Below, piece by piece: positions 1-64,000 of a DNA stretch of 64,000 nt; the first letter of the stretch is position 1, and every line of letters begins with the position of its first letter. The stretch spans positions 2,146 through 66,145 of the forward strand of contig JBDRZD010000001.1 in assembly GCA_039803745.1 (NCBI GenBank). The letters are read 5' to 3'. Under the pieces are notes generated by a model, which saw only the letters and a list, made by a program, of their open reading frames with translations, did no database searches and had not been told where the DNA came from. The stretch is from a candidate division WOR-3 bacterium (GTDB lineage: Bacteria > Hydrothermota > Hydrothermia > Hydrothermales > Hydrothermaceae). Position numbers and translations under genes: made by a program.

Positions 1-1155
1 CGCTATTTCACCAACAGAGAATGGTGGAAAATTATAGTGAAGCATAAATCTTTTTGTTTCTTCTCCTTCAAGTTCTGAAAGCCTTTGCTCATCCTCCTTT
101 GTTCCAAGTGTTGTAACCACCATTGCCTGCGTTTCACCTCTTGTAAAGAGTGCTGAGCCATGGGTTCTTGGCAAAATTCCAATCTCACAACTTATTGCTC
201 TTATATCATCCTCTTTTCTTCCATCCATTCTTATTCTATCTTTTATTATTTTTTCCCTTACAATTTTTCTTTCAAATTCAAAAATTGCATGCATTATCTC
301 CTTTTCTTTCTCAGGGAAAATAGTAATTAAATTTTTTATTATTTTTTCCTCTAATTCCTGTAAAGCTTTATTTCTTATCTTTTTTTCTTGAATAAAGAGA
401 GCATCTTCTAACTCATTTTTATATTCCTTTATTCTTTCATATATTTCATCTTGAACAATAATTCTCTGTCCTTCCTTTTTATCTATCTGCAATCTATTTT
501 TTAATATATTCTGGGCTTCTATAATTTCATCTATATAAGGCATTGCAAATTTCACTGCCTTTATTATTATCTCCTCATCTATTTCTTTTCCATGAAATTC
601 AATCATCCCTATTTCCCCATTCTTTCCTGCAATAAGCAAATTAAACTTACTTTTTTCAAGTAAAGATTTTTTAGGATTTATTATAAATTCATCATCAATC
701 ATCCCTACTCTTACAGCACCTATGGGACCTTCAAATGGTATATCAGAGATTGTTAATGCACAGGAAGCGCCTATTATTCCAAGTAAATCTCCTTCATATT
801 CCATATCATAGGAGAGTAAATAGGCAACAACTTCAATATCTTCAATGAAATTTTTAGGGAAATGGGGTCTTATTGCCCTATCAATTGCCCTTCCATATAT
901 TATCTCTCTATCTCTTGGCTTCCCTTCTCTTTTGAAAAATCCGCCCGGAATTTTACCTGCTGCATATGTTTGCTCTCTATATTCAACAAGGAGTGGAAGG
1001 AAATCCCTCTTTTCCTCGGTTTCTTTTGCAACACAGGTAATAAGCAATACATTATCTCCATATCTTAGAAGGACACTTGAATCTGATTGCCTTGCAACCT
1101 TATTTACTTCAAAAACAAGTTCCTCTTCCCCTATTTTTATCTTTATACTTTCCAT
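1..1155 (-). CDS. pnp: Polynucleotide phosphorylase (PNPase), N-terminal part; the gene continues beyond the left edge
   Basis: My own reverse-strand translation from the ATG at 1153-1155 gives MESIKIKIGEEELVFEVNKVARQSDSSVLLRYGDNVLLITCVAKE...EYREQTYAAGKIPGGFFKREGKPRDREI... The GKIPGGFFKREG motif is a PNPase hallmark. It lies 3 nt downstream of rpsO, as in the canonical rpsO-pnp pair. It is absent from the ORF track only because there is no stop codon inside the window. Confidence 0.85.
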   Translation of the reverse strand, partial: MESIKIKIGEEELVFEVNKVARQSDSSVLLRYGDNVLLITCVAKETEEKRDFLPLLVEYREQTYAAGKIPGGFFKREGKPRDREIIYGRAIDRAIRPHFPKNFIEDIEVVAYLLSYDMEYEGDLLGIIGASCALTISDIPFEGPIGAVRVGMIDDEFIINPKKSLLEKSKFNLLIAGKNGEIGMIEFHGKEIDEEIIIKAVKFAMPYIDEIIEAQNILKNRLQIDKKEGQRIIVQDEIYERIKEYKNELEDALFIQEKKIRNKALQELEEKIIKNLITIFPEKEKEIMHAIFEFERKIVREKIIKDRIRMDGRKEDDIRAISCEIGILPRTHGSALFTRGETQAMVVTTLGTKEDEQRLSELEGEETKRFMLHYNFPPFSVGEIA

Positions 1156-1158
1156 ATT

Positions 1159-1419
1159 TTAAATTCTTCTTAATTTTTGTAAAAGTTCTTTATATCTTTT
1201 AAAATCTTTATCTTTCAAATATCTTAAAAGTCTTCTTCTCTTCCCAACAAGTTTAATCAGGCCATACCTTGAATGTATATCCTTTTTATGTATTTTCAAA
1301 TGAGATGTGAGTTCTCTTATTCTCGCTGTAAGAAGAGCAATCTGAACCTCAGGAGAACCTGAATCCTTTTCATGTATTTTAAATTTCTCTATTATTTTTT
1401 GTTTTAATGCCTTTTCCAT
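1159..1419 (-). CDS. rpsO: 30S ribosomal protein S15
   Basis: 86 aa: [65 protein letters not shown]. The [17 protein letters not shown] core is typical of S15. Confidence 0.9.
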
Positions 1420-2317
1420 ATATTGCCTCCTTTATTTTTTCTATATCCTTTTTTATTCTCTCTTTAAGTTTTTCTTCACATTTAAATTTTTGTTTTTCTC
1501 TTAAAAATTCTTTGAAAATTATTTTTATCTTCTCACCATAAATATCACCTTCATAATCAATTATATGAACCTCTAAATCTCTCTCTTTACCACCAAAAGA
1601 AGCGCTTTTCCCAACACATATTCCTCCTGGATATTTACTATCTTCTACGATCACCTCACCCATATAAACTCCTTCTTTTGGTAATATTTTTTCTTCTTTT
1701 ACTTTGATGTTCGCAGTTGGGAAACCTATTTTATTTCCGATCCCTTTCCCTTTTATAACTTCTCCTTCAATTTCATAATCCCTTCCTGCAAACTTTTTAT
1801 ACTCCTTAACTTTTCCCTCTTTTAAAATCTTTCTTAAAAGCGAACTTGATATTTTTTTATTTTCTATCTTCTCATAAGGTACAATAGTCAATATTATAGA
1901 GTTTTTCACACAGAATTCAAAGAGATAATGAATATTGCCTTCCTTCCCTTTTCCAAACAGATGATCAGGACCTGCAATCCACTTTTGTGGTGAAAACTTT
2001 TCTTTAATCTTTAATAAAAATTCTTTGTGAGATAAATTTTTAAAGGATTCGTTGAATTTCAGGAATAAAATATAATCAATATCAAAATTTTTAATTATTT
2101 CTATTTTCTCTTTTTCATCTGTGAGTATGAAATCTTTTTTTGATTCAATAAATACTCTCGGGTGAGGTGAAAAGGTTATTATCATATTTGGTTTTTCCTT
2201 TACAAGTTCTTTAATTATTTTTAAATGTCCAAGATGTACTCCATCAAAACATCCAACTGTTAATGCTTTTACTTTAATTTTTCCTATTCTGTCAAAGTCC
2301 TCAAAAATAACATTCAT
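1379..2317 (-). CDS. ribF: Bifunctional riboflavin kinase / FMN adenylyltransferase
   Basis: 312 aa. N-terminal [15 protein letters not shown] nucleotidyltransferase motif and a C-terminal riboflavin-kinase-like region (GFPTANI...). Overlaps rpsO by 41 nt. Confidence 0.85.
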
Positions 2318-3192
2318 TCTTTAAATATTATTCTTTTTGGTAATAGTTTATTATCTGCATACTGTCCAATGCCTATGAATTTCCCTTCATTATCATAAAC
2401 CCTTATATAGGAAAACTGTTTTATTCCATGAGAAAATTTCATGAAAGCACTTATTTTTAATGTACTCCCTTTTTTAAAATTGATTGTTCCTTTTTCTTTA
2501 AGCCATATTTCAGGAAAATGTAAAACTCCATAATCTATTGGCATTATTTTTTCTTCAATATTATCTGTTTTTTCATCTATTGCATCTTTTATTGAAAAAT
2601 GGCCAACTCTTTCCCTTACGAGTTCTTTTACAATTCCGAAAGTTCCAATTCTTTCTCCAATTTCCTTCGCAAGACTCCTTACATATGTCCCCTTTGAACA
2701 TTTTATTCTCAATTTACACTCTGGTAGAGAATATTCAAGTAATTCTATTTCTCTTATATAAACTTTCTTTGATTTTGTTTTGAGTAAAATACCTTCCCTT
2801 GCCAATTCATAAAGCCTTTTCCCCTTTCTTTTGACTGCTGAAAAGGGTGGAGGAGTCTGCTCTATATAGCCTTCAAATTCCTTAAGTATTTTTACAAAAT
2901 CCTCTCTTTTAACTTCAGGAACTTCTTTTTTCATTATTATATTTCCTGTTATATCCCATGTATCTGTTAAAACTCCAAAAAGTAATTTTGCTACATAAAC
3001 CTTTTCAAGTTCCATCACAAAGGGTAAAAGCCTTGTTGCCTTCCCGAGACCAATTACCACAACACCTTCTGCATTGGGATCAAGATTTCCTGCATGTCCG
3101 ATCTTTTTTTCTTTTATTTTATTTTTTAAAAATCTTATGCAATCGTATGTTGTCCATCCCTTTGGTTTATTAAAATTAATGAATCCATCCAT
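2314..3192 (-). CDS. truB: tRNA pseudouridine(55) synthase
   Basis: 292 aa, with GWTTYDCI...GHAGNLDPNAEGVVVIGLGKATRL (TruB catalytic Asp motif). Overlaps ribF by 4 nt. Confidence 0.85.
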   Translation of the reverse strand: MDGFINFNKPKGWTTYDCIRFLKNKIKEKKIGHAGNLDPNAEGVVVIGLGKATRLLPFVMELEKVYVAKLLFGVLTDTWDITGNIIMKKEVPEVKREDFVKILKEFEGYIEQTPPPFSAVKRKGKRLYELAREGILLKTKSKKVYIREIELLEYSLPECKLRIKCSKGTYVRSLAKEIGERIGTFGIVKELVRERVGHFSIKDAIDEKTDNIEEKIMPIDYGVLHFPEIWLKEKGTINFKKGSTLKISAFMKFSHGIKQFSYIRVYDNEGKFIGIGQYADNKLLPKRIIFKE

Positions 3193-3493
3193 CTTTTTCT
3201 CTTTCCTCTACCTTTCTAAATTCAATCTCTGGAAGTTCTCTTATGAATACCATTTTGCTTATTTTCTTTTTTATATACCCTGCCGCCTTTTTTAATGCTT
3301 TTCCAATATCCTCTTCTTTACCTTCCTTTATTATTGAATAATAAACTGTTGCTTTTTTTAGATCTGAAGAAACTTCAACATTATAAATCCATATATTATT
3401 AAGCCTTGGATCATTTATTTTGTTTCTGAATATTTCAGATATTACTTCAAGTAAAAGCGGACCTATTCTTTCGCTCCTTTTATAGGGTTTCAT
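3176..3493 (-). CDS. rbfA: Ribosome-binding factor A
   Basis: 105 aa: MKPYKRSERIGPLLLEVISEIF...DPRL..IWIYNVEVSSDLK.ATVYY, typical of RbfA. Sits in the conserved infB-rbfA-truB order. Confidence 0.8.
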   Translation of the reverse strand: MKPYKRSERIGPLLLEVISEIFRNKINDPRLNNIWIYNVEVSSDLKKATVYYSIIKEGKEEDIGKALKKAAGYIKKKISKMVFIRELPEIEFRKVEEREKDGWIH

Positions 3494-3494
3494 G

Positions 3495-3776
3495 TTAAAA
3501 GTATTCTTTTTTAAAATCGATCAATTCAAATTCATTTTTTTCTTTTAAAAAGTTAAAAATTTTTTGTATCTTTTTATCAAGGCTGGTTAAGTCTTTGCCC
3601 ACTATTCCTATCAAAAATTTGCTTCTCTGCCATAAATCTTCGTAATCCACTTCACTTATTGAAATATTAAAATTATTTCTTAAAGTATCTTTTAAACTGT
3701 TTATTATCTTTCTTTTTTCTTTCAAATTATTTACACCGTTTAAAAAAATCTCAAATGTGATTTTTGCTGCTATCAT
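3495..3776 (-). CDS. DUF503 (YlxP-like) small protein
   Basis: 93 aa starting MIAAKITFEI.... Size and position between infB and rbfA match DUF503 proteins. Confidence 0.55.
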   Translation of the reverse strand: MIAAKITFEIFLNGVNNLKEKRKIINSLKDTLRNNFNISISEVDYEDLWQRSKFLIGIVGKDLTSLDKKIQKIFNFLKEKNEFELIDFKKEYF

Positions 3777-5913
3777 CCAGTTTTTTTTCTATTTTGATTT
3801 CTTCGTAGGCTTCAATTATGTCTCCCTCTTTTATTCCGTCAAATCCCTTAAATTTTATACCGCAGTCATATCCTTCAATTACTTCTCTTACATTCTCCTG
3901 AAATCTTTTTAATGATTCTATTTCTCCCTCAAAAATATTCTCTCCATCTCTTATTATTTTTATTTTTGAGTCCCTTTTAATTTTACCTTTTAAAACGATG
4001 CATCCTGCAACTTTTCCCACCCCTGATATTTTAAATACTCTCTTTATTTCTGCTTCTCCTATCTTTTCATATTTTATTTCCGGCTCAAGTAATCCCTCAA
4101 GAAGTTTTCTTACTTCATCTATTACATCATATATTAATCTATATTCTTTTATAACCACTCTTTCCCTTTTTGCTGCCTCTTTTGCCTTTAAATCAATTCC
4201 TGTATTAAAGGCAATTATTATTCCCTTTGATGCCTGTGCAAGTAGCACATCCGATTCTGTTACAACACCAACTCCTTTATGAATTATGAGTGTCCTTACC
4301 TCTTCATATTCAAGTTTTGATAATACATCTGAGAGGGCATCAGCAGAACCCTGACAATCTGCTTTAATTATAATTGGTAATTCTTTTAACTCACCTTTTT
4401 TTATTTTTTCCTGTATATCTGTAAGGGCTCTATAAAGTTCACCCTTTTTTATCTGCTCTCTTTTTAAGATTTTCTTTTCCTCTGCAACTCTTTTTGCTTC
4501 TTTTTCATCATCAAAAGCAATTAGGATATCACCAGCCTCAGGGAGTTCTTCAAAACCCTGAATTAAAACAGGCGTTGAAGGAAATGCTTCATATATTTTT
4601 TCTCCCCACTCGTTATACATTGCTCTTACTTTACCATATGCAGTTCCTGCAACAATAGGATCCCCTATTTTCAATTTTCCCTCCTGAACTATGCATGTTG
4701 CAACAGGTCCTTTACCTTTATCAAGTTTTGATTCAAGTATAACTCCCTTTGCATTTCCTTCAAAGGATGCAAAAAGTCCTATTTCTTCAGCTTTTACAAG
4801 TATCGCTTCAAGAAGTTCATCAATACCATCCCCTCTTAATGCAGAGATATTTACTGTTATTGTATCTCCTCCCCAATCTTCAGGAACTATTCCGATATCG
4901 CATAACTCTTTCTTTACAAGTTCTGGATTTGCAGTTGGTAAATCAATTTTATTTATTGCAACTATTATTGGAACTTTTGCTGCCCTTGCATGAGATATTG
5001 CCTCTATTGTTTGCTCTTTTACCCCTTCATTTGCTGCTACAACAAGTAAAGCAATATCAGTGATTTGAGCACCTCTTGCTCTTAACGCTGTGAAGGCTTC
5101 ATGGCCTGGTGTATCTATAAAAGTTATTTTTTCACCATGATGCTCCACCTGATATGCACCTATATGCTGTGTTATTTTCCCATATTCTTTTGCAGCAACA
5201 TCTGTTTTTCTAATATAGTCAAGCAATGTAGTCTTTCCATGGTCAACATGCCCCATAACAGTTACAACCGGTGGTCTTTTCTTAATTTCTCCCTTTTTTG
5301 ATATTTCTTTTATTTCCTCAAATTTTACTATCTCTGTTTCATATCCAAAATCTTCTGCAATCAATGTTATTGTATCTATATCAATTACCTGGTTCATTGA
5401 AACAAATAATCCCATGTTAATGCATTTTTGAATTATCACACTCGGGGCAACACCAAGCATCTTTGCAAGTTCGTAGGCTGTTAATGGTCCTGGAATTTTC
5501 AAAATCTTTTTCTCCGGGACTATCACTTTTTCCTCATCTTCCTTTTTATATCTTTTCCTTGGTTTTATCCCCTCAATTACAGCCATTGTCTTTTTGATCT
5601 TTTCTTCAACCTTTCTTTCATCCACTTTTTTTATCTTCTCCTTTTTTTCTTCTTCTGAGGGTGCCTTAATTCCGAGAATTTCTATCTTTCTCTTTAAACT
5701 CTCCTCTTCCTTTTTCTTTTCCTCTTCTATTTTTTCTCTTATTTTTTCCTGAGCCTCCTTACTTACTATACTCCTTATCGATCTTACAGGATACCCTATT
5801 GATTTTAACAATTCCTTTACTGCTTTTGAAGAAAGTCCTAACTCTTCCGCAAGTTTTGTTACGCTCTTACCTTCTTTTTTGTTTACTTCTTTTTCCTTCT
5901 TTTTTTCTTTCAT
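3751..5913 (-). CDS. infB: Translation initiation factor IF-2
   Basis: 720 aa. Lys/Glu-rich N-terminus, then a GTPase domain (VTVMGHVDHGKTTLLD, DTPGHEAF, NKID) and IF-2 C-terminal domains. Confidence 0.9.
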   Translation of the reverse strand: MKEKKKEKEVNKKEGKSVTKLAEELGLSSKAVKELLKSIGYPVRSIRSIVSKEAQEKIREKIEEEKKKEEESLKRKIEILGIKAPSEEEKKEKIKKVDERKVEEKIKKTMAVIEGIKPRKRYKKEDEEKVIVPEKKILKIPGPLTAYELAKMLGVAPSVIIQKCINMGLFVSMNQVIDIDTITLIAEDFGYETEIVKFEEIKEISKKGEIKKRPPVVTVMGHVDHGKTTLLDYIRKTDVAAKEYGKITQHIGAYQVEHHGEKITFIDTPGHEAFTALRARGAQITDIALLVVAANEGVKEQTIEAISHARAAKVPIIVAINKIDLPTANPELVKKELCDIGIVPEDWGGDTITVNISALRGDGIDELLEAILVKAEEIGLFASFEGNAKGVILESKLDKGKGPVATCIVQEGKLKIGDPIVAGTAYGKVRAMYNEWGEKIYEAFPSTPVLIQGFEELPEAGDILIAFDDEKEAKRVAEEKKILKREQIKKGELYRALTDIQEKIKKGELKELPIIIKADCQGSADALSDVLSKLEYEEVRTLIIHKGVGVVTESDVLLAQASKGIIIAFNTGIDLKAKEAAKRERVVIKEYRLIYDVIDEVRKLLEGLLEPEIKYEKIGEAEIKRVFKISGVGKVAGCIVLKGKIKRDSKIKIIRDGENIFEGEIESLKRFQENVREVIEGYDCGIKFKGFDGIKEGDIIEAYEEIKIEKKLDDSSKNHI

Positions 5914-7127
5914 TCAAAAACTTCTTTATTTTCTTTAATTATCCTTTCAATTTCTTCTTCGGATATAAGTTTTGAACTTTTGATTCTTCCAATAAGTTCT
6001 TCAATTGAAAATACACCATCCACTTCTTTAAGGAGGCTTGCTTTTATCTCTTCATCAAGTTTTAATTTTTCAATTGAGATCTTTTTCTTTCCTACATACT
6101 CACTTTGTGAAACAACCCATATTTCTTTTCCCACAAGTGCTGAAGCAAGTAAAACATTTTGTGAAGCAGTTCCCTTCGCCACTTTTATTTCTTCATCGGG
6201 AACAATTGCTATTATTTTTTCTTCACTTTCAAATACATTCATAGGATGTGCAGGTGAAAGAGCTCTTGCTGCAAATGTAAGGATATCAGGATCCCATTTT
6301 ATTATATCTATCTTCTCACCAGAAAGTTCTTTTGTAATAACTTGGATTCTTGTTCCTTTAATTCCTACACATGCTCCAAGTGGGTCAATCTTTTCATCTT
6401 TTGAATGGACAGCAACCTTTGCTCTTTCTCCTGGAAAACGTGCAATTCCTTTTATTTCAATAAGTCCTTCCATAAGCTCGGGTATCTCCATTTTCATTAA
6501 TTCTTTCAAAAAGTTTGGATGCGTCCTTGATAGTTTTACGAATGGTCTTTTCCCTTTTGTCTCAACTTCAATTATCAAAGCCTTTATATTTTGACCCGGT
6601 CTATACTTCTCCTTTTTGATTTGCTCTTCAGGAGGTAAAAAACCCTCAACTTTTCCAAGTCCCACATATATTCCTGTCTTATCAACTTTTTGAACCATCC
6701 CAGTTATTATTTCTCCGATTCTGTCTTCAAATCCTTTATAAATATGCTGCTTTTCAGCTTCCTGAATCTTTTGTAAAAAGATCTGTTTCATTCTTAAAAT
6801 AACACTTCTTCCTATCTCACTTTTTAGATCAATAGGAACTTTTATTTTTATTCCCGGAACAGGAAATGGATAATACTCCTTGGCATTTTCAACTTCAATC
6901 TGATACCTCGGATCAAAAACTTCTTTAACAACTTCCTTTTCTACATTTATTTCTATTTTTCCTGTTTTTCCATCAATTTCCACCTCTATAGGATAATTTG
7001 GATCCCTATAAACCCTTCTTATTGCAAATATGAATGACTCCCTTAAAGAGTTTATAACAAATTCTCTATCAAGACCTCTTGTTCTTGTAATTTGTTCAAC
7101 AAGTTCTTTTATTTCAATACTTTCCAT
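5910..7127 (-). CDS. nusA: Transcription termination/antitermination factor NusA
   Basis: 405 aa: MESIEIKELVEQITRTRGLDREFVINSLRESF..., with S1 and KH regions (GACVGIKGTRIQ). Confidence 0.9.
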   Translation of the reverse strand: MESIEIKELVEQITRTRGLDREFVINSLRESFIFAIRRVYRDPNYPIEVEIDGKTGKIEINVEKEVVKEVFDPRYQIEVENAKEYYPFPVPGIKIKVPIDLKSEIGRSVILRMKQIFLQKIQEAEKQHIYKGFEDRIGEIITGMVQKVDKTGIYVGLGKVEGFLPPEEQIKKEKYRPGQNIKALIIEVETKGKRPFVKLSRTHPNFLKELMKMEIPELMEGLIEIKGIARFPGERAKVAVHSKDEKIDPLGACVGIKGTRIQVITKELSGEKIDIIKWDPDILTFAARALSPAHPMNVFESEEKIIAIVPDEEIKVAKGTASQNVLLASALVGKEIWVVSQSEYVGKKKISIEKLKLDEEIKASLLKEVDGVFSIEELIGRIKSSKLISEEEIERIIKENKEVFE

Positions 7128-7584
7128 AATTCTCCCATTCTATAAGTTGTGCTTTTTTTATTTCATTAAAAAAAATATAAACAATTTCCTTTTCTTTTTC
7201 AATCCCTATTTTTTCATCATTCACAAAAACAAGGGTTCCCTTTTCTTCCTTTCCCTCTCCATAAATTACCTTAATCTTTTTACCACAAGCCCATCTATAC
7301 TCCTTCTTTTTCTTTAAAATTCTATCAAGACCAGGTGAAGAAACTTCAAGAATATAATCAAGGGGAATTTCCTTTAAATGAAGAATCTCTAATATATCTT
7401 CTGCAAGTTTTTTGGTATCTTCAGCAGTCACACCCTCATTCTTATCTACAAAAACCTCTATTTTACCGCTTCTTCCCACTCCTTTCCAGTTTATATCAAC
7501 AAGAAAAAAACCCTCCTCTTTTAAAAAGGGCTCAAGAATCTCTTCAAGTTTTTTTTCAATTTCTTCCTTTTCAAACATTTCCAT
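7114..7584 (-). CDS. rimP: Ribosome maturation factor RimP
   Basis: 156 aa containing YILEVSSPGLDRIL, the RimP signature. Immediately upstream of nusA. Confidence 0.8.
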   Translation of the reverse strand: MEMFEKEEIEKKLEEILEPFLKEEGFFLVDINWKGVGRSGKIEVFVDKNEGVTAEDTKKLAEDILEILHLKEIPLDYILEVSSPGLDRILKKKKEYRWACGKKIKVIYGEGKEEKGTLVFVNDEKIGIEKEKEIVYIFFNEIKKAQLIEWENYGKY

Positions 7585-9289
7585 CTTTGCTTATTTCCTC
7601 CTTTATTTTAAAAAGTTTTTCAAAAAAATTATCTTTTTTTACATCAATTATTTCTTTCGTTTTCCTTATTCTTATTTCAATTAAATCATTCTCCAAAAAT
7701 TTTTTACCAAATGTTATCCTTACTGGAATTCCTAAAAGATCAGCATCTTTAAACTTTGTGCCGGGTGTCTCCTCTCTATCGTCCATTAATACTTCTTCAT
7801 TTTTTTCAGAAAGTTCTTTATAAATTCTTTCGCTCTCTTCCTTAATCTTTCCTTTGAATTCCACTGGAAGAATATGAAATATAAAAGGGGCTATTGAAGG
7901 GGGCCATATCATTCCATCTTCATCAGCGTATAGTTCTTGAGAAGCAGCCATTATTCTTCCCAGCCCTATTCCATAACTACCCATTATAACAGGTTTTAAT
8001 TCTCCTTTTCTATCTGTATAATAAACTCCCATTGTTTCAGAGTATCTTGTTCCAAGTTTAAAAATATGTCCAATTTCTATTGCTTTTTTAATCAAAAGTT
8101 TTTCTTTACATTTCGGGCACAAATCTTCTTCTTTTATTTTTCTTATATCAAAATATTCTTTTACTTTAAAATCAACATCCGGTGTAACACCAACTATATG
8201 ATAATTCTCTTCATTTGCGCCCACAACCCCATTTTTTATCCCTTTTATTGAATAATCCCCTATTATTTCGTCAACACTTATCCCAATAGGACCTATAAAT
8301 CCTGCTGAGACATTGAATTCATTTAATATTTCTTGAGCGCTGTATATCTCTGCATTTCTTCCAAAAATCTTTGCAAGTTTTACCTCATTTATTTCACAAT
8401 CACCCCTTATAAGAACTAAAACTTTTTTCCCGTTTATTTTAAAAAGTATGCTTTTTATTATTTCCTTTTCACTAACTCCTAAAAATTCAGAAACCTCTTT
8501 AACAGTTCTTACATTTGGTGTAAAAACTTTTTCTTTTCTTTTATATTTCCCTTCAATACTTTCATTTAAAGAATAAGCCTCTGCTATTTCTATATTTGCT
8601 GAATAGGAGCATTTAGGGCAAAATACGAGTGTATCTTCACCTGAGTCAGATTCAACCATGAATTCATGGGATTCCTTTCCTCCCATAAGTCCTGTTGATG
8701 CCTGAACCACTTTAAATATAAGCCCACATCTTCTAAATATTCTTGAATAGGCTTCATAATGCAATTCATAACTTTCATCAAGTCCTTCCCATGTGGCATC
8801 AAGAGAATAAGAATCCTTCATTGCAAATTCTCTACATCTTATTAAACCGCCTCTTGGTCTTGGCTCATCTCTAAATTTTACCTGTATCTGATACCATATC
8901 TGTGGAAGTTCTTTATATGACCTTATTTCATTTTTAACAAGTTCTGATATTATCTCTTCATGGGTTGGTGCAAGTGAAAAGTCCCTCCCTTTTCTATCCT
9001 TTAATCTGAACATATCATCACCAAAAGAATACCATCTTCCTGATGCTTCCCACAACTCTTTTGGTGTAAGTGCAGGATAATAAAATTCCTGGCCTCCTAT
9101 TCTATCCATTTCTTCCCTTATTATATTTGATATCTTCTTAAATACTCTCCATCCAAGAGGTAAAAATGTATAAATTCCTGAAGCGACCTGTCTTATAAAT
9201 CCTCCTCTTAAAAGCAAAATAAAACTCTTAACCTCTGCTTCTTTTGGATTTTCTTTTAAAGTCGGTATAAAACTTTTTCTCCACTTCAT
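7571..9289 (-). CDS. proS: Prolyl-tRNA synthetase (class II)
   Basis: 572 aa: MKWRKSFIPTLKENPKEAEVKSFILLLRGGFIRQVASGIYTFLPLGWRV..., with class-II motifs and the archaeal/bacterial ProRS C-terminal region. Confidence 0.9.
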   Translation of the reverse strand: MKWRKSFIPTLKENPKEAEVKSFILLLRGGFIRQVASGIYTFLPLGWRVFKKISNIIREEMDRIGGQEFYYPALTPKELWEASGRWYSFGDDMFRLKDRKGRDFSLAPTHEEIISELVKNEIRSYKELPQIWYQIQVKFRDEPRPRGGLIRCREFAMKDSYSLDATWEGLDESYELHYEAYSRIFRRCGLIFKVVQASTGLMGGKESHEFMVESDSGEDTLVFCPKCSYSANIEIAEAYSLNESIEGKYKRKEKVFTPNVRTVKEVSEFLGVSEKEIIKSILFKINGKKVLVLIRGDCEINEVKLAKIFGRNAEIYSAQEILNEFNVSAGFIGPIGISVDEIIGDYSIKGIKNGVVGANEENYHIVGVTPDVDFKVKEYFDIRKIKEEDLCPKCKEKLLIKKAIEIGHIFKLGTRYSETMGVYYTDRKGELKPVIMGSYGIGLGRIMAASQELYADEDGMIWPPSIAPFIFHILPVEFKGKIKEESERIYKELSEKNEEVLMDDREETPGTKFKDADLLGIPVRITFGKKFLENDLIEIRIRKTKEIIDVKKDNFFEKLFKIKEEISKDGNV

Positions 9290-9337
9290 AGTTTTTAATT
9301 TTAACTCAAATAAAGGTAAAAAATCAAAGAGAAAATC

Positions 9338-10351
9338 TCAACGGGAATTTCTTATAATTATTTTGCCATCCGAGGTTATTAATGGAGATGTAAGGGGAAA
9401 ATCTTCAAAAGATAATGATTTTATTAAATTTGCAGATTGATTCAGTGTATCTAATTCAAGAACTCCATCACTTCTTTGAATTGCAGAAATAATTTCTCCC
9501 CCAAGAAAGTTGCCTTCAAAATCCATATACACTTTTAGAATTGGTGCATAACCGCTTACCCCTTCAATATTAAAACCATATGTAAAAAAATTACCAAGAC
9601 TATAGGCAATAAGACGGTTTTTGTATACTTCAATAGCTCTTGGGACATGTGGGCCGTGTCCCCATACTAAATCAGCACCACTATCAATAACTGCATGACT
9701 GAATTTAATCAGATTACCCCTTTTTTCACCAAGATAATATTCCATTGTGTCTTTTAGATGGAGATAATCAATTCCCTCCCCACCTCCATGAAAGGAAACT
9801 ATTACAATGCCATATTCTCTTTTCTTTTCTGCAACAATTTTTGTTGCTCTTTCAATGTTTAATATTGAATTTTCGCATCTTCCAAAAGAAAAAGATAGAA
9901 TACAAATACTGATATTTTTTATATTAAATTTTCCATATTCATCACAGGTTCCATACTGTATATCCAGAGATTTTAAAATATTTATTGTAGATTCAAGACC
10001 TTCTTCTCCAAAATCATAAATGTGATTGTTATTTAGATTCACAAAATCAAATCCTGCGTCTTTAAGATAATAAGCATATCTTGTGGGAGTTCTGAAAGCG
10101 TATACTTTTCCTTTTTCAATCTTTTTACTGCAGCTCCTGCTTTCTGTTAAAGGTCCTTCAAGATTTCCAAGTGTTAAATCAGCATTTTTTAAAATATCTA
10201 TAACATTTTTAAAGATGTATTTTCCATCAGAAGGAGGAAGCCTTTTTTCAGGATAAGTTGTTCCCATCATAATATCACCAACCATTATGATGCTTAATGT
10301 ATCTGCAAAAATATTACTCCATATAAAAAGATAAAATAACATTCTTTTCAT
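9338..10351 (-). CDS. CapA/PGA_cap-family metallophosphoesterase, exported
   Basis: 337 aa. N-terminal signal peptide, MVGDIMMG motif, VSFHGGGEG and WGHGPHV motifs of the CapA calcineurin-like family. Confidence 0.7.
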   Translation of the reverse strand: MKRMLFYLFIWSNIFADTLSIIMVGDIMMGTTYPEKRLPPSDGKYIFKNVIDILKNADLTLGNLEGPLTESRSCSKKIEKGKVYAFRTPTRYAYYLKDAGFDFVNLNNNHIYDFGEEGLESTINILKSLDIQYGTCDEYGKFNIKNISICILSFSFGRCENSILNIERATKIVAEKKREYGIVIVSFHGGGEGIDYLHLKDTMEYYLGEKRGNLIKFSHAVIDSGADLVWGHGPHVPRAIEVYKNRLIAYSLGNFFTYGFNIEGVSGYAPILKVYMDFEGNFLGGEIISAIQRSDGVLELDTLNQSANLIKSLSFEDFPLTSPLITSDGKIIIRNSR

Positions 10352-11667
10352 CTTTTAAATTCTCTTATAAAGAATTTTCCCGGGCATAAAGTATATTTAT
10401 TATAATCCCTGTGCATTTTTATTTCCTTTATTTTAAAAATTTTTTTTAAATTAAAAACTAAATTTTTAAGTGCCCTTAATTGCCTTTTTAACGGTTTTTC
10501 TTCTTCAAAATTACCAATCAATGCAATTCCTATGCTATTTTTATTTTTACTCTTTGTATGTGCCCCTTCATAATAAATATTTCTTCCGCAAACTATTTCA
10601 CCATAAGGAGTTATCAAAAAATGATATCCAATATCATTAAAATTTCTTTTTAAATGTTCTCTTTGTATTTTTTTAATTGTTTTTAATCCTTCGTAATCTT
10701 TCCTGCTTGGAATAGCAGTATGATGAATTATTATTCTTTCTGGGAAATTTAAATTCATTTTATCTAAATTGATTTTATAAGGTTTCCAATCTTTTCTTGA
10801 AATGAATTTATTTATTCCACAAATCCTTTCTATTTTTTGTATTCCTTTTATAATTTCTTCATCTTTATATTTTTTGTTTATTTCAAAAACAAGATAAATA
10901 TTCTTTATTTTTTCAATCTCTTTAAAAAGTTCTTTGAAATTAATTTCTCCGTTAAAAGGTGGTCTATGTTCATCAAACCCCTTTATATCATGAATATGAA
11001 TACCGAGGATTTTATCTTTAAAATTTTTTAAATAAGAGGGCTCTTTTAATACCTTTTCCCTGACATAAGCATGACCCAGATCATGCCAGTAATATAAACT
11101 TTTAGAATTCATCTCTTCAAATATTTTACTTAACTCAAAAAAATTTGGAAATTCACCCGGATAAAATCTTATTTCAAGGGCTATATTTATTTTTAATTCC
11201 TCTGATATTTTTAATAATTTTTCAAAATTCTTAAAAAACCTTGATAAATAAATTTTGCTCTTTTTTTCTCTTTCTTTCAAAAATTCTTTCAAAAATTCTT
11301 TTCTTCCTTTTTTAAGAATTTCTTCTCCTATCTCTTCATTCCCTCCTGCATGTATTATTACATATTTCATATTTCTTTCTTTTGCAAATCTAATTGAGTT
11401 CTCAATATACTTTATTGAATTTTTCACAATTTCTTTATCTTCACTTATAAGATCTATAAGTCTTGATGCACCATTTATTTTTTTAACAAGTGGAGCAGGG
11501 GAATGGACTCCAAGAAAAGGAATTCCATATTTATCAAATATTCTTTTGTTTTTAAAAAAATCATTTATTGTATCCCTATAATTTAATTCAGCAAAGAATA
11601 TATTAATTTTTTCAACAATTTTTCTTAATTTCTTATAATCCCCACAGGATGTAGAAATTCCTACCAT
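10348..11667 (-). CDS. Two-domain protein: xylose-isomerase/endonuclease-IV-like TIM barrel fused to an Amidase_2 (AmpD/PGRP-type N-acetylmuramoyl-L-alanine amidase) domain; no signal peptide
   Basis: 439 aa. The N-terminal ~290 aa carry FLGVHSP...YVIIHAGG...WHDLGH...IHIHDIKGFDEHRPPFNGEINF, the metal-binding pattern of the AP_endonuc_2 TIM barrel. The C-terminus carries IIHHTAIPS...GYHFLI...NSIGIALIGNF...HRDYNKYTLCPG, the Zn ligands and the Tyr/Lys of T7-lysozyme/AmpD-type amidases. Confidence 0.65.
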   Translation of the reverse strand: MVGISTSCGDYKKLRKIVEKINIFFAELNYRDTINDFFKNKRIFDKYGIPFLGVHSPAPLVKKINGASRLIDLISEDKEIVKNSIKYIENSIRFAKERNMKYVIIHAGGNEEIGEEILKKGRKEFLKEFLKEREKKSKIYLSRFFKNFEKLLKISEELKINIALEIRFYPGEFPNFFELSKIFEEMNSKSLYYWHDLGHAYVREKVLKEPSYLKNFKDKILGIHIHDIKGFDEHRPPFNGEINFKELFKEIEKIKNIYLVFEINKKYKDEEIIKGIQKIERICGINKFISRKDWKPYKINLDKMNLNFPERIIIHHTAIPSRKDYEGLKTIKKIQREHLKRNFNDIGYHFLITPYGEIVCGRNIYYEGAHTKSKNKNSIGIALIGNFEEEKPLKRQLRALKNLVFNLKKIFKIKEIKMHRDYNKYTLCPGKFFIREFKR

Positions 11668-11668
11668 T

Positions 11669-11900
11669 TTTTTGGCAAAATTACCTTAAAAAATCTTTTT
11701 CCCATATTTTTTGTTCAAAACATAAAAATGGTGCTTTGATCATTCTCTTGGTAAAATTACCTTAAAAAGTCTTTTTTCAAACATTTTTTGGTTTAAACAT
11801 AAAAATGATGCTTTGTTCATTCCTTTGGCAGAATTGCTTCAAAAAGTCCTCTTTCAAATTTTACATCCGGAATCTTTGTAATCCATATTTTAAAATCGTA
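11669..11900. repeat. Tandem direct repeat, about 2.5 units of 76-79 bp, derived from the 3' end of lptD
   Basis: Units 11669-11747 and 11748-11823 are ~85-90% identical (ttggYaaaattaccttaaaaaRtcttttt.caaa.cattttttg.ttYaaacataaaaatgRtgctttgWtcattcYc). Both resemble the genuine gene terminus at 11824-~11900. Each unit keeps a complement of the stop codon and translates to a KMFEKRLFKVILP-like relic of the real C-terminus ERGLFEAILPKE. Confidence 0.7.
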
Positions 11901-13835
11901 ATCCCATATATTTCCTATTCTATGCCAGTTAAACCTTGCTGAAAAACAATGTAAGTTTCTTGTTATAGAAATACTTCTTTCAACAAATATTTTCCTTTCT
12001 GTGTCATAACTTGCATGAAAATTTATAAAAAAGTTTTTTGTCAAACCCCCTTGAATATTAAAATTCAAAAATCCCTTTGCTCCTCCTATATTTTTATATG
12101 TATAAGTTAAATTCATATTCCAGGGAGATACATTTGAGTTAAATAAAAAATCAGATAAAATTTTTAATGGTATATTACCTGAAAGATAAATGTTTAAATC
12201 TTTCCACTTTTTTTCATCTTTATAATAAATCAGGGAAAAAGAAAAATTGAAAGGCAATGTCCTTAAAAGATCTCCGTTTAAATTTATATTACTCCATTCC
12301 TTTTCAATAATATTATAATTTCTGGATAGCACAAATGATAAAATATGTAATCTTTCATTTTTTAATTTTGTTTCATAATCGTTAGCAAGATTAAAAGATA
12401 AAATACTTTTTCTCCTGCATTCTCCAAGACCTAAAAATGGTTTAACTGGTGGATTTTTAATATAAGGTGCGAAACTATAACCTGTTGAAATTGTCATAGT
12501 ATGAAGAAATTTTTCAAATGGTGGTATTTTAAAAATTGAAATTCCATAAATTTTTGTTCCTAAAGATGTATTTAAATTTAAACTCTTTAAAAAGGGATAA
12601 TTTCTTCCAGTTGTATCTTTATTTAAAATTCCTGCCTTTGTATTTAAATTTGCATTTAAATTTAGAACATCAAAAATTATTTTATTTATTCCAATTGCAT
12701 TTCCTGCCATAAATCCGCTTCTTTCTTCTTTTAATATAGTATCTCTGTATATTTCCCTTAAATATGAGAAACTTGCAGAAGTTCTCAAAATTTTAAGATC
12801 TTTTTGAAAGATTGTCAAATTTATTTTTGGTAAATTCATTCTTTCTATTTTATTTATAAAATCCTTTTTATAATTAGAATTTATTAAAAAACTTCCTATT
12901 TTAAAACTTCTTGATAAGGAGATTTCACTTTCTGATTCACTTTTTACCCTTTGAGCCCTTATGTCAGAATACTCTAATATATACTTTTTGTCTGAAACAA
13001 AATCGCTTCTTGCTTTTAAATTAAAACCCAATGGAAGAATTTGATCATGATTACCAATTAAACTCCACCTTTTCATCTTTGTATCAATTTCCCTTGTATA
13101 AGTAAATTTAAAATTTCCAGAAATTTTTTTATACAAAATATAAACAAAATCAACTCCAAAAAGTGCTCCCTTTCTTTCATACAAATCAAGATTTAATGTT
13201 AAATCCATATAATTGTTTATTACAAAGTAATAACTTAAATCCCTTATATAAAGACCAAGATTTGAATTTCTACCAGGTCTTGGAATTAAAAATCCTGATT
13301 TTCTATCCTTTGATATTGGAAATACCCAGAAAGGCAAAATTAAAATGGGTATTTCCTCTATATCCATTAAAACAGGTGTTGCAATAACTGCATCATCTAT
13401 TATAACTTTCATTTTTTTAGAAGTAAAATAATAATGGGGTTCAGAGAGTTCACAGGTTGTGAAAAATCCAGTATACCCTTTAATAACCTTTTTTTCAGTT
13501 TTATAAATTTTTTCTCCCCATACAAATCCCTTTTCAACTTTTGATTTTCCCTTATAAACAAAACCCTTTTGTGTTTTTATATTAAATCTCATCAAAGAAC
13601 CTTTAAGAGTATCTTTCCCTGAAATAAGCACAGGGTTTCCCTTTGCAATTAATAATTCTTCCTTTCTTAAAAATGTGCAGGAATCCGAAAAGAGTTCTAT
13701 ATCTCTATATCTTATATATGCATTTCCTTTCAAAACTATTTTTTCCTCTTCTGGATTATAAAATATTGAGTCTCCTTTAAAATATATTGTGTCTTTAAAT
13801 TGTCCAAAAATAAAGAAAAGAAAAAAATTTAGCAC
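11817..13835 (-). CDS. lptD: LPS-assembly outer-membrane protein LptD (OstA/Imp)
   Basis: 672 aa. Signal peptide, an OstA-like N-terminal domain (LKGNAYIRYRDIELFSD...AKGNPVL), and conserved barrel-entry motifs TTCELSEPHYYF...ILPFWVFPISKDRKSGFLIP...YYF. Confidence 0.75.
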   Translation of the reverse strand: MLNFFLFFIFGQFKDTIYFKGDSIFYNPEEEKIVLKGNAYIRYRDIELFSDSCTFLRKEELLIAKGNPVLISGKDTLKGSLMRFNIKTQKGFVYKGKSKVEKGFVWGEKIYKTEKKVIKGYTGFFTTCELSEPHYYFTSKKMKVIIDDAVIATPVLMDIEEIPILILPFWVFPISKDRKSGFLIPRPGRNSNLGLYIRDLSYYFVINNYMDLTLNLDLYERKGALFGVDFVYILYKKISGNFKFTYTREIDTKMKRWSLIGNHDQILPLGFNLKARSDFVSDKKYILEYSDIRAQRVKSESESEISLSRSFKIGSFLINSNYKKDFINKIERMNLPKINLTIFQKDLKILRTSASFSYLREIYRDTILKEERSGFMAGNAIGINKIIFDVLNLNANLNTKAGILNKDTTGRNYPFLKSLNLNTSLGTKIYGISIFKIPPFEKFLHTMTISTGYSFAPYIKNPPVKPFLGLGECRRKSILSFNLANDYETKLKNERLHILSFVLSRNYNIIEKEWSNINLNGDLLRTLPFNFSFSLIYYKDEKKWKDLNIYLSGNIPLKILSDFLFNSNVSPWNMNLTYTYKNIGGAKGFLNFNIQGGLTKNFFINFHASYDTERKIFVERSISITRNLHCFSARFNWHRIGNIWDYDFKIWITKIPDVKFERGLFEAILPKE

Positions 13836-14629
13836 AATATTCTTAGAATTTTTATAAGAGTCTCCCTCAAATTTCTCCTATCTATAACCTGGTCAATCAT
13901 TCCATGTTTAAGTTGAAATTCAGATTTTTGAAATCCTTCAGGCAATTTTTCACCAATTGTCTGTTGAATAACTCTTGGACCTGTAAATCCTAAAAGTGCA
14001 CCTGGTTCTGCAAGGGAAATATCACCAAGTGCTGCAAAAGATGCCATAACACCTGCCATTGTTGGATCACATAAAACAGTAATGTAAGGAATTTTATTTT
14101 CATAAAGTTTTAATACACTTTCACATGTCTTTACCATTTGCATTAAACTTATTATTCCCTCCTGCATTCTTGCTCCACCACCAGAAGAAGTAATTGCAAT
14201 TAAAGGAATTTTCTCCTCACATACTTTATCTACAATTAGTTTGAATTTTTCACCAACAACAGAGCCCATGCTTCCTGCAAGAAAAGAAAAGTCAGTTAAA
14301 AATATTCCAACTCTTTTACCGTCAATTTTACCAATTCCACATATTGCAGCATCATTAAGTCCTGTTTCTTTTTGAAGTTTTTTAACTTTTTCTTTATATT
14401 CAGGAAATTCAAGGGGGTCAGAAGGTAAATAGTTTTCAAAAAGTTCTTCAAATTCTCCATTATCCATTATTATTTCTATATAAAATTTTGCGTTTACTCT
14501 GAAATGGTAAGAACAAAAAGGACAGACCCATAGATTTTTTTTAAGTTGAACTATATGAAGTATTTCTCCACATTTTTCACATTTTCTCCATATTCCATCA
14601 GGTATTTCTTTTTTTTCTTTAAATAGCAT
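13829..14629 (-). CDS. accD: Acetyl-CoA carboxylase carboxyltransferase beta subunit
   Basis: 266 aa. N-terminal CxxC...CxxC zinc ribbon (CEKCGE...CPFCSYH) and carboxyltransferase motifs GSMGSVVGEK and SSGGARMQEG. Confidence 0.85.
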   Translation of the reverse strand: MLFKEKKEIPDGIWRKCEKCGEILHIVQLKKNLWVCPFCSYHFRVNAKFYIEIIMDNGEFEELFENYLPSDPLEFPEYKEKVKKLQKETGLNDAAICGIGKIDGKRVGIFLTDFSFLAGSMGSVVGEKFKLIVDKVCEEKIPLIAITSSGGGARMQEGIISLMQMVKTCESVLKLYENKIPYITVLCDPTMAGVMASFAALGDISLAEPGALLGFTGPRVIQQTIGEKLPEGFQKSEFQLKHGMIDQVIDRRNLRETLIKILRILC

Positions 14630-15911
14630 TTTTTATTTTTTCCTCATAATTTCTTGCAATTCTCTTTAATTTTTCAATATCAATAGTTTTTATCTCCCCA
14701 TTTTCAACAATTATTTTCCCATTGATAATTACATATTTAACCTGACGGGAATTTATTGAATAAACAATTGCTGAATATGGATTATATAAAGGTATTGATG
14801 GAATATCATCAATATCAATTATTATTATATCAGCCCTTTTACCTTCTTCAATAGAACCTATTTCTTTAAAATTTAAACAATTTGATGCATAAATTGTTGC
14901 CATTTTTATAATTTCCTCAGCAGGTAATATATCAGGTTTTAAATTGATTCCCTTTTGTAAAAATCCTGCTATTCTCATTGCCTCAAACATATCAAGATTA
15001 TTATTTGAAGCAACTCCATCAGTTCCAATTGATACTTTCATATTTTTTTCAATCATTTTATTAATAGGTGCAATTCCAGAGCCCAGTTTTAAATTACTTT
15101 CAGGATTATGGGAAATGGAAACATCTTTTTCTTTTAAAATTTCAATATCTTCATCATCAAGCCATACAGCATGCACAGCAAGAACTTTTGAAGATAAGAT
15201 TTCATTTTTATAAAGATATTTAACAGGTGATAGTCCAAATCTTTCAATTGACTCTTTGTGTTCATTTTTTGTTTCTGATAAATGAATATGTATTATTGTA
15301 TCATATTTTTCAGAAATTTCCTTACATTTTTTTAGAGTTTCTAAAGAACATGTGTATATAGAATGGGGTGCAATTCCTGGATGAATTATTTTATTATTTT
15401 TATAATTTTTTATAAAATTTTCTGCAATTTCTATAGCCTCCTTTGAATTTTTAAAATAAGGGGTTTCAAATTCAAGTATTCCAGGTGTTATAAATCCCCT
15501 TATTCCTGCGTCCTCACATGCTTTTGCAATCTCTTCACAGAAAAAATACATATCACAAAAAGAAGTTGTTCCTGAAAGGAGCATTTCCGCAATGCCAAGG
15601 AGCGATGAGTAATAGACAAAATCTTTTGATAAAAATTTTGATTCAATTGGCCATATATATTCTTTTAACCATTTTTCAAGGGGAAGGTCATCTGCAATTC
15701 CCCTTAAAAATGTCATGGGTATATGGGTATGGGTATTAATAAGACCCGGCATAATTATAGAATTTTTTGCATCTATTTTTGATTTATAATTCCTTTTTTT
15801 GTATTTTCCCTCTCCTACTTCTTTTATTCTTTCACCTTCAATTAAAATATATCCTTCTTCAACAGGCTTTGAACTGACCCTTAGGATAATTCCACCCTGA
15901 ATTAATATCAT
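14619..15911 (-). CDS. TRZ/ATZ-family amidohydrolase (MtaD/SsnA-like nucleoside or SAH deaminase)
   Basis: The track ORF extends to 16028, but its first 39 codons are the antisense of the tRNA. The real start is likely the ATG at 15909-15911 (MILIQGGIILRVSSKPVEEGYILIEGERIKEVG...). It has PGLINTHTHIPMTFLRG and the later HLSE/metal-binding motifs of this amidohydrolase family. Confidence 0.7.
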   Translation of the reverse strand: MILIQGGIILRVSSKPVEEGYILIEGERIKEVGEGKYKKRNYKSKIDAKNSIIMPGLINTHTHIPMTFLRGIADDLPLEKWLKEYIWPIESKFLSKDFVYYSSLLGIAEMLLSGTTSFCDMYFFCEEIAKACEDAGIRGFITPGILEFETPYFKNSKEAIEIAENFIKNYKNNKIIHPGIAPHSIYTCSLETLKKCKEISEKYDTIIHIHLSETKNEHKESIERFGLSPVKYLYKNEILSSKVLAVHAVWLDDEDIEILKEKDVSISHNPESNLKLGSGIAPINKMIEKNMKVSIGTDGVASNNNLDMFEAMRIAGFLQKGINLKPDILPAEEIIKMATIYASNCLNFKEIGSIEEGKRADIIIIDIDDIPSIPLYNPYSAIVYSINSRQVKYVIINGKIIVENGEIKTIDIEKLKRIARNYEEKIKNAI

Positions 15912-15922
15912 TTTGAAATTAA

Positions 15923-15994
15923 AGGCGGCGCCCGGAATCGAACCGAGGTAAGCGGTTTTGCAAACCGCTGCCTGAGCCACTCGGCCACGCCGCC
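15923..15994 (-). tRNA. tRNA-Cys (anticodon GCA); no encoded CCA
   Basis: Reverse complement: GGCGGCGTGGCCGAGTGGCTCAGGCAGCGGTTTGCAAAACCGCTTACCTCGGTTCGATTCCGGGCGCCGCC(T). It has a 7-bp acceptor stem, a GCGGT/ACCGC anticodon stem with loop TTGCAAA, a TTCGATT T-loop and a U discriminator. This is the only GC-rich island in its neighbourhood. Confidence 0.8.
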
Positions 15995-16022
15995 AAATTG
16001 AGTTTATAATTTTAACTTTTCT

Positions 16023-16052
16023 TTGCACTCTTTTTCAAGTAAGGTTTATAAT
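16023..16052 (+). promoter_or_regulatory. Candidate sigma70-type promoter: -35 TTGCAC, 18-bp spacer, -10 TATAAT
   Basis: TTGCAC at 16023-16028 and TATAAT at 16047-16052, about 12 nt before the ATG at 16065. It sits in the 70-bp divergent gap between the tRNA-Cys and the REC-kinase gene. Pattern match only. Confidence 0.35.
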
Positions 16053-16064
16053 ATAAAACTATTT

Positions 16065-17549
16065 ATGAAAAGAATACTTATAGTTGATGATGACGAAAGC
16101 ATAAGAATGATTTTTAAAAAGGTTCTTGAAAATTCAGGATATGAGGTTGAAACTGCATCTAGTGGGATTTATGCGCTAAGCATTCTTGAAAAAGAGAAAT
16201 TTGATGTTTACATTATTGATTTAAAAATGCCTGAAATGGATGGTATTACACTTTTAGAAGAAATAAAGAAAAGAGGTTATGAGGGTATTCCGATAATTTT
16301 AACTGCCTATGGGGATAAGGAAAGTGCTGTTTCTGCCTTAAAACTTGGCGCTTATGATTTTGTTGAAAAACCAATAAGTATAAATGACTTAAAATTTTCT
16401 ATTCAAAGGGCTATTGAGAAAAAGGCATTGATTGAAGAAAATATAAGATTAAAGGAATATCATAAAATAAATAGAATTATAGATGAGATTTTTAATTTTT
16501 TTGATGAAGAGGAATTTTTAAAAAATTTTCCGAGAATATTAGTAAGTGAATTAAATTTTGAGAGTGCAATGATATACATATATAAACCTCTTGAAAAGGT
16601 TTATTTTTATCCAAGATTTATCCCAGAAATTGAAAAATTTATAGACAGAGTTAAAGAAGAGTCTTTTTTATTTGAAGATGTTTATATGTTTCAAAAAATT
16701 TCACCCGATCAAGAAATTCAATCTATTGTTGCAGTGAAATCTTTTTTCCCGCTTATAGAGAGAGAAATAGAGACATTTCGTGTAGTTATAAAACAGGGGG
16801 AAATTTTCTGGAAACATCTTATTCTTAAAGAGAAATTGAAAGATACGCTTGATAAATTAAAAGCATATCATTTATCTGCCCTTAAAACAGGCAGGGTTTC
16901 GGTTATTGGAGAAATAAGTAATTTTTTAATAAAAAATTTTGAGGAACCCTTAAAAGATATTGAGATTGCTCTTTCTTTTTTGAAATCTCGTGAAGATTTG
17001 AGATATTTAAGAGAAACAGGGGAGATTTTTAGAGCATTAAATGATTTGAAAAGGATGTTGAATAATTTTAAAGGGATTATGCAATCATTACCTCTTCAAA
17101 GAAAAAAAACAAAAATAGGAGAACTTATAAATATTTGTTATGAAATTCTTCTGCCAAACTTCAAAGATTCAAAAGTTTTCTTCTGGAGGGAAGGTTTAGA
17201 AGAGGTAGAGATAGATGCTTTTGAATCCCTTTTAGAACATGTTTTTATACATCTTTTTTTAAATTCTCTTGATGCAATGAAAGAGGGAGGAGAATTGAGA
17301 GTTAAAATTTCAGAAGAAGAGGATATTGTAAAGATAGAAGTAATGGATACAGGATACGGTATATCTCCTAAAATAAGGGACAAAATTTTTGAGCCTTTTT
17401 TCACAACAAAAAAAGATGGGCTTGGTCTGGGGCTCTTTTTTGTAAAAAATGCAGTAGAAATGCATGGTGGGAAGATTTATTTTGAAAGTGAAGAAGGTGT
17501 TGGAACAACTTTTTATATAATTTTGCCTAAAAGATGGGAAGGATTATAG
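16065..17549 (+). CDS. Hybrid signalling protein: N-terminal response-regulator receiver domain, central unknown region, C-terminal HATPase_c histidine-kinase-like ATPase
   Basis: Likely start MKRILIVDDDESIRMIF... at 16065 (the track ORF starts earlier, at 16023). REC motifs are present (DD, IIDLKMPEMDG, TAYGDK). The C-terminus has VMDTGYGISPKIRDKIFEPFFTTKKDGLGLGLF...HGGKI (N, G1, G2 boxes). Confidence 0.7.
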   Translation: MKRILIVDDDESIRMIFKKVLENSGYEVETASSGIYALSILEKEKFDVYIIDLKMPEMDGITLLEEIKKRGYEGIPIILTAYGDKESAVSALKLGAYDFVEKPISINDLKFSIQRAIEKKALIEENIRLKEYHKINRIIDEIFNFFDEEEFLKNFPRILVSELNFESAMIYIYKPLEKVYFYPRFIPEIEKFIDRVKEESFLFEDVYMFQKISPDQEIQSIVAVKSFFPLIEREIETFRVVIKQGEIFWKHLILKEKLKDTLDKLKAYHLSALKTGRVSVIGEISNFLIKNFEEPLKDIEIALSFLKSREDLRYLRETGEIFRALNDLKRMLNNFKGIMQSLPLQRKKTKIGELINICYEILLPNFKDSKVFFWREGLEEVEIDAFESLLEHVFIHLFLNSLDAMKEGGELRVKISEEEDIVKIEVMDTGYGISPKIRDKIFEPFFTTKKDGLGLGLFFVKNAVEMHGGKIYFESEEGVGTTFYIILPKRWEGL

Positions 17550-18133
17550 AAATAATTTTTACTTTATTTATACTAATTTTAACATTTCCCTTTTGGATTG
17601 TAATAGGTATTTTAATAAAACTGGAAAGTGACGGGCCTGTACTTTTTACTCAGGAAAGGGTTGGAAAGGATTTAAAGATTTTTAAAATATATAAATTTAG
17701 GACGATGTACATGGATCAAGAGGAAAGACTAAAGGATTACTTGAGGAAAAATCAAAAAGCAAAAAAAGAGTGGGAAAATTATAGAAAACTTAGGAGTTTT
17801 GATCCAAGGGTTACAAAGATGGGAAAAATATTAAGAAAATTCAGTTTTGATGAAATTCCCCAGATTTTGAATGTAATAAAAGGAGATATGAGTTTGGTTG
17901 GTCCGAGACCTTATTTAAAAGAAGAGGTTGTTTACATACCTCCAGAGAATTATGAGATATTTAAGGTGAAACCAGGTATTACAGGGCCATGGCAGGTTAG
18001 TGGAAGGAATAAGATACCTTTTAATGAGAGAATAAGGATTGAAAAAGATTATGCAATGAAAAAGAATTTATTTAAAGACATTGGTTATTTGTTTAAGACG
18101 ATAAATTCAATAGTAAATGGAGAAGGGATATGA
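17534..18133 (+). CDS. Small single-TM sugar phosphotransferase (Bac_transf, PglC/WbaP C-terminal-domain-like)
   Basis: 199 aa with an N-terminal TM helix and DEIPQILNVIKGDMSLVGPRPY, the signature of polyisoprenyl-phosphate hexose-1-P transferases. Confidence 0.8.
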   Translation: MGRIIEIIFTLFILILTFPFWIVIGILIKLESDGPVLFTQERVGKDLKIFKIYKFRTMYMDQEERLKDYLRKNQKAKKEWENYRKLRSFDPRVTKMGKILRKFSFDEIPQILNVIKGDMSLVGPRPYLKEEVVYIPPENYEIFKVKPGITGPWQVSGRNKIPFNERIRIEKDYAMKKNLFKDIGYLFKTINSIVNGEGI

Positions 18134-20778
18134 AAAGTTCTAAAAAAAGAGTAAAAAAATATGTGTATGTTTTTGGTGGTGGAAAAGCTGAAGGAAGTGC
18201 AAAAATGAGAGACCTCCTTGGAGGGAAAGGTGCAGATCTTCATGAGATGTCGAGAATCGGAATAAATGTTCCTCCTGGATTTACAATTACAACAGAAGCA
18301 TGCATATACTATTTTGAAAAAGGGCGTTTCCCAAAGGAACTTTATGACCAGATTAAAAAGGGAATCAATTTTCTTGAAAAAGTAACAGGTAAAAAATTTG
18401 GTGATCCGGATAATCCATTGCTTGTTTCAGTTAGAAGTGGAGCAAGGGTTTCAATGCCTGGTATGATGGATACAGTTTTGAATCTTGGTATAAATGATGA
18501 AATAGCTGAGGGACTTGCGAAATTGACAAAAAATAGGAGATTTGCTTTAGATGTTTATAGAAGATTTATACAGATGTTTTCTGATGTTGTTAAAGGTGTT
18601 CCCAGAGAAAAATTTGAGGAAGTTTTAAGTGAGAAAAAGAAAGAGAAAGGTGTGCAATTTGATACCGAGTTAACCGAAGAGGATCTGGAGGAAATTGTAA
18701 AAAAGTATAAGGAAATATATAAAGAGTATAAGAAGGAAGATTTTCCTCAGGATCCCTGGGAAGCGCTTTATTCAGCAATAGAAGCGGTTTTTAATTCCTG
18801 GAATAACAAAAGGGCAATAGAGTATAGAAGGCTTTATAATATTCCAGATACTTGGGGGACAGCCTGTAATATTCAAACGATGGTTTTTGGAAATATGGGT
18901 TATGATAGTGCAACAGGTGTTGCCTTTAGCAGAAATCCTGCAAATGGTGAGAAGGAGATATTTGGAGAATATCTTTCAAATGCTCAAGGAGAGGATGTAG
19001 TTGCAGGGATAAGGACTCCAAGACCCATTTCTGAAATGGAAAAGGAAATGCCAAAAGCTTATAGAGAACTTGTAAAAATTTTCAAAAAACTTGAAAAGCA
19101 TTATAGAGATATGCAAGATATGGAATTTACAATAGAAAAAGGAAAAGTTTATATGCTTCAAACAAGAAAGGGTAAAAGAACACCAAGAGCAAATGTTAAA
19201 ATAGCAGTTGATATGGTTAAAGAAAAGATAATTACAAAGGAAGAAGCTATAATGAGAGTTTCCCCCTCTGATATAGACCACCTTCTTCATCCACAGATTT
19301 CTTCTTCCTATAAGGGAACTCCTATAGCAAAAGGACTTCCTGCTTCTCCTGGTGCTGCTAAGGGTAAAGTTATATTCAGTGCTGATAAAGCCCAGGAACT
19401 TGGTTCAATGGGTGAAAGTGTAATTTTAGTCAGGTTTGAAACCTCTCCTGATGATATCCATGGAATGGCAAAGTCAAAAGGAATACTCACTGCAAGAGGA
19501 GGGATGACGTCCCATGCAGCAGTTGTTGCAAGAGGGATGGGTAAACCCTGTGTTGTTGGGTGTGAGGCAATTCATATAGATTATTCTAAAGGTATTTTTG
19601 AAGTAAATGGTAAGGTTGTAAAAGAAGGGGAAATGATTACAATAGATGGAACAACAGGAAATATTTATCTTGGTGATGTTCCCCTTGAAATGCCTGAAAT
19701 GTTTCCTGAACTTGATGAACTTTTAAAATTTGCAGATGAAATAAGAAGACTTGGTGTAAGGGCAAATGCTGATACACCAAAGGATGCTAAAAAGGCACTT
19801 GAATTTGGTGCAGAAGGAATAGGACTTTGCAGAACAGAACATATGTTCTTTGAAGGTGAAAGAATATATGCAATGCAAGAAATGATACTTGCAGACAATG
19901 AAGAAGAGAGAAGAAAAGCCCTTGATAAACTCCTTCCACTTCAAAGAGAAGATTTTTATGAAATATTTAAAGTAATGGATGGTCACCCTGTTGTTATAAG
20001 GACACTTGACCCACCCCTTCATGAATTTTTACCAAAAGATGAGGAAAGTATAAAAGAGCTTGCTGAGAGAATGAATAAAAGTTTTGAGGAAGTAAAAAAG
20101 AAAGTTGAAGCACTTCAAGAAGCAAACCCAATGCTTGGCCATAGGGGTTGCAGGCTTGGTATCACTTATCCTGAGATTACAGAAATGCAGGCAAGGGCAA
20201 TATTTGAGGCTGCAGCAAAGGCTTTAAAAGAGGGTATAAAGGCAATACCTGAAGTGATGATCCCAATTGTTGCAATTCCTGAGGAACTTATTTTGCAGAA
20301 AGAGATCGTTGATAGGGTTGCAAAAGAAGTTATGGAAAAGGAAGGGATAAAAATAAATTATACTGTTGGAACAATGATAGAGATTGCAAGGGCCTGTATT
20401 GTTGCTGACAAGATTGCAAAGCATGCTGCTTTCTTTTCTTTTGGAACAAATGATTTGACACAAACTGTATACGGTTTTTCAAGGGATGATATAGGTAAAT
20501 TTTTAGCAGCTTACATAGAAAAAGGAATATTAAAGGCTGACCCATTTGTGACAATAGATCAAGAAGGTGTTGGTGAATTTATGAAAATATGTATTGAGAA
20601 AGGGAGAAAGGCAAATCCGAATTTGAAAATAGGAATATGTGGTGAGCATGGTGGTGAACCTGAATCTGTAAAATTCTGTCATAGAATAGGGCTTACATAT
20701 GTAAGTTGTTCTCCTTATAGAATTCCAATTGCAAGGTTTGCAGCAGCACAGGCAGTTCTTGAAGAAAGAAAAAAATAA
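18130..20778 (+). CDS. ppdK: Pyruvate, phosphate dikinase
   Basis: 882 aa. An N-terminal ATP-grasp/PEP-utilizing region (VYVFGGGKAEGSAKMRDLLGGKGADLHEM), the phosphohistidine region GGMTSHAAVVARGMGKPCVVG, and a C-terminal PEP/pyruvate TIM barrel (GLCRTEHMFF, FFSFGTNDLTQ). Confidence 0.9.
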   Translation: MKSSKKRVKKYVYVFGGGKAEGSAKMRDLLGGKGADLHEMSRIGINVPPGFTITTEACIYYFEKGRFPKELYDQIKKGINFLEKVTGKKFGDPDNPLLVSVRSGARVSMPGMMDTVLNLGINDEIAEGLAKLTKNRRFALDVYRRFIQMFSDVVKGVPREKFEEVLSEKKKEKGVQFDTELTEEDLEEIVKKYKEIYKEYKKEDFPQDPWEALYSAIEAVFNSWNNKRAIEYRRLYNIPDTWGTACNIQTMVFGNMGYDSATGVAFSRNPANGEKEIFGEYLSNAQGEDVVAGIRTPRPISEMEKEMPKAYRELVKIFKKLEKHYRDMQDMEFTIEKGKVYMLQTRKGKRTPRANVKIAVDMVKEKIITKEEAIMRVSPSDIDHLLHPQISSSYKGTPIAKGLPASPGAAKGKVIFSADKAQELGSMGESVILVRFETSPDDIHGMAKSKGILTARGGMTSHAAVVARGMGKPCVVGCEAIHIDYSKGIFEVNGKVVKEGEMITIDGTTGNIYLGDVPLEMPEMFPELDELLKFADEIRRLGVRANADTPKDAKKALEFGAEGIGLCRTEHMFFEGERIYAMQEMILADNEEERRKALDKLLPLQREDFYEIFKVMDGHPVVIRTLDPPLHEFLPKDEESIKELAERMNKSFEEVKKKVEALQEANPMLGHRGCRLGITYPEITEMQARAIFEAAAKALKEGIKAIPEVMIPIVAIPEELILQKEIVDRVAKEVMEKEGIKINYTVGTMIEIARACIVADKIAKHAAFFSFGTNDLTQTVYGFSRDDIGKFLAAYIEKGILKADPFVTIDQEGVGEFMKICIEKGRKANPNLKIGICGEHGGEPESVKFCHRIGLTYVSCSPYRIPIARFAAAQAVLEERKK

Positions 20779-20787
20779 AAAGGGAAA

Positions 20788-23517
20788 ATGAAAATAGATG
20801 AAAAAAAATTAAGAATTATCCTTTTTTCTTCTGTTACATTTTTTGTATTCATAATATATTTTTTAACAACAGCACCTACAGTAGTTTTCTGGGATGTAGG
20901 TGAGTTCCTTGCAACTTCCTATATTCTTGGTATACCCCATCCACCAGGAACTCCTCTTTATGTAATCCTTGGCAGGTTCTTTTCCATTCTTCCCTTACCT
21001 TTAAATACAATTAAAAAGATAACACTTATTGCAATTCTTTCAGGTGCTTTTTCAGCAGGATTTGCTTATATAATAACAGTAAAGATAATTGATTTATTTA
21101 GAGGAAATGTTTCAAAATGGATACAGCATTTATCAGGAATTGTTGCAGGGCTTATATCTCCATTTGCCTATACAACATGGTGGTCAAGCATTGAAGCAGA
21201 AACTTATGCACCTTCAAACTTTTTTATGCTCCTTTCAACCTATCTTGCCCTCCTTTGGTGGGAAAACAGAGAAAAAAATGATTCTGTTAAATATCTTATT
21301 TTAATAATCTATCTTTTAGCACTTGGTTCAGGTATCCATCTTTCCGCCCCTTTTATATTTCCTGCAATGTTTGTTTTTGTTCTTTTTACAAAACCCAAAA
21401 TAGTTCTTGATTTTGAACTTCTTGGAACATTTTCATCTTTTTTAATTCTTATTTCAGCGATATTTCCTACTTTTACACCGCCTTCATGGGGAAAAGCAAT
21501 AGTATTTTATCTCTTAGGGGCAGGTGGTGGAGCCATATTTCTTTATGCAAAGAAATATTTTAAAGAGTTTGGATTTAAGGAAGGCATTTTCTTTGCGTTA
21601 GTTACAATCTCAATTGTTTCTGCCTATATGGGTTATGTATTTCTCTTTGTAATTGGTTCCATTCTTACCTTTTTATCTATTCTTATCTTTGGTAAATTGT
21701 ATCTTGAGTATAAGGGAGTAAGTTTAATCCTTGCCTTAATTGCTGTTTCGGCGGAATTCTATCTCCTAATAAGAGCACATCATAATCCATCAATAAATGA
21801 ATCTGATCCAAAAACATGGCAGGCATTCTGGGATGTCCTTTTAAGAAAACAATATCCACCTGCTGATGTATTCCCAAGGAAAGTGCCTTTTTTTGAACAA
21901 TTAAAACTTTTCTGGACATATTTTGCAGGAAGACCTGGTGATATAGGTATGCCTCCTCAGTATGTTCCATTAATTTTTATTTTAGGATTTATAGGTTTTG
22001 CATTGCATATTGCCTATGAAAGAAAAAGTTTTTCCCTTCTTGGAACAGCACTTATTTTAACAACACTTGGTCTTATTTTTGTTTTGAATTTAAAATATTC
22101 TGCAACAGATCCAAGACCTTATATACCTGAAGAACTCAGGGAAGTAAGGGATAGGGACTATTTCTTCATACCAGGTTTTTTCTATTTTGGAATATATGCA
22201 GGGATTGGATTTTTTGGTGTTTTTAAACTTGCTATAGAAAATCTAAAGTTTTTTAGGAAAATCAGCATTTATGTTGCTTTAATCTTTGCTTTACTTTTAC
22301 CTTTATGGCAGATTTCAGCCTATTATAAAATGGTGGATAGGTCAAGAAATTATTCCTGTGAGGATTATGCATATAATCTTTTAAACTGTGCAGAGGATAA
22401 AGGTGTTCTTTTTACAAATGGAGACAATGATACATTCCCTTTATGGTGTGCTCAAGAGGTTCTTGGAATCAAAAAATCTGTAATTATTGCAAATTTATCC
22501 CTTTTAAACACAAACTGGTATAATAAACAACTTAAAAGACTTGGTGTCCCTTTCTATTTTACAGAGGAGGATATGGATAAATTAACACCATTTATAGGTC
22601 CTGATGGTGAGATTGTTCTTGTTAGAGATTTAGTTATAAGGGATATGCTTGCAGCAAATTTTGGCTATGAACTTCCAAAAGATCCAAAGGAATATGTTAC
22701 ACTTCCAAGGATTGGTTTAAGATTTCCCAAAATATATCTTTCTCCTGCTGAGGAGTTTGCTCAAAAGGTTATAGAAGGAAGGAAGCCAAAATTGCCCATA
22801 TATTTTTCAATAACCTGTGAAACAAAAGTTTATAGGGGATTTAAAAATTATTTAATTCTTGAAGGAATGGTTTATAGAGTTGTTCCCTATAAAGTAAATA
22901 CAGAAACCCCTCTTGGCTATGCTGTTGATATGGAAAAAACAGATTCTCTATTCTTTAAGGTTTTTAAATATAGAGGATTCACTGATGAAAATAAATTCTT
23001 CATAGATAGAACCCATCAGAGAATTCTCTCAAATTACCGTGCACCACTTACAGTTCTTGCCATTCTTTATTTTGAAAAAGATGATGTGGAAAGAGCAATA
23101 AATACAATTGAATTTGCTTTAAATTTTGAGGGCAATAAAAATTTGATGGATAAGGATGACAAAAGAATTTCTTACTTTATAAAACTTCAACTTGCTCAAT
23201 TCAGTATAAAGGGTTCTTATTATGACAGGGCTATATCTATTTGTAATGAACTTTTAAAAGAAGAAAAAAATAGCATTGTTTATACTTTAATGGGAGATGC
23301 CTATATGGGGAAGGGGGAGTTAAATTTGGCAAAGAATTATTATAATCTTGCTTTAAATATACCCCCGCCTTTTATGAAAACCTATGCTTCCCTTATGGAA
23401 CTTTATTCAATGGAAAACAAAAGAGATAGTTTAAAGATTATTTTTGAAATGGCGAAAAAGAGATTTGGAGAAAATCCCAATCTTGATTCCTTAAAGGCGA
23501 AATATAAAATTGATTGA
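20788..23517 (+). CDS. DUF2723-family polytopic membrane protein (PMT/GT39-like fold) with C-terminal TPR repeats
   Basis: 909 aa. The N-terminal signature TAPTVVFWDVGEFLATSYILGIPHPPGTPLY matches DUF2723, followed by more than 10 TM helices. The last ~200 aa look TPR-like (GDAYMGKGELNLAKNYYNLALNI). Confidence 0.65.
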   Translation: MKIDEKKLRIILFSSVTFFVFIIYFLTTAPTVVFWDVGEFLATSYILGIPHPPGTPLYVILGRFFSILPLPLNTIKKITLIAILSGAFSAGFAYIITVKIIDLFRGNVSKWIQHLSGIVAGLISPFAYTTWWSSIEAETYAPSNFFMLLSTYLALLWWENREKNDSVKYLILIIYLLALGSGIHLSAPFIFPAMFVFVLFTKPKIVLDFELLGTFSSFLILISAIFPTFTPPSWGKAIVFYLLGAGGGAIFLYAKKYFKEFGFKEGIFFALVTISIVSAYMGYVFLFVIGSILTFLSILIFGKLYLEYKGVSLILALIAVSAEFYLLIRAHHNPSINESDPKTWQAFWDVLLRKQYPPADVFPRKVPFFEQLKLFWTYFAGRPGDIGMPPQYVPLIFILGFIGFALHIAYERKSFSLLGTALILTTLGLIFVLNLKYSATDPRPYIPEELREVRDRDYFFIPGFFYFGIYAGIGFFGVFKLAIENLKFFRKISIYVALIFALLLPLWQISAYYKMVDRSRNYSCEDYAYNLLNCAEDKGVLFTNGDNDTFPLWCAQEVLGIKKSVIIANLSLLNTNWYNKQLKRLGVPFYFTEEDMDKLTPFIGPDGEIVLVRDLVIRDMLAANFGYELPKDPKEYVTLPRIGLRFPKIYLSPAEEFAQKVIEGRKPKLPIYFSITCETKVYRGFKNYLILEGMVYRVVPYKVNTETPLGYAVDMEKTDSLFFKVFKYRGFTDENKFFIDRTHQRILSNYRAPLTVLAILYFEKDDVERAINTIEFALNFEGNKNLMDKDDKRISYFIKLQLAQFSIKGSYYDRAISICNELLKEEKNSIVYTLMGDAYMGKGELNLAKNYYNLALNIPPPFMKTYASLMELYSMENKRDSLKIIFEMAKKRFGENPNLDSLKAKYKID

Positions 23518-24526
23518 AGAAATTGAAAAATTGTCCTCTCTTTTTGGTCCTTCAGGGAAAGAGGAAGAAGTTAGAGAATACATTAAAAACTCTATAAGCT
23601 CTTTTGCTGATGAGATACACGAAGATAGTTTCGGAAATCTTTATGTTAAAAAGGGAAAAGGAAAACCTCGTGTTCTTTTATGTTCTCATATGGATGAGGT
23701 TGGATTTATAATAAAGGAGATAGACGAAAAAGGATATCTTAAGTTTTCTCCAATAGGTGGCATAGAGCCAGAAACTGCTATTGGTAAAAGGATTATTTTT
23801 GAAAATAAAAGAAAAGGAGTGATAGGTTATAAGCCCATTCATTTACAGGATAAAGAAGAGAAGGAGAAAAAAATTTCCTTTGATGATCTTGTTATAGATG
23901 TGGGTATGGGAAAAGGAGAAGTAAATAAGTTTTTTTATAAGGGAATTTATGCAGTTTTTGATACCTCCTTTGGTAAATTAAATAAAAAATTTTATAAAGG
24001 AAAAGCCTTTGATGATAGAATAGGCTGTGCTATTTTGATGGAAATAATAAAAAATTTTAAACCTGATTTTGAACTATTTTTTCTTTTTTCCACTCAAGAA
24101 GAGGTTGGTTTAAGAGGAGCAAAGATTGGTGCGGAAAAAATTAAACCTGATATTGGGTTTGTAATTGAATGCACTGCTGCAAGTGATTTTTATAGAGAAG
24201 ATAAAGAGGATTTTCCTGCACTTTGTAAAGGCCCTGTTTTAACGACTGTGGATAGATCATGCATAGTAGACTTTGAAATTTTAGAAATTATAAAGAAAGT
24301 TGCGAAAAAAAATAATATACCATTTCAATATAAAAAACCTTTAATTGGTGGAACTGATGCAGGGAATATTCAGATTGCAGGTAAAGGAGTGAAAATGGGG
24401 ATAGTTTCTGTTACTGCAAGATACATTCATTCTCCTGTTTCAATAATAAATGAAGAAGATTTAAAAAATACCTATTTTCTTTGTTTAAAATTTTTAAAGG
24501 AGATAAAAAAATGGATGAAATTTTGA
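23510..24526 (+). CDS. M42-family aminopeptidase (FrvX/TET-like)
   Basis: 338 aa with the family metal ligands present: CSHMDEVGF, DDRIGCA, QEEVGLRGA, and a C-terminal IHSP. Confidence 0.75.
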   Translation: MIEEIEKLSSLFGPSGKEEEVREYIKNSISSFADEIHEDSFGNLYVKKGKGKPRVLLCSHMDEVGFIIKEIDEKGYLKFSPIGGIEPETAIGKRIIFENKRKGVIGYKPIHLQDKEEKEKKISFDDLVIDVGMGKGEVNKFFYKGIYAVFDTSFGKLNKKFYKGKAFDDRIGCAILMEIIKNFKPDFELFFLFSTQEEVGLRGAKIGAEKIKPDIGFVIECTAASDFYREDKEDFPALCKGPVLTTVDRSCIVDFEILEIIKKVAKKNNIPFQYKKPLIGGTDAGNIQIAGKGVKMGIVSVTARYIHSPVSIINEEDLKNTYFLCLKFLKEIKKWMKF

Positions 24527-25425
24527 AGGAATTGACATATGAATTTGGTGCATCAGGACATGAGGAAAGGTTAAGGGAAAGTATTAAGAATTTTTTAAAG
24601 GGTTTTAAAATTAACGAGGACAATTTTGGCAATTTAATAATTTCAAATACCTCTTCACCAAAATTCTTTTTTTTAACAGGAATTGATGAATCAACATTTT
24701 TTATAAAAGAAGAAGAAAAAGGGCTTTATAAGTTTTCTCTTATTGGTGATTATATACCAATAAATATAATAGACCGCTTTGTTGTTTTTAAGGATGGAAA
24801 AAGGGGAATAATAAGAAATTTGAAAGAAAAAGGTGAGCCTGAAATTTCTGACCTGAGAGTTGAAATTTTAGGTAAGAAAAAATCCGAAATAGGGGAGGCT
24901 TTTATAATAGAACCTTTCTTTTATAATGAAAAAAATCTTTATATCTCCTCAAATCTTGATTCAAGAATTTGCGCGAGTTTTTTAATTCATTTCTTAAAGA
25001 ATCATGAAAACTTTCCCTTGAAGATCGTCTTTCTTGTGAAGACAAAATTAAGTGAAAAAGGTGCGTTACCTGCTATGATTGATGAGAATCCCGAATTTAT
25101 TTTTGTTTTGGGTAGTGCACCTTGTAAGGATGGAATTGAAACTGGAAGAGGACCTGTGATAAGTTTTATAGAAAAGAATTATGTTTTGCCTTCTTATTTA
25201 AAAGGAAAATTGTTAAAGATTTTAGAAAAAGAGAATGTTCCATTTCAAAAAAGGCTTTCAGAAGATTATTCAAATTTCAATTTTTATCTTTTCCATTCAG
25301 GTTATAAAGATTCCTTTTTTATTTATTTACCCGTGAAATATAAAAACAGTGTATATAAAGTTCTTGAAAAAAAGGATTTAGAAACACTTGAAAGACTCTT
25401 TGAAATTTTATTAAAAAAACTTTAA
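24511..25425 (+). CDS. M42-like paralog with degenerate active site (probable non-catalytic subunit)
   Basis: Start at ATG 24511 (MDEILKEL...), 8 nt after an AAGGAG. The fold-level pattern matches the upstream M42, but the HxD metal motif is LTGIDESTF (His lost), the EE pair is reduced to SEKG, and the C-terminal His is absent. Confidence 0.5.
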   Translation: MDEILKELTYEFGASGHEERLRESIKNFLKGFKINEDNFGNLIISNTSSPKFFFLTGIDESTFFIKEEEKGLYKFSLIGDYIPINIIDRFVVFKDGKRGIIRNLKEKGEPEISDLRVEILGKKKSEIGEAFIIEPFFYNEKNLYISSNLDSRICASFLIHFLKNHENFPLKIVFLVKTKLSEKGALPAMIDENPEFIFVLGSAPCKDGIETGRGPVISFIEKNYVLPSYLKGKLLKILEKENVPFQKRLSEDYSNFNFYLFHSGYKDSFFIYLPVKYKNSVYKVLEKKDLETLERLFEILLKKL

Positions 25426-25437
25426 ACTATAAAACTT

Positions 25438-26163
25438 ATGAAAAAAGAAGGTTATTACATTTTTATTTCTACATTAAAAGGTGGAAAACCAAAAGAGATT
25501 TTTCTTTCAGGTTTAAAAATAAAGATTTTAAAAGTTTTAATTTTTTCTCTTGCTATCTTTATTCCTGTTTTTCTATTCTCTGTTTATTATTTTTACCGTA
25601 ATTTTTATGAATATATTCTTCTTAAAAAAAAGATAAAAGATTATGAAGCAAGAATAAAGAAAATTGAAATTCTTGAAGAAAAACTTGAAAAGATTATAAA
25701 ATATGCCAAGCAGGTTAATTATATGCTTACCGCGAAAGAGGAAAATATTAAAGAAATTAAAAAAGAAAAAGTGGAGATAAAAAAGGAAGCATTTTTGGAA
25801 GAGGATTTTATCTCTCCATTAAAGGGTATAATAACAAGAGGATTTTCCGAAGAACATCCAGGGGTTGATATATTTGCACCCTCAGGCAGTCCTGTTTTTT
25901 CTTGTGGAAATGGTGTAGTTATTGAAAAGAATTTTTCTCAAATTCTTGGTCTTTATGTTAAAATAAAGCATGAAGGTAATATTTATTCCTTATATGCACA
26001 TTTAAAAAGAGTTTTTGTAAATAAAGGTGATTTTGTTAAAAAGGGTGATGTAATAGGTGAGGTTGGTTCAACAGGAGAAACAAGTGGTTCCCATCTTCAT
26101 TTTGAAATGAGAAAGGATAATAAACCCTTTTACCCTTCTTTTATATTTTTAAAAGAATTTTAG
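25438..26163 (+). CDS. M23-family (LytM-domain) peptidase, membrane-anchored
   Basis: 241 aa. N-terminal TM helix, coiled-coil stretch, HPGVDIFAPSGSPVFS...LYAHL...GSTGETSGSHLHFEMR (HxxxD and HxH motifs). Confidence 0.7.
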   Translation: MKKEGYYIFISTLKGGKPKEIFLSGLKIKILKVLIFSLAIFIPVFLFSVYYFYRNFYEYILLKKKIKDYEARIKKIEILEEKLEKIIKYAKQVNYMLTAKEENIKEIKKEKVEIKKEAFLEEDFISPLKGIITRGFSEEHPGVDIFAPSGSPVFSCGNGVVIEKNFSQILGLYVKIKHEGNIYSLYAHLKRVFVNKGDFVKKGDVIGEVGSTGETSGSHLHFEMRKDNKPFYPSFIFLKEF

Positions 26164-26172
26164 GGGGTGTTT

Positions 26173-28239
26173 ATGAAGGTTTTAAAAAATATAATGATAT
26201 TTTTTACAGGGATCCTTTTCCTTTTATGTGTGAGAATTGAAAGAAGACCTGTGCCAGGGAGTGAAAAAGGAGGAATTCTAAGAGTGGGAATGGTAAAAGA
26301 GCCCCAGAATTTGAATCCAATTTTCCCTCCCCTTTTAGAGCCAAATCCCTTTTATGATCTTATATTTCAACCACTCTTTAGAATAGAAAAGGGAAAAGTA
26401 ATTCCCTGTCTTGCTGAGTCCTGGGAATTTTCAGAAGATTTAAAATCGATAACTTTTTATTTAAGAAAAAATGTTAAATGGCATGATGGAGAAGAATTTA
26501 CTTCAGAAGATGTTATTTTTACTTATAATCTCATAATTGATCCAGAGATAAACTCTCCTTTGAGGTCTCAATTCAGGTTTATTACAAGGGCTACTCCTCT
26601 CGGGAAATATGCTGTGAAATTTGATTTTTCAAAAATTTATTTATATGAACTTTTTGATTGCAATTTCTATCCTTTACCCTCTCATTTATTAAAAGATAAA
26701 AAAGAAATAAGTAAGTTTTCAGAAAATCCAGTAGGTATTGGTCCTTATAAATTAAAAAGATGGATAAAGGGAAATTTAATTGAACTTGAAGCAAATGAAT
26801 CTTATTTTCTTTTTATTCCACCTATTAAAACAATTTATTTCAAATTTTATCCTTCCCCTGAAATAGTTTCTCTTGCTTATGAACAGGGAAGAGTTGATAT
26901 AGCCCTTGATCTTACACCAAGGGAAATCAATTACCTAAAAGAAAAGAATAAAAATTTTAAAACGTCTCCTGGTAATAGAGTGTTTTTTATAGGTTTTAAT
27001 TTACAAAAGTTTCCTTATAATGACATAAACTTCCGAAAGGCCATAAATCTTTTGATAAATAAAAGCGAGATTATATCAAAAGTTATGGAAGGGTATGCAG
27101 AGATAACTTTTTCCCCTATTCCTTCTAATCACTGGGCGTATGATTCCACATTGAGTGATGCAAAGGTTGATTTAAGTGGAGCAAAAAGAATTCTTGAAAG
27201 TATTGGTTTTAAAAATACTGATAGAGATCCCTATCTTGAACTTTTGGGAAAAGATTTTACCTTAGAAATCATCACTGAAGATGAACCTGAAAAGATAAAA
27301 ATTGCTGAAAGTATTAAAAAATATGTTGAGGATGTAGGGATAGCATGCGAGGTTAATGCCCTTTCAGGTCTGGATTTTGTTAAAAGACTTAGGGAAAGAA
27401 ACTTTAGTATTTATCTTTTCTCATGGACCTGTGAAGAAAAAATTGATTTTACTCCTTTATGGCATTCTCAATATGGAATATTCAACTTTACGGGTTTTAA
27501 AAATGAGGAACTTGATAAGGCTATTGAAAATTCAATTCTTACTATAAATCAGATAGAAAGTAAAAGAAATTTTAGGCTTGCACAGAGAATACTCAATGAA
27601 AATTTACCAGCCATTTTCTTATTTACTAACAAAAACTTAATTGCTTATTCTGAAAGGGTTAAAGGGCTTGATGCATACCTTGATTTTCCAATACAAAATC
27701 TGGATGTTGTTTATATTCCAAAGGAGATTCAAGAAGTAAGGGTTGAGTTTGAAATAGAAGAAACTAAAGAAGTTAAAAAGGAAGAAGCCCCTCTTCCACC
27801 ACCTCCCCCAAAAGAAGCTGTTCCACCTGTTCGTGCTGAGGAAATTTTAAGGGCTGAGCTTGTAAAAAGGGAAGCACCGCCTCCTCCTCCACCTGAAGTA
27901 AAAGAAGAAACTCCTCCACCTGCCCCTGAGGTTAAAGAAGAAGTTCCACCACCAAAACCTGAAGAGCCAAGAATTGTTGCAGAGGCAAAGATCTTAAAAG
28001 GAGTTCAACCAGAATATCCTGAAATAGCAAAAAAATTAGGTTTAAAAGGAATGGTTATTGTGAGAGTCCTTGTAGACAAAAATGGGAAAGTTATAGATGC
28101 ACGTATTTTGAAATCATCAAATTATCCTATCCTTGATGAGGCTGCTTTAAATGCCTCAAAGGAATTTATTTTTGAACCTGTGAAAGATGAGGAAGGAAAA
28201 CCTGTTGAATTTTTTACAACAATACCATTCAGATTCTAA
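26173..28239 (+). CDS. Fusion protein: lipoprotein-type solute-binding protein family 5 (Opp/Dpp-like) + proline-rich TonB-like linker + TonB C-terminal domain
   Basis: Likely start at ATG 26173, after a GGGGG run. The signal peptide has an LLC lipobox. The SBP_bac_5 body runs ~500 aa (RVGMVKEPQNLNP...). It then continues in frame into EEAPLPPPPPKEAVPP...EAPPPPPPEVKEETPPPAPEVKEEVPPPKPEEP, and then PEYPEIAKKLGLKGMVIVRVLVDKNGKVIDARILKSSNYPILDEAALNASKEFIFEPV, a classic TonB_C pattern. Confidence 0.6.
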   Translation: MKVLKNIMIFFTGILFLLCVRIERRPVPGSEKGGILRVGMVKEPQNLNPIFPPLLEPNPFYDLIFQPLFRIEKGKVIPCLAESWEFSEDLKSITFYLRKNVKWHDGEEFTSEDVIFTYNLIIDPEINSPLRSQFRFITRATPLGKYAVKFDFSKIYLYELFDCNFYPLPSHLLKDKKEISKFSENPVGIGPYKLKRWIKGNLIELEANESYFLFIPPIKTIYFKFYPSPEIVSLAYEQGRVDIALDLTPREINYLKEKNKNFKTSPGNRVFFIGFNLQKFPYNDINFRKAINLLINKSEIISKVMEGYAEITFSPIPSNHWAYDSTLSDAKVDLSGAKRILESIGFKNTDRDPYLELLGKDFTLEIITEDEPEKIKIAESIKKYVEDVGIACEVNALSGLDFVKRLRERNFSIYLFSWTCEEKIDFTPLWHSQYGIFNFTGFKNEELDKAIENSILTINQIESKRNFRLAQRILNENLPAIFLFTNKNLIAYSERVKGLDAYLDFPIQNLDVVYIPKEIQEVRVEFEIEETKEVKKEEAPLPPPPPKEAVPPVRAEEILRAELVKREAPPPPPPEVKEETPPPAPEVKEEVPPPKPEEPRIVAEAKILKGVQPEYPEIAKKLGLKGMVIVRVLVDKNGKVIDARILKSSNYPILDEAALNASKEFIFEPVKDEEGKPVEFFTTIPFRF

Positions 28240-29287
28240 AGAGGAATTTTTTATAAGATTATGTCTTGAAATTGCAAAATTTGGTGAAGGTAGTACCTCT
28301 CCAAATCCACTTGTAGGTGCTATTCTTGTTAAAAATGGGAGAATTATTGGAATAGGATATCATAAAGCCCCCGGTTTACCACATGCAGAAAGAAATGCAA
28401 TTGATGATGCGGGAAAAGAAGCGAAAGGGGCGGATCTTTATGTAAATCTTGAACCGTGCACCCATTTTGGAAGAACACCACCTTGTGTTGATTATATAAT
28501 AAAAAATGAAATAAAAAGGGTATTTATAGGAACAAAAGATCCAAATCCAATTGTGAATGGAAAAGGAATTAAGAAATTAAGGGAAGCAGGAATAAAAGTT
28601 AGAGTTGGAATTCTTGAAGAAGAGTGCAGGGATTTAAATAGAAAATATTTTACTTTTTACGAAAAGAAAAAGATATTTGTTGCTCTAAAACTTTCTCTTT
28701 CTCTTGATGGAAAAATTGCAAATTATAAAGGCTCTTCAAAATGGATTTCTTCAAAATCTGCAAGAGTATATGCTCATAAATTAAGGGGAGAATTTGATTT
28801 AATTGGAATAGGAAGTGGGACTCTTTTAAAAGATAATCCCTCTCTTTTTCCTTATCTTTATTTTTCCTATTCAAATCCAATCCCTGTAATTATTTCTACT
28901 AAAAAAATTGATTTTAAAAAGAAAATTTTTAAGGTTCACAAAAAGATATTTCTTGCAACTTCTTATGAATATAAGGAAAAACCAGAAAATGTTGAAATTA
29001 TAAAAGTAAGCGAAAAAAATGGTAAAATCTATCTAAAAGAACTTTTAAAGAAACTTTATGAAAAAGGTTTTCAGAGTATATTATTTGAAGGAGGAAGTAA
29101 AATTTCTTCCTCTTTACTTGAAGAAAATCTTATTGATGAATACCATCTCTTTATTACACCTTTTATAATGGGTGATGGAATTTTTCCCTTTCAATCCTTT
29201 AAACTCAAAAATCTTTCTAAAAAGAAAATTTTAAAATTGAAGGAATTAAAATTTTTTAATGAGACAATTTATATGAGGTTTTCATGA
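28187..29287 (+). CDS. ribD: Riboflavin biosynthesis protein RibD (pyrimidine deaminase / reductase)
   Basis: CMP/dCMP-type deaminase zinc motifs HAERNAI and EPCTHFGRTPPC, then a RibD_C-like reductase domain. The start is ambiguous (ATG 28187 or TTG 28205); it overlaps the upstream gene. Confidence 0.8.
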   Translation: MRKENLLNFLQQYHSDSKEEFFIRLCLEIAKFGEGSTSPNPLVGAILVKNGRIIGIGYHKAPGLPHAERNAIDDAGKEAKGADLYVNLEPCTHFGRTPPCVDYIIKNEIKRVFIGTKDPNPIVNGKGIKKLREAGIKVRVGILEEECRDLNRKYFTFYEKKKIFVALKLSLSLDGKIANYKGSSKWISSKSARVYAHKLRGEFDLIGIGSGTLLKDNPSLFPYLYFSYSNPIPVIISTKKIDFKKKIFKVHKKIFLATSYEYKEKPENVEIIKVSEKNGKIYLKELLKKLYEKGFQSILFEGGSKISSSLLEENLIDEYHLFITPFIMGDGIFPFQSFKLKNLSKKKILKLKELKFFNETIYMRFS

Positions 29288-30996
29288 AGACAAGTTTTAG
29301 AGATTTATATTGTGGAAATATAAATGAGGAATTTATAGGGAAAGAAATAAAACTTTGTGGATGGGTGAAAAGGGTGAGAGATCTTGGTGGAATGATCTTT
29401 TTTGATTTAAGAGATAGAGAAGGTTATGTTCAGTGTGTTGTTCAAAAAAAGAAAAAAGAGATTTATGATATAGCAAAAGATTTGAAAATGGAAGACTGTG
29501 TGCAGGTTAAAGGGATTGTTAGGGAAAGGAAGGATAAGAATCCTAATATAAAGACAGGAAATGTGGAAGTTGAGGTTGAAACTATAAAAATTTTTTCAAA
29601 ATCAAAGGATTTGCCTTTTATACCAGAAGACAATATAAATATTTTTGAGGAAACAAGGCTTAAATACAGGTTCCTTGATTTAAGAAGGAATTTCATGCAA
29701 AGAAATATAATTTTTAAACATAAATTAATGCAAACAGTGAGAGAATTCTTAAACAAAAACGGATTTATTGAAATAGAAACACCTTTTTTATCAAAAAGCA
29801 CACCCGAAGGTGCAAGGGATTTCCTTGTTCCCTCAAGACTCTCACCGGGAAAATTTTATGCTCTTCCCCAGTCCCCTCAGCTTTATAAACAAATCCTTAT
29901 GGTAAGTGGATTTGATAGATATTACCAGATTGTGAGATGTTTTAGAGATGAGGATTTAAGAAGAGATAGACAGCCAGAATTTACACAAGTTGACATAGAG
30001 ATGAGTTTTGTATGTGAGGAAGATATATTTCAAATAGTTGAAGAATTGTTTAAAGAAGTTTTTGATAAACTTTTGGATATTTCCTTAAAAACCCCCTTTC
30101 CCAGGATAAAATATTTTGATTCAATTAATAAATATGGAAGTGATAAGCCAGATTTAAGAGTAGACTGGAAAATAAAGGATTTTACCAATTTATTAAAAGA
30201 TAAGGGAATAAAAATATTTGAAAATGCAGAGGCTATCTATGCTCTTGAAATAGATATGGATATTTCAAGAAAGGACATTGAAAAATTAAATCAATTTGTA
30301 ATAGAAAATGGTGGTAAAGGTATTACCTATGTAAAATATAAAGAGTCTTTATCAGGAACAATTTCTAAATTTTTAACTTGTGGAGATTTAATAAAGGGAA
30401 ATAGTTATATAATAATTGGTGATAAAAAAGAAAGGGCGATTTTTTTGCTTGGAAAAATAAGAGAAGAATGCATTAAAATTTTAAAACCACCATTTAAAGA
30501 AAAATTTTCATTTTTATTTATTACTCACTTTCCTCTCTATATATGGGATGAAGAGGAAAAAAGATGGGAACCAGCCCATCATCCCTTCACAATGCCTTTA
30601 AATCCAGAAGACATTGAAAAGACTCCTTCAGAAATAATAGGCAGGCATTATGACCTTGTTTTAAATGGAGTTGAAATAGGTTCTGGAAGCATAAGAAATC
30701 ATGATGCAGATTTACAAAAGAAAATTTTAAAAAAACTCGGTTATTCTGATGAAGAAATTGAAAATAAATTCGGATTTTTACTCGAGGCATTAAGATACGG
30801 AGCACCGCCTCATGGTGGAATTGCACTTGGTTTTGATAGGATTGCAGCTATTCTTTTAGGGCTTGAAACAATAAGAGATGTTATTCCTTTTCCAAAAACA
30901 ACTAAAGGATATGCACTTTTTGAAGGTGCTCCATCTTTTGTTAATGAGGAGCAATTAAGAGATTTAAAAATTTTTATTAAACATGAAGAAGATTGA
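29284..30996 (+). CDS. aspS: Aspartyl-tRNA synthetase
   Basis: 570 aa. N-terminal OB fold (IKLCGWVKRVRDLGGMIFFDLRDREG) and class-II motifs (FRDEDLRRDRQPEFTQVD, GGIALGFDR). Confidence 0.9.
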   Translation: MKTSFRDLYCGNINEEFIGKEIKLCGWVKRVRDLGGMIFFDLRDREGYVQCVVQKKKKEIYDIAKDLKMEDCVQVKGIVRERKDKNPNIKTGNVEVEVETIKIFSKSKDLPFIPEDNINIFEETRLKYRFLDLRRNFMQRNIIFKHKLMQTVREFLNKNGFIEIETPFLSKSTPEGARDFLVPSRLSPGKFYALPQSPQLYKQILMVSGFDRYYQIVRCFRDEDLRRDRQPEFTQVDIEMSFVCEEDIFQIVEELFKEVFDKLLDISLKTPFPRIKYFDSINKYGSDKPDLRVDWKIKDFTNLLKDKGIKIFENAEAIYALEIDMDISRKDIEKLNQFVIENGGKGITYVKYKESLSGTISKFLTCGDLIKGNSYIIIGDKKERAIFLLGKIREECIKILKPPFKEKFSFLFITHFPLYIWDEEEKRWEPAHHPFTMPLNPEDIEKTPSEIIGRHYDLVLNGVEIGSGSIRNHDADLQKKILKKLGYSDEEIENKFGFLLEALRYGAPPHGGIALGFDRIAAILLGLETIRDVIPFPKTTKGYALFEGAPSFVNEEQLRDLKIFIKHEED

Positions 30997-31531
30997 AAAA
31001 AGAAAAATAATGGATGAGATTGATATAAAGAATACCCTTGAAAGGCTTGCCTCAGAAATTCTTGAAAGACATAAAGATTATAAAAAAATTGCCTTAATCG
31101 GAATTAGGACAAGAGGAGCCCCCCTTGCTAAGAGAATAAAAGAAATTCTTGATAAAAAACTATCAGCATCTCTGCCACTTGGTGTTCTTGATATTACCTT
31201 TTATAGAGATGACCTTCAGAAAATTTCAGAATCTCCTGAAGTAAAAAGTACTTTACTTGATTTTGATGTAGATGGGAAAGAGATCATACTTATTGATGAT
31301 GTTTTATACACAGGAAGAACAATAAGAAGCGCCCTTGATGCAATAATAGATTTTGGTAGACCTGATAAAGTTGAACTTCTTGTTTTGATTGATAGAGGTC
31401 ATAGAGAACTTCCCATACATCCTGATTACCTTGGTAAAAAAGTTGCAACTTCAAAGGATGAAACTGTTGAGGTTAGATTAAGGGAGATAGATGGGATTGA
31501 CGAAGTTGTTATATGTGAGATTAAAAAATAA
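30983..31531 (+). CDS. pyrR: PyrR bifunctional pyrimidine regulatory protein / uracil phosphoribosyltransferase
   Basis: 182 aa with the PRTase motif ILIDDVLYTGRTIRSALDAI and a PyrR-like N-terminus. The start may instead be MDEIDIK at 31010. Confidence 0.8.
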   Translation: MKKIEKRKIMDEIDIKNTLERLASEILERHKDYKKIALIGIRTRGAPLAKRIKEILDKKLSASLPLGVLDITFYRDDLQKISESPEVKSTLLDFDVDGKEIILIDDVLYTGRTIRSALDAIIDFGRPDKVELLVLIDRGHRELPIHPDYLGKKVATSKDETVEVRLREIDGIDEVVICEIKK

Positions 31532-31549
31532 TTTTTTAAAGGAGGTTAT

Positions 31550-32419
31550 ATGGCAATTTTCCTTTCCCATGATACAAGAGTTTTAGTTCAGGGAATTACT
31601 GGAAGGGATGGTTCCTTTCATACAAAGCAAATGCTTGATTATGGAACAAAAATTGTTGCAGGTGTAACCCCTGGTAAAAAAGGTGAGAATGTTCATGGTG
31701 TCCCTGTTTATGATTCTGTTATTGAGGCTGTAAGGGAAAAAGGAGCAAATACTTCAATAATTTTTGTTCCAGCAAAGTTTGCACAAGATGCAATTTATGA
31801 GGCAATAGATGCAGGTATAAATTTAATTGTTGTTATAACAGAAGGTATTCCAGCACTTTGCATGGCAGAAATAAAAAGTTATATAAAAGGCAAAGATGTA
31901 AGAATAATAGGACCAAATTGCCCGGGAATAATTGCTCCTTCTATTTCAAAGGTTGGAATAATGCCGGGACATATATTTAAAAAAGGGAAAATCGGTGTTG
32001 TTTCAAGAAGCGGAACGCTTACCTATGAAGTTGTATTTCATTTATCAAAAAGGGGATTAGGACAGTCCACAGTGATAGGAATTGGAGGTGATCCTGTGAT
32101 TGGAACAAAGTTTATTGATGTATTAAAGGAGTTTGAAAAAGATCCCGAGACAGAAGGTATAGTTTTAATAGGAGAGATTGGTGGCACTGATGAAGAAGAT
32201 GCTGCAGAATTTATAAAATCAAATATTTCAAAACCTGTTGTTGCATTTATTGCTGGAAGAACTGCACCTCCTGAAAAAAGAATGGGACATGCAGGAGCAA
32301 TAATTTCAGGTGGTAAAGGAACTGCTGAAAGTAAAATAAGAGCTTTTGAGAAAGCAGGTATTCCTGTTGCAACCGAGCCCGAGGAAGTCGCAGAAATAAT
32401 GAGTAAAATTTTGAAATGA
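31550..32419 (+). CDS. sucD: Succinyl-CoA ligase alpha subunit
   Basis: 289 aa: [37 protein letters not shown], phosphohistidine loop MGHAGAII, and an AGG RBS upstream. No beta-subunit gene is adjacent. Confidence 0.85.
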
Positions 32420-32991
32420 AATTATTTTTAATTTTAATTTTTTCTCTTTCCTGGGAAGAAATCAAAGAAGAGTATAAAAATTTAGAAAATATTTATGGGA
32501 AGGTAAGAGAAATTATTTATAGTGAAGGGATACCTGCATGTACCCTGATTGGTAAGATTTATGTGAAAAGAGATTTATTTAAAATGGTTATTGAAAAACC
32601 CGAAAGTCAGATTATATATTCCACAAAGGATAGTACCTTGATTTATTTTCCTTCCTGGAAAGAAGTTCAGGTTTCAAAAACACCAAAATTTATATCAGAT
32701 TTCTTTATCTTAAACATTGATGAATACGCTGATTCTATTTTCTTTGGAGAAAAGGATTTTAAAATAGAGATTTTTTTGAAAAAGAATTTAGATTTACCTT
32801 ACAAAAAAATAATTGTAATTTTAGAAAAAAATAATAAAGATTTAAAAAATCTTATTTTAGTAGAAGGAGATGTTATTTTTGAGTTTACCTTTCTTTTATT
32901 TAAAAAGAACATGAAATTTAGCGAAGAAACCTTTAAAATTTTTTTACCCGAAGGGGTTAGAAAAGTTAAGGTAAGTGAATTTGACAATTAG
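32416..32991 (+). CDS. Exported LolA-like protein (weak call)
   Basis: 191 aa with a signal peptide. The pattern [41 protein letters not shown] resembles the LolA/LppX-fold consensus. Confidence 0.4.
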
Positions 32992-33026
32992 ATGTATTTA
33001 AAATTATAATTTTAAAAATTTTTAAG

Positions 33027-33920
33027 ATGAAAAACGGATTTTATATTAAAATATTAAGAAAAAGAGGAGATTTAAAGGGCAAAGATTTTTTTGTCCCTTT
33101 AATTTTATTTAAATTTTTGTTTTCTTTTTCCATTTTTATTTTATTTTACCTTATATTTGCAACCTATATTTTTGTCAAAAAAGAAAAAGAAAAGAAAGAT
33201 TTTAGATATTATGCAGAGGAAAACAGAAAACTTAAAAATAAACTTGAAGATATAGAAAAAAAATTGAATAAAATTAAAGATGATATGATAGACTTGATAG
33301 AAAAACAAAATAGGTTGAGAAATTATTTAGATTTCGAGCCTATAAGTCTTGAAATACTTAATATGCCTATAGGTGGGATTCCAAAGAAAAAGGAAAAGAT
33401 AGAACAGATTGAAGAAAGGATAGATTATATGATGAATTTGGTTAATATGCAGGAGAAAGAAATAAATAATTTAAAATATTTCCTTGAAAAAAGTGAAGAT
33501 TTGAGAAAAAGGACACCAAGCATCTCCCCTGTAAAGAGCGCATTTGTAACTGCAAAATTCGGTTATAGAGAGGATCCTTTTACAGGGATTATAAAATTTC
33601 ATAAAGGAATTGATATAGCGGGTCCAAAAGGCACACCCATTTTTGCTACTGCTGATGGCATTGTAAAATATGCGGGATGGAAAGAAGGGCTCGGGCTTAC
33701 AGTGGAAATCGACCATGGTAATGGATTTATTACAGTTTATGGTCATAATGATAGAATTTTAGTAAAGCCCTTTCAAAGAGTTAGAAGAGGTGATGTAATA
33801 GCAACGATGGGCTCAACAGGTCTTGCAACAGGTGTTCATCTTCATTATGAAGTGAAACTTTTTGAAAAAAATTTGAATCCAATATATTATATAATTCCTG
33901 AAGAAGAATATTTTGATTAA
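33027..33920 (+). CDS. M23-family peptidase with N-terminal TM helix and coiled coil (EnvC/NlpD-like)
   Basis: 297 aa: HKGIDIAGPKGTPIFATADG...VYGHN...GSTGLATGVHLHYEV. Confidence 0.7.
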   Translation: MKNGFYIKILRKRGDLKGKDFFVPLILFKFLFSFSIFILFYLIFATYIFVKKEKEKKDFRYYAEENRKLKNKLEDIEKKLNKIKDDMIDLIEKQNRLRNYLDFEPISLEILNMPIGGIPKKKEKIEQIEERIDYMMNLVNMQEKEINNLKYFLEKSEDLRKRTPSISPVKSAFVTAKFGYREDPFTGIIKFHKGIDIAGPKGTPIFATADGIVKYAGWKEGLGLTVEIDHGNGFITVYGHNDRILVKPFQRVRRGDVIATMGSTGLATGVHLHYEVKLFEKNLNPIYYIIPEEEYFD

Positions 33921-33925
33921 AAAGG

Positions 33926-36661
33926 ATGCTTGAAATTTTAATTTTATTTTTACTTGGGTTTGGACAGAATAAAATTCAAACAAAAAATCTAAAATGGGAA
34001 ATATGTGAAACTCCACATTTTATGATTTACTTTACAAAAGGTGGGGAGCCTCTTGTTGATTTTGCAGTACCTGTTCTTGAAAATACATATACAAGGCTTT
34101 CCAATATGCTTGGTATTGATGTAAAAACAAAAGTTCCTGTTATAATTTATAATTCTCCAAATGATTTTAGGGAAACAAATATAATTCTTGACTTGATAGA
34201 AGAAGGGATTGGTGGATTTACAGAGTTTTATAAAACAAGGGTTGTTGTTCCTTTTGATGGTTCTTATAGTTCTTTTGAACATGTACTTATGCATGAGCTT
34301 GTCCATGTATTTGAATTTAAATTATTTTATACAGGTATTTATGAACTTGCTCAGGAGCCTTTCTTCTCTATTCCTCTTTATATTATGGAGGGATTCCCTG
34401 AATATGTCTCATTAGGTCTTGATCCTGAAACTGAAGGTTTTGTTAGAGACCTTATATTAAACGACCTTTTCCCATCTTTAAAGAATCTCGAATATTATGG
34501 CGGATACATTGTTTATAAACTTGGCCAAGTATTTTTCTATTTTTTATATGATACATATGGAGAAGAAAAAATAGCTGAATTTTTACACGCCTTAAAATTT
34601 AGAAAATCCGTTGATAAAGCCTCTTTGAAAGTATTTGGAATTTCCCAAGATGCTCTTTCAGAAAGATTTTCTTATTATTTAAAAAAGAAAATTTACAAAG
34701 AGATTGAAAAGTATGATTATCCTGAAGATATAGGTAAGAAGATAACAGATCATAAAAAAGAGGGTGGCTTCATGAATGTTGGTCCTGCAATTTCTTATGA
34801 TGGTTCTTATATTACTTTTCTTTCCGATAGAAAAGATTATTCCGATATTTATCTTATCTCAATATACGCTCCTGAAAAAGTAAAAAAAATTGTTTCTGGA
34901 GAAAGGGTTCCCTCACTTGAGAATCTGCACCTTTTGAGACCCGGCATATGTTTTTCACCAGATGGAAAATACTTAATTTTTACATCCCATGGCAACGGAA
35001 AGGAAATGATAAACTTTTACGATCTAAAAACAAATAAAATAATTAAATCCTATTCCTATAAAGAATTTGACGGAATTTATACACCTGATTTCTCGCCCGA
35101 CGGGAGTAAAATAGTTTTTGTTGGAATAAAAGATGGTAAAAGTGACCTTTATATTCTTAATCCATCAAATGGTAAAATACTCGAAAGAATTACAAATGAT
35201 TTCTTTGACGAAAGGGATCCTTTATTTATGGAAGAAGAGATCCTTTTTGTTTCTGATAGAACTCAAGACGGAAGCTATGGAAGTTATGCAATATTCTCAT
35301 ATTCTTTAAAGGATAAATCTATAAGGAAGATAACCCCTTATCTTGGAAACATATCTCATCCCTTCAAAATAGAGGATAGTATTTATTTGTTTGTTTATAA
35401 AGAAAAGGATGCCTCCAACATATTTGCTTATGATAAGTTAAATAACAAGTTTTACCAAATTACAAGTTTCCCAACCTGGATAAGAGAGACAGGTTATGCA
35501 AAGAAAAGTAATGACATTGTATGTAGTATTTTATGGAAGAATGGATACAATATTTTTTATATAAAAAAAGAAAAAATAATTGAAAAAAATAAATGGAAAG
35601 AAGTAGAATTAGAAGAAAAACCTGGAAAGAAAAGAAAAGGAACAGAAAATGCTGAATGGAAGGAATATTCAAATTTCTTTACAATAGATTGGCTTGGTGG
35701 AACTATTGGATACGCGCCTCAATATGGTTATTATGGTAATGTTGGTTTGCAAGCCTCTGATATTCTTGGTAATTTGCGAATTCAATTCTTTACTGACATG
35801 ACAGGAGGAGATTTAACTGTTTCAAACTGGCTTTTTGGAATTTATTATTTACCAAAGAAAATAGATTATCTCTTGGAAATATATCAATTTTTCCCTTTAT
35901 ACCCCTATGACTCAATTTATTATTCCTATGAAAGAAATTTAGGCTTTAATTTTATATCTTTAATCCCTTTAAATAAATTTTTCAGGTTTGAAATTGGAAC
36001 CGGTTTCACTTATATTGAAAGAATAATTGATAGGGACCTTTATTTTCCCATTGATAGAATGGATTATTTCATAAATTTACCCTTTTATTTTGGGACAGTA
36101 TTTGATCGTTCAACTGATTTTTATTATTTAGGAGTGCAAGATGGGGAAAGATGTTATTTAGGTTTTGAATTTGGTTTTATCCCTGAAAATTATTTGAAGT
36201 TTGTTTTTGATTCAAGAAAATATTGGAGAATTACACCCCGTTCAAATTTTGCATTTAGAATCTTATTCGCTGGAAAGCAGGATGGAGAAAGAATATTGCC
36301 ATTCTGGCTTGGTGGCCCAAATAGATTAAGGGGATATGATTTATTTGAACTTGTCTATCCCTATATATTCTTATCCAGTTTTGAATTAAGGGTGCCTTTC
36401 CTGGATAATTTAAAACTATCTTTTCCTTTACCTTTAAAAATTGGTAATATAAGAGGTATTTTCTTTTTTGATACAGGTATTGGGTTTAAGGAGATTGATA
36501 TGGCAAGTTTTAAAAAAGAAATATTTCATTCCGACTTGGGTTATGGATTTAGATGGAATATCGGATATTTTGATTTAAAATTTGATTTCGCATACAAGAT
36601 AGAAAAAAATAAATTTTTTAAGAAACCACTTATATGGATTACTTTTGGAAGGGATTTCTAA
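33926..36661 (+). CDS. Large outer-membrane chimera: N-terminal HExxH gluzincin-like domain, PD40/TolB-like beta-propeller repeats, C-terminal Omp85/surface-antigen-type beta-barrel
   Basis: 911 aa. Signal peptide. HVLMHELVHVFEF, with Glu residues ~20-30 aa downstream. PD40-like repeats (FSPDGKYLIFTSHGNGK, FSPDGSKIVFVGIKDGKSDLYILNPSNGK, LFVSDRTQDGSYG). The last ~300 aa are Gly/aromatic-rich alternating beta-strands ending ...ITFGRDF (terminal Phe). Confidence 0.55.
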   Translation: MLEILILFLLGFGQNKIQTKNLKWEICETPHFMIYFTKGGEPLVDFAVPVLENTYTRLSNMLGIDVKTKVPVIIYNSPNDFRETNIILDLIEEGIGGFTEFYKTRVVVPFDGSYSSFEHVLMHELVHVFEFKLFYTGIYELAQEPFFSIPLYIMEGFPEYVSLGLDPETEGFVRDLILNDLFPSLKNLEYYGGYIVYKLGQVFFYFLYDTYGEEKIAEFLHALKFRKSVDKASLKVFGISQDALSERFSYYLKKKIYKEIEKYDYPEDIGKKITDHKKEGGFMNVGPAISYDGSYITFLSDRKDYSDIYLISIYAPEKVKKIVSGERVPSLENLHLLRPGICFSPDGKYLIFTSHGNGKEMINFYDLKTNKIIKSYSYKEFDGIYTPDFSPDGSKIVFVGIKDGKSDLYILNPSNGKILERITNDFFDERDPLFMEEEILFVSDRTQDGSYGSYAIFSYSLKDKSIRKITPYLGNISHPFKIEDSIYLFVYKEKDASNIFAYDKLNNKFYQITSFPTWIRETGYAKKSNDIVCSILWKNGYNIFYIKKEKIIEKNKWKEVELEEKPGKKRKGTENAEWKEYSNFFTIDWLGGTIGYAPQYGYYGNVGLQASDILGNLRIQFFTDMTGGDLTVSNWLFGIYYLPKKIDYLLEIYQFFPLYPYDSIYYSYERNLGFNFISLIPLNKFFRFEIGTGFTYIERIIDRDLYFPIDRMDYFINLPFYFGTVFDRSTDFYYLGVQDGERCYLGFEFGFIPENYLKFVFDSRKYWRITPRSNFAFRILFAGKQDGERILPFWLGGPNRLRGYDLFELVYPYIFLSSFELRVPFLDNLKLSFPLPLKIGNIRGIFFFDTGIGFKEIDMASFKKEIFHSDLGYGFRWNIGYFDLKFDFAYKIEKNKFFKKPLIWITFGRDF

Positions 36662-36667
36662 ATTTCT

Positions 36668-36949
36668 ATGAAAGAAGGTAATGGGAATTTGCTGGCACTT
36701 TTATTTCCCTTTATAATACTTTTTGTATTTTTCTATTTATTTATAATTCTTCCGCAACAAAGAAGAGAGAAAAAACACAGGGAAATGATCAAAAATTTAA
36801 AAAAGGGAGATTATGTGTTTACATCCTCAGGAATTTATGGGACAGTATCAAAAATTGATGAAAAAACTGTTATTTTAAAACTATCTGAAAATGTTTTTGT
36901 TAAATTTGATAAATCAGCAATTCAGGAAGTTCTAAAGAAAGAAGAATAA
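36668..36949 (+). CDS. yajC: Preprotein translocase subunit YajC
   Basis: 93 aa with one TM helix (LLALLFPFIILFVFFYLFIILPQQRREKK) and a YajC-like KKGDYVFTSSGIYGTV motif. Confidence 0.75.
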   Translation: MKEGNGNLLALLFPFIILFVFFYLFIILPQQRREKKHREMIKNLKKGDYVFTSSGIYGTVSKIDEKTVILKLSENVFVKFDKSAIQEVLKKEE

Positions 36950-36952
36950 AGG

Positions 36953-37465
36953 ATGCAAAGTAAAATTAAGATTTATGGAGAAAAAGTTTTGAGAATGAAA
37001 GGTAGAGATGTAAGAGATGGAGAAGAGGTTAAGAGGCTTTTGTTTGAGATGAAAGAAATTTTAAAAGAAATAAAAGGATTTGGACTTGCAGCACACCAGA
37101 TTGGGCAACCTTTAAATTTATTTGTTGTGAATTTTGATCTGATTGAAAAGGGCAAAGGGATAAAAGAGTTTATAAATCCCACATTAGTTTATTATGAAGA
37201 TGAGGAAATAATGGAAGAAGGGTGTCTTTCAATTCCTGAACTTTTTATAGAGATTAAGCGTCCCAAGAAAATTGTTATGGAATATTATGACTTGGATATG
37301 AAAAAAAATATTATAGATGCTGAAGGACTTAGTGCAAGGGTTTTACTTCATGAATATGATCATATAAATGGAATTTTAATTTTTGATAGATTGCCACAAG
37401 AGGAAAGGAAAGTAGTAATTGCAAGATGGAAAAAGTTATGGAAGGAGAAAAAAACTTTAAAATAG
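36953..37465 (+). CDS. def: Peptide deformylase
   Basis: 170 aa with GLAAHQIG, EGCLSIP and HEYDHINGIL, the three PDF motifs. Confidence 0.85.
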   Translation: MQSKIKIYGEKVLRMKGRDVRDGEEVKRLLFEMKEILKEIKGFGLAAHQIGQPLNLFVVNFDLIEKGKGIKEFINPTLVYYEDEEIMEEGCLSIPELFIEIKRPKKIVMEYYDLDMKKNIIDAEGLSARVLLHEYDHINGILIFDRLPQEERKVVIARWKKLWKEKKTLK

Positions 37466-38364
37466 CATTTTTTGGCTCAGGTAATTTTGCCTACAAGTTT
37501 TTATTGAATATAATAGAAAAAAAAATAAATCCTGAGATAATTATAACAGCTCCTGATGCACCATCTGGAAGGGGAAGACAGTTGAAACCTACAAAAGTTA
37601 AAGAAATTGCATTGGAAAAAAATATACCCTGTTTTACTCCTTATGATCCAAATAGCCCGGGCTTTTTAGAGGAACTCAAAAAATATGAAATTGATTATTT
37701 AATCCTTGCAGATTATGGAAAAATATTAAAAAGAGAATTACTTCTTTTGCCAAAGATAAAACCTCTGAATCTTCATCCCTCACTTTTGCCAAAATATAGG
37801 GGAGCAGCTCCTTTAGAAAGAGCAATAATGAATGGTGAAAAATATACAGGTTTTACAATTTTTATAATGAATGAAAAAATAGATGCAGGAGATATTGTAT
37901 ATCAGGAAAAAATAGAGATAGATGATAAAACAAAGGGTGAACTTGAAGATGAAATATCCTTGCGCTCAAGCGAGGTTCTTTATGATATACTTTTACAAAT
38001 TTCTGAAAACAAAATCAAACCAAAACCACAAAAAGGCGAGGTAATTTATGCATCAAAGATAAAAGAAGAAGAACTATGGATTGATTGGAAAAAAGATGCA
38101 GAAGAAGTGAAAAATAAAATTCATGCTCTTTCCCCCATACCAGGTGCAAGAACCCATTTTGATGGAAAATATACGAAGATATATAAGGTCCGTGTTCATA
38201 AAGATATGGATGGTCCTCCAGGCAAGATAAAGATAGAGGAGGGAAGGCTCTATGTATTTTGTGCAAAGGGGGCAATTGAAATCATAGAAATACAACCAGC
38301 AGGTAAAAAAATAATGGAAGCCAAAGAATATATTCTTGGGTATCATCCAATATGGGCGGAATAG
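37426..38364 (+). CDS. fmt: Methionyl-tRNA formyltransferase
   Basis: 312 aa with FFGSGNFA, NLHPSLLPKYRGAAPLERAIMNGE and a C-terminal Fmt domain. Overlaps def; classic def-fmt pair. Confidence 0.85.
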   Translation: MEKVMEGEKNFKIAFFGSGNFAYKFLLNIIEKKINPEIIITAPDAPSGRGRQLKPTKVKEIALEKNIPCFTPYDPNSPGFLEELKKYEIDYLILADYGKILKRELLLLPKIKPLNLHPSLLPKYRGAAPLERAIMNGEKYTGFTIFIMNEKIDAGDIVYQEKIEIDDKTKGELEDEISLRSSEVLYDILLQISENKIKPKPQKGEVIYASKIKEEELWIDWKKDAEEVKNKIHALSPIPGARTHFDGKYTKIYKVRVHKDMDGPPGKIKIEEGRLYVFCAKGAIEIIEIQPAGKKIMEAKEYILGYHPIWAE

Positions 38365-38576
38365 GCAAGATTTTAATATTATCAGGCATTTTTTTAATTT
38401 TTTTCGGAATTTTTTTTCTTATTTTTGAAAAATTTTCTTTCAAAATGCTTCCTCTTGACATATACATTAAAAAAAATAATTTTCATTTCTTCTTTCCAAT
38501 TGGGACATCTATCGTTATTTCTATCATTTTAACAATAATTTTAAACATTTTATTTTTTCTTTTTTTTAGAAAATAA
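38352..38576 (+). CDS. DUF2905-like small membrane protein
   Basis: 74 aa: MGGIGKILILSGIFLIFFGIFF...LPLDIYIKKNNFHFFFPIGTSIVISIILTIILN, matching the DUF2905 two-helix pattern. Confidence 0.5.
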   Translation: MGGIGKILILSGIFLIFFGIFFLIFEKFSFKMLPLDIYIKKNNFHFFFPIGTSIVISIILTIILNILFFLFFRK

Positions 38577-38578
38577 TT

Positions 38579-39058
38579 TTGAATTTTTTTCATATTTTAC
38601 TTTATAATTTATTTATGAATTTTTTAATATTAACGATATTCAGTTTTTTCTTTATTAATGGGGGGTTGTATTTTCCCTTAAAAGATGCTTCTAAAACTCT
38701 AAATCCAGGATTTTGTGTTGAATTTGGGAAAAATGTTAATATCCTGGACATAAGTCTTTCTTTTAAAAATTTCACTCTTCAAAAAAATTCTCAAACAAGT
38801 TTTTCAATTTTCTCTATTTTTGGGGATTTTTTTTATAAAATTTCAAAAAATTCATTTATCTCTTTTGGCCCTTCTTTATCTTTACTTTCACTTCAAAAAA
38901 AAGATAAAAAAGAATTTGGAGGGACTATTTCCTTTCGCTCCTTTTTAAATTTTTCTAATAAAGAGAGGTTTATTTCAGGAATCGGTTTTGAATTTATAAA
39001 AGGTGATGAAAAAGGCGTTTTTTTAATGGGAATAAAATTGGGATTTATATGGGATTAA
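38579..39058 (+). CDS. Hypothetical exported or membrane beta-rich protein
   Basis: 159 aa with a hydrophobic N-terminus and alternating hydrophobic pattern; no recognisable motif. Confidence 0.3.
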   Translation: MNFFHILLYNLFMNFLILTIFSFFFINGGLYFPLKDASKTLNPGFCVEFGKNVNILDISLSFKNFTLQKNSQTSFSIFSIFGDFFYKISKNSFISFGPSLSLLSLQKKDKKEFGGTISFRSFLNFSNKERFISGIGFEFIKGDEKGVFLMGIKLGFIWD

Positions 39059-39447
39059 ATTTTTTTGAAAAAATAAAGTTAAAATTAAAATTTCATAAAT
39101 TTTTTAAAAGAACCAGTTTTTTAAAATTTCCTTTTGATTTGAGTTCTTTTGAAAAAATAATAATTTTTTTACCAGAAGATAATAATTCTTTTTTATATAA
39201 AATCAAAGATAAATTTAAAAAGGAGATCAAAGTATTCTTACCAAAGGATATTAATTATGAGAATTTAAAAAATTTAAATTATGAAATAATAAAAAATAAA
39301 ATTTTGGTAATAGATTTTTTAGAAAATTGTGATTTTAAAAATTTTATAGTTTTTCCCTCTTTATGGATTTCAAATAACTCTTTTGGAAATTTGATTATAA
39401 AAACAAGCCCTGAAGGCATTTTTTCATTTATCTTTGGAAATGATTAA
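39049..39447 (+). CDS. Hypothetical protein
   Basis: 132 aa, Lys/Phe-rich, no recognisable motif. Kept only because it fills the gap in a tightly packed same-strand array. Confidence 0.25.
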   Translation: MGLNFFEKIKLKLKFHKFFKRTSFLKFPFDLSSFEKIIIFLPEDNNSFLYKIKDKFKKEIKVFLPKDINYENLKNLNYEIIKNKILVIDFLENCDFKNFIVFPSLWISNNSFGNLIIKTSPEGIFSFIFGND

Positions 39448-39892
39448 AATAATTGCTGAAAATAAAAAGGTTTATAGAGATTATGAGATTCTTGAAGAAA
39501 TAGAAGCAGGGATAGAACTTTTAGGTGGCGAGGTTAAATCCATTAAGAATGGCGCAATATCTTTAAAAGATTCTTTTGTCAAATTTGAAGGGGGTGAAGC
39601 CTTTATTTTGAATTTATACATAGCACCTTATAAATATTCAGGAAGTATTCCTTACGACCCTGAAAGAAAAAGGAAACTTTTACTTAAAAAAGCAGAAATA
39701 AAAAGGCTCATTGGAAAAGTGAAAGAAAGAGGACTTACAATTGTTCCCTTAAAGGTTTATTTAAAAAGAAAATGGATAAAGGTTTTAATAGGTCTTGTTC
39801 GCGGAAGGAAAAAATATGAAAAAAGGCAAATAATAAAGGAAAGAGAAATAAAAAGGGAGATCGAAAGAGAACTCAAAAAAAGGTATGGTTAA
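39434..39892 (+). CDS. smpB: SsrA-binding protein
   Basis: 152 aa: IAENKKVYRDYEILEEIEAGIELLGGEVKSIK.G..SLKDSFV...GEAFILNLYIAPY and a basic C-terminal tail. Confidence 0.85.
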   Translation: MEMIKIIAENKKVYRDYEILEEIEAGIELLGGEVKSIKNGAISLKDSFVKFEGGEAFILNLYIAPYKYSGSIPYDPERKRKLLLKKAEIKRLIGKVKERGLTIVPLKVYLKRKWIKVLIGLVRGRKKYEKRQIIKEREIKREIERELKKRYG

Positions 39893-40925
39893 TTTAATTT
39901 TAATTTTTTCCCTGTTGAATCTTTTTCCACCTGAAATTTATAATTTTGGGGATAGTGTAAAAGTTGTTATTAAAAAAGATGGAGAAATTGGGGGGGATAT
40001 AGAAAAGAAGATAAGTAATAAAGATTTTATAATAGTTTTTCCTTTATCTTCTTATGAGTTTCCGGATGAATATGAAATCAAAAGTGATTATTTAAAAAAG
40101 GTTTTATTTCATAAAGAAGGAGATAATACTGTTGTAAAATTTATAATTACTGAAAATGTGAAAAAATACAGAATTAAATCCTATAAAGATAGAATAGAGA
40201 TTTTATTTTTGGGAGAAAAAATAAATAAAATTGAAAAATTTTTAGATAGAAAAATAAAAAAAATAATTATAGATCCCGGTCATGGTGGTGAAGATCCAGG
40301 AGCATGTGGAAAAGGAGGCACTTTTGAAAAAGATATAAACCTTGAAATTGCGAAAATTCTAAAGGAGATGATCGAAAAAGAACTTAAAATTGGGGTTATT
40401 TTAACCAGAGAAAAAGATACATTTATTTCTCTTTCCCAAAGGTCTCGTATAGCAAATAAAGAGAAGGGTGATATTTTTCTTTCAATCCATTGTAATGCTT
40501 CAAAAAAAATAGAATCAAAAGGGGTTGAGGTTTATTTTTTATCAGAAGCAAAGACTGACTGGGAAAGGGCAGTTGAGGCACTTGAAAATGCCTCATTAAA
40601 ATTTGAAATGCCTGAAAAAGAGGTAAAAACAGTTCTTGATGCAATACTTCTCGATCTTGCCCAAACCGAGTTTTTAAAGGAATCTCAAAAGCTTGCAGAA
40701 TTCTTACAAAAAAATCTTGTGAATAATAAAGATGAGGATAGGGGGGTTAAACAGGCAGGTTTTTATGTCCTTTATGGAGTTTATATGCCCTCTGCACTTA
40801 TTGAAGTAGGCTTTATAACAAATCCTGAGGAAGAAAAAAAATTAAAAAATAAAAATTATCAAAGGGAAATTTGTAAAAAAATAATAAGGGGGTTAAAAGA
40901 ATTTATAGAGTGGTATCAGAAGTGA
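39885..40925 (+). CDS. N-acetylmuramoyl-L-alanine amidase (Amidase_3, AmiC-like) with an N-terminal AMIN-like domain
   Basis: 346 aa with IIIDPGHGGEDPGACGKGG, FLSIHCNAS and EVGFITNPEEE. Confidence 0.8.
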   Translation: MVNLILIFSLLNLFPPEIYNFGDSVKVVIKKDGEIGGDIEKKISNKDFIIVFPLSSYEFPDEYEIKSDYLKKVLFHKEGDNTVVKFIITENVKKYRIKSYKDRIEILFLGEKINKIEKFLDRKIKKIIIDPGHGGEDPGACGKGGTFEKDINLEIAKILKEMIEKELKIGVILTREKDTFISLSQRSRIANKEKGDIFLSIHCNASKKIESKGVEVYFLSEAKTDWERAVEALENASLKFEMPEKEVKTVLDAILLDLAQTEFLKESQKLAEFLQKNLVNNKDEDRGVKQAGFYVLYGVYMPSALIEVGFITNPEEEKKLKNKNYQREICKKIIRGLKEFIEWYQK

Positions 40926-40931
40926 AAATTG

Positions 40932-40951
40932 ATGTTGCAAAAATGCAACAT
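40932..40951 (+). terminator. Possible intrinsic-terminator hairpin after the amidase gene
   Basis: atgttgca-aaaa-tgcaacat is an 8-bp perfect inverted repeat with a 4-nt loop, followed by attaattttatttttt. It is AT-rich, so the stem is weak. Confidence 0.25.
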
Positions 40952-41027
40952 ATTAATTTTATTTTTTAAAAATATTAATAAAATCAAAATAGGTATTTAT
41001 TTTTCATAATAATAAAGGGGGTGTAAA

Positions 41028-43370
41028 ATGAGAAGGGTAAGGCTTAGGTTACCTGAAAATTATATTCCGGTCTTTAAAAGAGCAAAGAAAGAGTTGATGC
41101 AAACTACATCAAAAGTAATATATATTTACTCACCCCCTGCTTATGGTAAAACCACAACACTTTTAAAATTCTTTGAAGATACAGATTTTAACCCTATATT
41201 TATTCAGGTTGAGGATAAGGATAAGGATTTTGATATGTTCAAAATTTCACTTCTTCAAATCCTCTCCGAATTTTCAGGAACCTTAAAGGAAACAATTTCT
41301 TTAATAAATGGTAAGGAAACCCCTAAACTTTTCTGGGAAATTTTAAAGAATGAATACAATAATATTGCTTTACCTGAAAATACCTATTTTGTTTTTCTTG
41401 ATACTTATCATTTAATGGAAAATTTTGGGAAAATAATTAAAGAGATAATTTTACCTCTCTTTAAAAATTTACCTGCAAAACTGATTATTGAAGCAAATTT
41501 ACCCTATGAATTTGAAGGGGATGTGAAAATAATGGGTGAAGAATTTTTTACTTTATCCTGTGAAGAAATAATTGATTTATCCTCTCTTTTTGGTGAAAAA
41601 ATTAGTCCTAAAGATGCTTTTTTATTAAGGGAAAGGACAGAGGGCTGGTTATTGCCATGCATATTGTTTTTTAGAGATAAAAGAGATGTAAAAACAAAAC
41701 TTGATAGTCTTTTAGAATGGCCCGAGCTTTTAGAAGGACTTCTTGAGGGGGTTTTTAAAGATTTAGAAGAGGAGGAGAAAATAAATCTCCTTACTCTTGG
41801 ACAATTAAGAGAGTTTAATTATGGAGCGGTAAAATGGATATTAGGATATGAAAATCCTGAGAGAATAATAAATAAAATAAAGGAAAGGGGTTTTACCCTT
41901 ATTGAAGAAATTAAAGAAGGAATAATTGTTTTTCGCTTTCACCGCCTATTAAAATCCTATTTTGAAAGAAGACTTAAAAAATTTCCTCTTGGATATGATC
42001 TTTTCTTTAGAATTCATATACGTGCTCTTGATTATTTTGAAAGTATAGGAGATTTTGAGAATGCTCTTTATCATTCAATAAAAATGAGAGACCCTACAAG
42101 ATGTGGAAAATATTTAAAAAGTATAGTGATTGATCTTTTTAATGAAGGGAAAATTTCTGCAATAGAAAGTTTCTTAAAAGAAATAGAAAATGAAGGGATA
42201 TTAAAAACCCCTGAAATTTTGCTATGTGAAGGTATCTATTTAAACCTTATTGAGAAATATGATGAATCAGTTAAATTACTTAAAAAGATTTTGGAGAGTT
42301 TAAAAGAAGAGGATTATTTACTTGGTAAATACTTTCTTTTAATAGGAAGAGAGTATTTAAATGAAAAGGAGGATATCTTAATAGAAGAAGGAAATAGATT
42401 GATTGAAGAAGTAAAGAAGTATGAAGAAAAGCACGTGATGGAGCCGGATTTTGAAAAAGATCCCTGGAGAATTGTAAAAAGGAAAACTTTTAAATCCCCC
42501 GATTATTTTGTTTCTTTAATGTATGGTAGAATTTACAATTTTTTAGGTAATCAATATTATTCAAAAAAAGATATTGAAAGAGCAAGGGAATTTTATCAAA
42601 AAAGTTTATCTTTTTTAAAGAAGATAAAAGATGATAGAAGAATTCTAACTGTTATTCATAACATAGGGCTCACTTTTCTTTTTGAAGGTAAAAAGGAAGC
42701 AATTGAATATTTTATGGATGTTGCAAATTATCCTGTTCTTTTCCCCGGGAAGGCAGCATCTTTAAATAACATTGGAATATGGTATGAGATTTTTGAAGGA
42801 GATTTAGATAAAGCAGAAGAGTATTATAAAAAGGCTTTTGAGGTTAATGAAAAATTTAAACAAAGGCAGGCAATAATTTCTCAGGTTTCAAATTTAATGT
42901 ACCTTTATTTAAAGAAAAAAGATAAGGAAAAAGTACTCCAATATCTTGAAAAACTTGAAAATCTTGTATTTGCTACTAAAAATGAAAGACTCATAAATGG
43001 TTTTTATATGGGGAAAACAGAAATTTTTACCCATCTCTGCGAGTTAGAAGAGGCAGAAAAGGCTTTAAAAGAGGTAAAAGAATCTGTTACTTTAAAATTT
43101 GAGGAGCAAAAATATTACAAAATGTATGTTGAGGGAAAGTTAAGATATTTAAAAGGTGATGTTTCTGAAGCGAAGAATTTGATAGATAAATCTATTGAAT
43201 GGACATTTTTAAAAAGCGATTTTACAGATAAAATTGACAAACTTTATTATTTATATGAAATTTATAAAAAATTTGATGACCCTGATATTCAAAAAATTAG
43301 AAAGATGGCAGAAGATCTTATAAGAGAAAAAGGCTGTTTGAAAAGGTTAAGGGATTTTGATTTAGAATAA
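41028..43370 (+). CDS. MalT-like STAND NTPase with a C-terminal TPR/SUPR-like helical repeat region; no HTH or other effector domain detected
   Basis: 780 aa with a GGGGG RBS 6 nt upstream. The N-terminus is collinear with MalT: RLRLPENYIPVFKRAKKEL...VIYIYSPPAYGKTTTL (Walker A) ... FIQVEDKDKDFDMF ... YFVFLDTYHLMEN (MalT-type Walker B hhhhDxYHL). Long amphipathic helical repeats follow (GDAY..G, EAEKAL, YYKKAFEV...). It ends ...KGCLKRLRDFDLE with no LuxR-type helix-turn-helix. Confidence 0.6.
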   Translation: MRRVRLRLPENYIPVFKRAKKELMQTTSKVIYIYSPPAYGKTTTLLKFFEDTDFNPIFIQVEDKDKDFDMFKISLLQILSEFSGTLKETISLINGKETPKLFWEILKNEYNNIALPENTYFVFLDTYHLMENFGKIIKEIILPLFKNLPAKLIIEANLPYEFEGDVKIMGEEFFTLSCEEIIDLSSLFGEKISPKDAFLLRERTEGWLLPCILFFRDKRDVKTKLDSLLEWPELLEGLLEGVFKDLEEEEKINLLTLGQLREFNYGAVKWILGYENPERIINKIKERGFTLIEEIKEGIIVFRFHRLLKSYFERRLKKFPLGYDLFFRIHIRALDYFESIGDFENALYHSIKMRDPTRCGKYLKSIVIDLFNEGKISAIESFLKEIENEGILKTPEILLCEGIYLNLIEKYDESVKLLKKILESLKEEDYLLGKYFLLIGREYLNEKEDILIEEGNRLIEEVKKYEEKHVMEPDFEKDPWRIVKRKTFKSPDYFVSLMYGRIYNFLGNQYYSKKDIERAREFYQKSLSFLKKIKDDRRILTVIHNIGLTFLFEGKKEAIEYFMDVANYPVLFPGKAASLNNIGIWYEIFEGDLDKAEEYYKKAFEVNEKFKQRQAIISQVSNLMYLYLKKKDKEKVLQYLEKLENLVFATKNERLINGFYMGKTEIFTHLCELEEAEKALKEVKESVTLKFEEQKYYKMYVEGKLRYLKGDVSEAKNLIDKSIEWTFLKSDFTDKIDKLYYLYEIYKKFDDPDIQKIRKMAEDLIREKGCLKRLRDFDLE

Positions 43371-43377
43371 AAATCTT

Positions 43378-44046
43378 ATGTTAATTTATCTCTTGATATC
43401 ATTGAAAGCATTAATTTTTTGTAAAGGAGAATTTTTCATTTTTGATTCCGAGAAAAATTATTTAAAAACTCAAAATAAAAAAATATTTCTTGAAGAAAAT
43501 TTTTACAATGCCTATGAAATAAAATCCGATTTTGTTTGGATTTATATTCTCTCAAAAGAAGGGCTTTATGTGATAAACCCTGTTGATGGTAAAATTTTAT
43601 CTTTTTATAAATTTAAAAAAAATTATTCAAAATTTGCAAAAGATGACAAAGGTAATTTTTATTTTCTTGATAGTGTATCAGGGAAAATCAAGGTTATAAA
43701 CTTTACAAGAAAGGATTCTTTTTATCTTGATTTTTCTCCTTCTAAAAATGTCCTGTCCATGGAATTTATAAATGATAAGTTATATTTTCTTTATCATGAC
43801 GAAATTGTTTCTTTTGATGTTTTTGAAAAAAAAGTTCAAAAAGAAGAAAAAGGTAAATGGGATGGATTTAGAAAATGTATTCGCAAATTATTCTTATGGA
43901 AAGAAAACTGTATAAAGATTAAAAATGGTGAAGAAACTATCTTTTGTATAAACTTTAAAATAGATGACCTGATTTTTTTAAAAGATACTATTTTTATACT
44001 AACTTCTGATTCAATTCTAAAATTACCCTTTAAGGAAAATAAATGA
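43378..44046 (+). CDS. Hypothetical exported protein
   Basis: 222 aa with an N-terminal signal peptide and beta-rich composition. Its start is 8 nt after the STAND gene's stop. Confidence 0.4.
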   Translation: MLIYLLISLKALIFCKGEFFIFDSEKNYLKTQNKKIFLEENFYNAYEIKSDFVWIYILSKEGLYVINPVDGKILSFYKFKKNYSKFAKDDKGNFYFLDSVSGKIKVINFTRKDSFYLDFSPSKNVLSMEFINDKLYFLYHDEIVSFDVFEKKVQKEEKGKWDGFRKCIRKLFLWKENCIKIKNGEETIFCINFKIDDLIFLKDTIFILTSDSILKLPFKENK

Positions 44047-46994
44047 AGTTTTTATTTTTTATTCTCATTTCAAAAATAATAAGAGATACAATCTTACCAG
44101 AAATATCTTTTATAATTTTAAAAACACCTGTTATAAATAGTATTAAGGTTTATTCAAAGAAAAATATTGAATATCAGGTTAAAGGTGATACACTTTTTTT
44201 GAAGGGATTTTATGAAAGTGACACAGTTTATGTTGAATATGAAAATATAGAAATTGATGCGGTTTATAAAAAAAACGAAATTTTATTGAAAGAAGAAGAG
44301 AAGATTTTAATAAAACCTGTTGAAAGCAAAAAAGAATTTGAGGAGATTAAATTAAAGGGTAATAAAGAGGTTGGTTTTAAAATAGAAGAGGGTAATTTTT
44401 CACTTGTTCAAAGTACAAATCTTAAACTGGATGGTAAAATAGGGAATAATATTGAAGTTGAGGGTGTTTTTCAAGATGAGAACTTACCTTCAGAAGGAAC
44501 AGTCTCTCTTTCAGAGCTCGAGCAGGCTTATTTTAATATTAAATCTCCTTATTTTAAAACAAAAATCGGTGATTTCTTTCTTAGAGGAGAAAACATTGAG
44601 AGAAAAATGCTTGGAATGGAAGCCGAAGGTAAAACAAAAGGTTTTTTTTTAAAAATAGGAACAGGTTATGGAAAGGGAACATTTGAAAGTATAAAAATAG
44701 ATGTAGTTCCGGGGAAAAATGGACCTTATTTTTTAGGAATTCAAAGATATGAAAGGATAGTTCCCGGCTCTGAAAAGGTATATCTTGATAATAAACTCTT
44801 AAAAAGTGGAAAGGATGAAGATTATATAATTGATTATGAAAGGGGAATAATAGTTTTTAATCCAAAAGTGAATATTTCAAATACTTCAAATTTAAAAATA
44901 GATTTTGAAAAAATCGAAGGCGGTTTTGATAAGTATTATTTTTCAGAATGCTTTTCTCCAAATTTTAAAAATTTTAATTTAAATTTTAATTATTTTTTAG
45001 AGAAGGATTTTGAAAAGAACCCCCTTTTCTCTTTATCCGATAGTGATAAGATATTTTTAAAAACCATAGGTGATACACAAAAAATTTTATACACAAAAGG
45101 ATATGAATATGTAGGTGAAGGAAAAGGTGATTATATAAAAAAAGGGGATACACTTATATATGTAGGAGAAAAAAATGGAAATTATGTTGCTCAATTTATC
45201 TTTGTTGGTGAAAATAAAGGAGATTATATATTCAACGATTTAAAGGGCTGTTTTGAATATGTTGGAAAAGATAAAGGAGATTATATTCCCCGGAAGATTC
45301 TCTATTTACCACAAAGGAAAAATTTTTTCTCTTCTTCCATTTCCTTTAAACAGCAGAAAATAGAATTTTTTCTTTCTGAATTTGATAAGAACATTTATTC
45401 AAACTTAAATGATAGGGATAATGTTGATTTTGGAATTAAGACAAAAAATAAATTTTATTACAAAGAAAATAACTATGAAAGTGGAGTAAATTTATCTCTA
45501 AAATATTTTGGTAAAAACCTTTTTTTCCCTTTTAGAGAAAAGGAAGCAAATTATGAATTCTTGTGGAAGACAAAAGCAGAAGAAAGAAAAAGGGTTTTAC
45601 TTTCCCCTTATTTTATTTATAAAGATATCTTTAAATTACAAAATGAGATTGGATATTTAAGCACAGATTCAGGAAGTGTTAAGAGAGAAAGTTATGAATT
45701 TGAATTTTTAAAATATTTTAATACAAAAGAAACTTATGAGGAAATAAAGGGAAAAGAAAGGACATACAGGAACAGTTTTTTGATATCAAAAAAAATGAAT
45801 AAATATTTTGTGGAGTTCAAAAACATTTTTGAGAATTCAAATTTTAATTCTCTTTCAAAAGAAATTTCTTTTGGACATGATAATTTATTTTTTACCTTTT
45901 CAGAAAATTCGCTTTTTAAAAATCTATATATCCTCTCAAATTCAATAAATACTCTTTTAAGTTTTAAAAGCGTATTTTCTATAAGAGGAACTTTTAAATA
46001 CATATTTTCTAAACCTTACCTAAAAAAAATTAATAAGGATTATTTCTACAATTTTTTTTATAATCTTTTTCCTTATAAGGATTTAAGAATCAGTATAAAT
46101 GTAATTAAAAATCCGGAAATTGTTTCAGAAAAAAATATAGAATATATATTTGTTGGAGAAGGAAAAGGGAATTTCTCTTATGACTCTCTTACAAAAAGTT
46201 TTTATCCCGATGAAAACGGGAGTTATATAAAAAGAGAATTTTTTATTACAAAAGATGATAATGGCTATAAAAAAGGAATTTATTCAAAGTTAGAATTCTC
46301 GAAAGATATTTACTCAATTTTTTTAACACAGGATAGAGAGGAAAAGAAATTAAAAGAAAAAATTCTTTCAAGGAATGAAAATTATTCTCTTAATTTAAAT
46401 TTTGACCTTCCAATTTATACAAGTTTATATACTATTTATTCACAAGATGAAGATAAAGAATATTATCTTTATCCATTTAAAAGGCTTTCTTTTGAATGGA
46501 ATATAAATTTGAGGAGAGAACTCAAAGAATTTACTCCTGAAGCAGGATTTACTTATAAGTTTTCAGAGGATAAGGAACAGGAAAATGTTAAGGCAAGAAC
46601 AAGGGAATACAAATTTTTAACAGGGATAAGAAAAGGCTTTGAAAAGATTAATTTAAGGTTTTCCTTTAATTATGGAATTCAAAGAAATGAATCCCCTTTT
46701 TATTTTGGAACAAAAATAATGAAGAAGGATTATTTTGAACTTTTGCCGGGCATAAATTTTTTTATTTTTGGTACAGAAATAAGAGAAGAGATCTTTCTTA
46801 TTTTTCAAAATGTTAAAAATCCCTTTTCAAATATTTCTTTTTATGAAAAAGAAAAATGGAGGGTAGAGGAAAAGGTATCTTTATTAAAAAAAATAAGAGA
46901 GAACCTTGAAACAAGTCTTTCTTTTTTCTTAAAAATAGGGGAAAAAACAAAGACAAAGAGTTCTTTTAATTTTAATTTTATTGCCTATTTTTAA
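44043..46994 (+). CDS. Large exported repeat protein, probable outer-membrane beta-barrel
   Basis: 983 aa. Signal peptide. Four tandem ~17-aa repeats built on YVGEGKGDYI (YEYVGEGKGDYIKKGDTL / IYVGEKNGNYVAQFIF / VGENKGDYIFNDLKGCFE / YVGKDKGDYIP), with a further copy IFVGEGKGNFSY. The C-terminus is ...SFNFNFIAYF (aromatic-x-aromatic with terminal Phe). It overlaps the upstream ORF by 4 nt. Confidence 0.4.
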   Translation: MKFLFFILISKIIRDTILPEISFIILKTPVINSIKVYSKKNIEYQVKGDTLFLKGFYESDTVYVEYENIEIDAVYKKNEILLKEEEKILIKPVESKKEFEEIKLKGNKEVGFKIEEGNFSLVQSTNLKLDGKIGNNIEVEGVFQDENLPSEGTVSLSELEQAYFNIKSPYFKTKIGDFFLRGENIERKMLGMEAEGKTKGFFLKIGTGYGKGTFESIKIDVVPGKNGPYFLGIQRYERIVPGSEKVYLDNKLLKSGKDEDYIIDYERGIIVFNPKVNISNTSNLKIDFEKIEGGFDKYYFSECFSPNFKNFNLNFNYFLEKDFEKNPLFSLSDSDKIFLKTIGDTQKILYTKGYEYVGEGKGDYIKKGDTLIYVGEKNGNYVAQFIFVGENKGDYIFNDLKGCFEYVGKDKGDYIPRKILYLPQRKNFFSSSISFKQQKIEFFLSEFDKNIYSNLNDRDNVDFGIKTKNKFYYKENNYESGVNLSLKYFGKNLFFPFREKEANYEFLWKTKAEERKRVLLSPYFIYKDIFKLQNEIGYLSTDSGSVKRESYEFEFLKYFNTKETYEEIKGKERTYRNSFLISKKMNKYFVEFKNIFENSNFNSLSKEISFGHDNLFFTFSENSLFKNLYILSNSINTLLSFKSVFSIRGTFKYIFSKPYLKKINKDYFYNFFYNLFPYKDLRISINVIKNPEIVSEKNIEYIFVGEGKGNFSYDSLTKSFYPDENGSYIKREFFITKDDNGYKKGIYSKLEFSKDIYSIFLTQDREEKKLKEKILSRNENYSLNLNFDLPIYTSLYTIYSQDEDKEYYLYPFKRLSFEWNINLRRELKEFTPEAGFTYKFSEDKEQENVKARTREYKFLTGIRKGFEKINLRFSFNYGIQRNESPFYFGTKIMKKDYFELLPGINFFIFGTEIREEIFLIFQNVKNPFSNISFYEKEKWRVEEKVSLLKKIRENLETSLSFFLKIGEKTKTKSSFNFNFIAYF

Positions 46995-47053
46995 AAATTT
47001 ACATTATAATGATGAAACTTTTTTAATTCTTTTTCGTCTTATTATATAAATAA

Positions 47054-47536
47054 ATGGATAAAAGAATTGTAGAAAAAGTTTTTAATGAATATAGAAATGT
47101 TTTACTTTTCTTTGTAAATAGTTTTTTAAGGGATAAAGATAAAAGTCAGGATATTGTTCAAGAAGTTTTTATGAGACTTTATAAGGAAAAAAATGAAATA
47201 TATAATTTAAAAGGGTGGCTATTTAAAGTTGCAAAAAATTTAGTGATTGATGATCTAAGGAGGAATAAAAGGTTTGTATATTTAGATGAGGAGACTGAAA
47301 TAGAGGATGAGAATGAGAATTTAAAAAGGAATCGTTTGAAAAGTATATTAAAAAGAGAGGTAGAAAATTTGCCCAAAATTTATAAAGATTTCTTTATTCT
47401 AAGAGATGTTGAGGGATATTCCTATGAAGAAATTGCAAGAAAATTTAAAGTTCCTCTTGGGACAGTTAAAACAAGGGTTTTTAGAGCAAGAATTTATTTG
47501 AGGGAGAAGTTAAAAAATGAATTGCGAAAGATATAA
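47054..47536 (+). CDS. ECF (group IV) sigma-70 factor
   Basis: 160 aa. Region 2 (DIVQEVFMRLYKEK...WLFKVAKNLVIDDLRR) and region 4 (ILRDVEGYSYEEIARKFKVPLGTVKTRVFRAR). Confidence 0.85.
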   Translation: MDKRIVEKVFNEYRNVLLFFVNSFLRDKDKSQDIVQEVFMRLYKEKNEIYNLKGWLFKVAKNLVIDDLRRNKRFVYLDEETEIEDENENLKRNRLKSILKREVENLPKIYKDFFILRDVEGYSYEEIARKFKVPLGTVKTRVFRARIYLREKLKNELRKI

Positions 47537-47873
47537 AATTCTTATAAATAAATATATTGATAATGAGATAAAAAAAGAGGAAATGGAAAAGTTGCTTTCT
47601 CATCTTGATATCTGTGAAGATTGTAAAATATTTTTGTATGATTTGAAAAAACTTGAAGAAATGAGCATTTCTTTATTTGATTGTAAAAAAAACAAAAAAG
47701 ATTACAGAATTTTTATAAAAATATTTTTGATTTTATTTATTGTCTTTTCTTTTAAATCTTTTCCTTTATTTTTTAAAAATAAAAAAGATGAAAATAAGAT
47801 TGTTAGAGAAGAAAAGGCTAAGAAGGTTTATCTTGTAGATTTTGAGTTTAAAGAAGATTTAATTTTAAAATGA
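47517..47873 (+). CDS. Zinc-binding (zf-HC2 / ZAS-type) anti-sigma factor with one TM helix
   Basis: 118 aa: HLDICEDC (HxxxCxxC) near the N-terminus and the TM segment IFIKIFLILFIVFSF. Overlaps the ECF sigma gene by 20 nt. Confidence 0.65.
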   Translation: MNCERYKILINKYIDNEIKKEEMEKLLSHLDICEDCKIFLYDLKKLEEMSISLFDCKKNKKDYRIFIKIFLILFIVFSFKSFPLFFKNKKDENKIVREEKAKKVYLVDFEFKEDLILK

Positions 47874-48766
47874 AATTACTTTTAATTCTAACAATTACAC
47901 AATCCATTCTTTTAAAAATTCAGGAAGAAATTAAAGAAACATATAAAAAGGTTTTACCAAATGTAGTAAGAGTAGAGATAGAAAATAAAATGGGAACCGG
48001 AATTATATATGATACAATAGGTACAGTTGTTACTTCTTTACCATTTCCTCTGACAAATGAATGTGATATAATAAATTTTAAAGGAGAGATTTCTTCAGGG
48101 GAACTTTTCTATTGGGACGATATAACCCATATTGCGTTTTTGAAATCAAATTTTAATGCAAAAGAAATTGAAAAGAAAAAAAATATAGAAGTCGGGGATC
48201 TGGTTCTCATAGTAAACAATAGTTTAGATTCTGAAAGTGCTCTTTTCTGGAGTATTGTCTCAAATAAAAGAAACAAAAGGATTTACTTACAGGGGAGTCC
48301 TTCAATACCATTAACTGGTTCACCAGTATTCAGTATTGATGGTAAATTTATAGGAGTTGTTAAAGGAGAAGTTGTAGAATTTGAAAGTGAGAAATTCCCT
48401 TTTATTTTTCAAAAAAATTATAATATCATTTCAGTGACTCTCTGGGAGGAAATAGAAGAGATTAAGAAAAGGATTGGAAAAGAATTTAAAATCCCTGGTT
48501 GGATTGGAATATTGATAAAGGATGAAGGAGGTAATGTAATAATAAAAAAGGTGTTGAAGGGCTCACCTGCAGAAAAAGCAGATATTAAACCGGGTGATAT
48601 GATTCTGGAAATTGAAAGAGAAGAGATAAAGAATGTAAAAGACCTTGTTGAGAAGATGAGATTTTTTTCTCCGGGAGAAAAAATTGAAATAAAATTAAAA
48701 AGAAAAAATAAAATAGAGGTTAAAAAAGTTAAACTTGATAGAATTCCCTCTTTTATGGTATATTAA
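47870..48766 (+). CDS. DegS/HtrA-like protein: trypsin-like domain (possibly degenerate) + PDZ domain
   Basis: 298 aa with a signal peptide/TM. GSPSIPLTGSPVFSIDGKFIGVV resembles the GNSGGPL..G.VIGI serine region. A C-terminal PDZ domain follows (GWIGILIKDEGGNVIIKKVLKGSPAEKADIKPGDMILEIE). The catalytic His/Asp context is atypical. Confidence 0.5.
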   Translation: MKLLLILTITQSILLKIQEEIKETYKKVLPNVVRVEIENKMGTGIIYDTIGTVVTSLPFPLTNECDIINFKGEISSGELFYWDDITHIAFLKSNFNAKEIEKKKNIEVGDLVLIVNNSLDSESALFWSIVSNKRNKRIYLQGSPSIPLTGSPVFSIDGKFIGVVKGEVVEFESEKFPFIFQKNYNIISVTLWEEIEEIKKRIGKEFKIPGWIGILIKDEGGNVIIKKVLKGSPAEKADIKPGDMILEIEREEIKNVKDLVEKMRFFSPGEKIEIKLKRKNKIEVKKVKLDRIPSFMVY

Positions 48767-49999
48767 ATGGATTTAAAGAGAATTGCCTTTAAATATGAAT
48801 CCCCAGCAATTTTTACAAAAAAGAAGGGTTATCATCATATATTTTTGAAAAAAGCCAATGGAGTATATTTCTGGGACACAGAAGGGAAAAAATATCTTGA
48901 TATGACCTCCTTTTTTGGTGTAATGAATTTTGGACATTCACCAGATTTTATTTTAAATGAAATAAAAAGGATGAAGAATACTCTTATACATGGTTTGGGA
49001 GACATTTTCAGTAATATTTACAGGGTTCTTCTTGCAGAAAAAATATGCAAGATCATCGGGAATGACTATCAGGCTATTATTTTGAATACAGGTTCAGAAG
49101 TCTGTGAAATTGCTATAAAAACTGCTTATCTTTATACAAAAAAAGAATACGTAATTTCCTTTGAGAATTCCTATCACGGATTAACCGGATTTTCTCTTTC
49201 CTTAACTGATAGGTTTCAAAAAAATTTCTTTATTCCCTTTGTTTATAAAAAAATAAAGAGATTGTCTTTTCCCGAAGATGAGGCGAAAGCAGAAAAAACT
49301 TTAGATAAGGTTAAAAGATTAATAAAAAGGTTTCCGGTTTCAAGTATTATTTTAGAACCAATACAGGCAAGAGGCGGAATAAACTTACCCCCTTTCCCCT
49401 TTATCAAAGAATTGGCAAGTATATGTAAGAGAGAAGATATAATTTTAATATTTGATGAGATCTTTACAGGACTTGGTAGAACAGGGAAAATGTTTGCTTA
49501 TGAGTGGTTTGATGTAAAACCTGATATAATCTGTATTGGCAAGGGAATTGCTTCTGGTTTTCCTCTCTCTATATGTGCTGGAAAGAAAGATATGATGAAT
49601 GCATGGAAAAATAAAGAAGAAGAGACGTTACATGCCTCAACTTTTGCAGGTCATCCCCTTTCCTCCTTTATTGCAATTAAGTTTCTGGAAAAACTTGAAA
49701 AATTTGATCTAAAAAAAGAAGTGATAGAAAAAGGAGATTACATTTTAAATTATCTTAAGGATTTAAAAGAAAAATATGGTGTACTCAAAAAAATAAAGGG
49801 TAAAGGACTTTTAATTGGAATAGAGACGAATCTTGCTAAAGAAATATGGAAAGAACTTCTTTTTAAACAAAGAATACTTACACTTTTAGAGGGAAAAGAG
49901 TTAAATACTGTTGCCCTTACCCCTCCTTTTGTTATAAATTATTCTCAGATAGATGAATTTTTTAATAAATTTGAAAAAGTTTTAAGAAAGAAATTATAA
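48767..49999 (+). CDS. Class-III PLP-dependent aminotransferase (acetylornithine/GABA-AT family)
   Basis: 410 aa: SGSEVCEIAIK, and DEIFTGLGRTGKMFAYEWFDVKPDIICIGKGIASGFPLS with the PLP-binding Lys. Confidence 0.8.
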   Translation: MDLKRIAFKYESPAIFTKKKGYHHIFLKKANGVYFWDTEGKKYLDMTSFFGVMNFGHSPDFILNEIKRMKNTLIHGLGDIFSNIYRVLLAEKICKIIGNDYQAIILNTGSEVCEIAIKTAYLYTKKEYVISFENSYHGLTGFSLSLTDRFQKNFFIPFVYKKIKRLSFPEDEAKAEKTLDKVKRLIKRFPVSSIILEPIQARGGINLPPFPFIKELASICKREDIILIFDEIFTGLGRTGKMFAYEWFDVKPDIICIGKGIASGFPLSICAGKKDMMNAWKNKEEETLHASTFAGHPLSSFIAIKFLEKLEKFDLKKEVIEKGDYILNYLKDLKEKYGVLKKIKGKGLLIGIETNLAKEIWKELLFKQRILTLLEGKELNTVALTPPFVINYSQIDEFFNKFEKVLRKKL

Positions 50000-50005
50000 T
50001 TAAAA

Positions 50006-50746
50006 TTGGAAAAGATATTTGATAAAATAGCACCATATTATGATATTTTGATGCAGAATATAGATTATAAGGGATGGGCTCAGTATTTTATAAAAATTTG
50101 TGAACTTTTTAATGTATATCCCAAAAAAATACTTGATATTGCTTGTGGAACAGGAAGCGAGATTCTTTATCTTTCGGAAATGGGTTTCAATATTACAGGA
50201 ATTGATATTTCAGAAAAAATGCTTGAAATTGCAAAGGAGAAATTAAAAGATAGAAAAAATGTTCGTTTTTTCAAAATGGATATGAGAGATTTAAATCTTC
50301 ATGAGAAATATGATGCAGTTTTTTCTTTTTTTGATAGTATGAACTACATTTTAAATATAGATGATATGGAAAAATGTTTTAAAGGGGTTTATAATGTCCT
50401 TAAAGATGGTGGCATATTTATATTTGATATGAATACTTATTATTCTTTAAAAGAGATATGGGATAATTCTACCACTATTAAGGAGACAGGAAATATTTAT
50501 TCTATATGGAAGAATGAATGGAATGAAGAAGAAAGGATTTCCACTCTTAAACTCCTTTTAAATGTTAAAGAAAAGGATAAATCTTTTTTAATAGAAGAAA
50601 TCCATAAGGAAAAGGCTTATTTCCCTGACGAGATAGAAAATCTTTTAAAAAAAGTTTTTTTTAAAAAGGTCTATTTTTTTGATTTTAAAACTTTTAGTGA
50701 AATAAATGAGACAACAATAAGAATGGTTGTTGTTGCACTGAAGTGA
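50006..50746 (+). CDS. Class I SAM-dependent methyltransferase
   Basis: 246 aa. TTG start. ILDIACGTGSEILYLSEMGFNITGIDISEKML (motif I / post-I) and DAVFSFFDSMNY (motif II). Confidence 0.75.
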   Translation: MEKIFDKIAPYYDILMQNIDYKGWAQYFIKICELFNVYPKKILDIACGTGSEILYLSEMGFNITGIDISEKMLEIAKEKLKDRKNVRFFKMDMRDLNLHEKYDAVFSFFDSMNYILNIDDMEKCFKGVYNVLKDGGIFIFDMNTYYSLKEIWDNSTTIKETGNIYSIWKNEWNEEERISTLKLLLNVKEKDKSFLIEEIHKEKAYFPDEIENLLKKVFFKKVYFFDFKTFSEINETTIRMVVVALK

Positions 50747-51987
50747 TGTATATAGCAGATTTACATATTCATTCAAAATATTCAAGGGCAACAAGTCCTG
50801 ATATGGACATTGAAAACCTTTCAAGATGGGCTAAACTTAAGGGAATAAATCTACTTGGGACAGGGGACATAACTCATCCTGAATGGCTTAAAAATTTAAG
50901 AAATTTACTTAAGCCATCTATAAATGGTATTTTTGAATATGACGGTGTTGATTTTATACTTTCAGGTGAAGTCAGTCTTGTATATTCAAAATATAATAAA
51001 ACAAGGAAAATTCATATTGTAGTATGTTTTCCTGATTTTGAATCAGTTCTTAAATTTAATCAAAAAATTTCTCCTTATGGTTCTCTCAAGCAGGATGGAC
51101 GTCCAATCCTTTCACTGGAAACAGAAAATTTTGTTGAAATTCTTCTTTCTGCATGTAGTGATGCTATGATTATCCCTGCCCATATATGGACACCATGGTT
51201 TTCCCTTTTTGGCTCCAATTCTGGATTTGATAAAATAGAGGAATGTTTTGGCAAGTATCTTGATAAGGTTACTGCTCTTGAAACCGGACTCTCATCTGAT
51301 CCAGAGATGAATTGGAGAATTAAAGAGATTGATAATTTTTCACTTGTTTCAAATTCAGACTCCCATTCACCTTTAAGAATCGGAAGAGAGGCAAATTGCT
51401 TTAAAGAGAGGATGGATTACTTTGAATTAAAAAGAGTTTTAAAAGAAAAAGATAACAAAAAATTTCTTTTCACTATAGAATTTTATCCTGAAGAAGGCAA
51501 ATATCATTATGATGGTCATAGAAAATGTGGAGTGTCAATGCATCCAGAGGAAACAATAAAAAATGGATATCTGTGCCCTGTTTGTGAGAAGCCACTTACA
51601 ATTGGTGTTTTGCATAGGGTGATTATGCTTTCAACAAGAAAAGAAGGTGAAAAACCTCCAAAATTTGTGCCCTTTAAGAATCTTGTTCCACTTGATGAAA
51701 TAATATCAGAGGCAATAGGAGTTAATAAGGAATCAAAGATTGTGAGGGATGAATATCTCAAGATGATTTCCTATTTTGGGAATGAAATGGAAGTTTTGAT
51801 GAACGCTCCAATTGAAGAAATAGAGAATAAATTTAACTTTCGTGTAGCAAAAGGCATAAAGAATGTGAGAGAAAATTTGGTGAAGAAGATCCCGGGTTAT
51901 GATGGTGTATATGGTAAGATATGTGTCCTCGGGGAAAAAGAAGAAAAGGAAGAAACTAAAGAAAAAAAACAAATGAGTTTATTTTAA
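50743..51987 (+). CDS. PHP-domain protein resembling endonuclease Q (EndoQ)
   Basis: 414 aa. The ATG at 50746 overlaps the methyltransferase stop. YIADLHIHSKYSRATSPDMDIENLSRWAKLKGINLLGTGDITHPEWL (PHP His/Asp metal motifs), IIPAHIWTPWFS, SNSDSHSP, and a Cys/His cluster HRKCG...CPVCEKP...H. Size and motif order match archaeal and Bacillus EndoQ as I recall them. Confidence 0.55.
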   Translation: MMYIADLHIHSKYSRATSPDMDIENLSRWAKLKGINLLGTGDITHPEWLKNLRNLLKPSINGIFEYDGVDFILSGEVSLVYSKYNKTRKIHIVVCFPDFESVLKFNQKISPYGSLKQDGRPILSLETENFVEILLSACSDAMIIPAHIWTPWFSLFGSNSGFDKIEECFGKYLDKVTALETGLSSDPEMNWRIKEIDNFSLVSNSDSHSPLRIGREANCFKERMDYFELKRVLKEKDNKKFLFTIEFYPEEGKYHYDGHRKCGVSMHPEETIKNGYLCPVCEKPLTIGVLHRVIMLSTRKEGEKPPKFVPFKNLVPLDEIISEAIGVNKESKIVRDEYLKMISYFGNEMEVLMNAPIEEIENKFNFRVAKGIKNVRENLVKKIPGYDGVYGKICVLGEKEEKEETKEKKQMSLF

Positions 51988-51988
51988 A

Positions 51989-53473
51989 ATGATTGAGATT
52001 GACAAAAAGGGACTTGATTTAGAAAAATATAAAAAAATAGTTTATTTAAAGGAGAAAATCAAAATTTCAAAAGAAATTGAAGAAAAAATTAATAAAAATA
52101 GGGAAAAACTCCTTTTGCTTTTAAAAAAAGGTAAATTGATCTATTCAGTTAATACAGGAGTTGGTAAATTTGCTGATAGTGTTATTCCGGAAGATAAAAG
52201 ACTTATCTTCCAGGAAAATATTTTAAGAAGCCATGCAATCGGCTGGGGAGAACCTGCTCCTCCCGAAGTTGTAAGAGGCGCAATTCTTTTGAGAATAAAC
52301 TCTCTTTCACAGGGTCTTTCTGGTGTGAGTTTGGAACTTATAGAAAAGATGGTTGAATTTTTAAATAAAGATGTGATTCCCTTTGTTCCCTTAAAAGGTT
52401 CTGTTGGAGCATCAGGAGATCTTGCCCCCTTATCTTTTATAGGATTATGCATAATTGGAGAAGGATATATACTTGAAAATAAAGAAATGATGCCTGCTTA
52501 TTTTATTTTGAAAAAGAAAAATATAGAACCTTACAAACTTAAAGAAAAAGAAGGTATAGCATTAATTAACGGAACCCAATTTTCTTTATCCCTTTTAATT
52601 CATTCTTTTTTTGAATTTGAAAATTTATTTAAACTGGCAATTATTTCTTCCCTTTTTTCCTTTGTTGCTCTTGATGGAGATACTTTACCCCTTACCCCGT
52701 TTTTAGGTAAAATAAGGAATTCACGCGAGCAGATTTATATTTCAAAAGTTTTTAAAAAGGCTTTAAAAGGATATAAAAAGATTGGATTAAGAAAAAGTGT
52801 ACAGGATCCTTATACTTTAAGATGCATACCCCAGATATTTGGTACTATTTTAGAATTCAAGAATTTCATTGAAAAATTGATAGTATCTGAAATGAATGCT
52901 GTTAGCGATAATCCGATAATAAAAGATGGGAAAATAATATTTGGTGGGAATTTTCATGGACAGAGGCTCTCTGTTTCAGCAGATGTTATGGCAATACTCA
53001 TTTCTATTCTTGGTAATTTTTCTGAAAGAAGAATATTCCAATTAATGGGTGTAGAGGATATCCTTCCAAAGTTTTTAGCAAAGGAAGAAGGTTTTTCATC
53101 AGGATATATGATCGCGCATGTTATCTCAAGTGCCCTTACTTCTTTTAATAAGACATTATCTTTTCCTAACAGTGTGGATACACTGCCAACTTCTTTAAAC
53201 CAGGAGGATTTTGTTAGCATGAGTGCAAATTCTGCTCTAAGACTTTTTGAGATGCTTGAAAATTTGAAAGGTGTATTACTTGTAGAATTTATTTCCTCTT
53301 TAAGAGCAATATATATGAGAAAAATAAAACTTCCTGAATTTCTTTCAAAAATTTATGATTTTATTTTGGAAGATTTTAAGATTATTTTAGAAGACCATTT
53401 CTTATACGAAGATATTAGAAAGATTAACGAGAAAGTCCCCTTTTTAATAAATAAGTTTGATGAGGTTTTTTAA
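51989..53473 (+). CDS. MIO-dependent aromatic/histidine ammonia-lyase family enzyme (HutH-like)
   Basis: 494 aa: GSVGASGDLAPLSF (the Ala-Ser-Gly triad that forms MIO), NTGVGKFAD, SDNPII. Confidence 0.8.
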   Translation: MIEIDKKGLDLEKYKKIVYLKEKIKISKEIEEKINKNREKLLLLLKKGKLIYSVNTGVGKFADSVIPEDKRLIFQENILRSHAIGWGEPAPPEVVRGAILLRINSLSQGLSGVSLELIEKMVEFLNKDVIPFVPLKGSVGASGDLAPLSFIGLCIIGEGYILENKEMMPAYFILKKKNIEPYKLKEKEGIALINGTQFSLSLLIHSFFEFENLFKLAIISSLFSFVALDGDTLPLTPFLGKIRNSREQIYISKVFKKALKGYKKIGLRKSVQDPYTLRCIPQIFGTILEFKNFIEKLIVSEMNAVSDNPIIKDGKIIFGGNFHGQRLSVSADVMAILISILGNFSERRIFQLMGVEDILPKFLAKEEGFSSGYMIAHVISSALTSFNKTLSFPNSVDTLPTSLNQEDFVSMSANSALRLFEMLENLKGVLLVEFISSLRAIYMRKIKLPEFLSKIYDFILEDFKIILEDHFLYEDIRKINEKVPFLINKFDEVF

Positions 53474-56400
53474 AAAGTTTTTAATTTATTTTTCAATTCT
53501 TTTTGTTTTAATGTTTTTAATCGTCCTTTCCTATTATTATGCTTATAATAAAACTAAAAAAGAGATAGTAAAATTCCTTTATAAAAGATGGGGAGATCTT
53601 GTTAAGATAGAAGATTATAAATTTAATGTATTTAATAGTTTATCTTTTAAAAAAATAGAAGTTGAAGGTGTATTTCGTGTAAAGAATCTGAAAATATTTT
53701 ATGATTTAATACCTCTTGTTATAAATAGAAGTATTGAAAGTGTCTCAGTGGATAGTTTTATATTTACTCAAAATATTTTTGAAGCAGAAAAAAAGGAAAA
53801 AGGAAAAATTAAAAGATTTTCTCTTCCACCCTTTTTAATAGAAGATTTCAGAATAAATTTTTTAGAATTTTTAAATAATAATAAATCTTATAAAATTAAA
53901 AATATAAAAGGCTTTTTAAAAGTTTCTAAAGGAGCAAATTTTATATCTATTTTAAGTTTAGAGTCCTTAGAACCCTATCCTTTTCATTTAAAGACGATTC
54001 TCCAGGGTAACATGAAGAGGCAGAATATAAAGATAATTGAACTTGAAAATGAAATTTTTAAAACAAAAGGTGAAATTTTATTTTATTATCCAACTCTTGA
54101 AATAAAATTAAAGAATACAAAGATTTATGAATTTTATTTTGATTTTTTTGAAGGAAAAGTAAAGATAGGGGATAATGACATTAATATAATTTATTTTGAA
54201 GGAAAAGAAAAAAGAGGAGATTTTTCCATTTCAGGAATGGTTAAGGATTTCAAAAATCCTCAAAAGATGTTGATTGAGATAGCGGGTTATTTAAAAGGGA
54301 AATACTTTTTTAAGAATCATCTATTTGATTTTGAAATTGTAAGTGAATTAAAGGCTACACGAAATTATTTAAAATCCGAAATATATCTTGAAAATCTTAA
54401 TTATAAAGGATTTGAAGGAATTAATGGTTTTTGTAAATTCTCTTTCTTCTTCAAAGAAAATATTCTTAAAATTGATACCTTAAATTTAAAAACAAAAGGT
54501 ATGGAACTTTCCCTTTTTGGTGAATATCCTCAAGAGGTGAAATTTAAAATAAATATAGATAAGGAAAATATATTGCCGTATATTGAAGGAACTTATGGAG
54601 AGATCTTTGGGATTTACAGGAGAGAAGATAAAAAAATAAAACTTGTTGCATATGGGGATTTAATGGAATTTAAATATAAAGATTTAAGGATTCCAAAGTT
54701 TAAATTTACTTTTGGTAAAGAAGATGTAAAAGAAGATTTTATAACTATAAATTTTGATTCTCTTTATTATAAAAATCTATTTATAGGAGGGGCAAATTTA
54801 AATATTAAAAGAGAAGATACCTTATTCTTTACTAAGATAACAGCCTATACTCCTTTTGCTGGAGACCTTGAAGAAAAAGGGGTTTTTAAAGTAAATAGAA
54901 ATTTTTATTCTTTTAAAGATTCTCTTGGTAAAATAAATATAGAATTCAGAGAAAATGTTTTAAAAGGTGTTTTAAATGAAATAGAGATCTTAAATTCCCG
55001 TATTTATTCAGATTTGTTTTTTGATTTTAAAAATGAATATTTTCAGGTTCTTTTAAATTTGAAAGGGTTAAGTTTAGAAAAAGTAAAAATAAAAGAAGAT
55101 CTGATTCTTGAAGGAAATTTTGATTTTAATTTGAATTTTAAGAGAATTAGAGATACTTTTAATTTAAATTTTAATATAAATTCTTCTAATTTAAAATTGA
55201 ATGAGACCGGAATTTCAAATTTTCTGATTTTTGGTGAAGGAGACCAAAAGAAATTAAAAGTGAATATAAAAGGAAGACTCATGGAAGGGGAGATGGAATT
55301 GGATGGATTTGTGTATAACCTGGAAAAGTTTTTAAAAAACCCTGAATATGAGGCAGAATTAATAATAAGAAAAGTTCCTGTTACCCATATTCAGAAATTT
55401 TTAAACTTCAAATTGATAAATTTCACAAAGGGAAGTATTTCTGCAAATATAAAAATTGACAGGGGGAAAAGGGTAGGCGACATAATTTTAGAAGGTGCAG
55501 TGGGTGAAATTCTTTATCCCTTTTTGTCCTTTCATAACTCTTCTTTATTTATTAATATAGAAGATAACAAAATAAATGGAAGAATGAATGGCCTATCTGG
55601 TGAAGGTAACTGGAGGGGTACTATTAAAGCAATCTTTAAACAAAATAAAATTGATAGTTGCGATATATCATTAGACTTAAAAGGGGTTCCAGTGATTTAT
55701 GATTTTATTGAGGCAAAGGGGAGTGGTAAATTTAATATATTGATTTATAAAAATGAAGTAAATTTATCATCAAATCTTAAAATTGAGGAAGCCTTCATAA
55801 TGCCCGTTTTCAGAGAAAAAGGAACTCCTTATCCCTCAAATATCTTTTTTGACCTTTTGTTTAAAAGTGATGGGAAAATTTTTATCTTTAACGAATGGAT
55901 AGATGCGGAACTTAAAGGAGATGTAAGAGTCAGTAAGACTGATTTAATTAATTATTACATAAACGGAGAGCTTGAAGTTATACAGGGAAAGATTTTTTAT
56001 CTGGGGAATGTATTTGATATAAAAGAGGGACATTTATTTTTAAAAGGGGAGAAAGAGTTTTTACCTGAAATAAATCTTAGAGCAGAGCTGCCTTATATTA
56101 TCAATAACGAAAAAGTGACAATAGTTCTTGAAATTAAAGGTAATTTAAAGGACCCTGATTTTAGAATATATTCTGAGCCAGTATCTTTTGATGAAAGCAC
56201 TTTAATAAAAGTCCTTACCCTTGGTGAAATAGGTACAAAGCCCTTTTCTGAGATCGGTATGCGAGGCATAGTAATAGGAGAAAAAATTTTTTCAACACAG
56301 GTTAAAAAAATAACAAGAATAACAGAGTTTTCTCTATTGAGCGGAACAAATCCCTCAATAATGCTTGGAACATATGTTTCTCCTGATATTTATATAAAAT

Positions 56401-56537
56401 ATCAGCATGATTTCTTATCTTTCTATAAGGATATTTTTCTGATAAAGTATTTTTTGAATCCAAGGTTTTCTATATATTCAAGAAGAGAAAGAACAGGAGA
56501 AATAACAACAGGTCTTGAACTTGAAATCCGTTTCTAA
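53457..56537 (+). CDS. TamB/AsmA-like translocation-and-assembly-module protein (DUF490-type C-terminus)
   Basis: 1026 aa. One N-terminal TM anchor, then a long beta-rich periplasm-spanning body. The C-terminus ...GTYVSPDIYIKYQHDF...TGEITTGLELEIRF matches the TamB C-terminal pattern with a terminal Phe. Confidence 0.5.
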   Translation: MMRFFKKFLIYFSILFVLMFLIVLSYYYAYNKTKKEIVKFLYKRWGDLVKIEDYKFNVFNSLSFKKIEVEGVFRVKNLKIFYDLIPLVINRSIESVSVDSFIFTQNIFEAEKKEKGKIKRFSLPPFLIEDFRINFLEFLNNNKSYKIKNIKGFLKVSKGANFISILSLESLEPYPFHLKTILQGNMKRQNIKIIELENEIFKTKGEILFYYPTLEIKLKNTKIYEFYFDFFEGKVKIGDNDINIIYFEGKEKRGDFSISGMVKDFKNPQKMLIEIAGYLKGKYFFKNHLFDFEIVSELKATRNYLKSEIYLENLNYKGFEGINGFCKFSFFFKENILKIDTLNLKTKGMELSLFGEYPQEVKFKINIDKENILPYIEGTYGEIFGIYRREDKKIKLVAYGDLMEFKYKDLRIPKFKFTFGKEDVKEDFITINFDSLYYKNLFIGGANLNIKREDTLFFTKITAYTPFAGDLEEKGVFKVNRNFYSFKDSLGKINIEFRENVLKGVLNEIEILNSRIYSDLFFDFKNEYFQVLLNLKGLSLEKVKIKEDLILEGNFDFNLNFKRIRDTFNLNFNINSSNLKLNETGISNFLIFGEGDQKKLKVNIKGRLMEGEMELDGFVYNLEKFLKNPEYEAELIIRKVPVTHIQKFLNFKLINFTKGSISANIKIDRGKRVGDIILEGAVGEILYPFLSFHNSSLFINIEDNKINGRMNGLSGEGNWRGTIKAIFKQNKIDSCDISLDLKGVPVIYDFIEAKGSGKFNILIYKNEVNLSSNLKIEEAFIMPVFREKGTPYPSNIFFDLLFKSDGKIFIFNEWIDAELKGDVRVSKTDLINYYINGELEVIQGKIFYLGNVFDIKEGHLFLKGEKEFLPEINLRAELPYIINNEKVTIVLEIKGNLKDPDFRIYSEPVSFDESTLIKVLTLGEIGTKPFSEIGMRGIVIGEKIFSTQVKKITRITEFSLLSGTNPSIMLGTYVSPDIYIKYQHDFLSFYKDIFLIKYFLNPRFSIYSRRERTGEITTGLELEIRF

Positions 56538-57715
56538 TCCTTTTTCTTAAAACTGATATCTTTTTTAAATTCTTTTAATATATTTCTTATTTCTGAAAAT
56601 TCTTCTCCCTTTTCAATGTTTTCAAGAAATTCAAAGTAAAAACATAATAAAATTCCAAAGACTAAAGAAACAAATATCCCGAGGAAAATTATAATTCCTT
56701 TTTTGGGGAATCTTTCAACAAGTTCAGGTTTTGCTCTGCTTAAAACATTTATTAGATTAATTTTTGTAGTTGCTTCAACTTTTGCCTTTTCATATTCCTG
56801 TGAGAGATAGGAAAAAACACCTTCCATTGCCTTGTATTCTGTTTCTGTTCTTAATAAAAGAGAATATACATCAGGAAGTTTTTGAATCGGCACCCCAAAA
56901 ACTCCACCAAAACCGATTGTTCTTTGCGGAAATTCAAACTCTTTTAGTTTATTTCTTATATTAGATAGTTTTTCCCTTAATTTTTGAACCTGTGGATTAT
57001 CATAAGGGTTATAACTTTGTAAAGTTTTAAGTTCAACTTCTGTTTCTATTTCCTGTTTTTTTAAATCAGAATAAACCTGATAACTTGAAGTATATTCTGT
57101 GGTGATTATAAAAATATTGTATTTCCTTTTAAGTTTAGCAAGTGAATCAGCAATTCTGATAACATTTTCCTTTGCCTCACGCATTGCTTCTTCAAGAAAT
57201 TTCATTTTCCAGTTTGTATAAGAATAATAAAATTCCTCTGTAACTTCCATGAGGGCTTCTATATAAGCATTTGCCATTTCAACAGAAAAATTCTTATCTT
57301 TTGTCGAAACCTTTATCTCAACGATTCCTTCCGCTGTTGTATTTATCTTTACATGGTCATCAAGCCAATCAAAAGCCCTTTTTAAATCTTTTATTTTTTC
57401 TCTTTCCATTAATTTTGTCTTTTCTATTACTTTACTCTTTATTTTCTCTTCTTTTAAAAAACTTGCAAAAATGTCTCCTATGCTTATGACTTCCCCAAAT
57501 CTTGAAGGTGTCGGTCTTATTCCTATATAGGAGTAAAGATCAAGATGTGTGGATGGTAAAATAAAGGAAGTTGTTGGAATAAAACTTGCAGTTGCTATAT
57601 AAGATTTTGGCAATGTAAAAGCAAGAATTATAGATAAAATAGTCAAAAATAAGACATTGAAATATAAACTTTTTCTCCACTTCGCTATTATATTTATAAA
57701 ATCAGTAAATTTCAT
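56534..57715 (-). CDS. Wzz/GumC-like polysaccharide chain-length determinant (PCP, no kinase domain)
   Basis: 393 aa with TM helices at both ends flanking a long coiled-coil periplasmic region (Wzz topology). Its stop overlaps the convergent TamB-like gene by 4 nt. Confidence 0.5.
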   Translation of the reverse strand: MKFTDFINIIAKWRKSLYFNVLFLTILSIILAFTLPKSYIATASFIPTTSFILPSTHLDLYSYIGIRPTPSRFGEVISIGDIFASFLKEEKIKSKVIEKTKLMEREKIKDLKRAFDWLDDHVKINTTAEGIVEIKVSTKDKNFSVEMANAYIEALMEVTEEFYYSYTNWKMKFLEEAMREAKENVIRIADSLAKLKRKYNIFIITTEYTSSYQVYSDLKKQEIETEVELKTLQSYNPYDNPQVQKLREKLSNIRNKLKEFEFPQRTIGFGGVFGVPIQKLPDVYSLLLRTETEYKAMEGVFSYLSQEYEKAKVEATTKINLINVLSRAKPELVERFPKKGIIIFLGIFVSLVFGILLCFYFEFLENIEKGEEFSEIRNILKEFKKDISFKKKD

Positions 57716-57864
57716 TTTTTTCTTCTTTAAAAATTACAATATCGCTGCTTTCAATATACAGTGCTAAAATCCAGATATTTTTGAATTTCATTTTTTTCCC
57801 TTTTTAAAAATTATAATATCGCCATTCTCGACAAAAGGGTTTGAATCAAGGTCTCCTTCAGTTA
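57713..57864. repeat. 76-bp tandem duplication of the 3' end of the Wza-like gene; the intergenic copy supplies the start codon of the Wzz-like gene
   Basis: 57789-57838 (gene terminus, encoding ...ENGDIIIFKKGKK*) is imperfectly repeated at 57713-57752 (encoding an ESSDIVIFKEEKK relic), 76 bp away. In the relic, the position of the TGA stop reads ATG, and this is the MKF... start of the downstream gene. Confidence 0.55.
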
Positions 57865-58519
57865 TATATTTTAAAAGATTTATTTCAATCTTTTTCCCAT
57901 TTCTTACAAGATAGATTTTTCCGCTCCTTATTTCTGAATTTTCAAAAATTCCACTTATTGCGAGAGCACCACTTATCCTTGTTAAAGGGGAAACTGAATA
58001 ATATCCTGGATAGGGAACATCCCCTACTATATGAATTAATCTTACTCCTAAACTTATAATTTCAACTGTCACATCTGTATCAGGATATTTTTCCTTCAGT
58101 TTTTTTCTTATTTCTTCTTCAAGTTCTTTTAATTTTTTACCTTTGGCTATAAATTTTCCAAGAATTGGAATTGTATCAATAGAGGATGATGCAACTGTTC
58201 CAGCACCCATAGTAATATAAGGCACCACAACAGGAGAAGAAGTGATCACTATTTCACCACTTTCAGGTATACTTCTTTTTAATGTGCCATTAAAATACCC
58301 AAAGAATCTTATTTGAATTAAATCACCTGAATTTAATTTATAGTCTTCTGGAAGTAAATAAGGATAAGATAAAGTAGCATGTTGAAGTGCAGGAATTTTT
58401 TCTATATAAATAATATTATCTTTTTTCTTTTCTACTGGAACATATTCCTGCATTATCAAGCAGATTAAAATAAATTTCATAATAAAAAAATTATAATTTA
58501 AATGTATATTTTTTGTCAA
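57788..58519 (-). CDS. Wza-like polysaccharide export protein (Poly_export + SLBB domains)
   Basis: 243 aa with a signal peptide. NSGDLIQIRFFG...(Poly_export) and a C-terminal SLBB-like ...NPFVENGDIIIF. Confidence 0.7.
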   Translation of the reverse strand: MTKNIHLNYNFFIMKFILICLIMQEYVPVEKKKDNIIYIEKIPALQHATLSYPYLLPEDYKLNSGDLIQIRFFGYFNGTLKRSIPESGEIVITSSPVVVPYITMGAGTVASSSIDTIPILGKFIAKGKKLKELEEEIRKKLKEKYPDTDVTVEIISLGVRLIHIVGDVPYPGYYSVSPLTRISGALAISGIFENSEIRSGKIYLVRNGKKIEINLLKYITEGDLDSNPFVENGDIIIFKKGKK

Positions 58520-58573
58520 ATTAGATATTGGAAAAAAATAATTGAAAATATTATAATATAAAAATTTTAAATT

Positions 58574-60028
58574 ATGAAAAAAATAAAATTTATAAGTAGC
58601 GAGTTAATCATATTAGTTATTTTTTTATTTTTGGTTTTTCTTTATTTAATCAAAGGAAATTTTTATTTTAAAAGTACGATTAAAATTATATTAGGAATAA
58701 TAATAATTTTACCCTTTTTATTTACCAAAAATTTTCTCAAAAATATTGCTTTATTTTTTCCCATTTTCTTATGTACAGGTATAAGATATGTTTTAGAGCA
58801 TAAATTTCTTGTGCCCAAAACACCCCCCGTAGTTCCTTTATTTTTACATTTTACAGATTTTTTAGCATTTATTATATTTTTTTACTTCATAATAAATTAT
58901 TTAACCCTTAGAAAATTGAATCAAGACCCCTTTTTTAGACACTTTCTTGTTTTTTTCCTTTCTCTTTTTCTCTCCCTTATTTTCTCCTATGACAAAGTTT
59001 TTTCTTTGTTTCATATTCTTATGTTTTTTGACAGTTATATAATTTATAGATTTATTCTGAATAATCTTGAGGAAGATAAAAATAATAATATAAAAACATT
59101 TATATTTGCTTACCTGATATTTTTAATTTTTAATATATTCATCGGTTTAATTCAACTTGTTTTTGGATATGTTCCATTTATGGGTAAAGAATTTATGGAA
59201 ATTCATGGTTTTGAAATAAAAAGGATAAGAGGGGTATTTGTTCATGGAAACTCCTTTGGAGGGATACTTGCTCTTACCATACCTTGCTTTTTATCCTTTT
59301 ATTTTAGCAAAAGTTTTAAAAACTCTTCTATTCGAATAAAAATTGTTTATTTCTTTTTTTTATTTATTCTTTTCTTTACATTATTTTTTACATATTCACG
59401 AAATAGCCTTATTTCCTGTATAGTGGGGATTTTATCTTTTTTATTGATATATTTCTGGAAAATAAAAAAAATAAATTTATTTTTAAAATATTTTCTTTTG
59501 TTCTCAACTTTTCTTTTATTTTTTATCTTTTTATCCAAATTTACTTTTGAGAAAGTTTATGAAAGAATTCTCTCAATTTTTCGTATTCAGGAAGACATAA
59601 GTTTTCAAATCAGGCTTTATTATTGGAAAAATTCTTTAAGGACTTTTTTAAAATATCCATTCTTTGGAATTGGTATAAGTCAATTCATTTACATGCCTTA
59701 TGCCTTCTTTGTTATCATACCTCACAATCTTTATATTCAACTTCTTCTTGAAACAGGAATTTTTGGTTTCCTTTCATTTATTTTCTTAATAGGATCTATT
59801 ATAAAATCCCTTTTTCTATGTGTTAAAAAAGTGGACTTGAATGAGAAATATTCATGGATGCCTATTGGACTTATCGGCTCTTGGTTTGCATTCTTAAATC
59901 ACAATTTGTTAGACAGTTCCTGGACCACAATAAATCATAACGAAGAGATGAAGATCTTTTTTATAATGATTACTCTTTCTGTATTCATATACAAGAAACT
60001 ATATCTTAACAAGACTTCTATAAAGTGA
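58574..60028 (+). CDS. O-antigen ligase / Wzy-like polymerase family membrane protein
   Basis: 484 aa with ~11 TM helices and a Wzy_C-like loop (YSRNSLISCIVGIL...HNLYIQLLLETGIFGFLSF). Confidence 0.6.
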   Translation: MKKIKFISSELIILVIFLFLVFLYLIKGNFYFKSTIKIILGIIIILPFLFTKNFLKNIALFFPIFLCTGIRYVLEHKFLVPKTPPVVPLFLHFTDFLAFIIFFYFIINYLTLRKLNQDPFFRHFLVFFLSLFLSLIFSYDKVFSLFHILMFFDSYIIYRFILNNLEEDKNNNIKTFIFAYLIFLIFNIFIGLIQLVFGYVPFMGKEFMEIHGFEIKRIRGVFVHGNSFGGILALTIPCFLSFYFSKSFKNSSIRIKIVYFFFLFILFFTLFFTYSRNSLISCIVGILSFLLIYFWKIKKINLFLKYFLLFSTFLLFFIFLSKFTFEKVYERILSIFRIQEDISFQIRLYYWKNSLRTFLKYPFFGIGISQFIYMPYAFFVIIPHNLYIQLLLETGIFGFLSFIFLIGSIIKSLFLCVKKVDLNEKYSWMPIGLIGSWFAFLNHNLLDSSWTTINHNEEMKIFFIMITLSVFIYKKLYLNKTSIK

Positions 60029-61105
60029 AAGAATTTCCTCTCCTATCCTTTCATAATCATATTTTTTAATTTCTTCTTTTTGATATTCAACAATTTTACT
60101 TTTTAAATCTTTATCAAGATAAATTTTAAGAATTGCACTTTCTATCTCTTTTATATCATAAGGATTTACCAAAATTGCTCCTTTCCCTGCAACTTCAGGT
60201 AGTGAGGAAACATTAGAAGTAATAACAGGAAGATTGAACTTGTATGCTTCAATAATTGGTAATCCAAATCCTTCATAAAGAGAGGGATAAAGAAGAGCAA
60301 TTGCATTTTTATAAAAAAAGGGCAATTCTTTTTTTGAAATATTATTAAACCAGATTATTTTTCCCTTATTTTCTTCAATTTTTCTTAAAATTCTTTCACA
60401 TTTCCACCCCCTTTGTCCTATTAATATTAATTTTACATTTTCTTCTATTTTTTTTGAGAAACTCAAAAAAGCCTCTATAGTTCTTTCTAAATTTTTCCTT
60501 GGTTCAAGGGTTCCAACAAAAAGAAAATAGGGATATTTTAAATTATATTTTTCTTTAATCTCTTTTACATCTTCATAAATTAAAGAAGAGAAAGAGGGCA
60601 ATACTTTGATTTTATTTAAAGGTATGTTCCAGAAAAAATTTAAGTCCTTTTTAGTGTTTTCTGATACAGCTATAATTAAAGATGCCTTTTTTACTGCCAA
60701 TCTAAAAATATTTCTCCAGTAAAAAAGGTCATGTCTTTTAAAACCTTCTTTGAATTTTAAAAAAGCAAGGTCGTGAACAGTAATAACATATGGTATATTT
60801 AAAAATAAAGGAGAAGCAAAATTGGGAAAATGCAATACATTTATTTTATATTTTTTTAAATAAAAGGGCAATATAAAACATTCAAAATATTGAGTTCCTT
60901 TTTTAAATGTGTTAATTTCAATAAAATTAAAGTTTTTATTATTAATTTTATCCAATTCTTCTAAAATTCCTTTAGGTATGAACACAAAAACCTCTTCATT
61001 TTCAATCTTTTTTGAAAGTATCTTAATTAAAGTTTTAAAATACTCCCAAAAACCCCCTCTTTTTCCTGTTCCATGAATTGAAAAACCACTTATTCCTATT
61101 TTCAT
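59999..61105 (-). CDS. GT4-family glycosyltransferase
   Basis: 368 aa with a GT-B C-terminal domain (FVGTLEPRKNLERTIEAF...IGQRGW...LYPSLYEGFGLPIIEAYKFNLPVITSN; EX7E-like motif). Confidence 0.75.
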   Translation of the reverse strand: MKIGISGFSIHGTGKRGGFWEYFKTLIKILSKKIENEEVFVFIPKGILEELDKINNKNFNFIEINTFKKGTQYFECFILPFYLKKYKINVLHFPNFASPLFLNIPYVITVHDLAFLKFKEGFKRHDLFYWRNIFRLAVKKASLIIAVSENTKKDLNFFWNIPLNKIKVLPSFSSLIYEDVKEIKEKYNLKYPYFLFVGTLEPRKNLERTIEAFLSFSKKIEENVKLILIGQRGWKCERILRKIEENKGKIIWFNNISKKELPFFYKNAIALLYPSLYEGFGLPIIEAYKFNLPVITSNVSSLPEVAGKGAILVNPYDIKEIESAILKIYLDKDLKSKIVEYQKEEIKKYDYERIGEEILSLYRSLVKI

Positions 61106-61133
61106 AAAATTTATATTATAATATAAATCTTAA

Positions 61134-62099
61134 ATGAAAGAAAATAAAAGAGTATTCCTTTCCTGGACAAAAGGGGGTTCAAGGAGGACAGATTCGCTTT
61201 CAAAAATTTTAAATTTTGAAGTATTCCGTTTTTCAATTTTTCCGAGAAAAATTTTCTTTTCTCCTATAAAATTTCCTTTACAATTCTTTGTAACCCTTTT
61301 TTATTTATTTAAAAAAAAGCCAGATGTTATTATTGCTGAATTCTGCCAGCCTATAATAGGTTTACCCTGCCTTATTTATAAATACTTTTTTAAAAAACCC
61401 TGTATAATAGATTTGCATTCAGGCCCAATTATTTCTAAAAAATGGCTCTTTTTAAAACCTTTTACTCATTTTATTTTGATAAATTCGGATCTTATAATAA
61501 TTCATGAAAAAACTATTAAAGAAAAACTTATTTTTGAGAAAAATAAAAAAATTATTATTTTACATGATCCGCCCTTAATAACAAAACCCTTATTTTTGCC
61601 CAAATATGGAAATTATCTTATCTTTCCTGCTTCAGGAGATACAGACGAACCAATTGAAGAACTTATAAAAGCCTCTTTCTTTTTAAAGGATGTTGAAATA
61701 TTTATAACGGGAAATGTTAAAAAAAGAAAAAATTACAAAATTCCGGATAATTTAAAATTTACTGGTTTTTTAGCCAAAGAAGATTTTTATGAACTTTTAA
61801 AAAATTCAGCAGGTGTTATTTCTCTTACAAAATGGGATTATACTTTGACCTGCTCCTCCTTAGAAGCACTCTGTTTTGAAAAACCTGTTATTTTAACAGA
61901 TAAGGAGGCTTTCAAAAAGTTTTTTAAGGATGCTGCAATTTATGTAGAAAATAATGCGTTTTCAATTTCAGAGGGTATTAAAAGACTTCTTTTGAACTAT
62001 GATCTTTATTTAAAGAGAATTAAAAAACTCAAAGATGAATACATTTTAAATTGGAATGAAGAGGTAAAATTTTTAAAAAACATCCTTTTTTCCTTGTAA
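61134..62099 (+). CDS. Putative glycosyltransferase (GT-B-like, weak)
   Basis: 321 aa with a Rossmann-like alternating pattern. The C-terminal half has FPASGDTDEPIEELIKA...CSSLEALCFEKPVIL, resembling a GT4 C-domain. Confidence 0.45.
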   Translation: MKENKRVFLSWTKGGSRRTDSLSKILNFEVFRFSIFPRKIFFSPIKFPLQFFVTLFYLFKKKPDVIIAEFCQPIIGLPCLIYKYFFKKPCIIDLHSGPIISKKWLFLKPFTHFILINSDLIIIHEKTIKEKLIFEKNKKIIILHDPPLITKPLFLPKYGNYLIFPASGDTDEPIEELIKASFFLKDVEIFITGNVKKRKNYKIPDNLKFTGFLAKEDFYELLKNSAGVISLTKWDYTLTCSSLEALCFEKPVILTDKEAFKKFFKDAAIYVENNAFSISEGIKRLLLNYDLYLKRIKKLKDEYILNWNEEVKFLKNILFSL

Positions 62100-63614
62100 A
62101 AGTTTTTTTAAAATATCAACAACAATTTTTTCCTCTTTTTCTAATTTAAAAAATAAGAATAAAAAGAAATAAAAAATATAAGAAAATATTAAATTCAGCA
62201 ATAAAAGGAAAAGAGAATTTTTAAATAATTTCATAGAAAAAAGATTGAAAAAAAACATTAATACTATACAACAAATCCCTTGAATAATTGGTTTTAGTGT
62301 TCTTAAATCATGTGTTTTAAATTTTAAAAATTTTTTTACTTCTATTACTCCTGTGCTTCTCAATATTATTAAAGAAATAGAGGTGGATAAGGAAGCCCCA
62401 AGGATTCCAAAATTTGGTATTAAAGAAATTGCAAGTATAATGTTTATTATTAATCCAAATAAAGTTGTAATTGCCCATTCTTTTTGATACCCACTCATGG
62501 TTAATGTCATTGGTCCCTCTCCTGCAGCATTCTGGAAAATAAGTCCAAGAAGGAGTATAAGAATCGGGATATAACCTATCACAAACTCTTTACCAAATAC
62601 AAATAACAGGAATTCTTTTCCGCTAAAGATAAAAAATACAAGTAAAGGTAAGGAAAAATGTAAAGTCCATCTTATTATTGTCTGGAAAAGAATTTTAAGG
62701 GATTCAAAATCCTTTTTATAACTTAATTGAGATATAAAAGGGGCAAAAACCTCGTTTATTGCTAAAAGAAAAATATTTGCCATCTCTGCTGTTCTTGCTA
62801 TTCCATTATAGATTCCCACCTCTTCAGGAGTTCTAAATATCCCTAAGACTATTATGTCTGTCCAGGCAAATAAAAAATAAAGGATTGAAATAAAAATTAT
62901 GGGATAGGAAAACAAAATTACTTCTTTATACAAATTTTTAGGAATTTCAATTTTTTCTTTTACCTTTATTTCTCTTTTAAAAAAATATAAGATTAAAATA
63001 AGCGATAAAAAGGAAGAAAAAAACCATGGTAAGATAGAAGTGGCTATTTTTTTACCCAGTAAATAAAACAGTAAAAATAGAAAAAAAATCTGTAAAACTG
63101 GACGAGAAATATTTTCACTTATAACATAATAAGCCATTTTGTTAAATCCTCTTGAACTATAAGCCATAACGAGCAAGGAAGTGTAAAAGGGAAGGGAGAG
63201 AGAAAAATAAAATAGCCCTTCCTTTAATTCGCTTTTTTTATAAAAATTGGCAATTATTCCAGAAAAAGAAGAAGTTAATAATCCCCATAAAATTCCAGAA
63301 AAAAATGATAGAAAGAATAAAAATATAGATAATTTTTTAATAATATAGTTTTTATTTTCTTCTTTTAAAATTGAGATATACCTTATTCCTCCCCTTTCAA
63401 GCCCAAGTTGAGAAAATCTTAAAACTATATTTATTAAAGTATAGGAAATTGTATAAATTCCGTATATTCTTACTCCTAAAAGCCTTATTATAAAAATTTG
63501 ATATAGATAACCTCCGATTCTTTTTATACCTTCACCTACGAGGTTTAACAATGTTCCTGAAAATAAAGCCTTTATGTGCTCTTCAATTTGTTTTTCCAAA
63601 AAATTTTTTTTCAT
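62073..63614 (-). CDS. Wzx-like polysaccharide flippase (MOP/PST superfamily)
   Basis: 513 aa with ~12-14 TM helices. The N-terminal GTLLNLVGEGIKRIGGYLYQIFIIRLLG is typical of the polysaccharide biosynthesis protein family. Confidence 0.7.
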   Translation of the reverse strand: MKKNFLEKQIEEHIKALFSGTLLNLVGEGIKRIGGYLYQIFIIRLLGVRIYGIYTISYTLINIVLRFSQLGLERGGIRYISILKEENKNYIIKKLSIFLFFLSFFSGILWGLLTSSFSGIIANFYKKSELKEGLFYFSLSLPFYTSLLVMAYSSRGFNKMAYYVISENISRPVLQIFFLFLLFYLLGKKIATSILPWFFSSFLSLILILYFFKREIKVKEKIEIPKNLYKEVILFSYPIIFISILYFLFAWTDIIVLGIFRTPEEVGIYNGIARTAEMANIFLLAINEVFAPFISQLSYKKDFESLKILFQTIIRWTLHFSLPLLVFFIFSGKEFLLFVFGKEFVIGYIPILILLLGLIFQNAAGEGPMTLTMSGYQKEWAITTLFGLIINIILAISLIPNFGILGASLSTSISLIILRSTGVIEVKKFLKFKTHDLRTLKPIIQGICCIVLMFFFNLFSMKLFKNSLFLLLLNLIFSYIFYFFLFLFFKLEKEEKIVVDILKKLLQGKKDVF

Positions 63615-63673
63615 ATAAAAAAATTAATATAATTTATTTTAAATTGTTAAGTCAATCCAGTATAATAATAAAT

Positions 63674-64000
63674 ATGTTCAATTTTAAGTTTCTTGAGTTT
63701 TTAGTTTTAAACTCAATTCTTTATATTTCAATATTAAGATTTTTTTATTTTTTTAAAGAAAAAATTGGTTTTGTTGATAGATTACTATGTAGTTTCCTCG
63801 TTTATTTGACCATCATTCTGGGAATGTATCCTATTTTTGGTTGTTTACATCTTTATGAATGGAAAACCCTTTTAATTTCTATTATAGTTTTATCAATATT
63901 TTTTTCTATTTTTAAATTCAGGATAAAGGAAAGTTTTTTGTTTACTTATAGTGAAATTAAGAATTTATTTAAAAATTTTTTTCTTTCTTTAAAAAATGAC
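63674..64000 (+). CDS. Hypothetical membrane protein, 5' part (runs off the right edge)
   Basis: Open frame from ATG 63674 (MFNFKFLEFLVLNSILYISILRFFYFFKEK...) with no stop before the window end. At least three hydrophobic helices. Not in the ORF track because it has no stop. Confidence 0.3.
   Translation, partial: MFNFKFLEFLVLNSILYISILRFFYFFKEKIGFVDRLLCSFLVYLTIILGMYPIFGCLHLYEWKTLLISIIVLSIFFSIFKFRIKESFLFTYSEIKNLFKNFFLSLKND

What the first reader, a model, noticed from the sequence alone, without database searches (positions are those of the whole stretch)
41028..43370. MalT-like STAND NTPase with a TPR/SUPR sensor region but no DNA-binding or effector domain
The first 200 aa are collinear with the MalT N-terminus, including the SPPAYGKTTTL Walker A and the MalT-specific hhhhDxYHL Walker B. 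About 550 aa of helical repeats follow. The protein ends without the LuxR HTH that defines MalT-type regulators, and there is no N-terminal effector either. STAND ATPases with repeat sensors act as ligand- or phage-triggered switches (MalT, Avs and NLR-like antiviral proteins). An output-less one implies that signalling goes through partner proteins, and the co-directional, tightly linked downstream genes are candidates.
Basis: partly seen in the sequence, partly recalled or inferred. Interest (0 to 1): 0.6.

Follow-up and report, generated by a model that had tools for sequence, protein, structure and literature searches.

The report
MalT-like switch protein without output domain
This is an intact, strongly conserved gene of a small group of uncultured heat-loving bacteria (candidate division WOR-3) that encodes a MalT-type molecular switch with no DNA-binding end and without two residues MalT needs to burn ATP and self-assemble, so it probably works by binding other proteins that are not encoded next to it.

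Summary

No LuxR helix-turn-helix exists, cryptic or separate. It is not a pseudogene: 16 homologues are 761-785 aa and dN/dS is 0.089.

The partner idea fails.
- The ECF sigma cassette is an indel, absent from the closest relative.
- The downstream pair is an independent exported module built around a large outer-membrane beta-barrel. It occurs without the STAND gene in other lineages.
- The STAND gene sits in three different contexts.

New here: the family replaces MalT D129 (T/F/A) and R171 (A/G). These are conserved in over 90% of relatives, and R171 is needed for MalT hydrolysis and multimerisation.

It evolves like its housekeeping neighbours and matches no defence model. Most likely it is a nucleotide-binding, hydrolysis-impaired TPR adaptor with unlinked partners. 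Output-less MalT-like proteins and inactive STANDs are both already known, so this is a new variant of a known kind, of moderate interest.

The parts
41028..43370 (+). Complete STAND ORF, 780 aa (NBD, HD, WHD, arm, TPR sensor), with no output domain
41028..41537 (+). Nucleotide-binding domain (aa 1-170), including the N-terminal L0-type segment with invariant P9 and Y12
   Evidence: alignment to MalT; AF2 strand/helix pattern; invariant columns
41130..41156 (+). Walker A / P-loop, S35-P-P-A-Y-G-K-T-T43. G40 and K41 are invariant in 147 relatives
41388..41405 (+). Walker B, F121-V-F-L-D125-T126. D125 equals MalT D128. T126 replaces MalT D129, and this position is T/F/A across the family
41484..41504 (+). 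I153-I-E-A-N-L-P159, aligned to MalT V-L-S-R171-N-L-P. The arginine is replaced by A156 (A/G in the family), next to the invariant E155
   Evidence: role of R171 from PMC6468293 and PMC10427625
41538..41987 (+). Helical domain (aa 171-245, with T204-E-G206-W207) and winged-helix domain (aa 246-320, with F304-H305, the nucleotide-contacting His motif)
41988..42362 (+). Arm (aa 321-445), made of TPR-like helical hairpins. It is the most constrained part (dN/dS 0.025 against L009)
42432..42497 (+). Linker loop (aa 469-490). It is predicted disordered (pLDDT <50 at 474-488) yet carries the nearly invariant motif PDFEKDPWRIVKRK
42498..43337 (+). TPR/SUPR sensor (aa 491-770), about seven hairpins. 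The closest solved fold is the MalT sensor domain III
43338..43367 (+). Conserved C-terminal tail, ...LKRLRDFDLE-COOH (R773 L774 D776 F777 D778 nearly invariant). At 81% mean pairwise identity it is the most conserved segment
40933..40950 (+). Perfect palindrome TGTTGCA-N4-TGCAACA between the amidase and STAND genes. It is either the terminator of the upstream unit or an operator. It belongs to this locus and does not travel with the STAND gene
40991..41023 (+). Putative expression signals: a -24/-12-like element AGGTAT-N5-TTTCAT (40991-41007) and the Shine-Dalgarno sequence AAAGGGGGTG (41014-41023)
   Evidence: These are inferred and not tested

Best explanation
The gene encodes an intact, lineage-restricted member of the MalT clade of STAND proteins. 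It has been found only in a small thermophilic WOR-3 / 'Hydrothermus' group. It corresponds to MalT domains 1-3 (nucleotide-binding oligomerisation domain, arm, TPR sensor) without domain 4, the LuxR DNA-binding domain.

Shown:
- The fold, the domain order and the absence of any output domain.
- Retention of the nucleotide-binding residues: P-loop GKT, first Walker B Asp, TEGW, and the winged-helix His.
- Loss of the second Walker B acid (MalT D129) and of the MalT R171 arginine.
- Strong purifying selection over the whole length.
- No conserved gene neighbour.

Inferred:
- The protein still binds an adenine nucleotide but hydrolyses it poorly or not at all.
- It is unlikely to form MalT-type head-to-tail multimers.
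- It therefore acts less as a fast on/off switch and more as a nucleotide-loaded TPR adaptor.
- Its MalT-like sensor groove, the conserved disordered PDFEKDPW loop and the invariant acidic-aromatic C-terminal tail would bind a ligand and one or more partner proteins encoded elsewhere. The output would be sequestration or recruitment of that partner.
- The role is a conserved cellular (housekeeping-type regulatory) one and not antiviral.
For: Architecture:
- AF2 model, pLDDT 90.5, pTM 0.79.
- Foldseek: PH0952 STAND-TPR 6mfv_A E 6.7e-13, MalT NOD 8bob_C E 3.4e-9.
- MalT HMM match E 2.1e-24.

No output domain:
- Pfam finds none.
- hhalign against GerE gives <1%, with a 95% positive control.
- No stand-alone GerE protein occurs in the window or in nine related loci.
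- The gene stops 7 nt before a gene that is conserved independently.

The gene is functional:
- 16 homologues are 761-785 aa at 49-100% identity.
- dN/dS against L009 is 0.089: NOD 0.088, arm 0.025, sensor 0.129. That is the lowest of five neighbouring genes.
- Identity to relatives tracks that of the amidase and the aminotransferase.

Degenerate catalytic and assembly residues:
- T126 aligns to MalT D129 and A156 to MalT R171.
- Asp occupies the first position in 135 of 145 relatives, and Arg the second in 49 of 51.
- R171E makes MalT monomeric (PMC6468293).
- R171 is reported to mediate both hydrolysis and oligomerisation (PMC10427625).

No fixed partner gene:
- The STAND gene lies in three different contexts.
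- A p222 profile finds no relative among the small ORFs next to the other family members.

Not defence-like: no PADLOC match.
Against: - No partner or ligand has been identified, so the output is inferred by elimination.
- Loss of D129/R171 equivalents predicts impaired hydrolysis and assembly only by analogy with MalT. The family-specific invariant acids E131 and E155 lie close by in the sequence and could substitute. I could not inspect the model coordinates.
- In six of eight genomes the gene is followed after 7 nt by the 222/983-aa pair. That pair has no room for its own promoter, so some functional coupling with it is not excluded.
- All sequences come from metagenome-assembled genomes. 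Copy number and presence or absence per genome are therefore uncertain.
Confidence: 0.5

Rival explanations
1. The STAND protein works with the two genes it is co-transcribed with: the 222-aa exported protein and the 983-aa outer-membrane barrel. For example, it could couple a cytoplasmic signal to their expression, targeting or assembly.
For: - A 7-nt gap separates STAND from p222, and p222 and p983 overlap by 4 nt.
- The trio is kept in the window, L009, L012, L005/L006, L004 and L001/L011.
- A conserved upstream region precedes the STAND gene in all of these.
Against: - The pair stays together without any STAND gene upstream in Hydrothermales (L037, L038).
- p983 homologues extend to Bacteroidota and Cloacimonadota.
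- P0003 and P0006 (70% and 68% identical) have no such pair within 10 kb.
- p983 is an outer-membrane beta-barrel and p222 has a signal-peptide-like N-terminus. Both therefore sit in a different compartment from the cytoplasmic STAND protein.
- The whole 40-kb stretch is co-directional and tightly packed.
Confidence: 0.17
2. It is an HTH-less transcription regulator. It would control a sigma factor, response regulator or other transcription factor by binding it, much as Rap proteins bind ComA or Spo0F. The neighbouring ECF sigma factor is one possible target.
For: - The nearest relatives are overwhelmingly transcription factors: GerE in 89 of 147, and C-terminal BTAD in most of the rest.
- The sensor fold resembles the Rap/NprR/AimR receptors.
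- An ECF sigma factor lies 3.7 kb downstream in the window.
Against: - The ECF cassette is absent from the closest relative and from three other syntenic genomes.
- No target has been identified.
- This rival is a special case of the best explanation, not a true alternative to it.
Confidence: 0.15
3. It is an NLR/Avs-like antiviral sensor whose effector is encoded elsewhere. A phage protein bound by the TPR domain would trigger assembly.
For: - The model matches Avs3 in Foldseek (8dgc_A, E 1.4e-7), and the STAND-plus-TPR layout is used by Avs proteins.
- The gene has moved between at least three genomic contexts.
- The same lineage holds divergent paralogous output-less families, P0017 and P0028.
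Against: - No PADLOC model matches the protein or its neighbours.
- There is no effector domain.
- All flanking genes are housekeeping genes.
- The sensor is under strong purifying selection and is no more variable than the NOD.
- The assembly arginine and the catalytic acid are missing.
Confidence: 0.06
4. It is a truncated or decaying malT gene with no function.
For: It lacks the LuxR domain and two catalytic or assembly residues.
Against: - Length is uniform at 761-785 aa in 16 homologues down to 49% identity.
- dN/dS is 0.089 while dS is about 0.7.
- The C-terminal tail is invariant.
- There is no space for a decayed HTH before the next conserved gene.
- The AF2 model is confident throughout.
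Confidence: 0.02

Closest known systems
E. coli MalT and the LAL (large ATP-binding LuxR-family) regulators
   Same: - The NOD is collinear from the N-terminal L0 segment, through Walker A and Walker B-YHL and TEGW, to the winged-helix xRxH motif.
- It has an arm and a TPR/SUPR sensor. The best structural match of the sensor is MalT domain III.
   Different: - It has no LuxR/GerE domain.
- The equivalents of D129 and R171 are replaced.
- It scores 85.6 bits against an equivalog cut-off of 537.
- Identity to relatives outside the family is about 14-27%.
- There is no maltose-system context.
PH0952 of Pyrococcus horikoshii (PDB 6MFV), a STAND protein with a TPR sensor
   Same: It is the best whole-chain Foldseek match (E 6.7e-13). 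It shares the NOD, arm and TPR order and the autoinhibited resting-state architecture described in PMC6468293.
   Different: [quoted passage not shown] The protein here has only 28 residues before the first NBD strand.
Other output-less MalT-like proteins (P0036, P0043, P0051, P0052 and similar)
   Same: They have a MalT-type NOD plus TPR_MalT, no GerE or BTAD, and are about 700-850 aa. The architecture itself is therefore not unique.
   Different: They keep the canonical DD (or ED) Walker B. They are also far from this family, at E 1e-22 to 1e-24 against E 1e-127 or better within it.
Inactive STAND (iSTAND) components of MoxR-vWA ternary systems (Kaur et al. 2020, PMC7159879)
   Same: They are a precedent for catalytically degenerate STAND modules kept as signalling or scaffold parts.
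   Different: - iSTANDs are defined by their linkage to MoxR and vWA genes. None occurs among the called genes within 7-10 kb of a family member.
- This family keeps an intact P-loop.
Avs antiviral STAND proteins (for example Avs3, PDB 8DGC)
   Same: STAND core followed by a TPR-type sensor. Foldseek gives E 1.4e-7.
   Different: Avs proteins carry fused nuclease or other effector domains and are much larger. Here there is no PADLOC match, a conserved sensor, and a housekeeping context.
RRNPP peptide receptors (Rap, NprR, AimR, PlcR)
   Different: RRNPP proteins have no NOD. The resemblance is confined to the TPR fold.

Membership tests
STAND NTPase superfamily | P-loop Walker A (GxxxxGK[ST]) | tested here: met
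   PPAYGKTT. G40 and K41 are invariant in 147 aligned relatives.
STAND NTPase superfamily | Walker B hhhhD followed by a second acidic residue | tested here: not met
   D125 is present, but position 126 is T/F/A in all 17 family members. It is Asp in 135 of 145 relatives.
STAND NTPase superfamily | NBD, helical domain and winged-helix domain, with a conserved His contacting the nucleotide, followed by an arm and a repeat sensor | tested here: met
   AF2 model. Foldseek top hits are PH0952 and MalT NOD. TEGW (G206 and W207 invariant) and F304-H305 (His in 139 of 145) are present.
MalT / LAL transcription activators | C-terminal LuxR/GerE helix-turn-helix domain | tested here: not met
   No Pfam hit at E<=0.1. 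hhalign against a GerE profile gives <1%, with a 95% positive control. The last five helices are TPR hairpins plus a cap.
MalT / LAL transcription activators | MalT-type NOD and SUPR/TPR sensor | tested here: met
MalT / LAL transcription activators | NCBIfam equivalog score for MalT (cut-off 537 bits) | tested here: not met
   85.6 bits.
MalT / LAL transcription activators | Arginine equivalent to MalT R171, required for hydrolysis and for the protomer-protomer interface | tested here: not met
   IIEANLP aligns to VLSRNLP, so A156 equals R171. Arg is present in 49 of 51 relatives. Function is taken from PMC6468293 and PMC10427625.
MalT / LAL transcription activators | ATP- and inducer-dependent multimerisation and promoter binding | not testable with these tools
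   This needs biochemistry.
Avs / NLR-like antiviral STAND systems | Fused or adjacent effector (nuclease, SIR2, TIR, protease and similar) | tested here: not met
   There is no extra domain. Neighbours are SmpB, an amidase, OM proteins and an aminotransferase.
Avs / NLR-like antiviral STAND systems | Match to defence-system profile HMMs | tested here: not met
   PADLOC gives only weak generic TPR hits, at E 2e-4 or worse.
Avs / NLR-like antiviral STAND systems | Protection against phage | not testable with these tools
   The lineage is uncultured, so this would need heterologous assays.
iSTAND of MoxR-vWA ternary systems | Operon linkage to MoxR AAA+ and vWA genes | tested here: not met
   No MoxR or vWA family appears among the called genes within 7-10 kb in L001-L008 and L039.

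The most novel reading that the evidence does not exclude
The WOR-3/Hydrothermus lineage has turned the MalT scaffold into a family of hydrolysis-dead, non-multimerising 'pseudo-STAND' adaptors. This family, together with the still more degenerate paralogous families P0017 and P0027/P0028, would read out nucleotide or metabolite state and control an essential envelope or housekeeping process by protein binding alone. The invariant C-terminal RDFD[IL]E tail and the PDFEKDPW loop would act as intramolecular or partner-docking peptides for the TPR groove. That would be a new mode of STAND signalling, with neither oligomerisation nor a fused effector.
Probability: 0.15. Interest if true: 0.6.

Novelty: new variant of a known kind. 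Interest (0 to 1): 0.38.

Why it matters
STAND proteins are usually explained by one scheme. A ligand opens the NOD, ATP replaces ADP, the protein multimerises, and a fused effector is brought into proximity. Here the MalT scaffold is kept under strong selection while three of those elements are missing: the effector, the catalytic acid and the assembly arginine.

If the inference holds, the NOD-arm-TPR module can be useful without the canonical cycle. That bears on how the many 'effector-less' NLR-like proteins in genomes should be read. It also gives a defined and small set of residues for testing this (T126D and A156R reversions).

On the practical side, the result removes a tempting but wrong operon-based inference: that the ECF sigma factor or the exported pair are partners.

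Tried and rejected
- **Cryptic HTH.** Pfam at E<=0.1, hhalign of the last 90 and 130 residues and of the full family against a GerE profile, and inspection of the secondary structure were all negative.
- **Split MalT with a separate LuxR gene.** A GerE HMM run on six-frame ORFs of the window and nine loci found only the ECF sigma region 4, weakly.
- **Defence system.** PADLOC was negative for the STAND protein and three neighbours.
- **ECF module as partner.** Rejected, because the cassette is an indel.
- **Conserved small partner next to relocated family members.** A p222 profile against seven adjacent small ORFs found nothing.
- **RNA elements.** A whole-window Rfam scan found only one tRNA, at 15923-15994.
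- **The palindrome as a dispersed repeat or regulon motif.** It is a single copy in the window and occurs only at the syntenic site in the loci.
- **afdb50 fold search.** The library was unavailable.
- **Marquenet & Richet 2010 (PMC2944548).** The paper is not held. The role of D129 therefore rests on general knowledge of Walker B in ASCE/STAND ATPases, while the role of R171 is cited from PMC6468293 and PMC10427625.
- **Pfam scan of all 147 relatives.** This exceeded the size limit. It was replaced by a scan of the closest 53 plus a local GerE HMM.
Full report

Yes. The ORF at 41028-43370 (+) encodes 780 aa. It has a strong Shine-Dalgarno sequence and its own 102-nt upstream spacer. The window has about 29% G+C. 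The identical protein is on record from a MAG of candidate division WOR-3, annotated 'hypothetical protein'.

The similarity to MalT is significant and collinear.
- NCBIfam MalT (NF003420) aligns residues 17-428 to MalT 20-442 at E 2.1e-24. At 85.6 bits it is far below the equivalog cut-off of 537.
- phmmer against the solved E. coli MalT NOD (8bob_C) aligns residues 29-399 to 33-413.
- Pfam finds TPR repeats between residues 500 and 650 and a weak TPR_MalT match, but no HTH family at E<=0.1.

**2. Structure**

An AlphaFold2 model built on 17 family sequences is confident: pLDDT 90.5, pTM 0.79. Only residues 474-488 fall below 50. The domains are:

| Residues | Domain |
|---|---|
| 1-170 | alpha/beta nucleotide-binding domain |
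| 171-245 | helical domain |
| 246-320 | winged helix with a beta-hairpin |
| 321-445 | arm of TPR-like hairpins |
| 446-490 | long helix and a loop |
| 491-770 | seven TPR hairpins |
| 771-777 | capping helix |

Foldseek against the PDB ranks PH0952 first (6mfv_A, the STAND protein with a TPR sensor, E 6.7e-13). The MalT NOD follows (8bob_C, 3.4e-9), then Avs3 (1.4e-7).

The protein is therefore MalT domains 1-3 without domain 4. The helical repeats proper span about 460 aa, not 550.

**3.

(a) Cryptic HTH.
- I built a GerE profile from the C-termini of 71 LuxR-type relatives found here.
- hhalign of the family's last 90 or 130 residues, or of the full length, against that profile gives probabilities below 1%.
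- The same profile recognises region 4 of the window's ECF sigma factor at 95%.
- No stand-alone GerE protein is encoded in the 64-kb window or in nine related loci.

(b) Truncated pseudogene.
- Sixteen homologues at 49-100% identity are all 761-785 aa.
- The C-terminal tail ...LKRLRDFD[IL]E is the most conserved segment, at 81% mean pairwise identity.
- The stop codon lies 7 nt before the next gene, which is conserved on its own elsewhere.
- dN/dS against the 88%-identical orthologue is 0.089 at dS about 0.7. That is the lowest of five adjacent genes. By region it is NOD 0.088, arm 0.025 and sensor 0.129.

Neither refutation applies.

**4. Degenerate hydrolysis and assembly residues**

Nucleotide-binding features are retained: GKT; the first Walker B Asp D125; TEGW with G206 and W207 invariant in 147 relatives; and the winged-helix His305.

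Two other positions have changed.
- The second Walker B acid is T126 (T/F/A across the family), where 135 of 145 relatives have Asp. In the direct alignment it corresponds to MalT D129.
- The motif IIEANLP aligns to MalT VLSRNLP. The arginine R171 is therefore replaced by A156 (A/G in the family), where 49 of 51 relatives have Arg.

[quoted passage not shown] MalT R171E is monomeric at all concentrations because the protomer-protomer interface is altered (PMC6468293). The second Walker B acid is generally taken as the catalytic base in this ATPase class. That rests on established knowledge, because the primary MalT paper was not available.

The nearest outgroups, P0027 and P0028 from a 'Hydrothermus' metagenome, have lost even the first Walker B Asp. 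The more distant family P0017 shares the D-F and EAN substitutions.

By analogy, this family should bind nucleotide but hydrolyse it poorly, and should not form MalT-type multimers. This is an inference. The family-specific invariant acids E131 and E155 might compensate, and I could not inspect the coordinates.

**5. How unusual is the architecture?**

I ran a NOD profile search over 1.84 billion representative proteins.
- It gives 9,723 hits at E<=1e-3 but only 9 at E<=1e-30. The family is small and isolated.
- Among the 147 sequences surveyed (the query, P0017 and the 145 best other matches), 89 carry GerE. Another 42 are 967-1890 aa, most of them about 1040-1120 aa with a C-terminal BTAD. 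Sixteen are shorter proteins without GerE, and some of those are fragments.
- Full-length output-less relatives exist (P0036, P0043, P0051, P0052), but they keep a canonical DD or ED Walker B.

Catalytically inactive STANDs have been described, but as parts of MoxR-vWA ternary systems (PMC7159879). That context is absent here.

Each element is therefore known separately. The combination of a MalT scaffold, no output domain and degenerate hydrolysis and assembly residues, kept under strong selection, is what makes this a variant and not just another member.

**6. Genomic context**

The family was found in only four GTDB species representatives. All are WOR-3 or 'Candidatus Hydrothermus pacificus' MAGs. 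Three contexts exist.

(i) SmpB, amidase, STAND, p222, p983, aminotransferase. This occurs in the window, L009, L012, L005/L006, L004 and L001/L011.

(ii) A 267-aa protein of unknown function, STAND, glyoxalase, then convergent M16 peptidases. This is L002, whose STAND protein is 70% identical.

(iii) Three small genes of unknown function, STAND, ThiS-like, ScpA. This is L003/L010, at 68% identity.

The ECF sigma / zf-HC2 anti-sigma / PDZ-protease cassette (47054-48766) is present only in the window and in L001/L011. It is missing from the 88%-identical L009 and from L004 and L005/L006, where p983 is followed directly by the aminotransferase. It is an indel unrelated to the STAND gene.

The p222/p983 pair is an independent module.
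- p983 has about 100 homologues reaching Hydrothermales, Cloacimonadota and Bacteroidota.
- In L037 and L038 the pair (211-214 aa plus about 1000 aa, overlapping) follows NDK and an NFACT-like gene, with no STAND gene.
- The p983 model is almost entirely beta-strand. Its fold matches are all large outer-membrane barrels: MtrB, TbpA, BtuB, SprA and LptD. The C-terminal Phe is nearly invariant.
- p222 has a signal-peptide-like N-terminus.

These are envelope proteins, whereas the STAND protein has a charged N-terminus and a soluble all-domain model. In addition, genes are co-directional and nearly abutting from 16 to 56.5 kb. Tight linkage alone is therefore weak evidence in this genome.

Co-transcription of STAND with the pair in context (i) remains likely, because the 7-nt gap leaves no room for a promoter. 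It is kept as a rival explanation.

**7. Cellular gene or defence gene?**

- No PADLOC model matches.
- All flanking genes are housekeeping genes.
- Identity to orthologues tracks that of the amidase and aminotransferase: 88/82/85% in L009, 68/71/68% in L005 and 57/58/64% in L001, listed as STAND/amidase/aminotransferase.
- The sensor is no more variable than the NOD, at mean pairwise identity 57% against 61%.

This pattern fits a conserved endogenous ligand or partner. It does not fit an arms race.

**8. Mechanism proposed**

Shown: a complete MalT-type NOD-arm-sensor protein, nucleotide-binding residues kept, D129 and R171 equivalents lost, no output domain, and no fixed neighbour.

Inferred: a nucleotide-loaded, hydrolysis-impaired adaptor. 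Its MalT-like sensor groove would bind a small ligand or a peptide. Its output would be binding of an unlinked partner protein, by sequestration or recruitment.

Two conserved segments are candidate docking or autoinhibitory peptides. One is the disordered PDFEKDPWRIVKRK loop. The other is the invariant acidic-aromatic C-terminus RDFD[IL]E.

Confidence in the identity and anatomy is about 0.9. Confidence in the adaptor mechanism is about 0.4. The overall figure given is 0.5.

**9. Verdict**

The architecture is right and the proposed partners are wrong. The analogy with a normally cycling switch or an immune sensor is doubtful.
- Novelty: a new variant of a known kind.
- Interest is moderate (0.38). 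It is a clean natural example of a MalT scaffold stripped of effector, catalytic acid and assembly arginine, but it has no identified function and both constituent ideas have precedents.

Noticed in passing
window 40933-40950 (also L001 9874-9891, L004 7882-7899, L005 2444-2461, L006 641-658, L009 1962-1979, L011 9874-9891, L012 9906-9923): A perfect palindrome TGTTGCA-N4-TGCAACA lies just after the amidase stop codon. It is unique in the 64-kb window. Its stem is invariant in every syntenic genome although the proteins are only 57-88% identical and synonymous sites are near saturation; only the 4-nt loop varies. That is more sequence conservation than a terminator needs, so it may be a protein-binding site. 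It is absent upstream of the STAND gene in the two non-syntenic contexts.
   Followed up: partly
window 40991-41007; same position in L001, L004, L005, L009, L012: A conserved -24/-12-like element lies about 20 nt upstream of the STAND start codon. It reads TGGCAT-N5-TTTCAT in four genomes and AGGTAT-N5-TTTCAT in the window and L009. The GG-to-TC spacing is that of the sigma-54 consensus TGGCAC-N5-TTGCW. Whether the organism has RpoN or an enhancer-binding protein was not checked.
   Followed up: partly
window 47054-48766: The cassette of ECF sigma factor, zf-HC2 anti-sigma factor and PDZ/trypsin-like protease is a presence/absence polymorphism. It occurs in the window and in 'Ca. Hydrothermus pacificus' (L001/L011). 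It is absent at the same site in the 88%-identical relative L009 and in L004 and L005/L006.
   Followed up: yes
window 43378-46994: A conserved two-gene envelope module with no Pfam or NCBIfam family. It comprises a 222-aa exported protein whose gene overlaps that of a 983-aa protein. The larger protein is predicted to be a very large outer-membrane beta-barrel (pLDDT 77, with fold hits to MtrB, TbpA, BtuB, SprA and LptD, and a nearly invariant C-terminal Phe). p983 homologues (about 1000-1200 aa) occur in WOR-3, Hydrothermales, Cloacimonadota and Bacteroidota, and the pair stays adjacent in Hydrothermales. Function unknown.
   Followed up: partly
L039 7001-9250 (P0028) and L007 752-3142 (P0017): The same thermophilic lineage and metagenomes carry at least two further divergent output-less MalT-like families, about 26-27% identical to this one. 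P0027 and P0028 have lost even the first Walker B aspartate (IMNIQ / FFKIN). P0028 is followed by a 150-aa TPR protein, a 225-aa protein of unknown function and an M1 peptidase. This looks like a lineage-specific expansion of degenerate STAND proteins.
   Followed up: partly
window 42432-42497 (aa 469-490): This is the only low-confidence segment of the model (pLDDT <50 at residues 474-488), yet it is one of the best conserved. The motif PDFEKDPWRIVKRK is nearly invariant, and EKDP is kept even in the 27%-identical P0017. It shares a DF[DE] core with the invariant C-terminal tail RDFD[IL]E. One homologue, P0012, lacks the loop.
   Followed up: no
window ~16000 (tRNA at 15923-15994, minus strand): Gene orientation and GC skew both switch sign at about 16 kb. 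Genes lie on the minus strand before it and on the plus strand from 16 to 56.5 kb, and the cumulative skew reaches its minimum there. This could be a replication origin region or simply a divergent gene-strand boundary.
   Followed up: no

What the first reader, a model, noticed from the sequence alone, without database searches (positions are those of the whole stretch)
41028..48766. Candidate envelope signalling system: STAND NTPase, two exported proteins, then an ECF sigma, a ZAS anti-sigma and a DegS-like PDZ protease
All six genes are co-directional with minimal spacing; only a 59-bp AT-rich gap precedes the sigma gene. The right-hand trio reproduces the logic of RpoE-RseA-DegS, in which an anti-sigma is degraded after a PDZ protease senses a signal, but here it uses a zinc-finger anti-sigma. 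The left-hand trio supplies a cytoplasmic ATP-dependent switch and a giant repeat outer-membrane protein that could be the signal source or target. If they act together, this would be a cell-surface signalling pathway gated by a STAND ATPase rather than by a TonB-dependent transducer.
Basis: inference. Interest (0 to 1): 0.6.

Follow-up and report, generated by a model that had tools for sequence, protein, structure and literature searches.

The report
Three separate units, not one pathway
The six neighbouring genes are not one signalling system: only the last three form a conserved, self-regulated stress-sigma module, and its "protease" has lost its catalytic residues, so it more likely senses than cuts.

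Summary
All six ORFs exist at the stated coordinates in a compact, 27% GC genome of candidate division WOR-3, and most domain calls hold. Three related lineages (L009, L144, L145) keep STAND, the 222-aa gene and the 983-aa gene intact but lack exactly the sigma/anti-sigma/PDZ segment. About 20 more distant loci with the large barrel have none of the other four families within 10 kb. The region splits into three units:
1. A MalT-clade STAND NTPase with no output domain.
2. A conserved, overlapping pair: a small exported protein plus a ~1000-aa outer-membrane beta-barrel of an uncharacterised family.
3. An ECF sigma / CHCC-zinc anti-sigma / DegS-fold PDZ operon with its own conserved ECF-type promoter (TGAAAC-N16-CGTC, 47013-47038).

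The trio recurs as a three-gene module in unrelated contexts. Its PDZ protein matches DegS best by structure but has a single histidine, at the Asp position, so no canonical triad is possible. All seven sigma-linked homologs lack a full triad. None of 43 full-triad HtrA loci has an upstream sigma gene. The trio is a new variant of a known kind and is moderately interesting.

The parts
40932..40951 (+). Terminator-like hairpin between the amidase gene and the STAND gene; a possible transcription-unit boundary
   Evidence: Consensus scan, 8-bp stem with 3 GC pairs followed by a T-rich tail. Weak: 6 sites found against 3.5 expected in the scanned region.
41028..43370 (+). MalT-clade STAND NTPase (P-loop module plus winged helix plus TPR sensor), cytoplasmic, with no recognisable output or DNA-binding domain
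   Evidence: NCBIfam MalT E=2e-24 over residues 17-428, and TPR Pfam hits. MalT structure 8bob E=2.8e-5 over residues 29-399. Walker A G40/K41/T42-43, Walker B D125 and the TEGW motif are invariant or nearly so, and relatives with LuxR or BTAD domains extend beyond its C-terminus. No hydrophobic segment. No PADLOC defence hit.
43378..44046 (+). Small exported beta-rich protein (p222), conserved partner of the barrel; family uncharacterised
   Evidence: No Pfam or NCBIfam hit. N-terminal hydrophobic segment 1-21. Homologs lie immediately upstream of, and overlap, the barrel gene in all Hydrothermales-type WOR-3 loci, including those without STAND.
44043..46994 (+). About 1000-aa outer-membrane beta-barrel protein (p983) of an uncharacterised family found in WOR-3, Cloacimonadota, Bacteroidota and Fibrobacter
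47013..47038 (+). ECF-type promoter TGAAAC-N16-CGTC, ending 15 nt before the sigma ATG
   Evidence: The only match in the 64-kb window; chance expectation 0.07. Conserved as TGAAAC-N17-CGTC (L011), TGAAC-N16-CGTC (L064) and GGAAC-N17-CGTC (L067), always 10-15 nt before the sigma start codon while the surrounding spacer diverges.
47054..47536 (+). ECF (group IV) sigma factor
   Evidence: Sigma70_r2 1e-11, Sigma70_r4_2 5e-15, TIGR02937 sigma70-ECF above its cutoff. No equivalog reaches its cutoff.
47517..47873 (+). Single-pass membrane ZAS anti-sigma (CHCC ligands C3, H29, C33, C36; TM 63-87; 31-residue extracytoplasmic tail)
   Evidence: zf-HC2 2.8e-7. TM segment. The four ligands are conserved in the window, L011, L064, L067 and L143, and the tails share an aromatic-Glu element.
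47870..48766 (+). DegS-fold pseudoprotease: N-terminal hydrophobic segment, HtrA-like domain without a catalytic triad, one PDZ domain
   Evidence: PDZ_2 1.5e-16 and no trypsin Pfam hit. AF2 pLDDT 81, best Foldseek hit E. coli DegS 6ew9 at E=1e-17. Triad columns read L/H/T. The protein's only histidine, H87, sits at the Asp position.
47014..48764 (+). Presence/absence segment (promoter plus three genes), missing in related genomes
   Evidence: Replaced by about 16 bp in L009. Also absent in L144 and L145. Present at the same site in L011 and L146.

Best explanation
The interval holds three separable units that are adjacent only because of local synteny in a compact genome.

Unit 1 is a cytoplasmic MalT-clade STAND NTPase with a TPR sensor and no output domain. 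Its role is unknown.

Unit 2 is an overlapping (probably translationally coupled) pair: a small exported protein and a ~1000-aa outer-membrane beta-barrel of an uncharacterised family. I infer that the small protein is a periplasmic partner or plug of the barrel.

Unit 3 is a self-contained, auto-regulated envelope-signalling operon. An ECF sigma is held at the membrane by a sigmaW/RsiW-like single-pass CHCC zinc anti-sigma. The third gene encodes a periplasmic protein with the DegS fold and one PDZ domain that has lost the His-Asp-Ser triad.

Proposed mechanism for unit 3, all inferred. The dead DegS-like protein acts as a non-catalytic sensor or co-anti-sigma. It binds the very short extracytoplasmic tail of the anti-sigma and shields it from a site-2-type intramembrane protease. 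Competing ligands, such as exposed C-termini of unassembled outer-membrane proteins, displace it through the PDZ domain. The anti-sigma is then destroyed, and free sigma transcribes its own operon from TGAAAC-N16-CGTC.

Shown here: the gene identities, the modularity of the trio, the promoter conservation, the loss of the triad, and the independence of the trio from STAND and the barrel. Inferred: binding partners, the signal, and involvement of a site-2 protease.
For: Separability:
- The promoter plus trio is precisely absent in L009, L144 and L145, with STAND, p222 and p983 intact.
- The barrel pair occurs with ndk and NFACT upstream and no STAND, sigma or PDZ gene nearby in L002-L004 and L013.
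- Barrel and trio lie about 99 kb apart on contig Ga0209426_1000016.
- The distant STAND homolog P0116 stands alone.

Trio as a module:
- Sigma / anti-sigma / trypsin-PDZ occurs in seven loci with unrelated flanks.
- The ECF-type promoter is conserved in four of them.
- ECF sigmas usually autoregulate and are co-encoded with their regulators (PMC7826278).

Pseudoprotease:
- The fold matches DegS.
- The triad columns are incomplete in all seven sigma-linked proteins.
- The window protein has a single His, at the Asp position.
- 0 of 43 full-triad HtrA loci have an upstream sigma, against 5 of 10 degenerate ones; Fisher p about 9e-5.
- About 75 of 105 top profile hits that have the protease-like domain lack a full triad.

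Anti-sigma: the CHCC ligands and single TM match RsiW.

Lineage: a cultured WOR-3 representative is diderm (PMC12285271).
Against: - No experiment supports any binding or signalling step.
- Absence of the trio at this site in three lineages does not exclude a copy elsewhere in those incomplete MAGs.
- The loci in the 2x2 table were ascertained by similarity to this subfamily and are not all independent (the window and L011 are related).
- Half of the degenerate-triad loci have no upstream sigma.
- In the WOR-3 sub-clade a His at the Asp position and a Ser in or next to the GxSGxP loop are conserved, so residual non-canonical activity is not excluded.
- STAND lies 7 bp from p222, so co-transcription of units 1 and 2, and read-through into unit 3, remain possible.
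- No site-2 protease gene was looked for outside the window.
Confidence: 0.6

Rival explanations
1. One reading: all six genes form one cell-surface signalling pathway, in which the STAND ATPase gates, and the giant outer-membrane protein feeds, the sigma / anti-sigma / protease cascade.
For: Adjacency and a shared strand. The six-gene order is kept in Ca. Hydrothermus pacificus at about 53% identity. The barrel ends in ...AYF, the type of C-terminus that DegS-type PDZ domains recognise (PMC8103513).
Against: - The synteny at 53% identity spans more than 20 kb of unrelated housekeeping genes, so it is not specific.
- The trio is deleted or absent in three lineages that retain the left trio.
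- No co-occurrence in about 20 distant loci.
- The two units lie 99 kb apart on one contig.
- The trio has its own promoter, and no such motif precedes STAND, p222 or p983.
- The anti-sigma's cytoplasmic part is just the sigma-binding ZAS domain, with no extra module for a STAND partner.
- An aromatic C-terminus is generic for outer-membrane proteins.
Confidence: 0.05
2. The PDZ protein is still an active site-1 protease (a true DegS analogue) that uses non-canonical catalytic residues, for example the Ser of the conserved GSP motif with His87.
For: DegS is the best structural match, and the architecture is the same: anchor, protease fold and one PDZ. H87 and the GSP serine are conserved within the WOR-3 sub-clade. 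Position in the operon fits a dedicated protease.
Against: - No candidate residue set is conserved across the seven sigma-linked proteins. L067 and P0131 read G/G/N and L143 reads H/G/A.
- The His sits at the Asp102-equivalent position, which in the chymotrypsin fold lies behind, not beside, the nucleophile (my structural knowledge, not tested here).
- Close relatives no longer match the Trypsin_2 profile.
Confidence: 0.15
3. The PDZ protein is an output of the regulon rather than a regulator: a protease-dead, DegP/MucD-like periplasmic holdase or chaperone, co-expressed with sigma to cope with envelope damage.
For: HtrA-family genes occur in sigma operons without being the site-1 protease: mucD in algU-mucABCD (PMC13608001) and htrA in the M. 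tuberculosis rseA-htrA-tatB operon (PMC10027907). htrA/degP is a classic RpoE target (PMC8103513).
Against: MucD and mycobacterial HtrA are catalytically active and carry full triads. The tight link found here is specifically between triad loss and sigma adjacency. That is easier to explain by a dedicated regulatory interaction than by general quality control. The single PDZ and the ~300-aa DegS-like size differ from DegP-type cage formers.
Confidence: 0.2
4. STAND, p222 and the barrel form their own functional unit: a cytoplasmic NTPase switch controlling an outer-membrane apparatus, independent of the ECF module.
For: A 7-bp gap and a 4-bp overlap. The order is conserved in five lineages of the clade even where the trio is missing. 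In Fibrobacter the barrel homolog is likewise preceded by a cytoplasmic NTPase pair (Ras-like GTPase plus Roadblock) and a small protein.
Against: - The p222/barrel pair exists without STAND in other WOR-3 lineages.
- The distant STAND homolog is alone on another contig.
- The STAND family is confined to a narrow clade.
- Tight spacing is the genome-wide norm.
- No physical route from a cytoplasmic protein to an outer-membrane barrel is evident.
Confidence: 0.12

Closest known systems
B. subtilis sigmaW-RsiW (with PrsW and RasP)
   Same: An ECF sigma with an adjacent single-pass membrane anti-sigma of the CHCC ZAS type. The ligand spacing is nearly identical: C3/H29/C33/C36 here against C3/H30/C34/C37 in RsiW. 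The promoter form TGAAAC-N16-CGTx matches the sigmaW consensus as I recall it; I did not verify that consensus in a paper here. SigW models are among the best sigma hits.
   Different: The extracytoplasmic tail is only 31 residues. No PrsW-type protease gene is linked. A DegS-fold PDZ protein is the third gene. The host is a diderm.
E. coli RpoE-RseA-DegS-RseP and P. aeruginosa AlgU-MucA-AlgW
   Same: Envelope-stress logic: a membrane anti-sigma plus a membrane-anchored HtrA-fold protein with one PDZ domain. DegS is the top structural match. The model is described in PMC8103513.
   Different: The protein here lacks the catalytic triad. Its gene is in the sigma operon, whereas degS is unlinked in E. 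coli. The anti-sigma is ZAS-type with a minimal periplasmic tail, and there is no rseB or rseC.
M. tuberculosis sigE / rseA-htrA-tatB, and P. aeruginosa algU-mucABCD (MucD)
   Same: An HtrA-family gene encoded directly with the ECF sigma and anti-sigma genes; RseA is redox-sensitive and ZAS-like (PMC10027907; PMC13608001).
   Different: Those HtrA proteins are active proteases. Mycobacterial RseA is cytoplasmic. MucD has two PDZ domains and acts in quality control.
MalT (STAND transcription activator)
   Same: The nucleotide-binding module, winged helix and helical-repeat sensor align to MalT.
   Different: No LuxR-type DNA-binding domain or any other recognisable effector domain, so the output is unknown.
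Large outer-membrane barrels with a small partner (for example LptD-LptE) and TonB-dependent transducers of FecIRA-type cell-surface signalling
   Same: A very large predicted beta-barrel with a C-terminal Phe and a small exported protein encoded alongside it.
   Different: No sequence match to LptD, LptE, TonB-dependent receptor, plug or STN signalling domains. Structural similarity is generic, with TM-scores of 0.25 or less. The anti-sigma is not FecR-type.

Membership tests
ECF (group IV) sigma-70 factors | Only the sigma-2 and sigma-4 regions are present, in a small protein | tested here: met
   Sigma70_r2 and Sigma70_r4_2 cover the 160-aa protein; TIGR02937 scores 77.8 bits against a cutoff of 42.9.
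ECF (group IV) sigma-70 factors | Auto-regulated promoter with an AAC-type -35 and a CGT-type -10 | tested here: met
   TGAAAC-N16-CGTC at 47013-47038. It is unique in the window and conserved in four loci. Actual use of the promoter was not tested.
ZAS (zinc-binding) anti-sigma factors | C/H-x(23-26)-H-x3-C-x2-C ligand motif in an N-terminal anti-sigma domain | tested here: met
   C3, H29, C33 and C36, conserved in five loci; zf-HC2 2.8e-7.
ZAS (zinc-binding) anti-sigma factors | Zinc binding and sigma binding | not testable with these tools
   Needs biochemistry.
HtrA/DegS (S1C) serine proteases | Chymotrypsin-like protease fold followed by one or more PDZ domains | tested here: met
   AF2 model pLDDT 81; Foldseek top hits are DegS, DegQ and DegP at E about 1e-17 over about 300 columns. 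PDB phmmer match to DegQ spans residues 16-291.
HtrA/DegS (S1C) serine proteases | Catalytic His-Asp-Ser triad (TNxHV, D-[IL]-A, GNSGGP) | tested here: not met
   The columns read L/H/T. The protein's only His is at the Asp position. All seven sigma-linked homologs are incomplete.
DegS-type site-1 protease function | Cleaves the periplasmic domain of the cognate anti-sigma after its PDZ domain binds a peptide | not testable with these tools
   Needs an assay. The missing triad argues against it.
STAND NTPases (MalT clade) | P-loop NOD module with Walker A and B, plus a winged helix | tested here: met
   GKTT and hhhhD are invariant. MalT NCBIfam E=2e-24; 8bob E=2.8e-5; WHD_MalT is recorded for the identical protein P0100.
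STAND NTPases (MalT clade) | C-terminal repeat sensor domain | tested here: met
   TPR_12 1.2e-14 and weak TPR_MalT.
STAND NTPases (MalT clade) | Effector domain (LuxR HTH in MalT) | tested here: not met
   No HTH or other domain. Relatives with LuxR or BTAD extend beyond its end.
FecIRA-type cell-surface signalling | TonB-dependent transducer with plug and N-terminal signalling domain; FecR-type anti-sigma | tested here: not met
   No Plug, TonB_dep_Rec, STN or FecR hits on p983 or on the anti-sigma.
Outer-membrane beta-barrel proteins | Transmembrane antiparallel barrel with a C-terminal aromatic residue | tested here: met
Six-gene functional system (the finding) | Conserved co-occurrence of STAND and the barrel with the ECF module | tested here: not met

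The most novel reading that the evidence does not exclude
Sigma-linked, DegS-fold pseudoproteases are a widespread class of non-catalytic periplasmic PDZ sensors. They gate ZAS anti-sigma factors that have minimal extracytoplasmic tails, for example by shielding the tail from a site-2 protease until PDZ ligands displace them. The site-1 proteolytic step of the classical envelope-stress cascade would then be replaced by a binding switch derived from the protease itself.
Probability: 0.3. Interest if true: 0.6.

Novelty: new variant of a known kind. Interest (0 to 1): 0.38.

Why it matters
The proposed STAND-gated surface-signalling pathway would have been a new signalling architecture, but the comparative evidence removes it. 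What remains is useful in three ways.

1. **A new form of ECF module.** It gives a clean, portable three-gene ECF module in a barely studied thermophilic phylum, with a predicted promoter, so its regulon can be searched for in complete genomes. It also shows that an HtrA/DegS-fold protein that has lost its catalytic residues is specifically the form found next to sigma and anti-sigma genes. If that protein is a binding switch rather than an enzyme, it shows how a regulated-proteolysis cascade can evolve into, or from, a non-proteolytic one. It would also add a class of accessory regulator to ECF signalling.

2. **An unstudied barrel family.** The ~1000-aa barrel and its small partner mark an uncharacterised outer-membrane protein family, shared by the FCB-group lineages Bacteroidota and Fibrobacter and by WOR-3 and Cloacimonadota, that has no Pfam model.

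3. **A method lesson.** In compact genomes with long same-strand gene runs, adjacency alone should not be read as an operon or a system.

Tried and rejected
- **Pattern search with A1:** the 51-sequence barrel alignment was too divergent for the genome pattern search. I replaced it with the 14-sequence A3.
- **P0048 context:** the Seonamhaeicola protein is not on record, so I have no flavobacterial context from that route.
- **First tblastn run:** it returned nothing because of a file-path error. I redid it.
- **Dot-plot script:** the pure-Python version timed out. I redid it vectorised.
- **Sigma-70 promoter scan:** uninformative in this AT-rich DNA, with 50 sites against 43.9 expected.
- **Relaxed ECF motifs:** GAAAC-N15-18-CGT found only the sigma-gene site. 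GAAC-N15-18-CGTC gave one intragenic hit, against 0.30 expected. No regulon candidate emerged within the window.
- **PADLOC:** no defence-system match for STAND, p222, p983 or the PDZ protein, so I dropped the idea that STAND is an Avs-like defence gene.
- **Rfam:** only the tRNA-Cys; no structured RNA in the gaps.
- **Specific identities for p983:** I considered LptD/LptE, SprA and TonB-dependent transporter. There is no sequence-family hit, and the fold similarity is only generic.
- **ECF classification paper:** the main text does not mention PDZ, trypsin or HtrA neighbourhoods, and its supplements are not held. I could not assign the ECF group.
- **Literature on dead HtrA next to sigma:** searches for a catalytically dead HtrA next to sigma and anti-sigma genes found nothing. 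This is absence in the searchable library, not proof of novelty.
- **p222 structure:** not predicted, because its homologs come from loci and may not be submitted, and a single-sequence model would probably be uninformative.
- **SigmaW consensus:** the sequence could not be verified in the paper I opened, so it is cited from memory.

Full report
**1. What is there**

The window comes from a compact genome of about 27% GC. Public proteins identical to the window's are labelled candidate division WOR-3, and Ca. Hydrothermus pacificus is a relative at about 53% identity. The six ORFs lie exactly where the finding says:

| ORF | Coordinates | Length | Short name |
|---|---|---|---|
| 1 | 41028-43370 | 780 aa | STAND |
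| 2 | 43378-44046 | 222 aa | p222 |
| 3 | 44043-46994 | 983 aa | p983 |
| 4 | 47054-47536 | 160 aa | sigma |
| 5 | 47517-47873 | 118 aa | anti-sigma |
| 6 | 47870-48766 | 298 aa | PDZ protein |

The spacing is 7 bp, a 4-bp overlap, 59 bp, a 20-bp overlap and a 4-bp overlap. This tightness is not special. Every gene from 16023 to 56537 is on the + strand, and the next gene, an aminotransferase, starts at the base after the PDZ stop codon. Adjacency and strand therefore carry almost no information about function here.

**2. Gene identities**

- **STAND.** It has a MalT-type nucleotide-binding module: NCBIfam MalT E=2e-24 over residues 17-428 and the MalT structure 8bob at E=2.8e-5. Walker A (GKTT), Walker B (D125) and the TEGW motif are invariant or nearly so. 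It also has TPR repeats. Unlike MalT-like relatives, it has no LuxR or BTAD DNA-binding domain and no hydrophobic segment. "STAND NTPase" is correct, but its output is unknown. It matches no known defence system.
- **p222 and p983.** Neither has a Pfam or NCBIfam hit. Both start with a hydrophobic segment.
- **Sigma.** It is a standard ECF sigma.
- **Anti-sigma.** It has the CHCC zinc motif (C3, H29, C33, C36), one TM helix (63-87) and a 31-residue outside tail.
- **PDZ protein.** It has one PDZ domain and no trypsin hit in Pfam.

**3. Test of the six-gene hypothesis**

The finding says it would be refuted by a lack of conserved co-occurrence. I tested that at several evolutionary distances.

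- **About 53% identity (L001/L011).** All six genes are present, but so is everything else from yajC to tamB, more than 20 kb. This is plain synteny.
- **79% identity (L009 and the independent assembly L144) and 60% identity (L145).** The region is collinear, and STAND (780 aa), p222 and p983 (983 aa) are intact. The barrel gene, however, is followed directly by the aminotransferase. Window bases 47014-48764, which hold the promoter and the three right-hand genes, are replaced by about 16 bp. L146, with an 85%-identical PDZ protein, has the trio at the same site. The trio is therefore a presence/absence polymorphism among close lineages.
- **30-34% identity (L002/L012, L003/L004, L013).** Only the p222-like gene plus the barrel survive, still overlapping. 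They are preceded by ndk and an NFACT gene (seen in L002-L004) and followed by unrelated genes.
- **The same 403-kb contig as L003.** A relative of the PDZ protein, with sigma and ZAS anti-sigma directly upstream (L064), lies about 99 kb from the barrel pair.
- **The most distant STAND homolog (P0116).** It comes from the same two samples but sits alone on another contig.
- **About 20 further barrel loci.** Across these loci in WOR-3, Cloacimonadota, Bacteroidales and Fibrobacter, no STAND, sigma, anti-sigma or PDZ homolog lies within 10 kb.

The refutation criterion is met.

**4. The right-hand trio is a real module**

The order sigma / anti-sigma / trypsin-PDZ recurs in seven loci with unrelated flanks:
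- L008, after biotin-carboxylase genes.
- A JGI contig, after a glycosyltransferase.
- L064, L067 and the high-GC L143.
- L011 and the window itself.

The 59-bp gap before the sigma gene contains TGAAAC-N16-CGTC (47013-47038). This is the only occurrence in 64 kb, against 0.07 expected by chance. The same element sits 10-15 nt before the sigma ATG in L011 (TGAAAC-N17-CGTC), L064 (TGAAC-N16-CGTC) and L067 (GGAAC-N17-CGTC), while the surrounding spacer diverges. ECF sigmas usually autoregulate and are co-encoded with their regulators (PMC7826278). The form resembles the sigmaW-type consensus as I recall it; I could not verify that consensus in a paper here. The short distance to the ATG implies a nearly leaderless mRNA. 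No such motif precedes STAND, p222 or p983. The L009 deletion begins exactly at the -35 element.

**5. The "DegS-like protease" is DegS-like in fold but not a canonical protease**

The AlphaFold model (pLDDT 81) matches E. coli DegS best (6ew9, E=1e-17), followed by DegQ, DegP and HtrA2. In alignments anchored on canonical HtrA proteins (TNxHV, D-[IL]-A, GNSGGP), the triad columns read as follows:

| Protein | His | Asp | Ser |
|---|---|---|---|
| window | L | H | T |
| L011 | L | H | I |
| L064 | P | H | S |
| L067 | G | G | N |
| L008 | L | H | S |
| L143 | H | G | A |
| P0131 | G | G | N |

Independently of any alignment, the window protein has a single histidine, H87, in "WDDITHIAFLK" at the Asp position. 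No His can precede it, so a canonical triad is impossible. Close relatives have also lost the Trypsin_2 profile match.

Among fetched loci with at least 1.5 kb of upstream sequence, 0 of 43 full-triad HtrA genes have an ECF sigma directly upstream, against 5 of 10 degenerate ones (Fisher p about 9e-5). Two caveats apply: the loci were ascertained by similarity to this subfamily, and the window and L011 are related.

An exhaustive profile search shows that the triad-less state is common. Of 105 top representatives that have the protease-like domain, only 25 are H-D-S and a few more are H-E-S.

**6. Most likely mechanism (inferred)**

The sigma/anti-sigma pair is closest to sigmaW/RsiW. RsiW is a single-pass CHCC ZAS anti-sigma with ligands C3/H30/C34/C37, and it is controlled by regulated intramembrane proteolysis rather than by redox state (PMC5358783). 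So a zinc-finger anti-sigma in such a cascade has a precedent.

The differences here are the minimal outside tail, which carries a loosely conserved aromatic-Glu element, and the dedicated dead DegS-fold partner. I propose the following sequence:
1. The partner binds and shields the tail.
2. Its PDZ domain senses envelope ligands, such as exposed C-termini of outer-membrane proteins.
3. The partner is released, exposing the anti-sigma to a site-2-type protease.
4. Sigma is freed and amplifies itself from its own promoter.

The lineage is diderm (PMC12285271), so an outer-membrane stress signal is plausible.

Two alternatives remain. The protein could retain non-canonical activity, given the conserved H87 and GSP serine in the WOR-3 sub-clade. 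Or it could be a chaperone-like regulon output, as with mucD in algU-mucABCD and htrA in the mycobacterial rseA-htrA-tatB operon, although both of those are active proteases.

**7. The left-hand genes**

The p222/barrel pair is a clade-level unit that exists with or without STAND. STAND could be co-transcribed with it (7-bp gap), but the comparative data give no support for a functional link.

One parallel is worth noting. In Fibrobacter the barrel homolog follows a Ras-like GTPase, a Roadblock protein and a small protein with no Pfam hit, and it precedes an Omp85/POTRA gene. Those loci all come from one genus, so this is a lead and not evidence.

**8. Verdict**

The interpretation as a single STAND-gated pathway is not supported. 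The interesting residue is a conserved, auto-regulated ECF / ZAS / pseudo-DegS operon. I found no description of it in the searchable literature. It is best classed as a new variant of the known envelope-stress sigma systems.

Noticed in passing
window 26167-28239 (+): A 690-aa protein combines a family-5 extracellular solute-binding domain (SBP_bac_5, 1.2e-79) with a C-terminal TonB_C domain (1.7e-20). This is an unusual fusion of a substrate-binding protein with the TonB energy-transducing domain.
   Followed up: no
window 33926-36661 (+): A 911-aa protein has Peptidase_MA_2 and PD40 beta-propeller repeats and ends in an Omp85-type barrel. It looks like a Tricorn-like peptidase module fused to an outer-membrane barrel, and it is conserved at the same position in L001 and L144.
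   Followed up: no
window 53457-56537 (+): A TamB-family protein (1026 aa) lies 4.7 kb downstream in the same strand run, so the neighbourhood is rich in outer-membrane biogenesis genes.
   Followed up: no
L023 7966-14329 (Fibrobacter sp. UBA4375): The p983 homolog is flanked by a Ras-like small GTPase, a Roadblock/LC7 protein (an MglA/MglB-like pair), a 155-aa ORF with no Pfam hit and, downstream, an Omp85/POTRA protein. This hints that the barrel family may belong to an envelope machine controlled by a cytoplasmic NTPase.
   Followed up: partly
window 44727-44936 (p983 residues 229-298); L032-L061 and L063: A ~60-residue segment (PGSEKVYLDxxLLKxGxDYIIDYERGxIxF) is shared at 32-49% identity with very large ORFs (about 1300-1500 aa) in Bipolaricaulota (Acetothermia), Thermotogae, Neomarinimicrobiota and Margulisiibacteriota. 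It may be an undescribed domain of envelope proteins in lineages with atypical outer layers.
   Followed up: no
window 47038-47054, and the equivalent positions in L011, L064 and L067: Only 10-15 nt separate the -10-like CGTC from the sigma ATG in all four loci. This leaves no room for a Shine-Dalgarno sequence, so the sigma mRNA is probably leaderless or nearly so.
   Followed up: partly
P0157-P0305 (profile search hits): Triad-less HtrA-like PDZ proteins are numerous: about 75 of 105 top cluster representatives lack H-D-S. Many keep the Ser but not the His or Asp (patterns LSS, LRS, ISS, VSS), and many are 500-600 aa with two PDZ domains. Their genomic contexts could not be looked up.
   Followed up: partly
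L008 7599-7991: In this trio the protein in the anti-sigma position has a TM segment but no HxxxCxxC motif and no Pfam hit. So the module tolerates a non-ZAS anti-sigma.
   Followed up: no
window 20788-23517 (+): A 909-aa protein carries a TMEM260-like protein O-mannosyltransferase domain (1e-35), a family best known from eukaryotes.
   Followed up: no
window 39885-40925 (+): An AmiC-type N-acetylmuramoyl-L-alanine amidase lies just upstream of STAND in all syntenic relatives. Mycobacterial HtrA is reported to control a cell-wall amidase (PMC10027907). No link was tested here.
   Followed up: no
window 16023-17549 (+): The first gene of the 40-kb + strand run is a hybrid protein with a response-regulator receiver domain and a histidine-kinase HATPase_c domain. 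It sits next to the only tRNA in the window (tRNA-Cys, 15923-15994, - strand).
   Followed up: no
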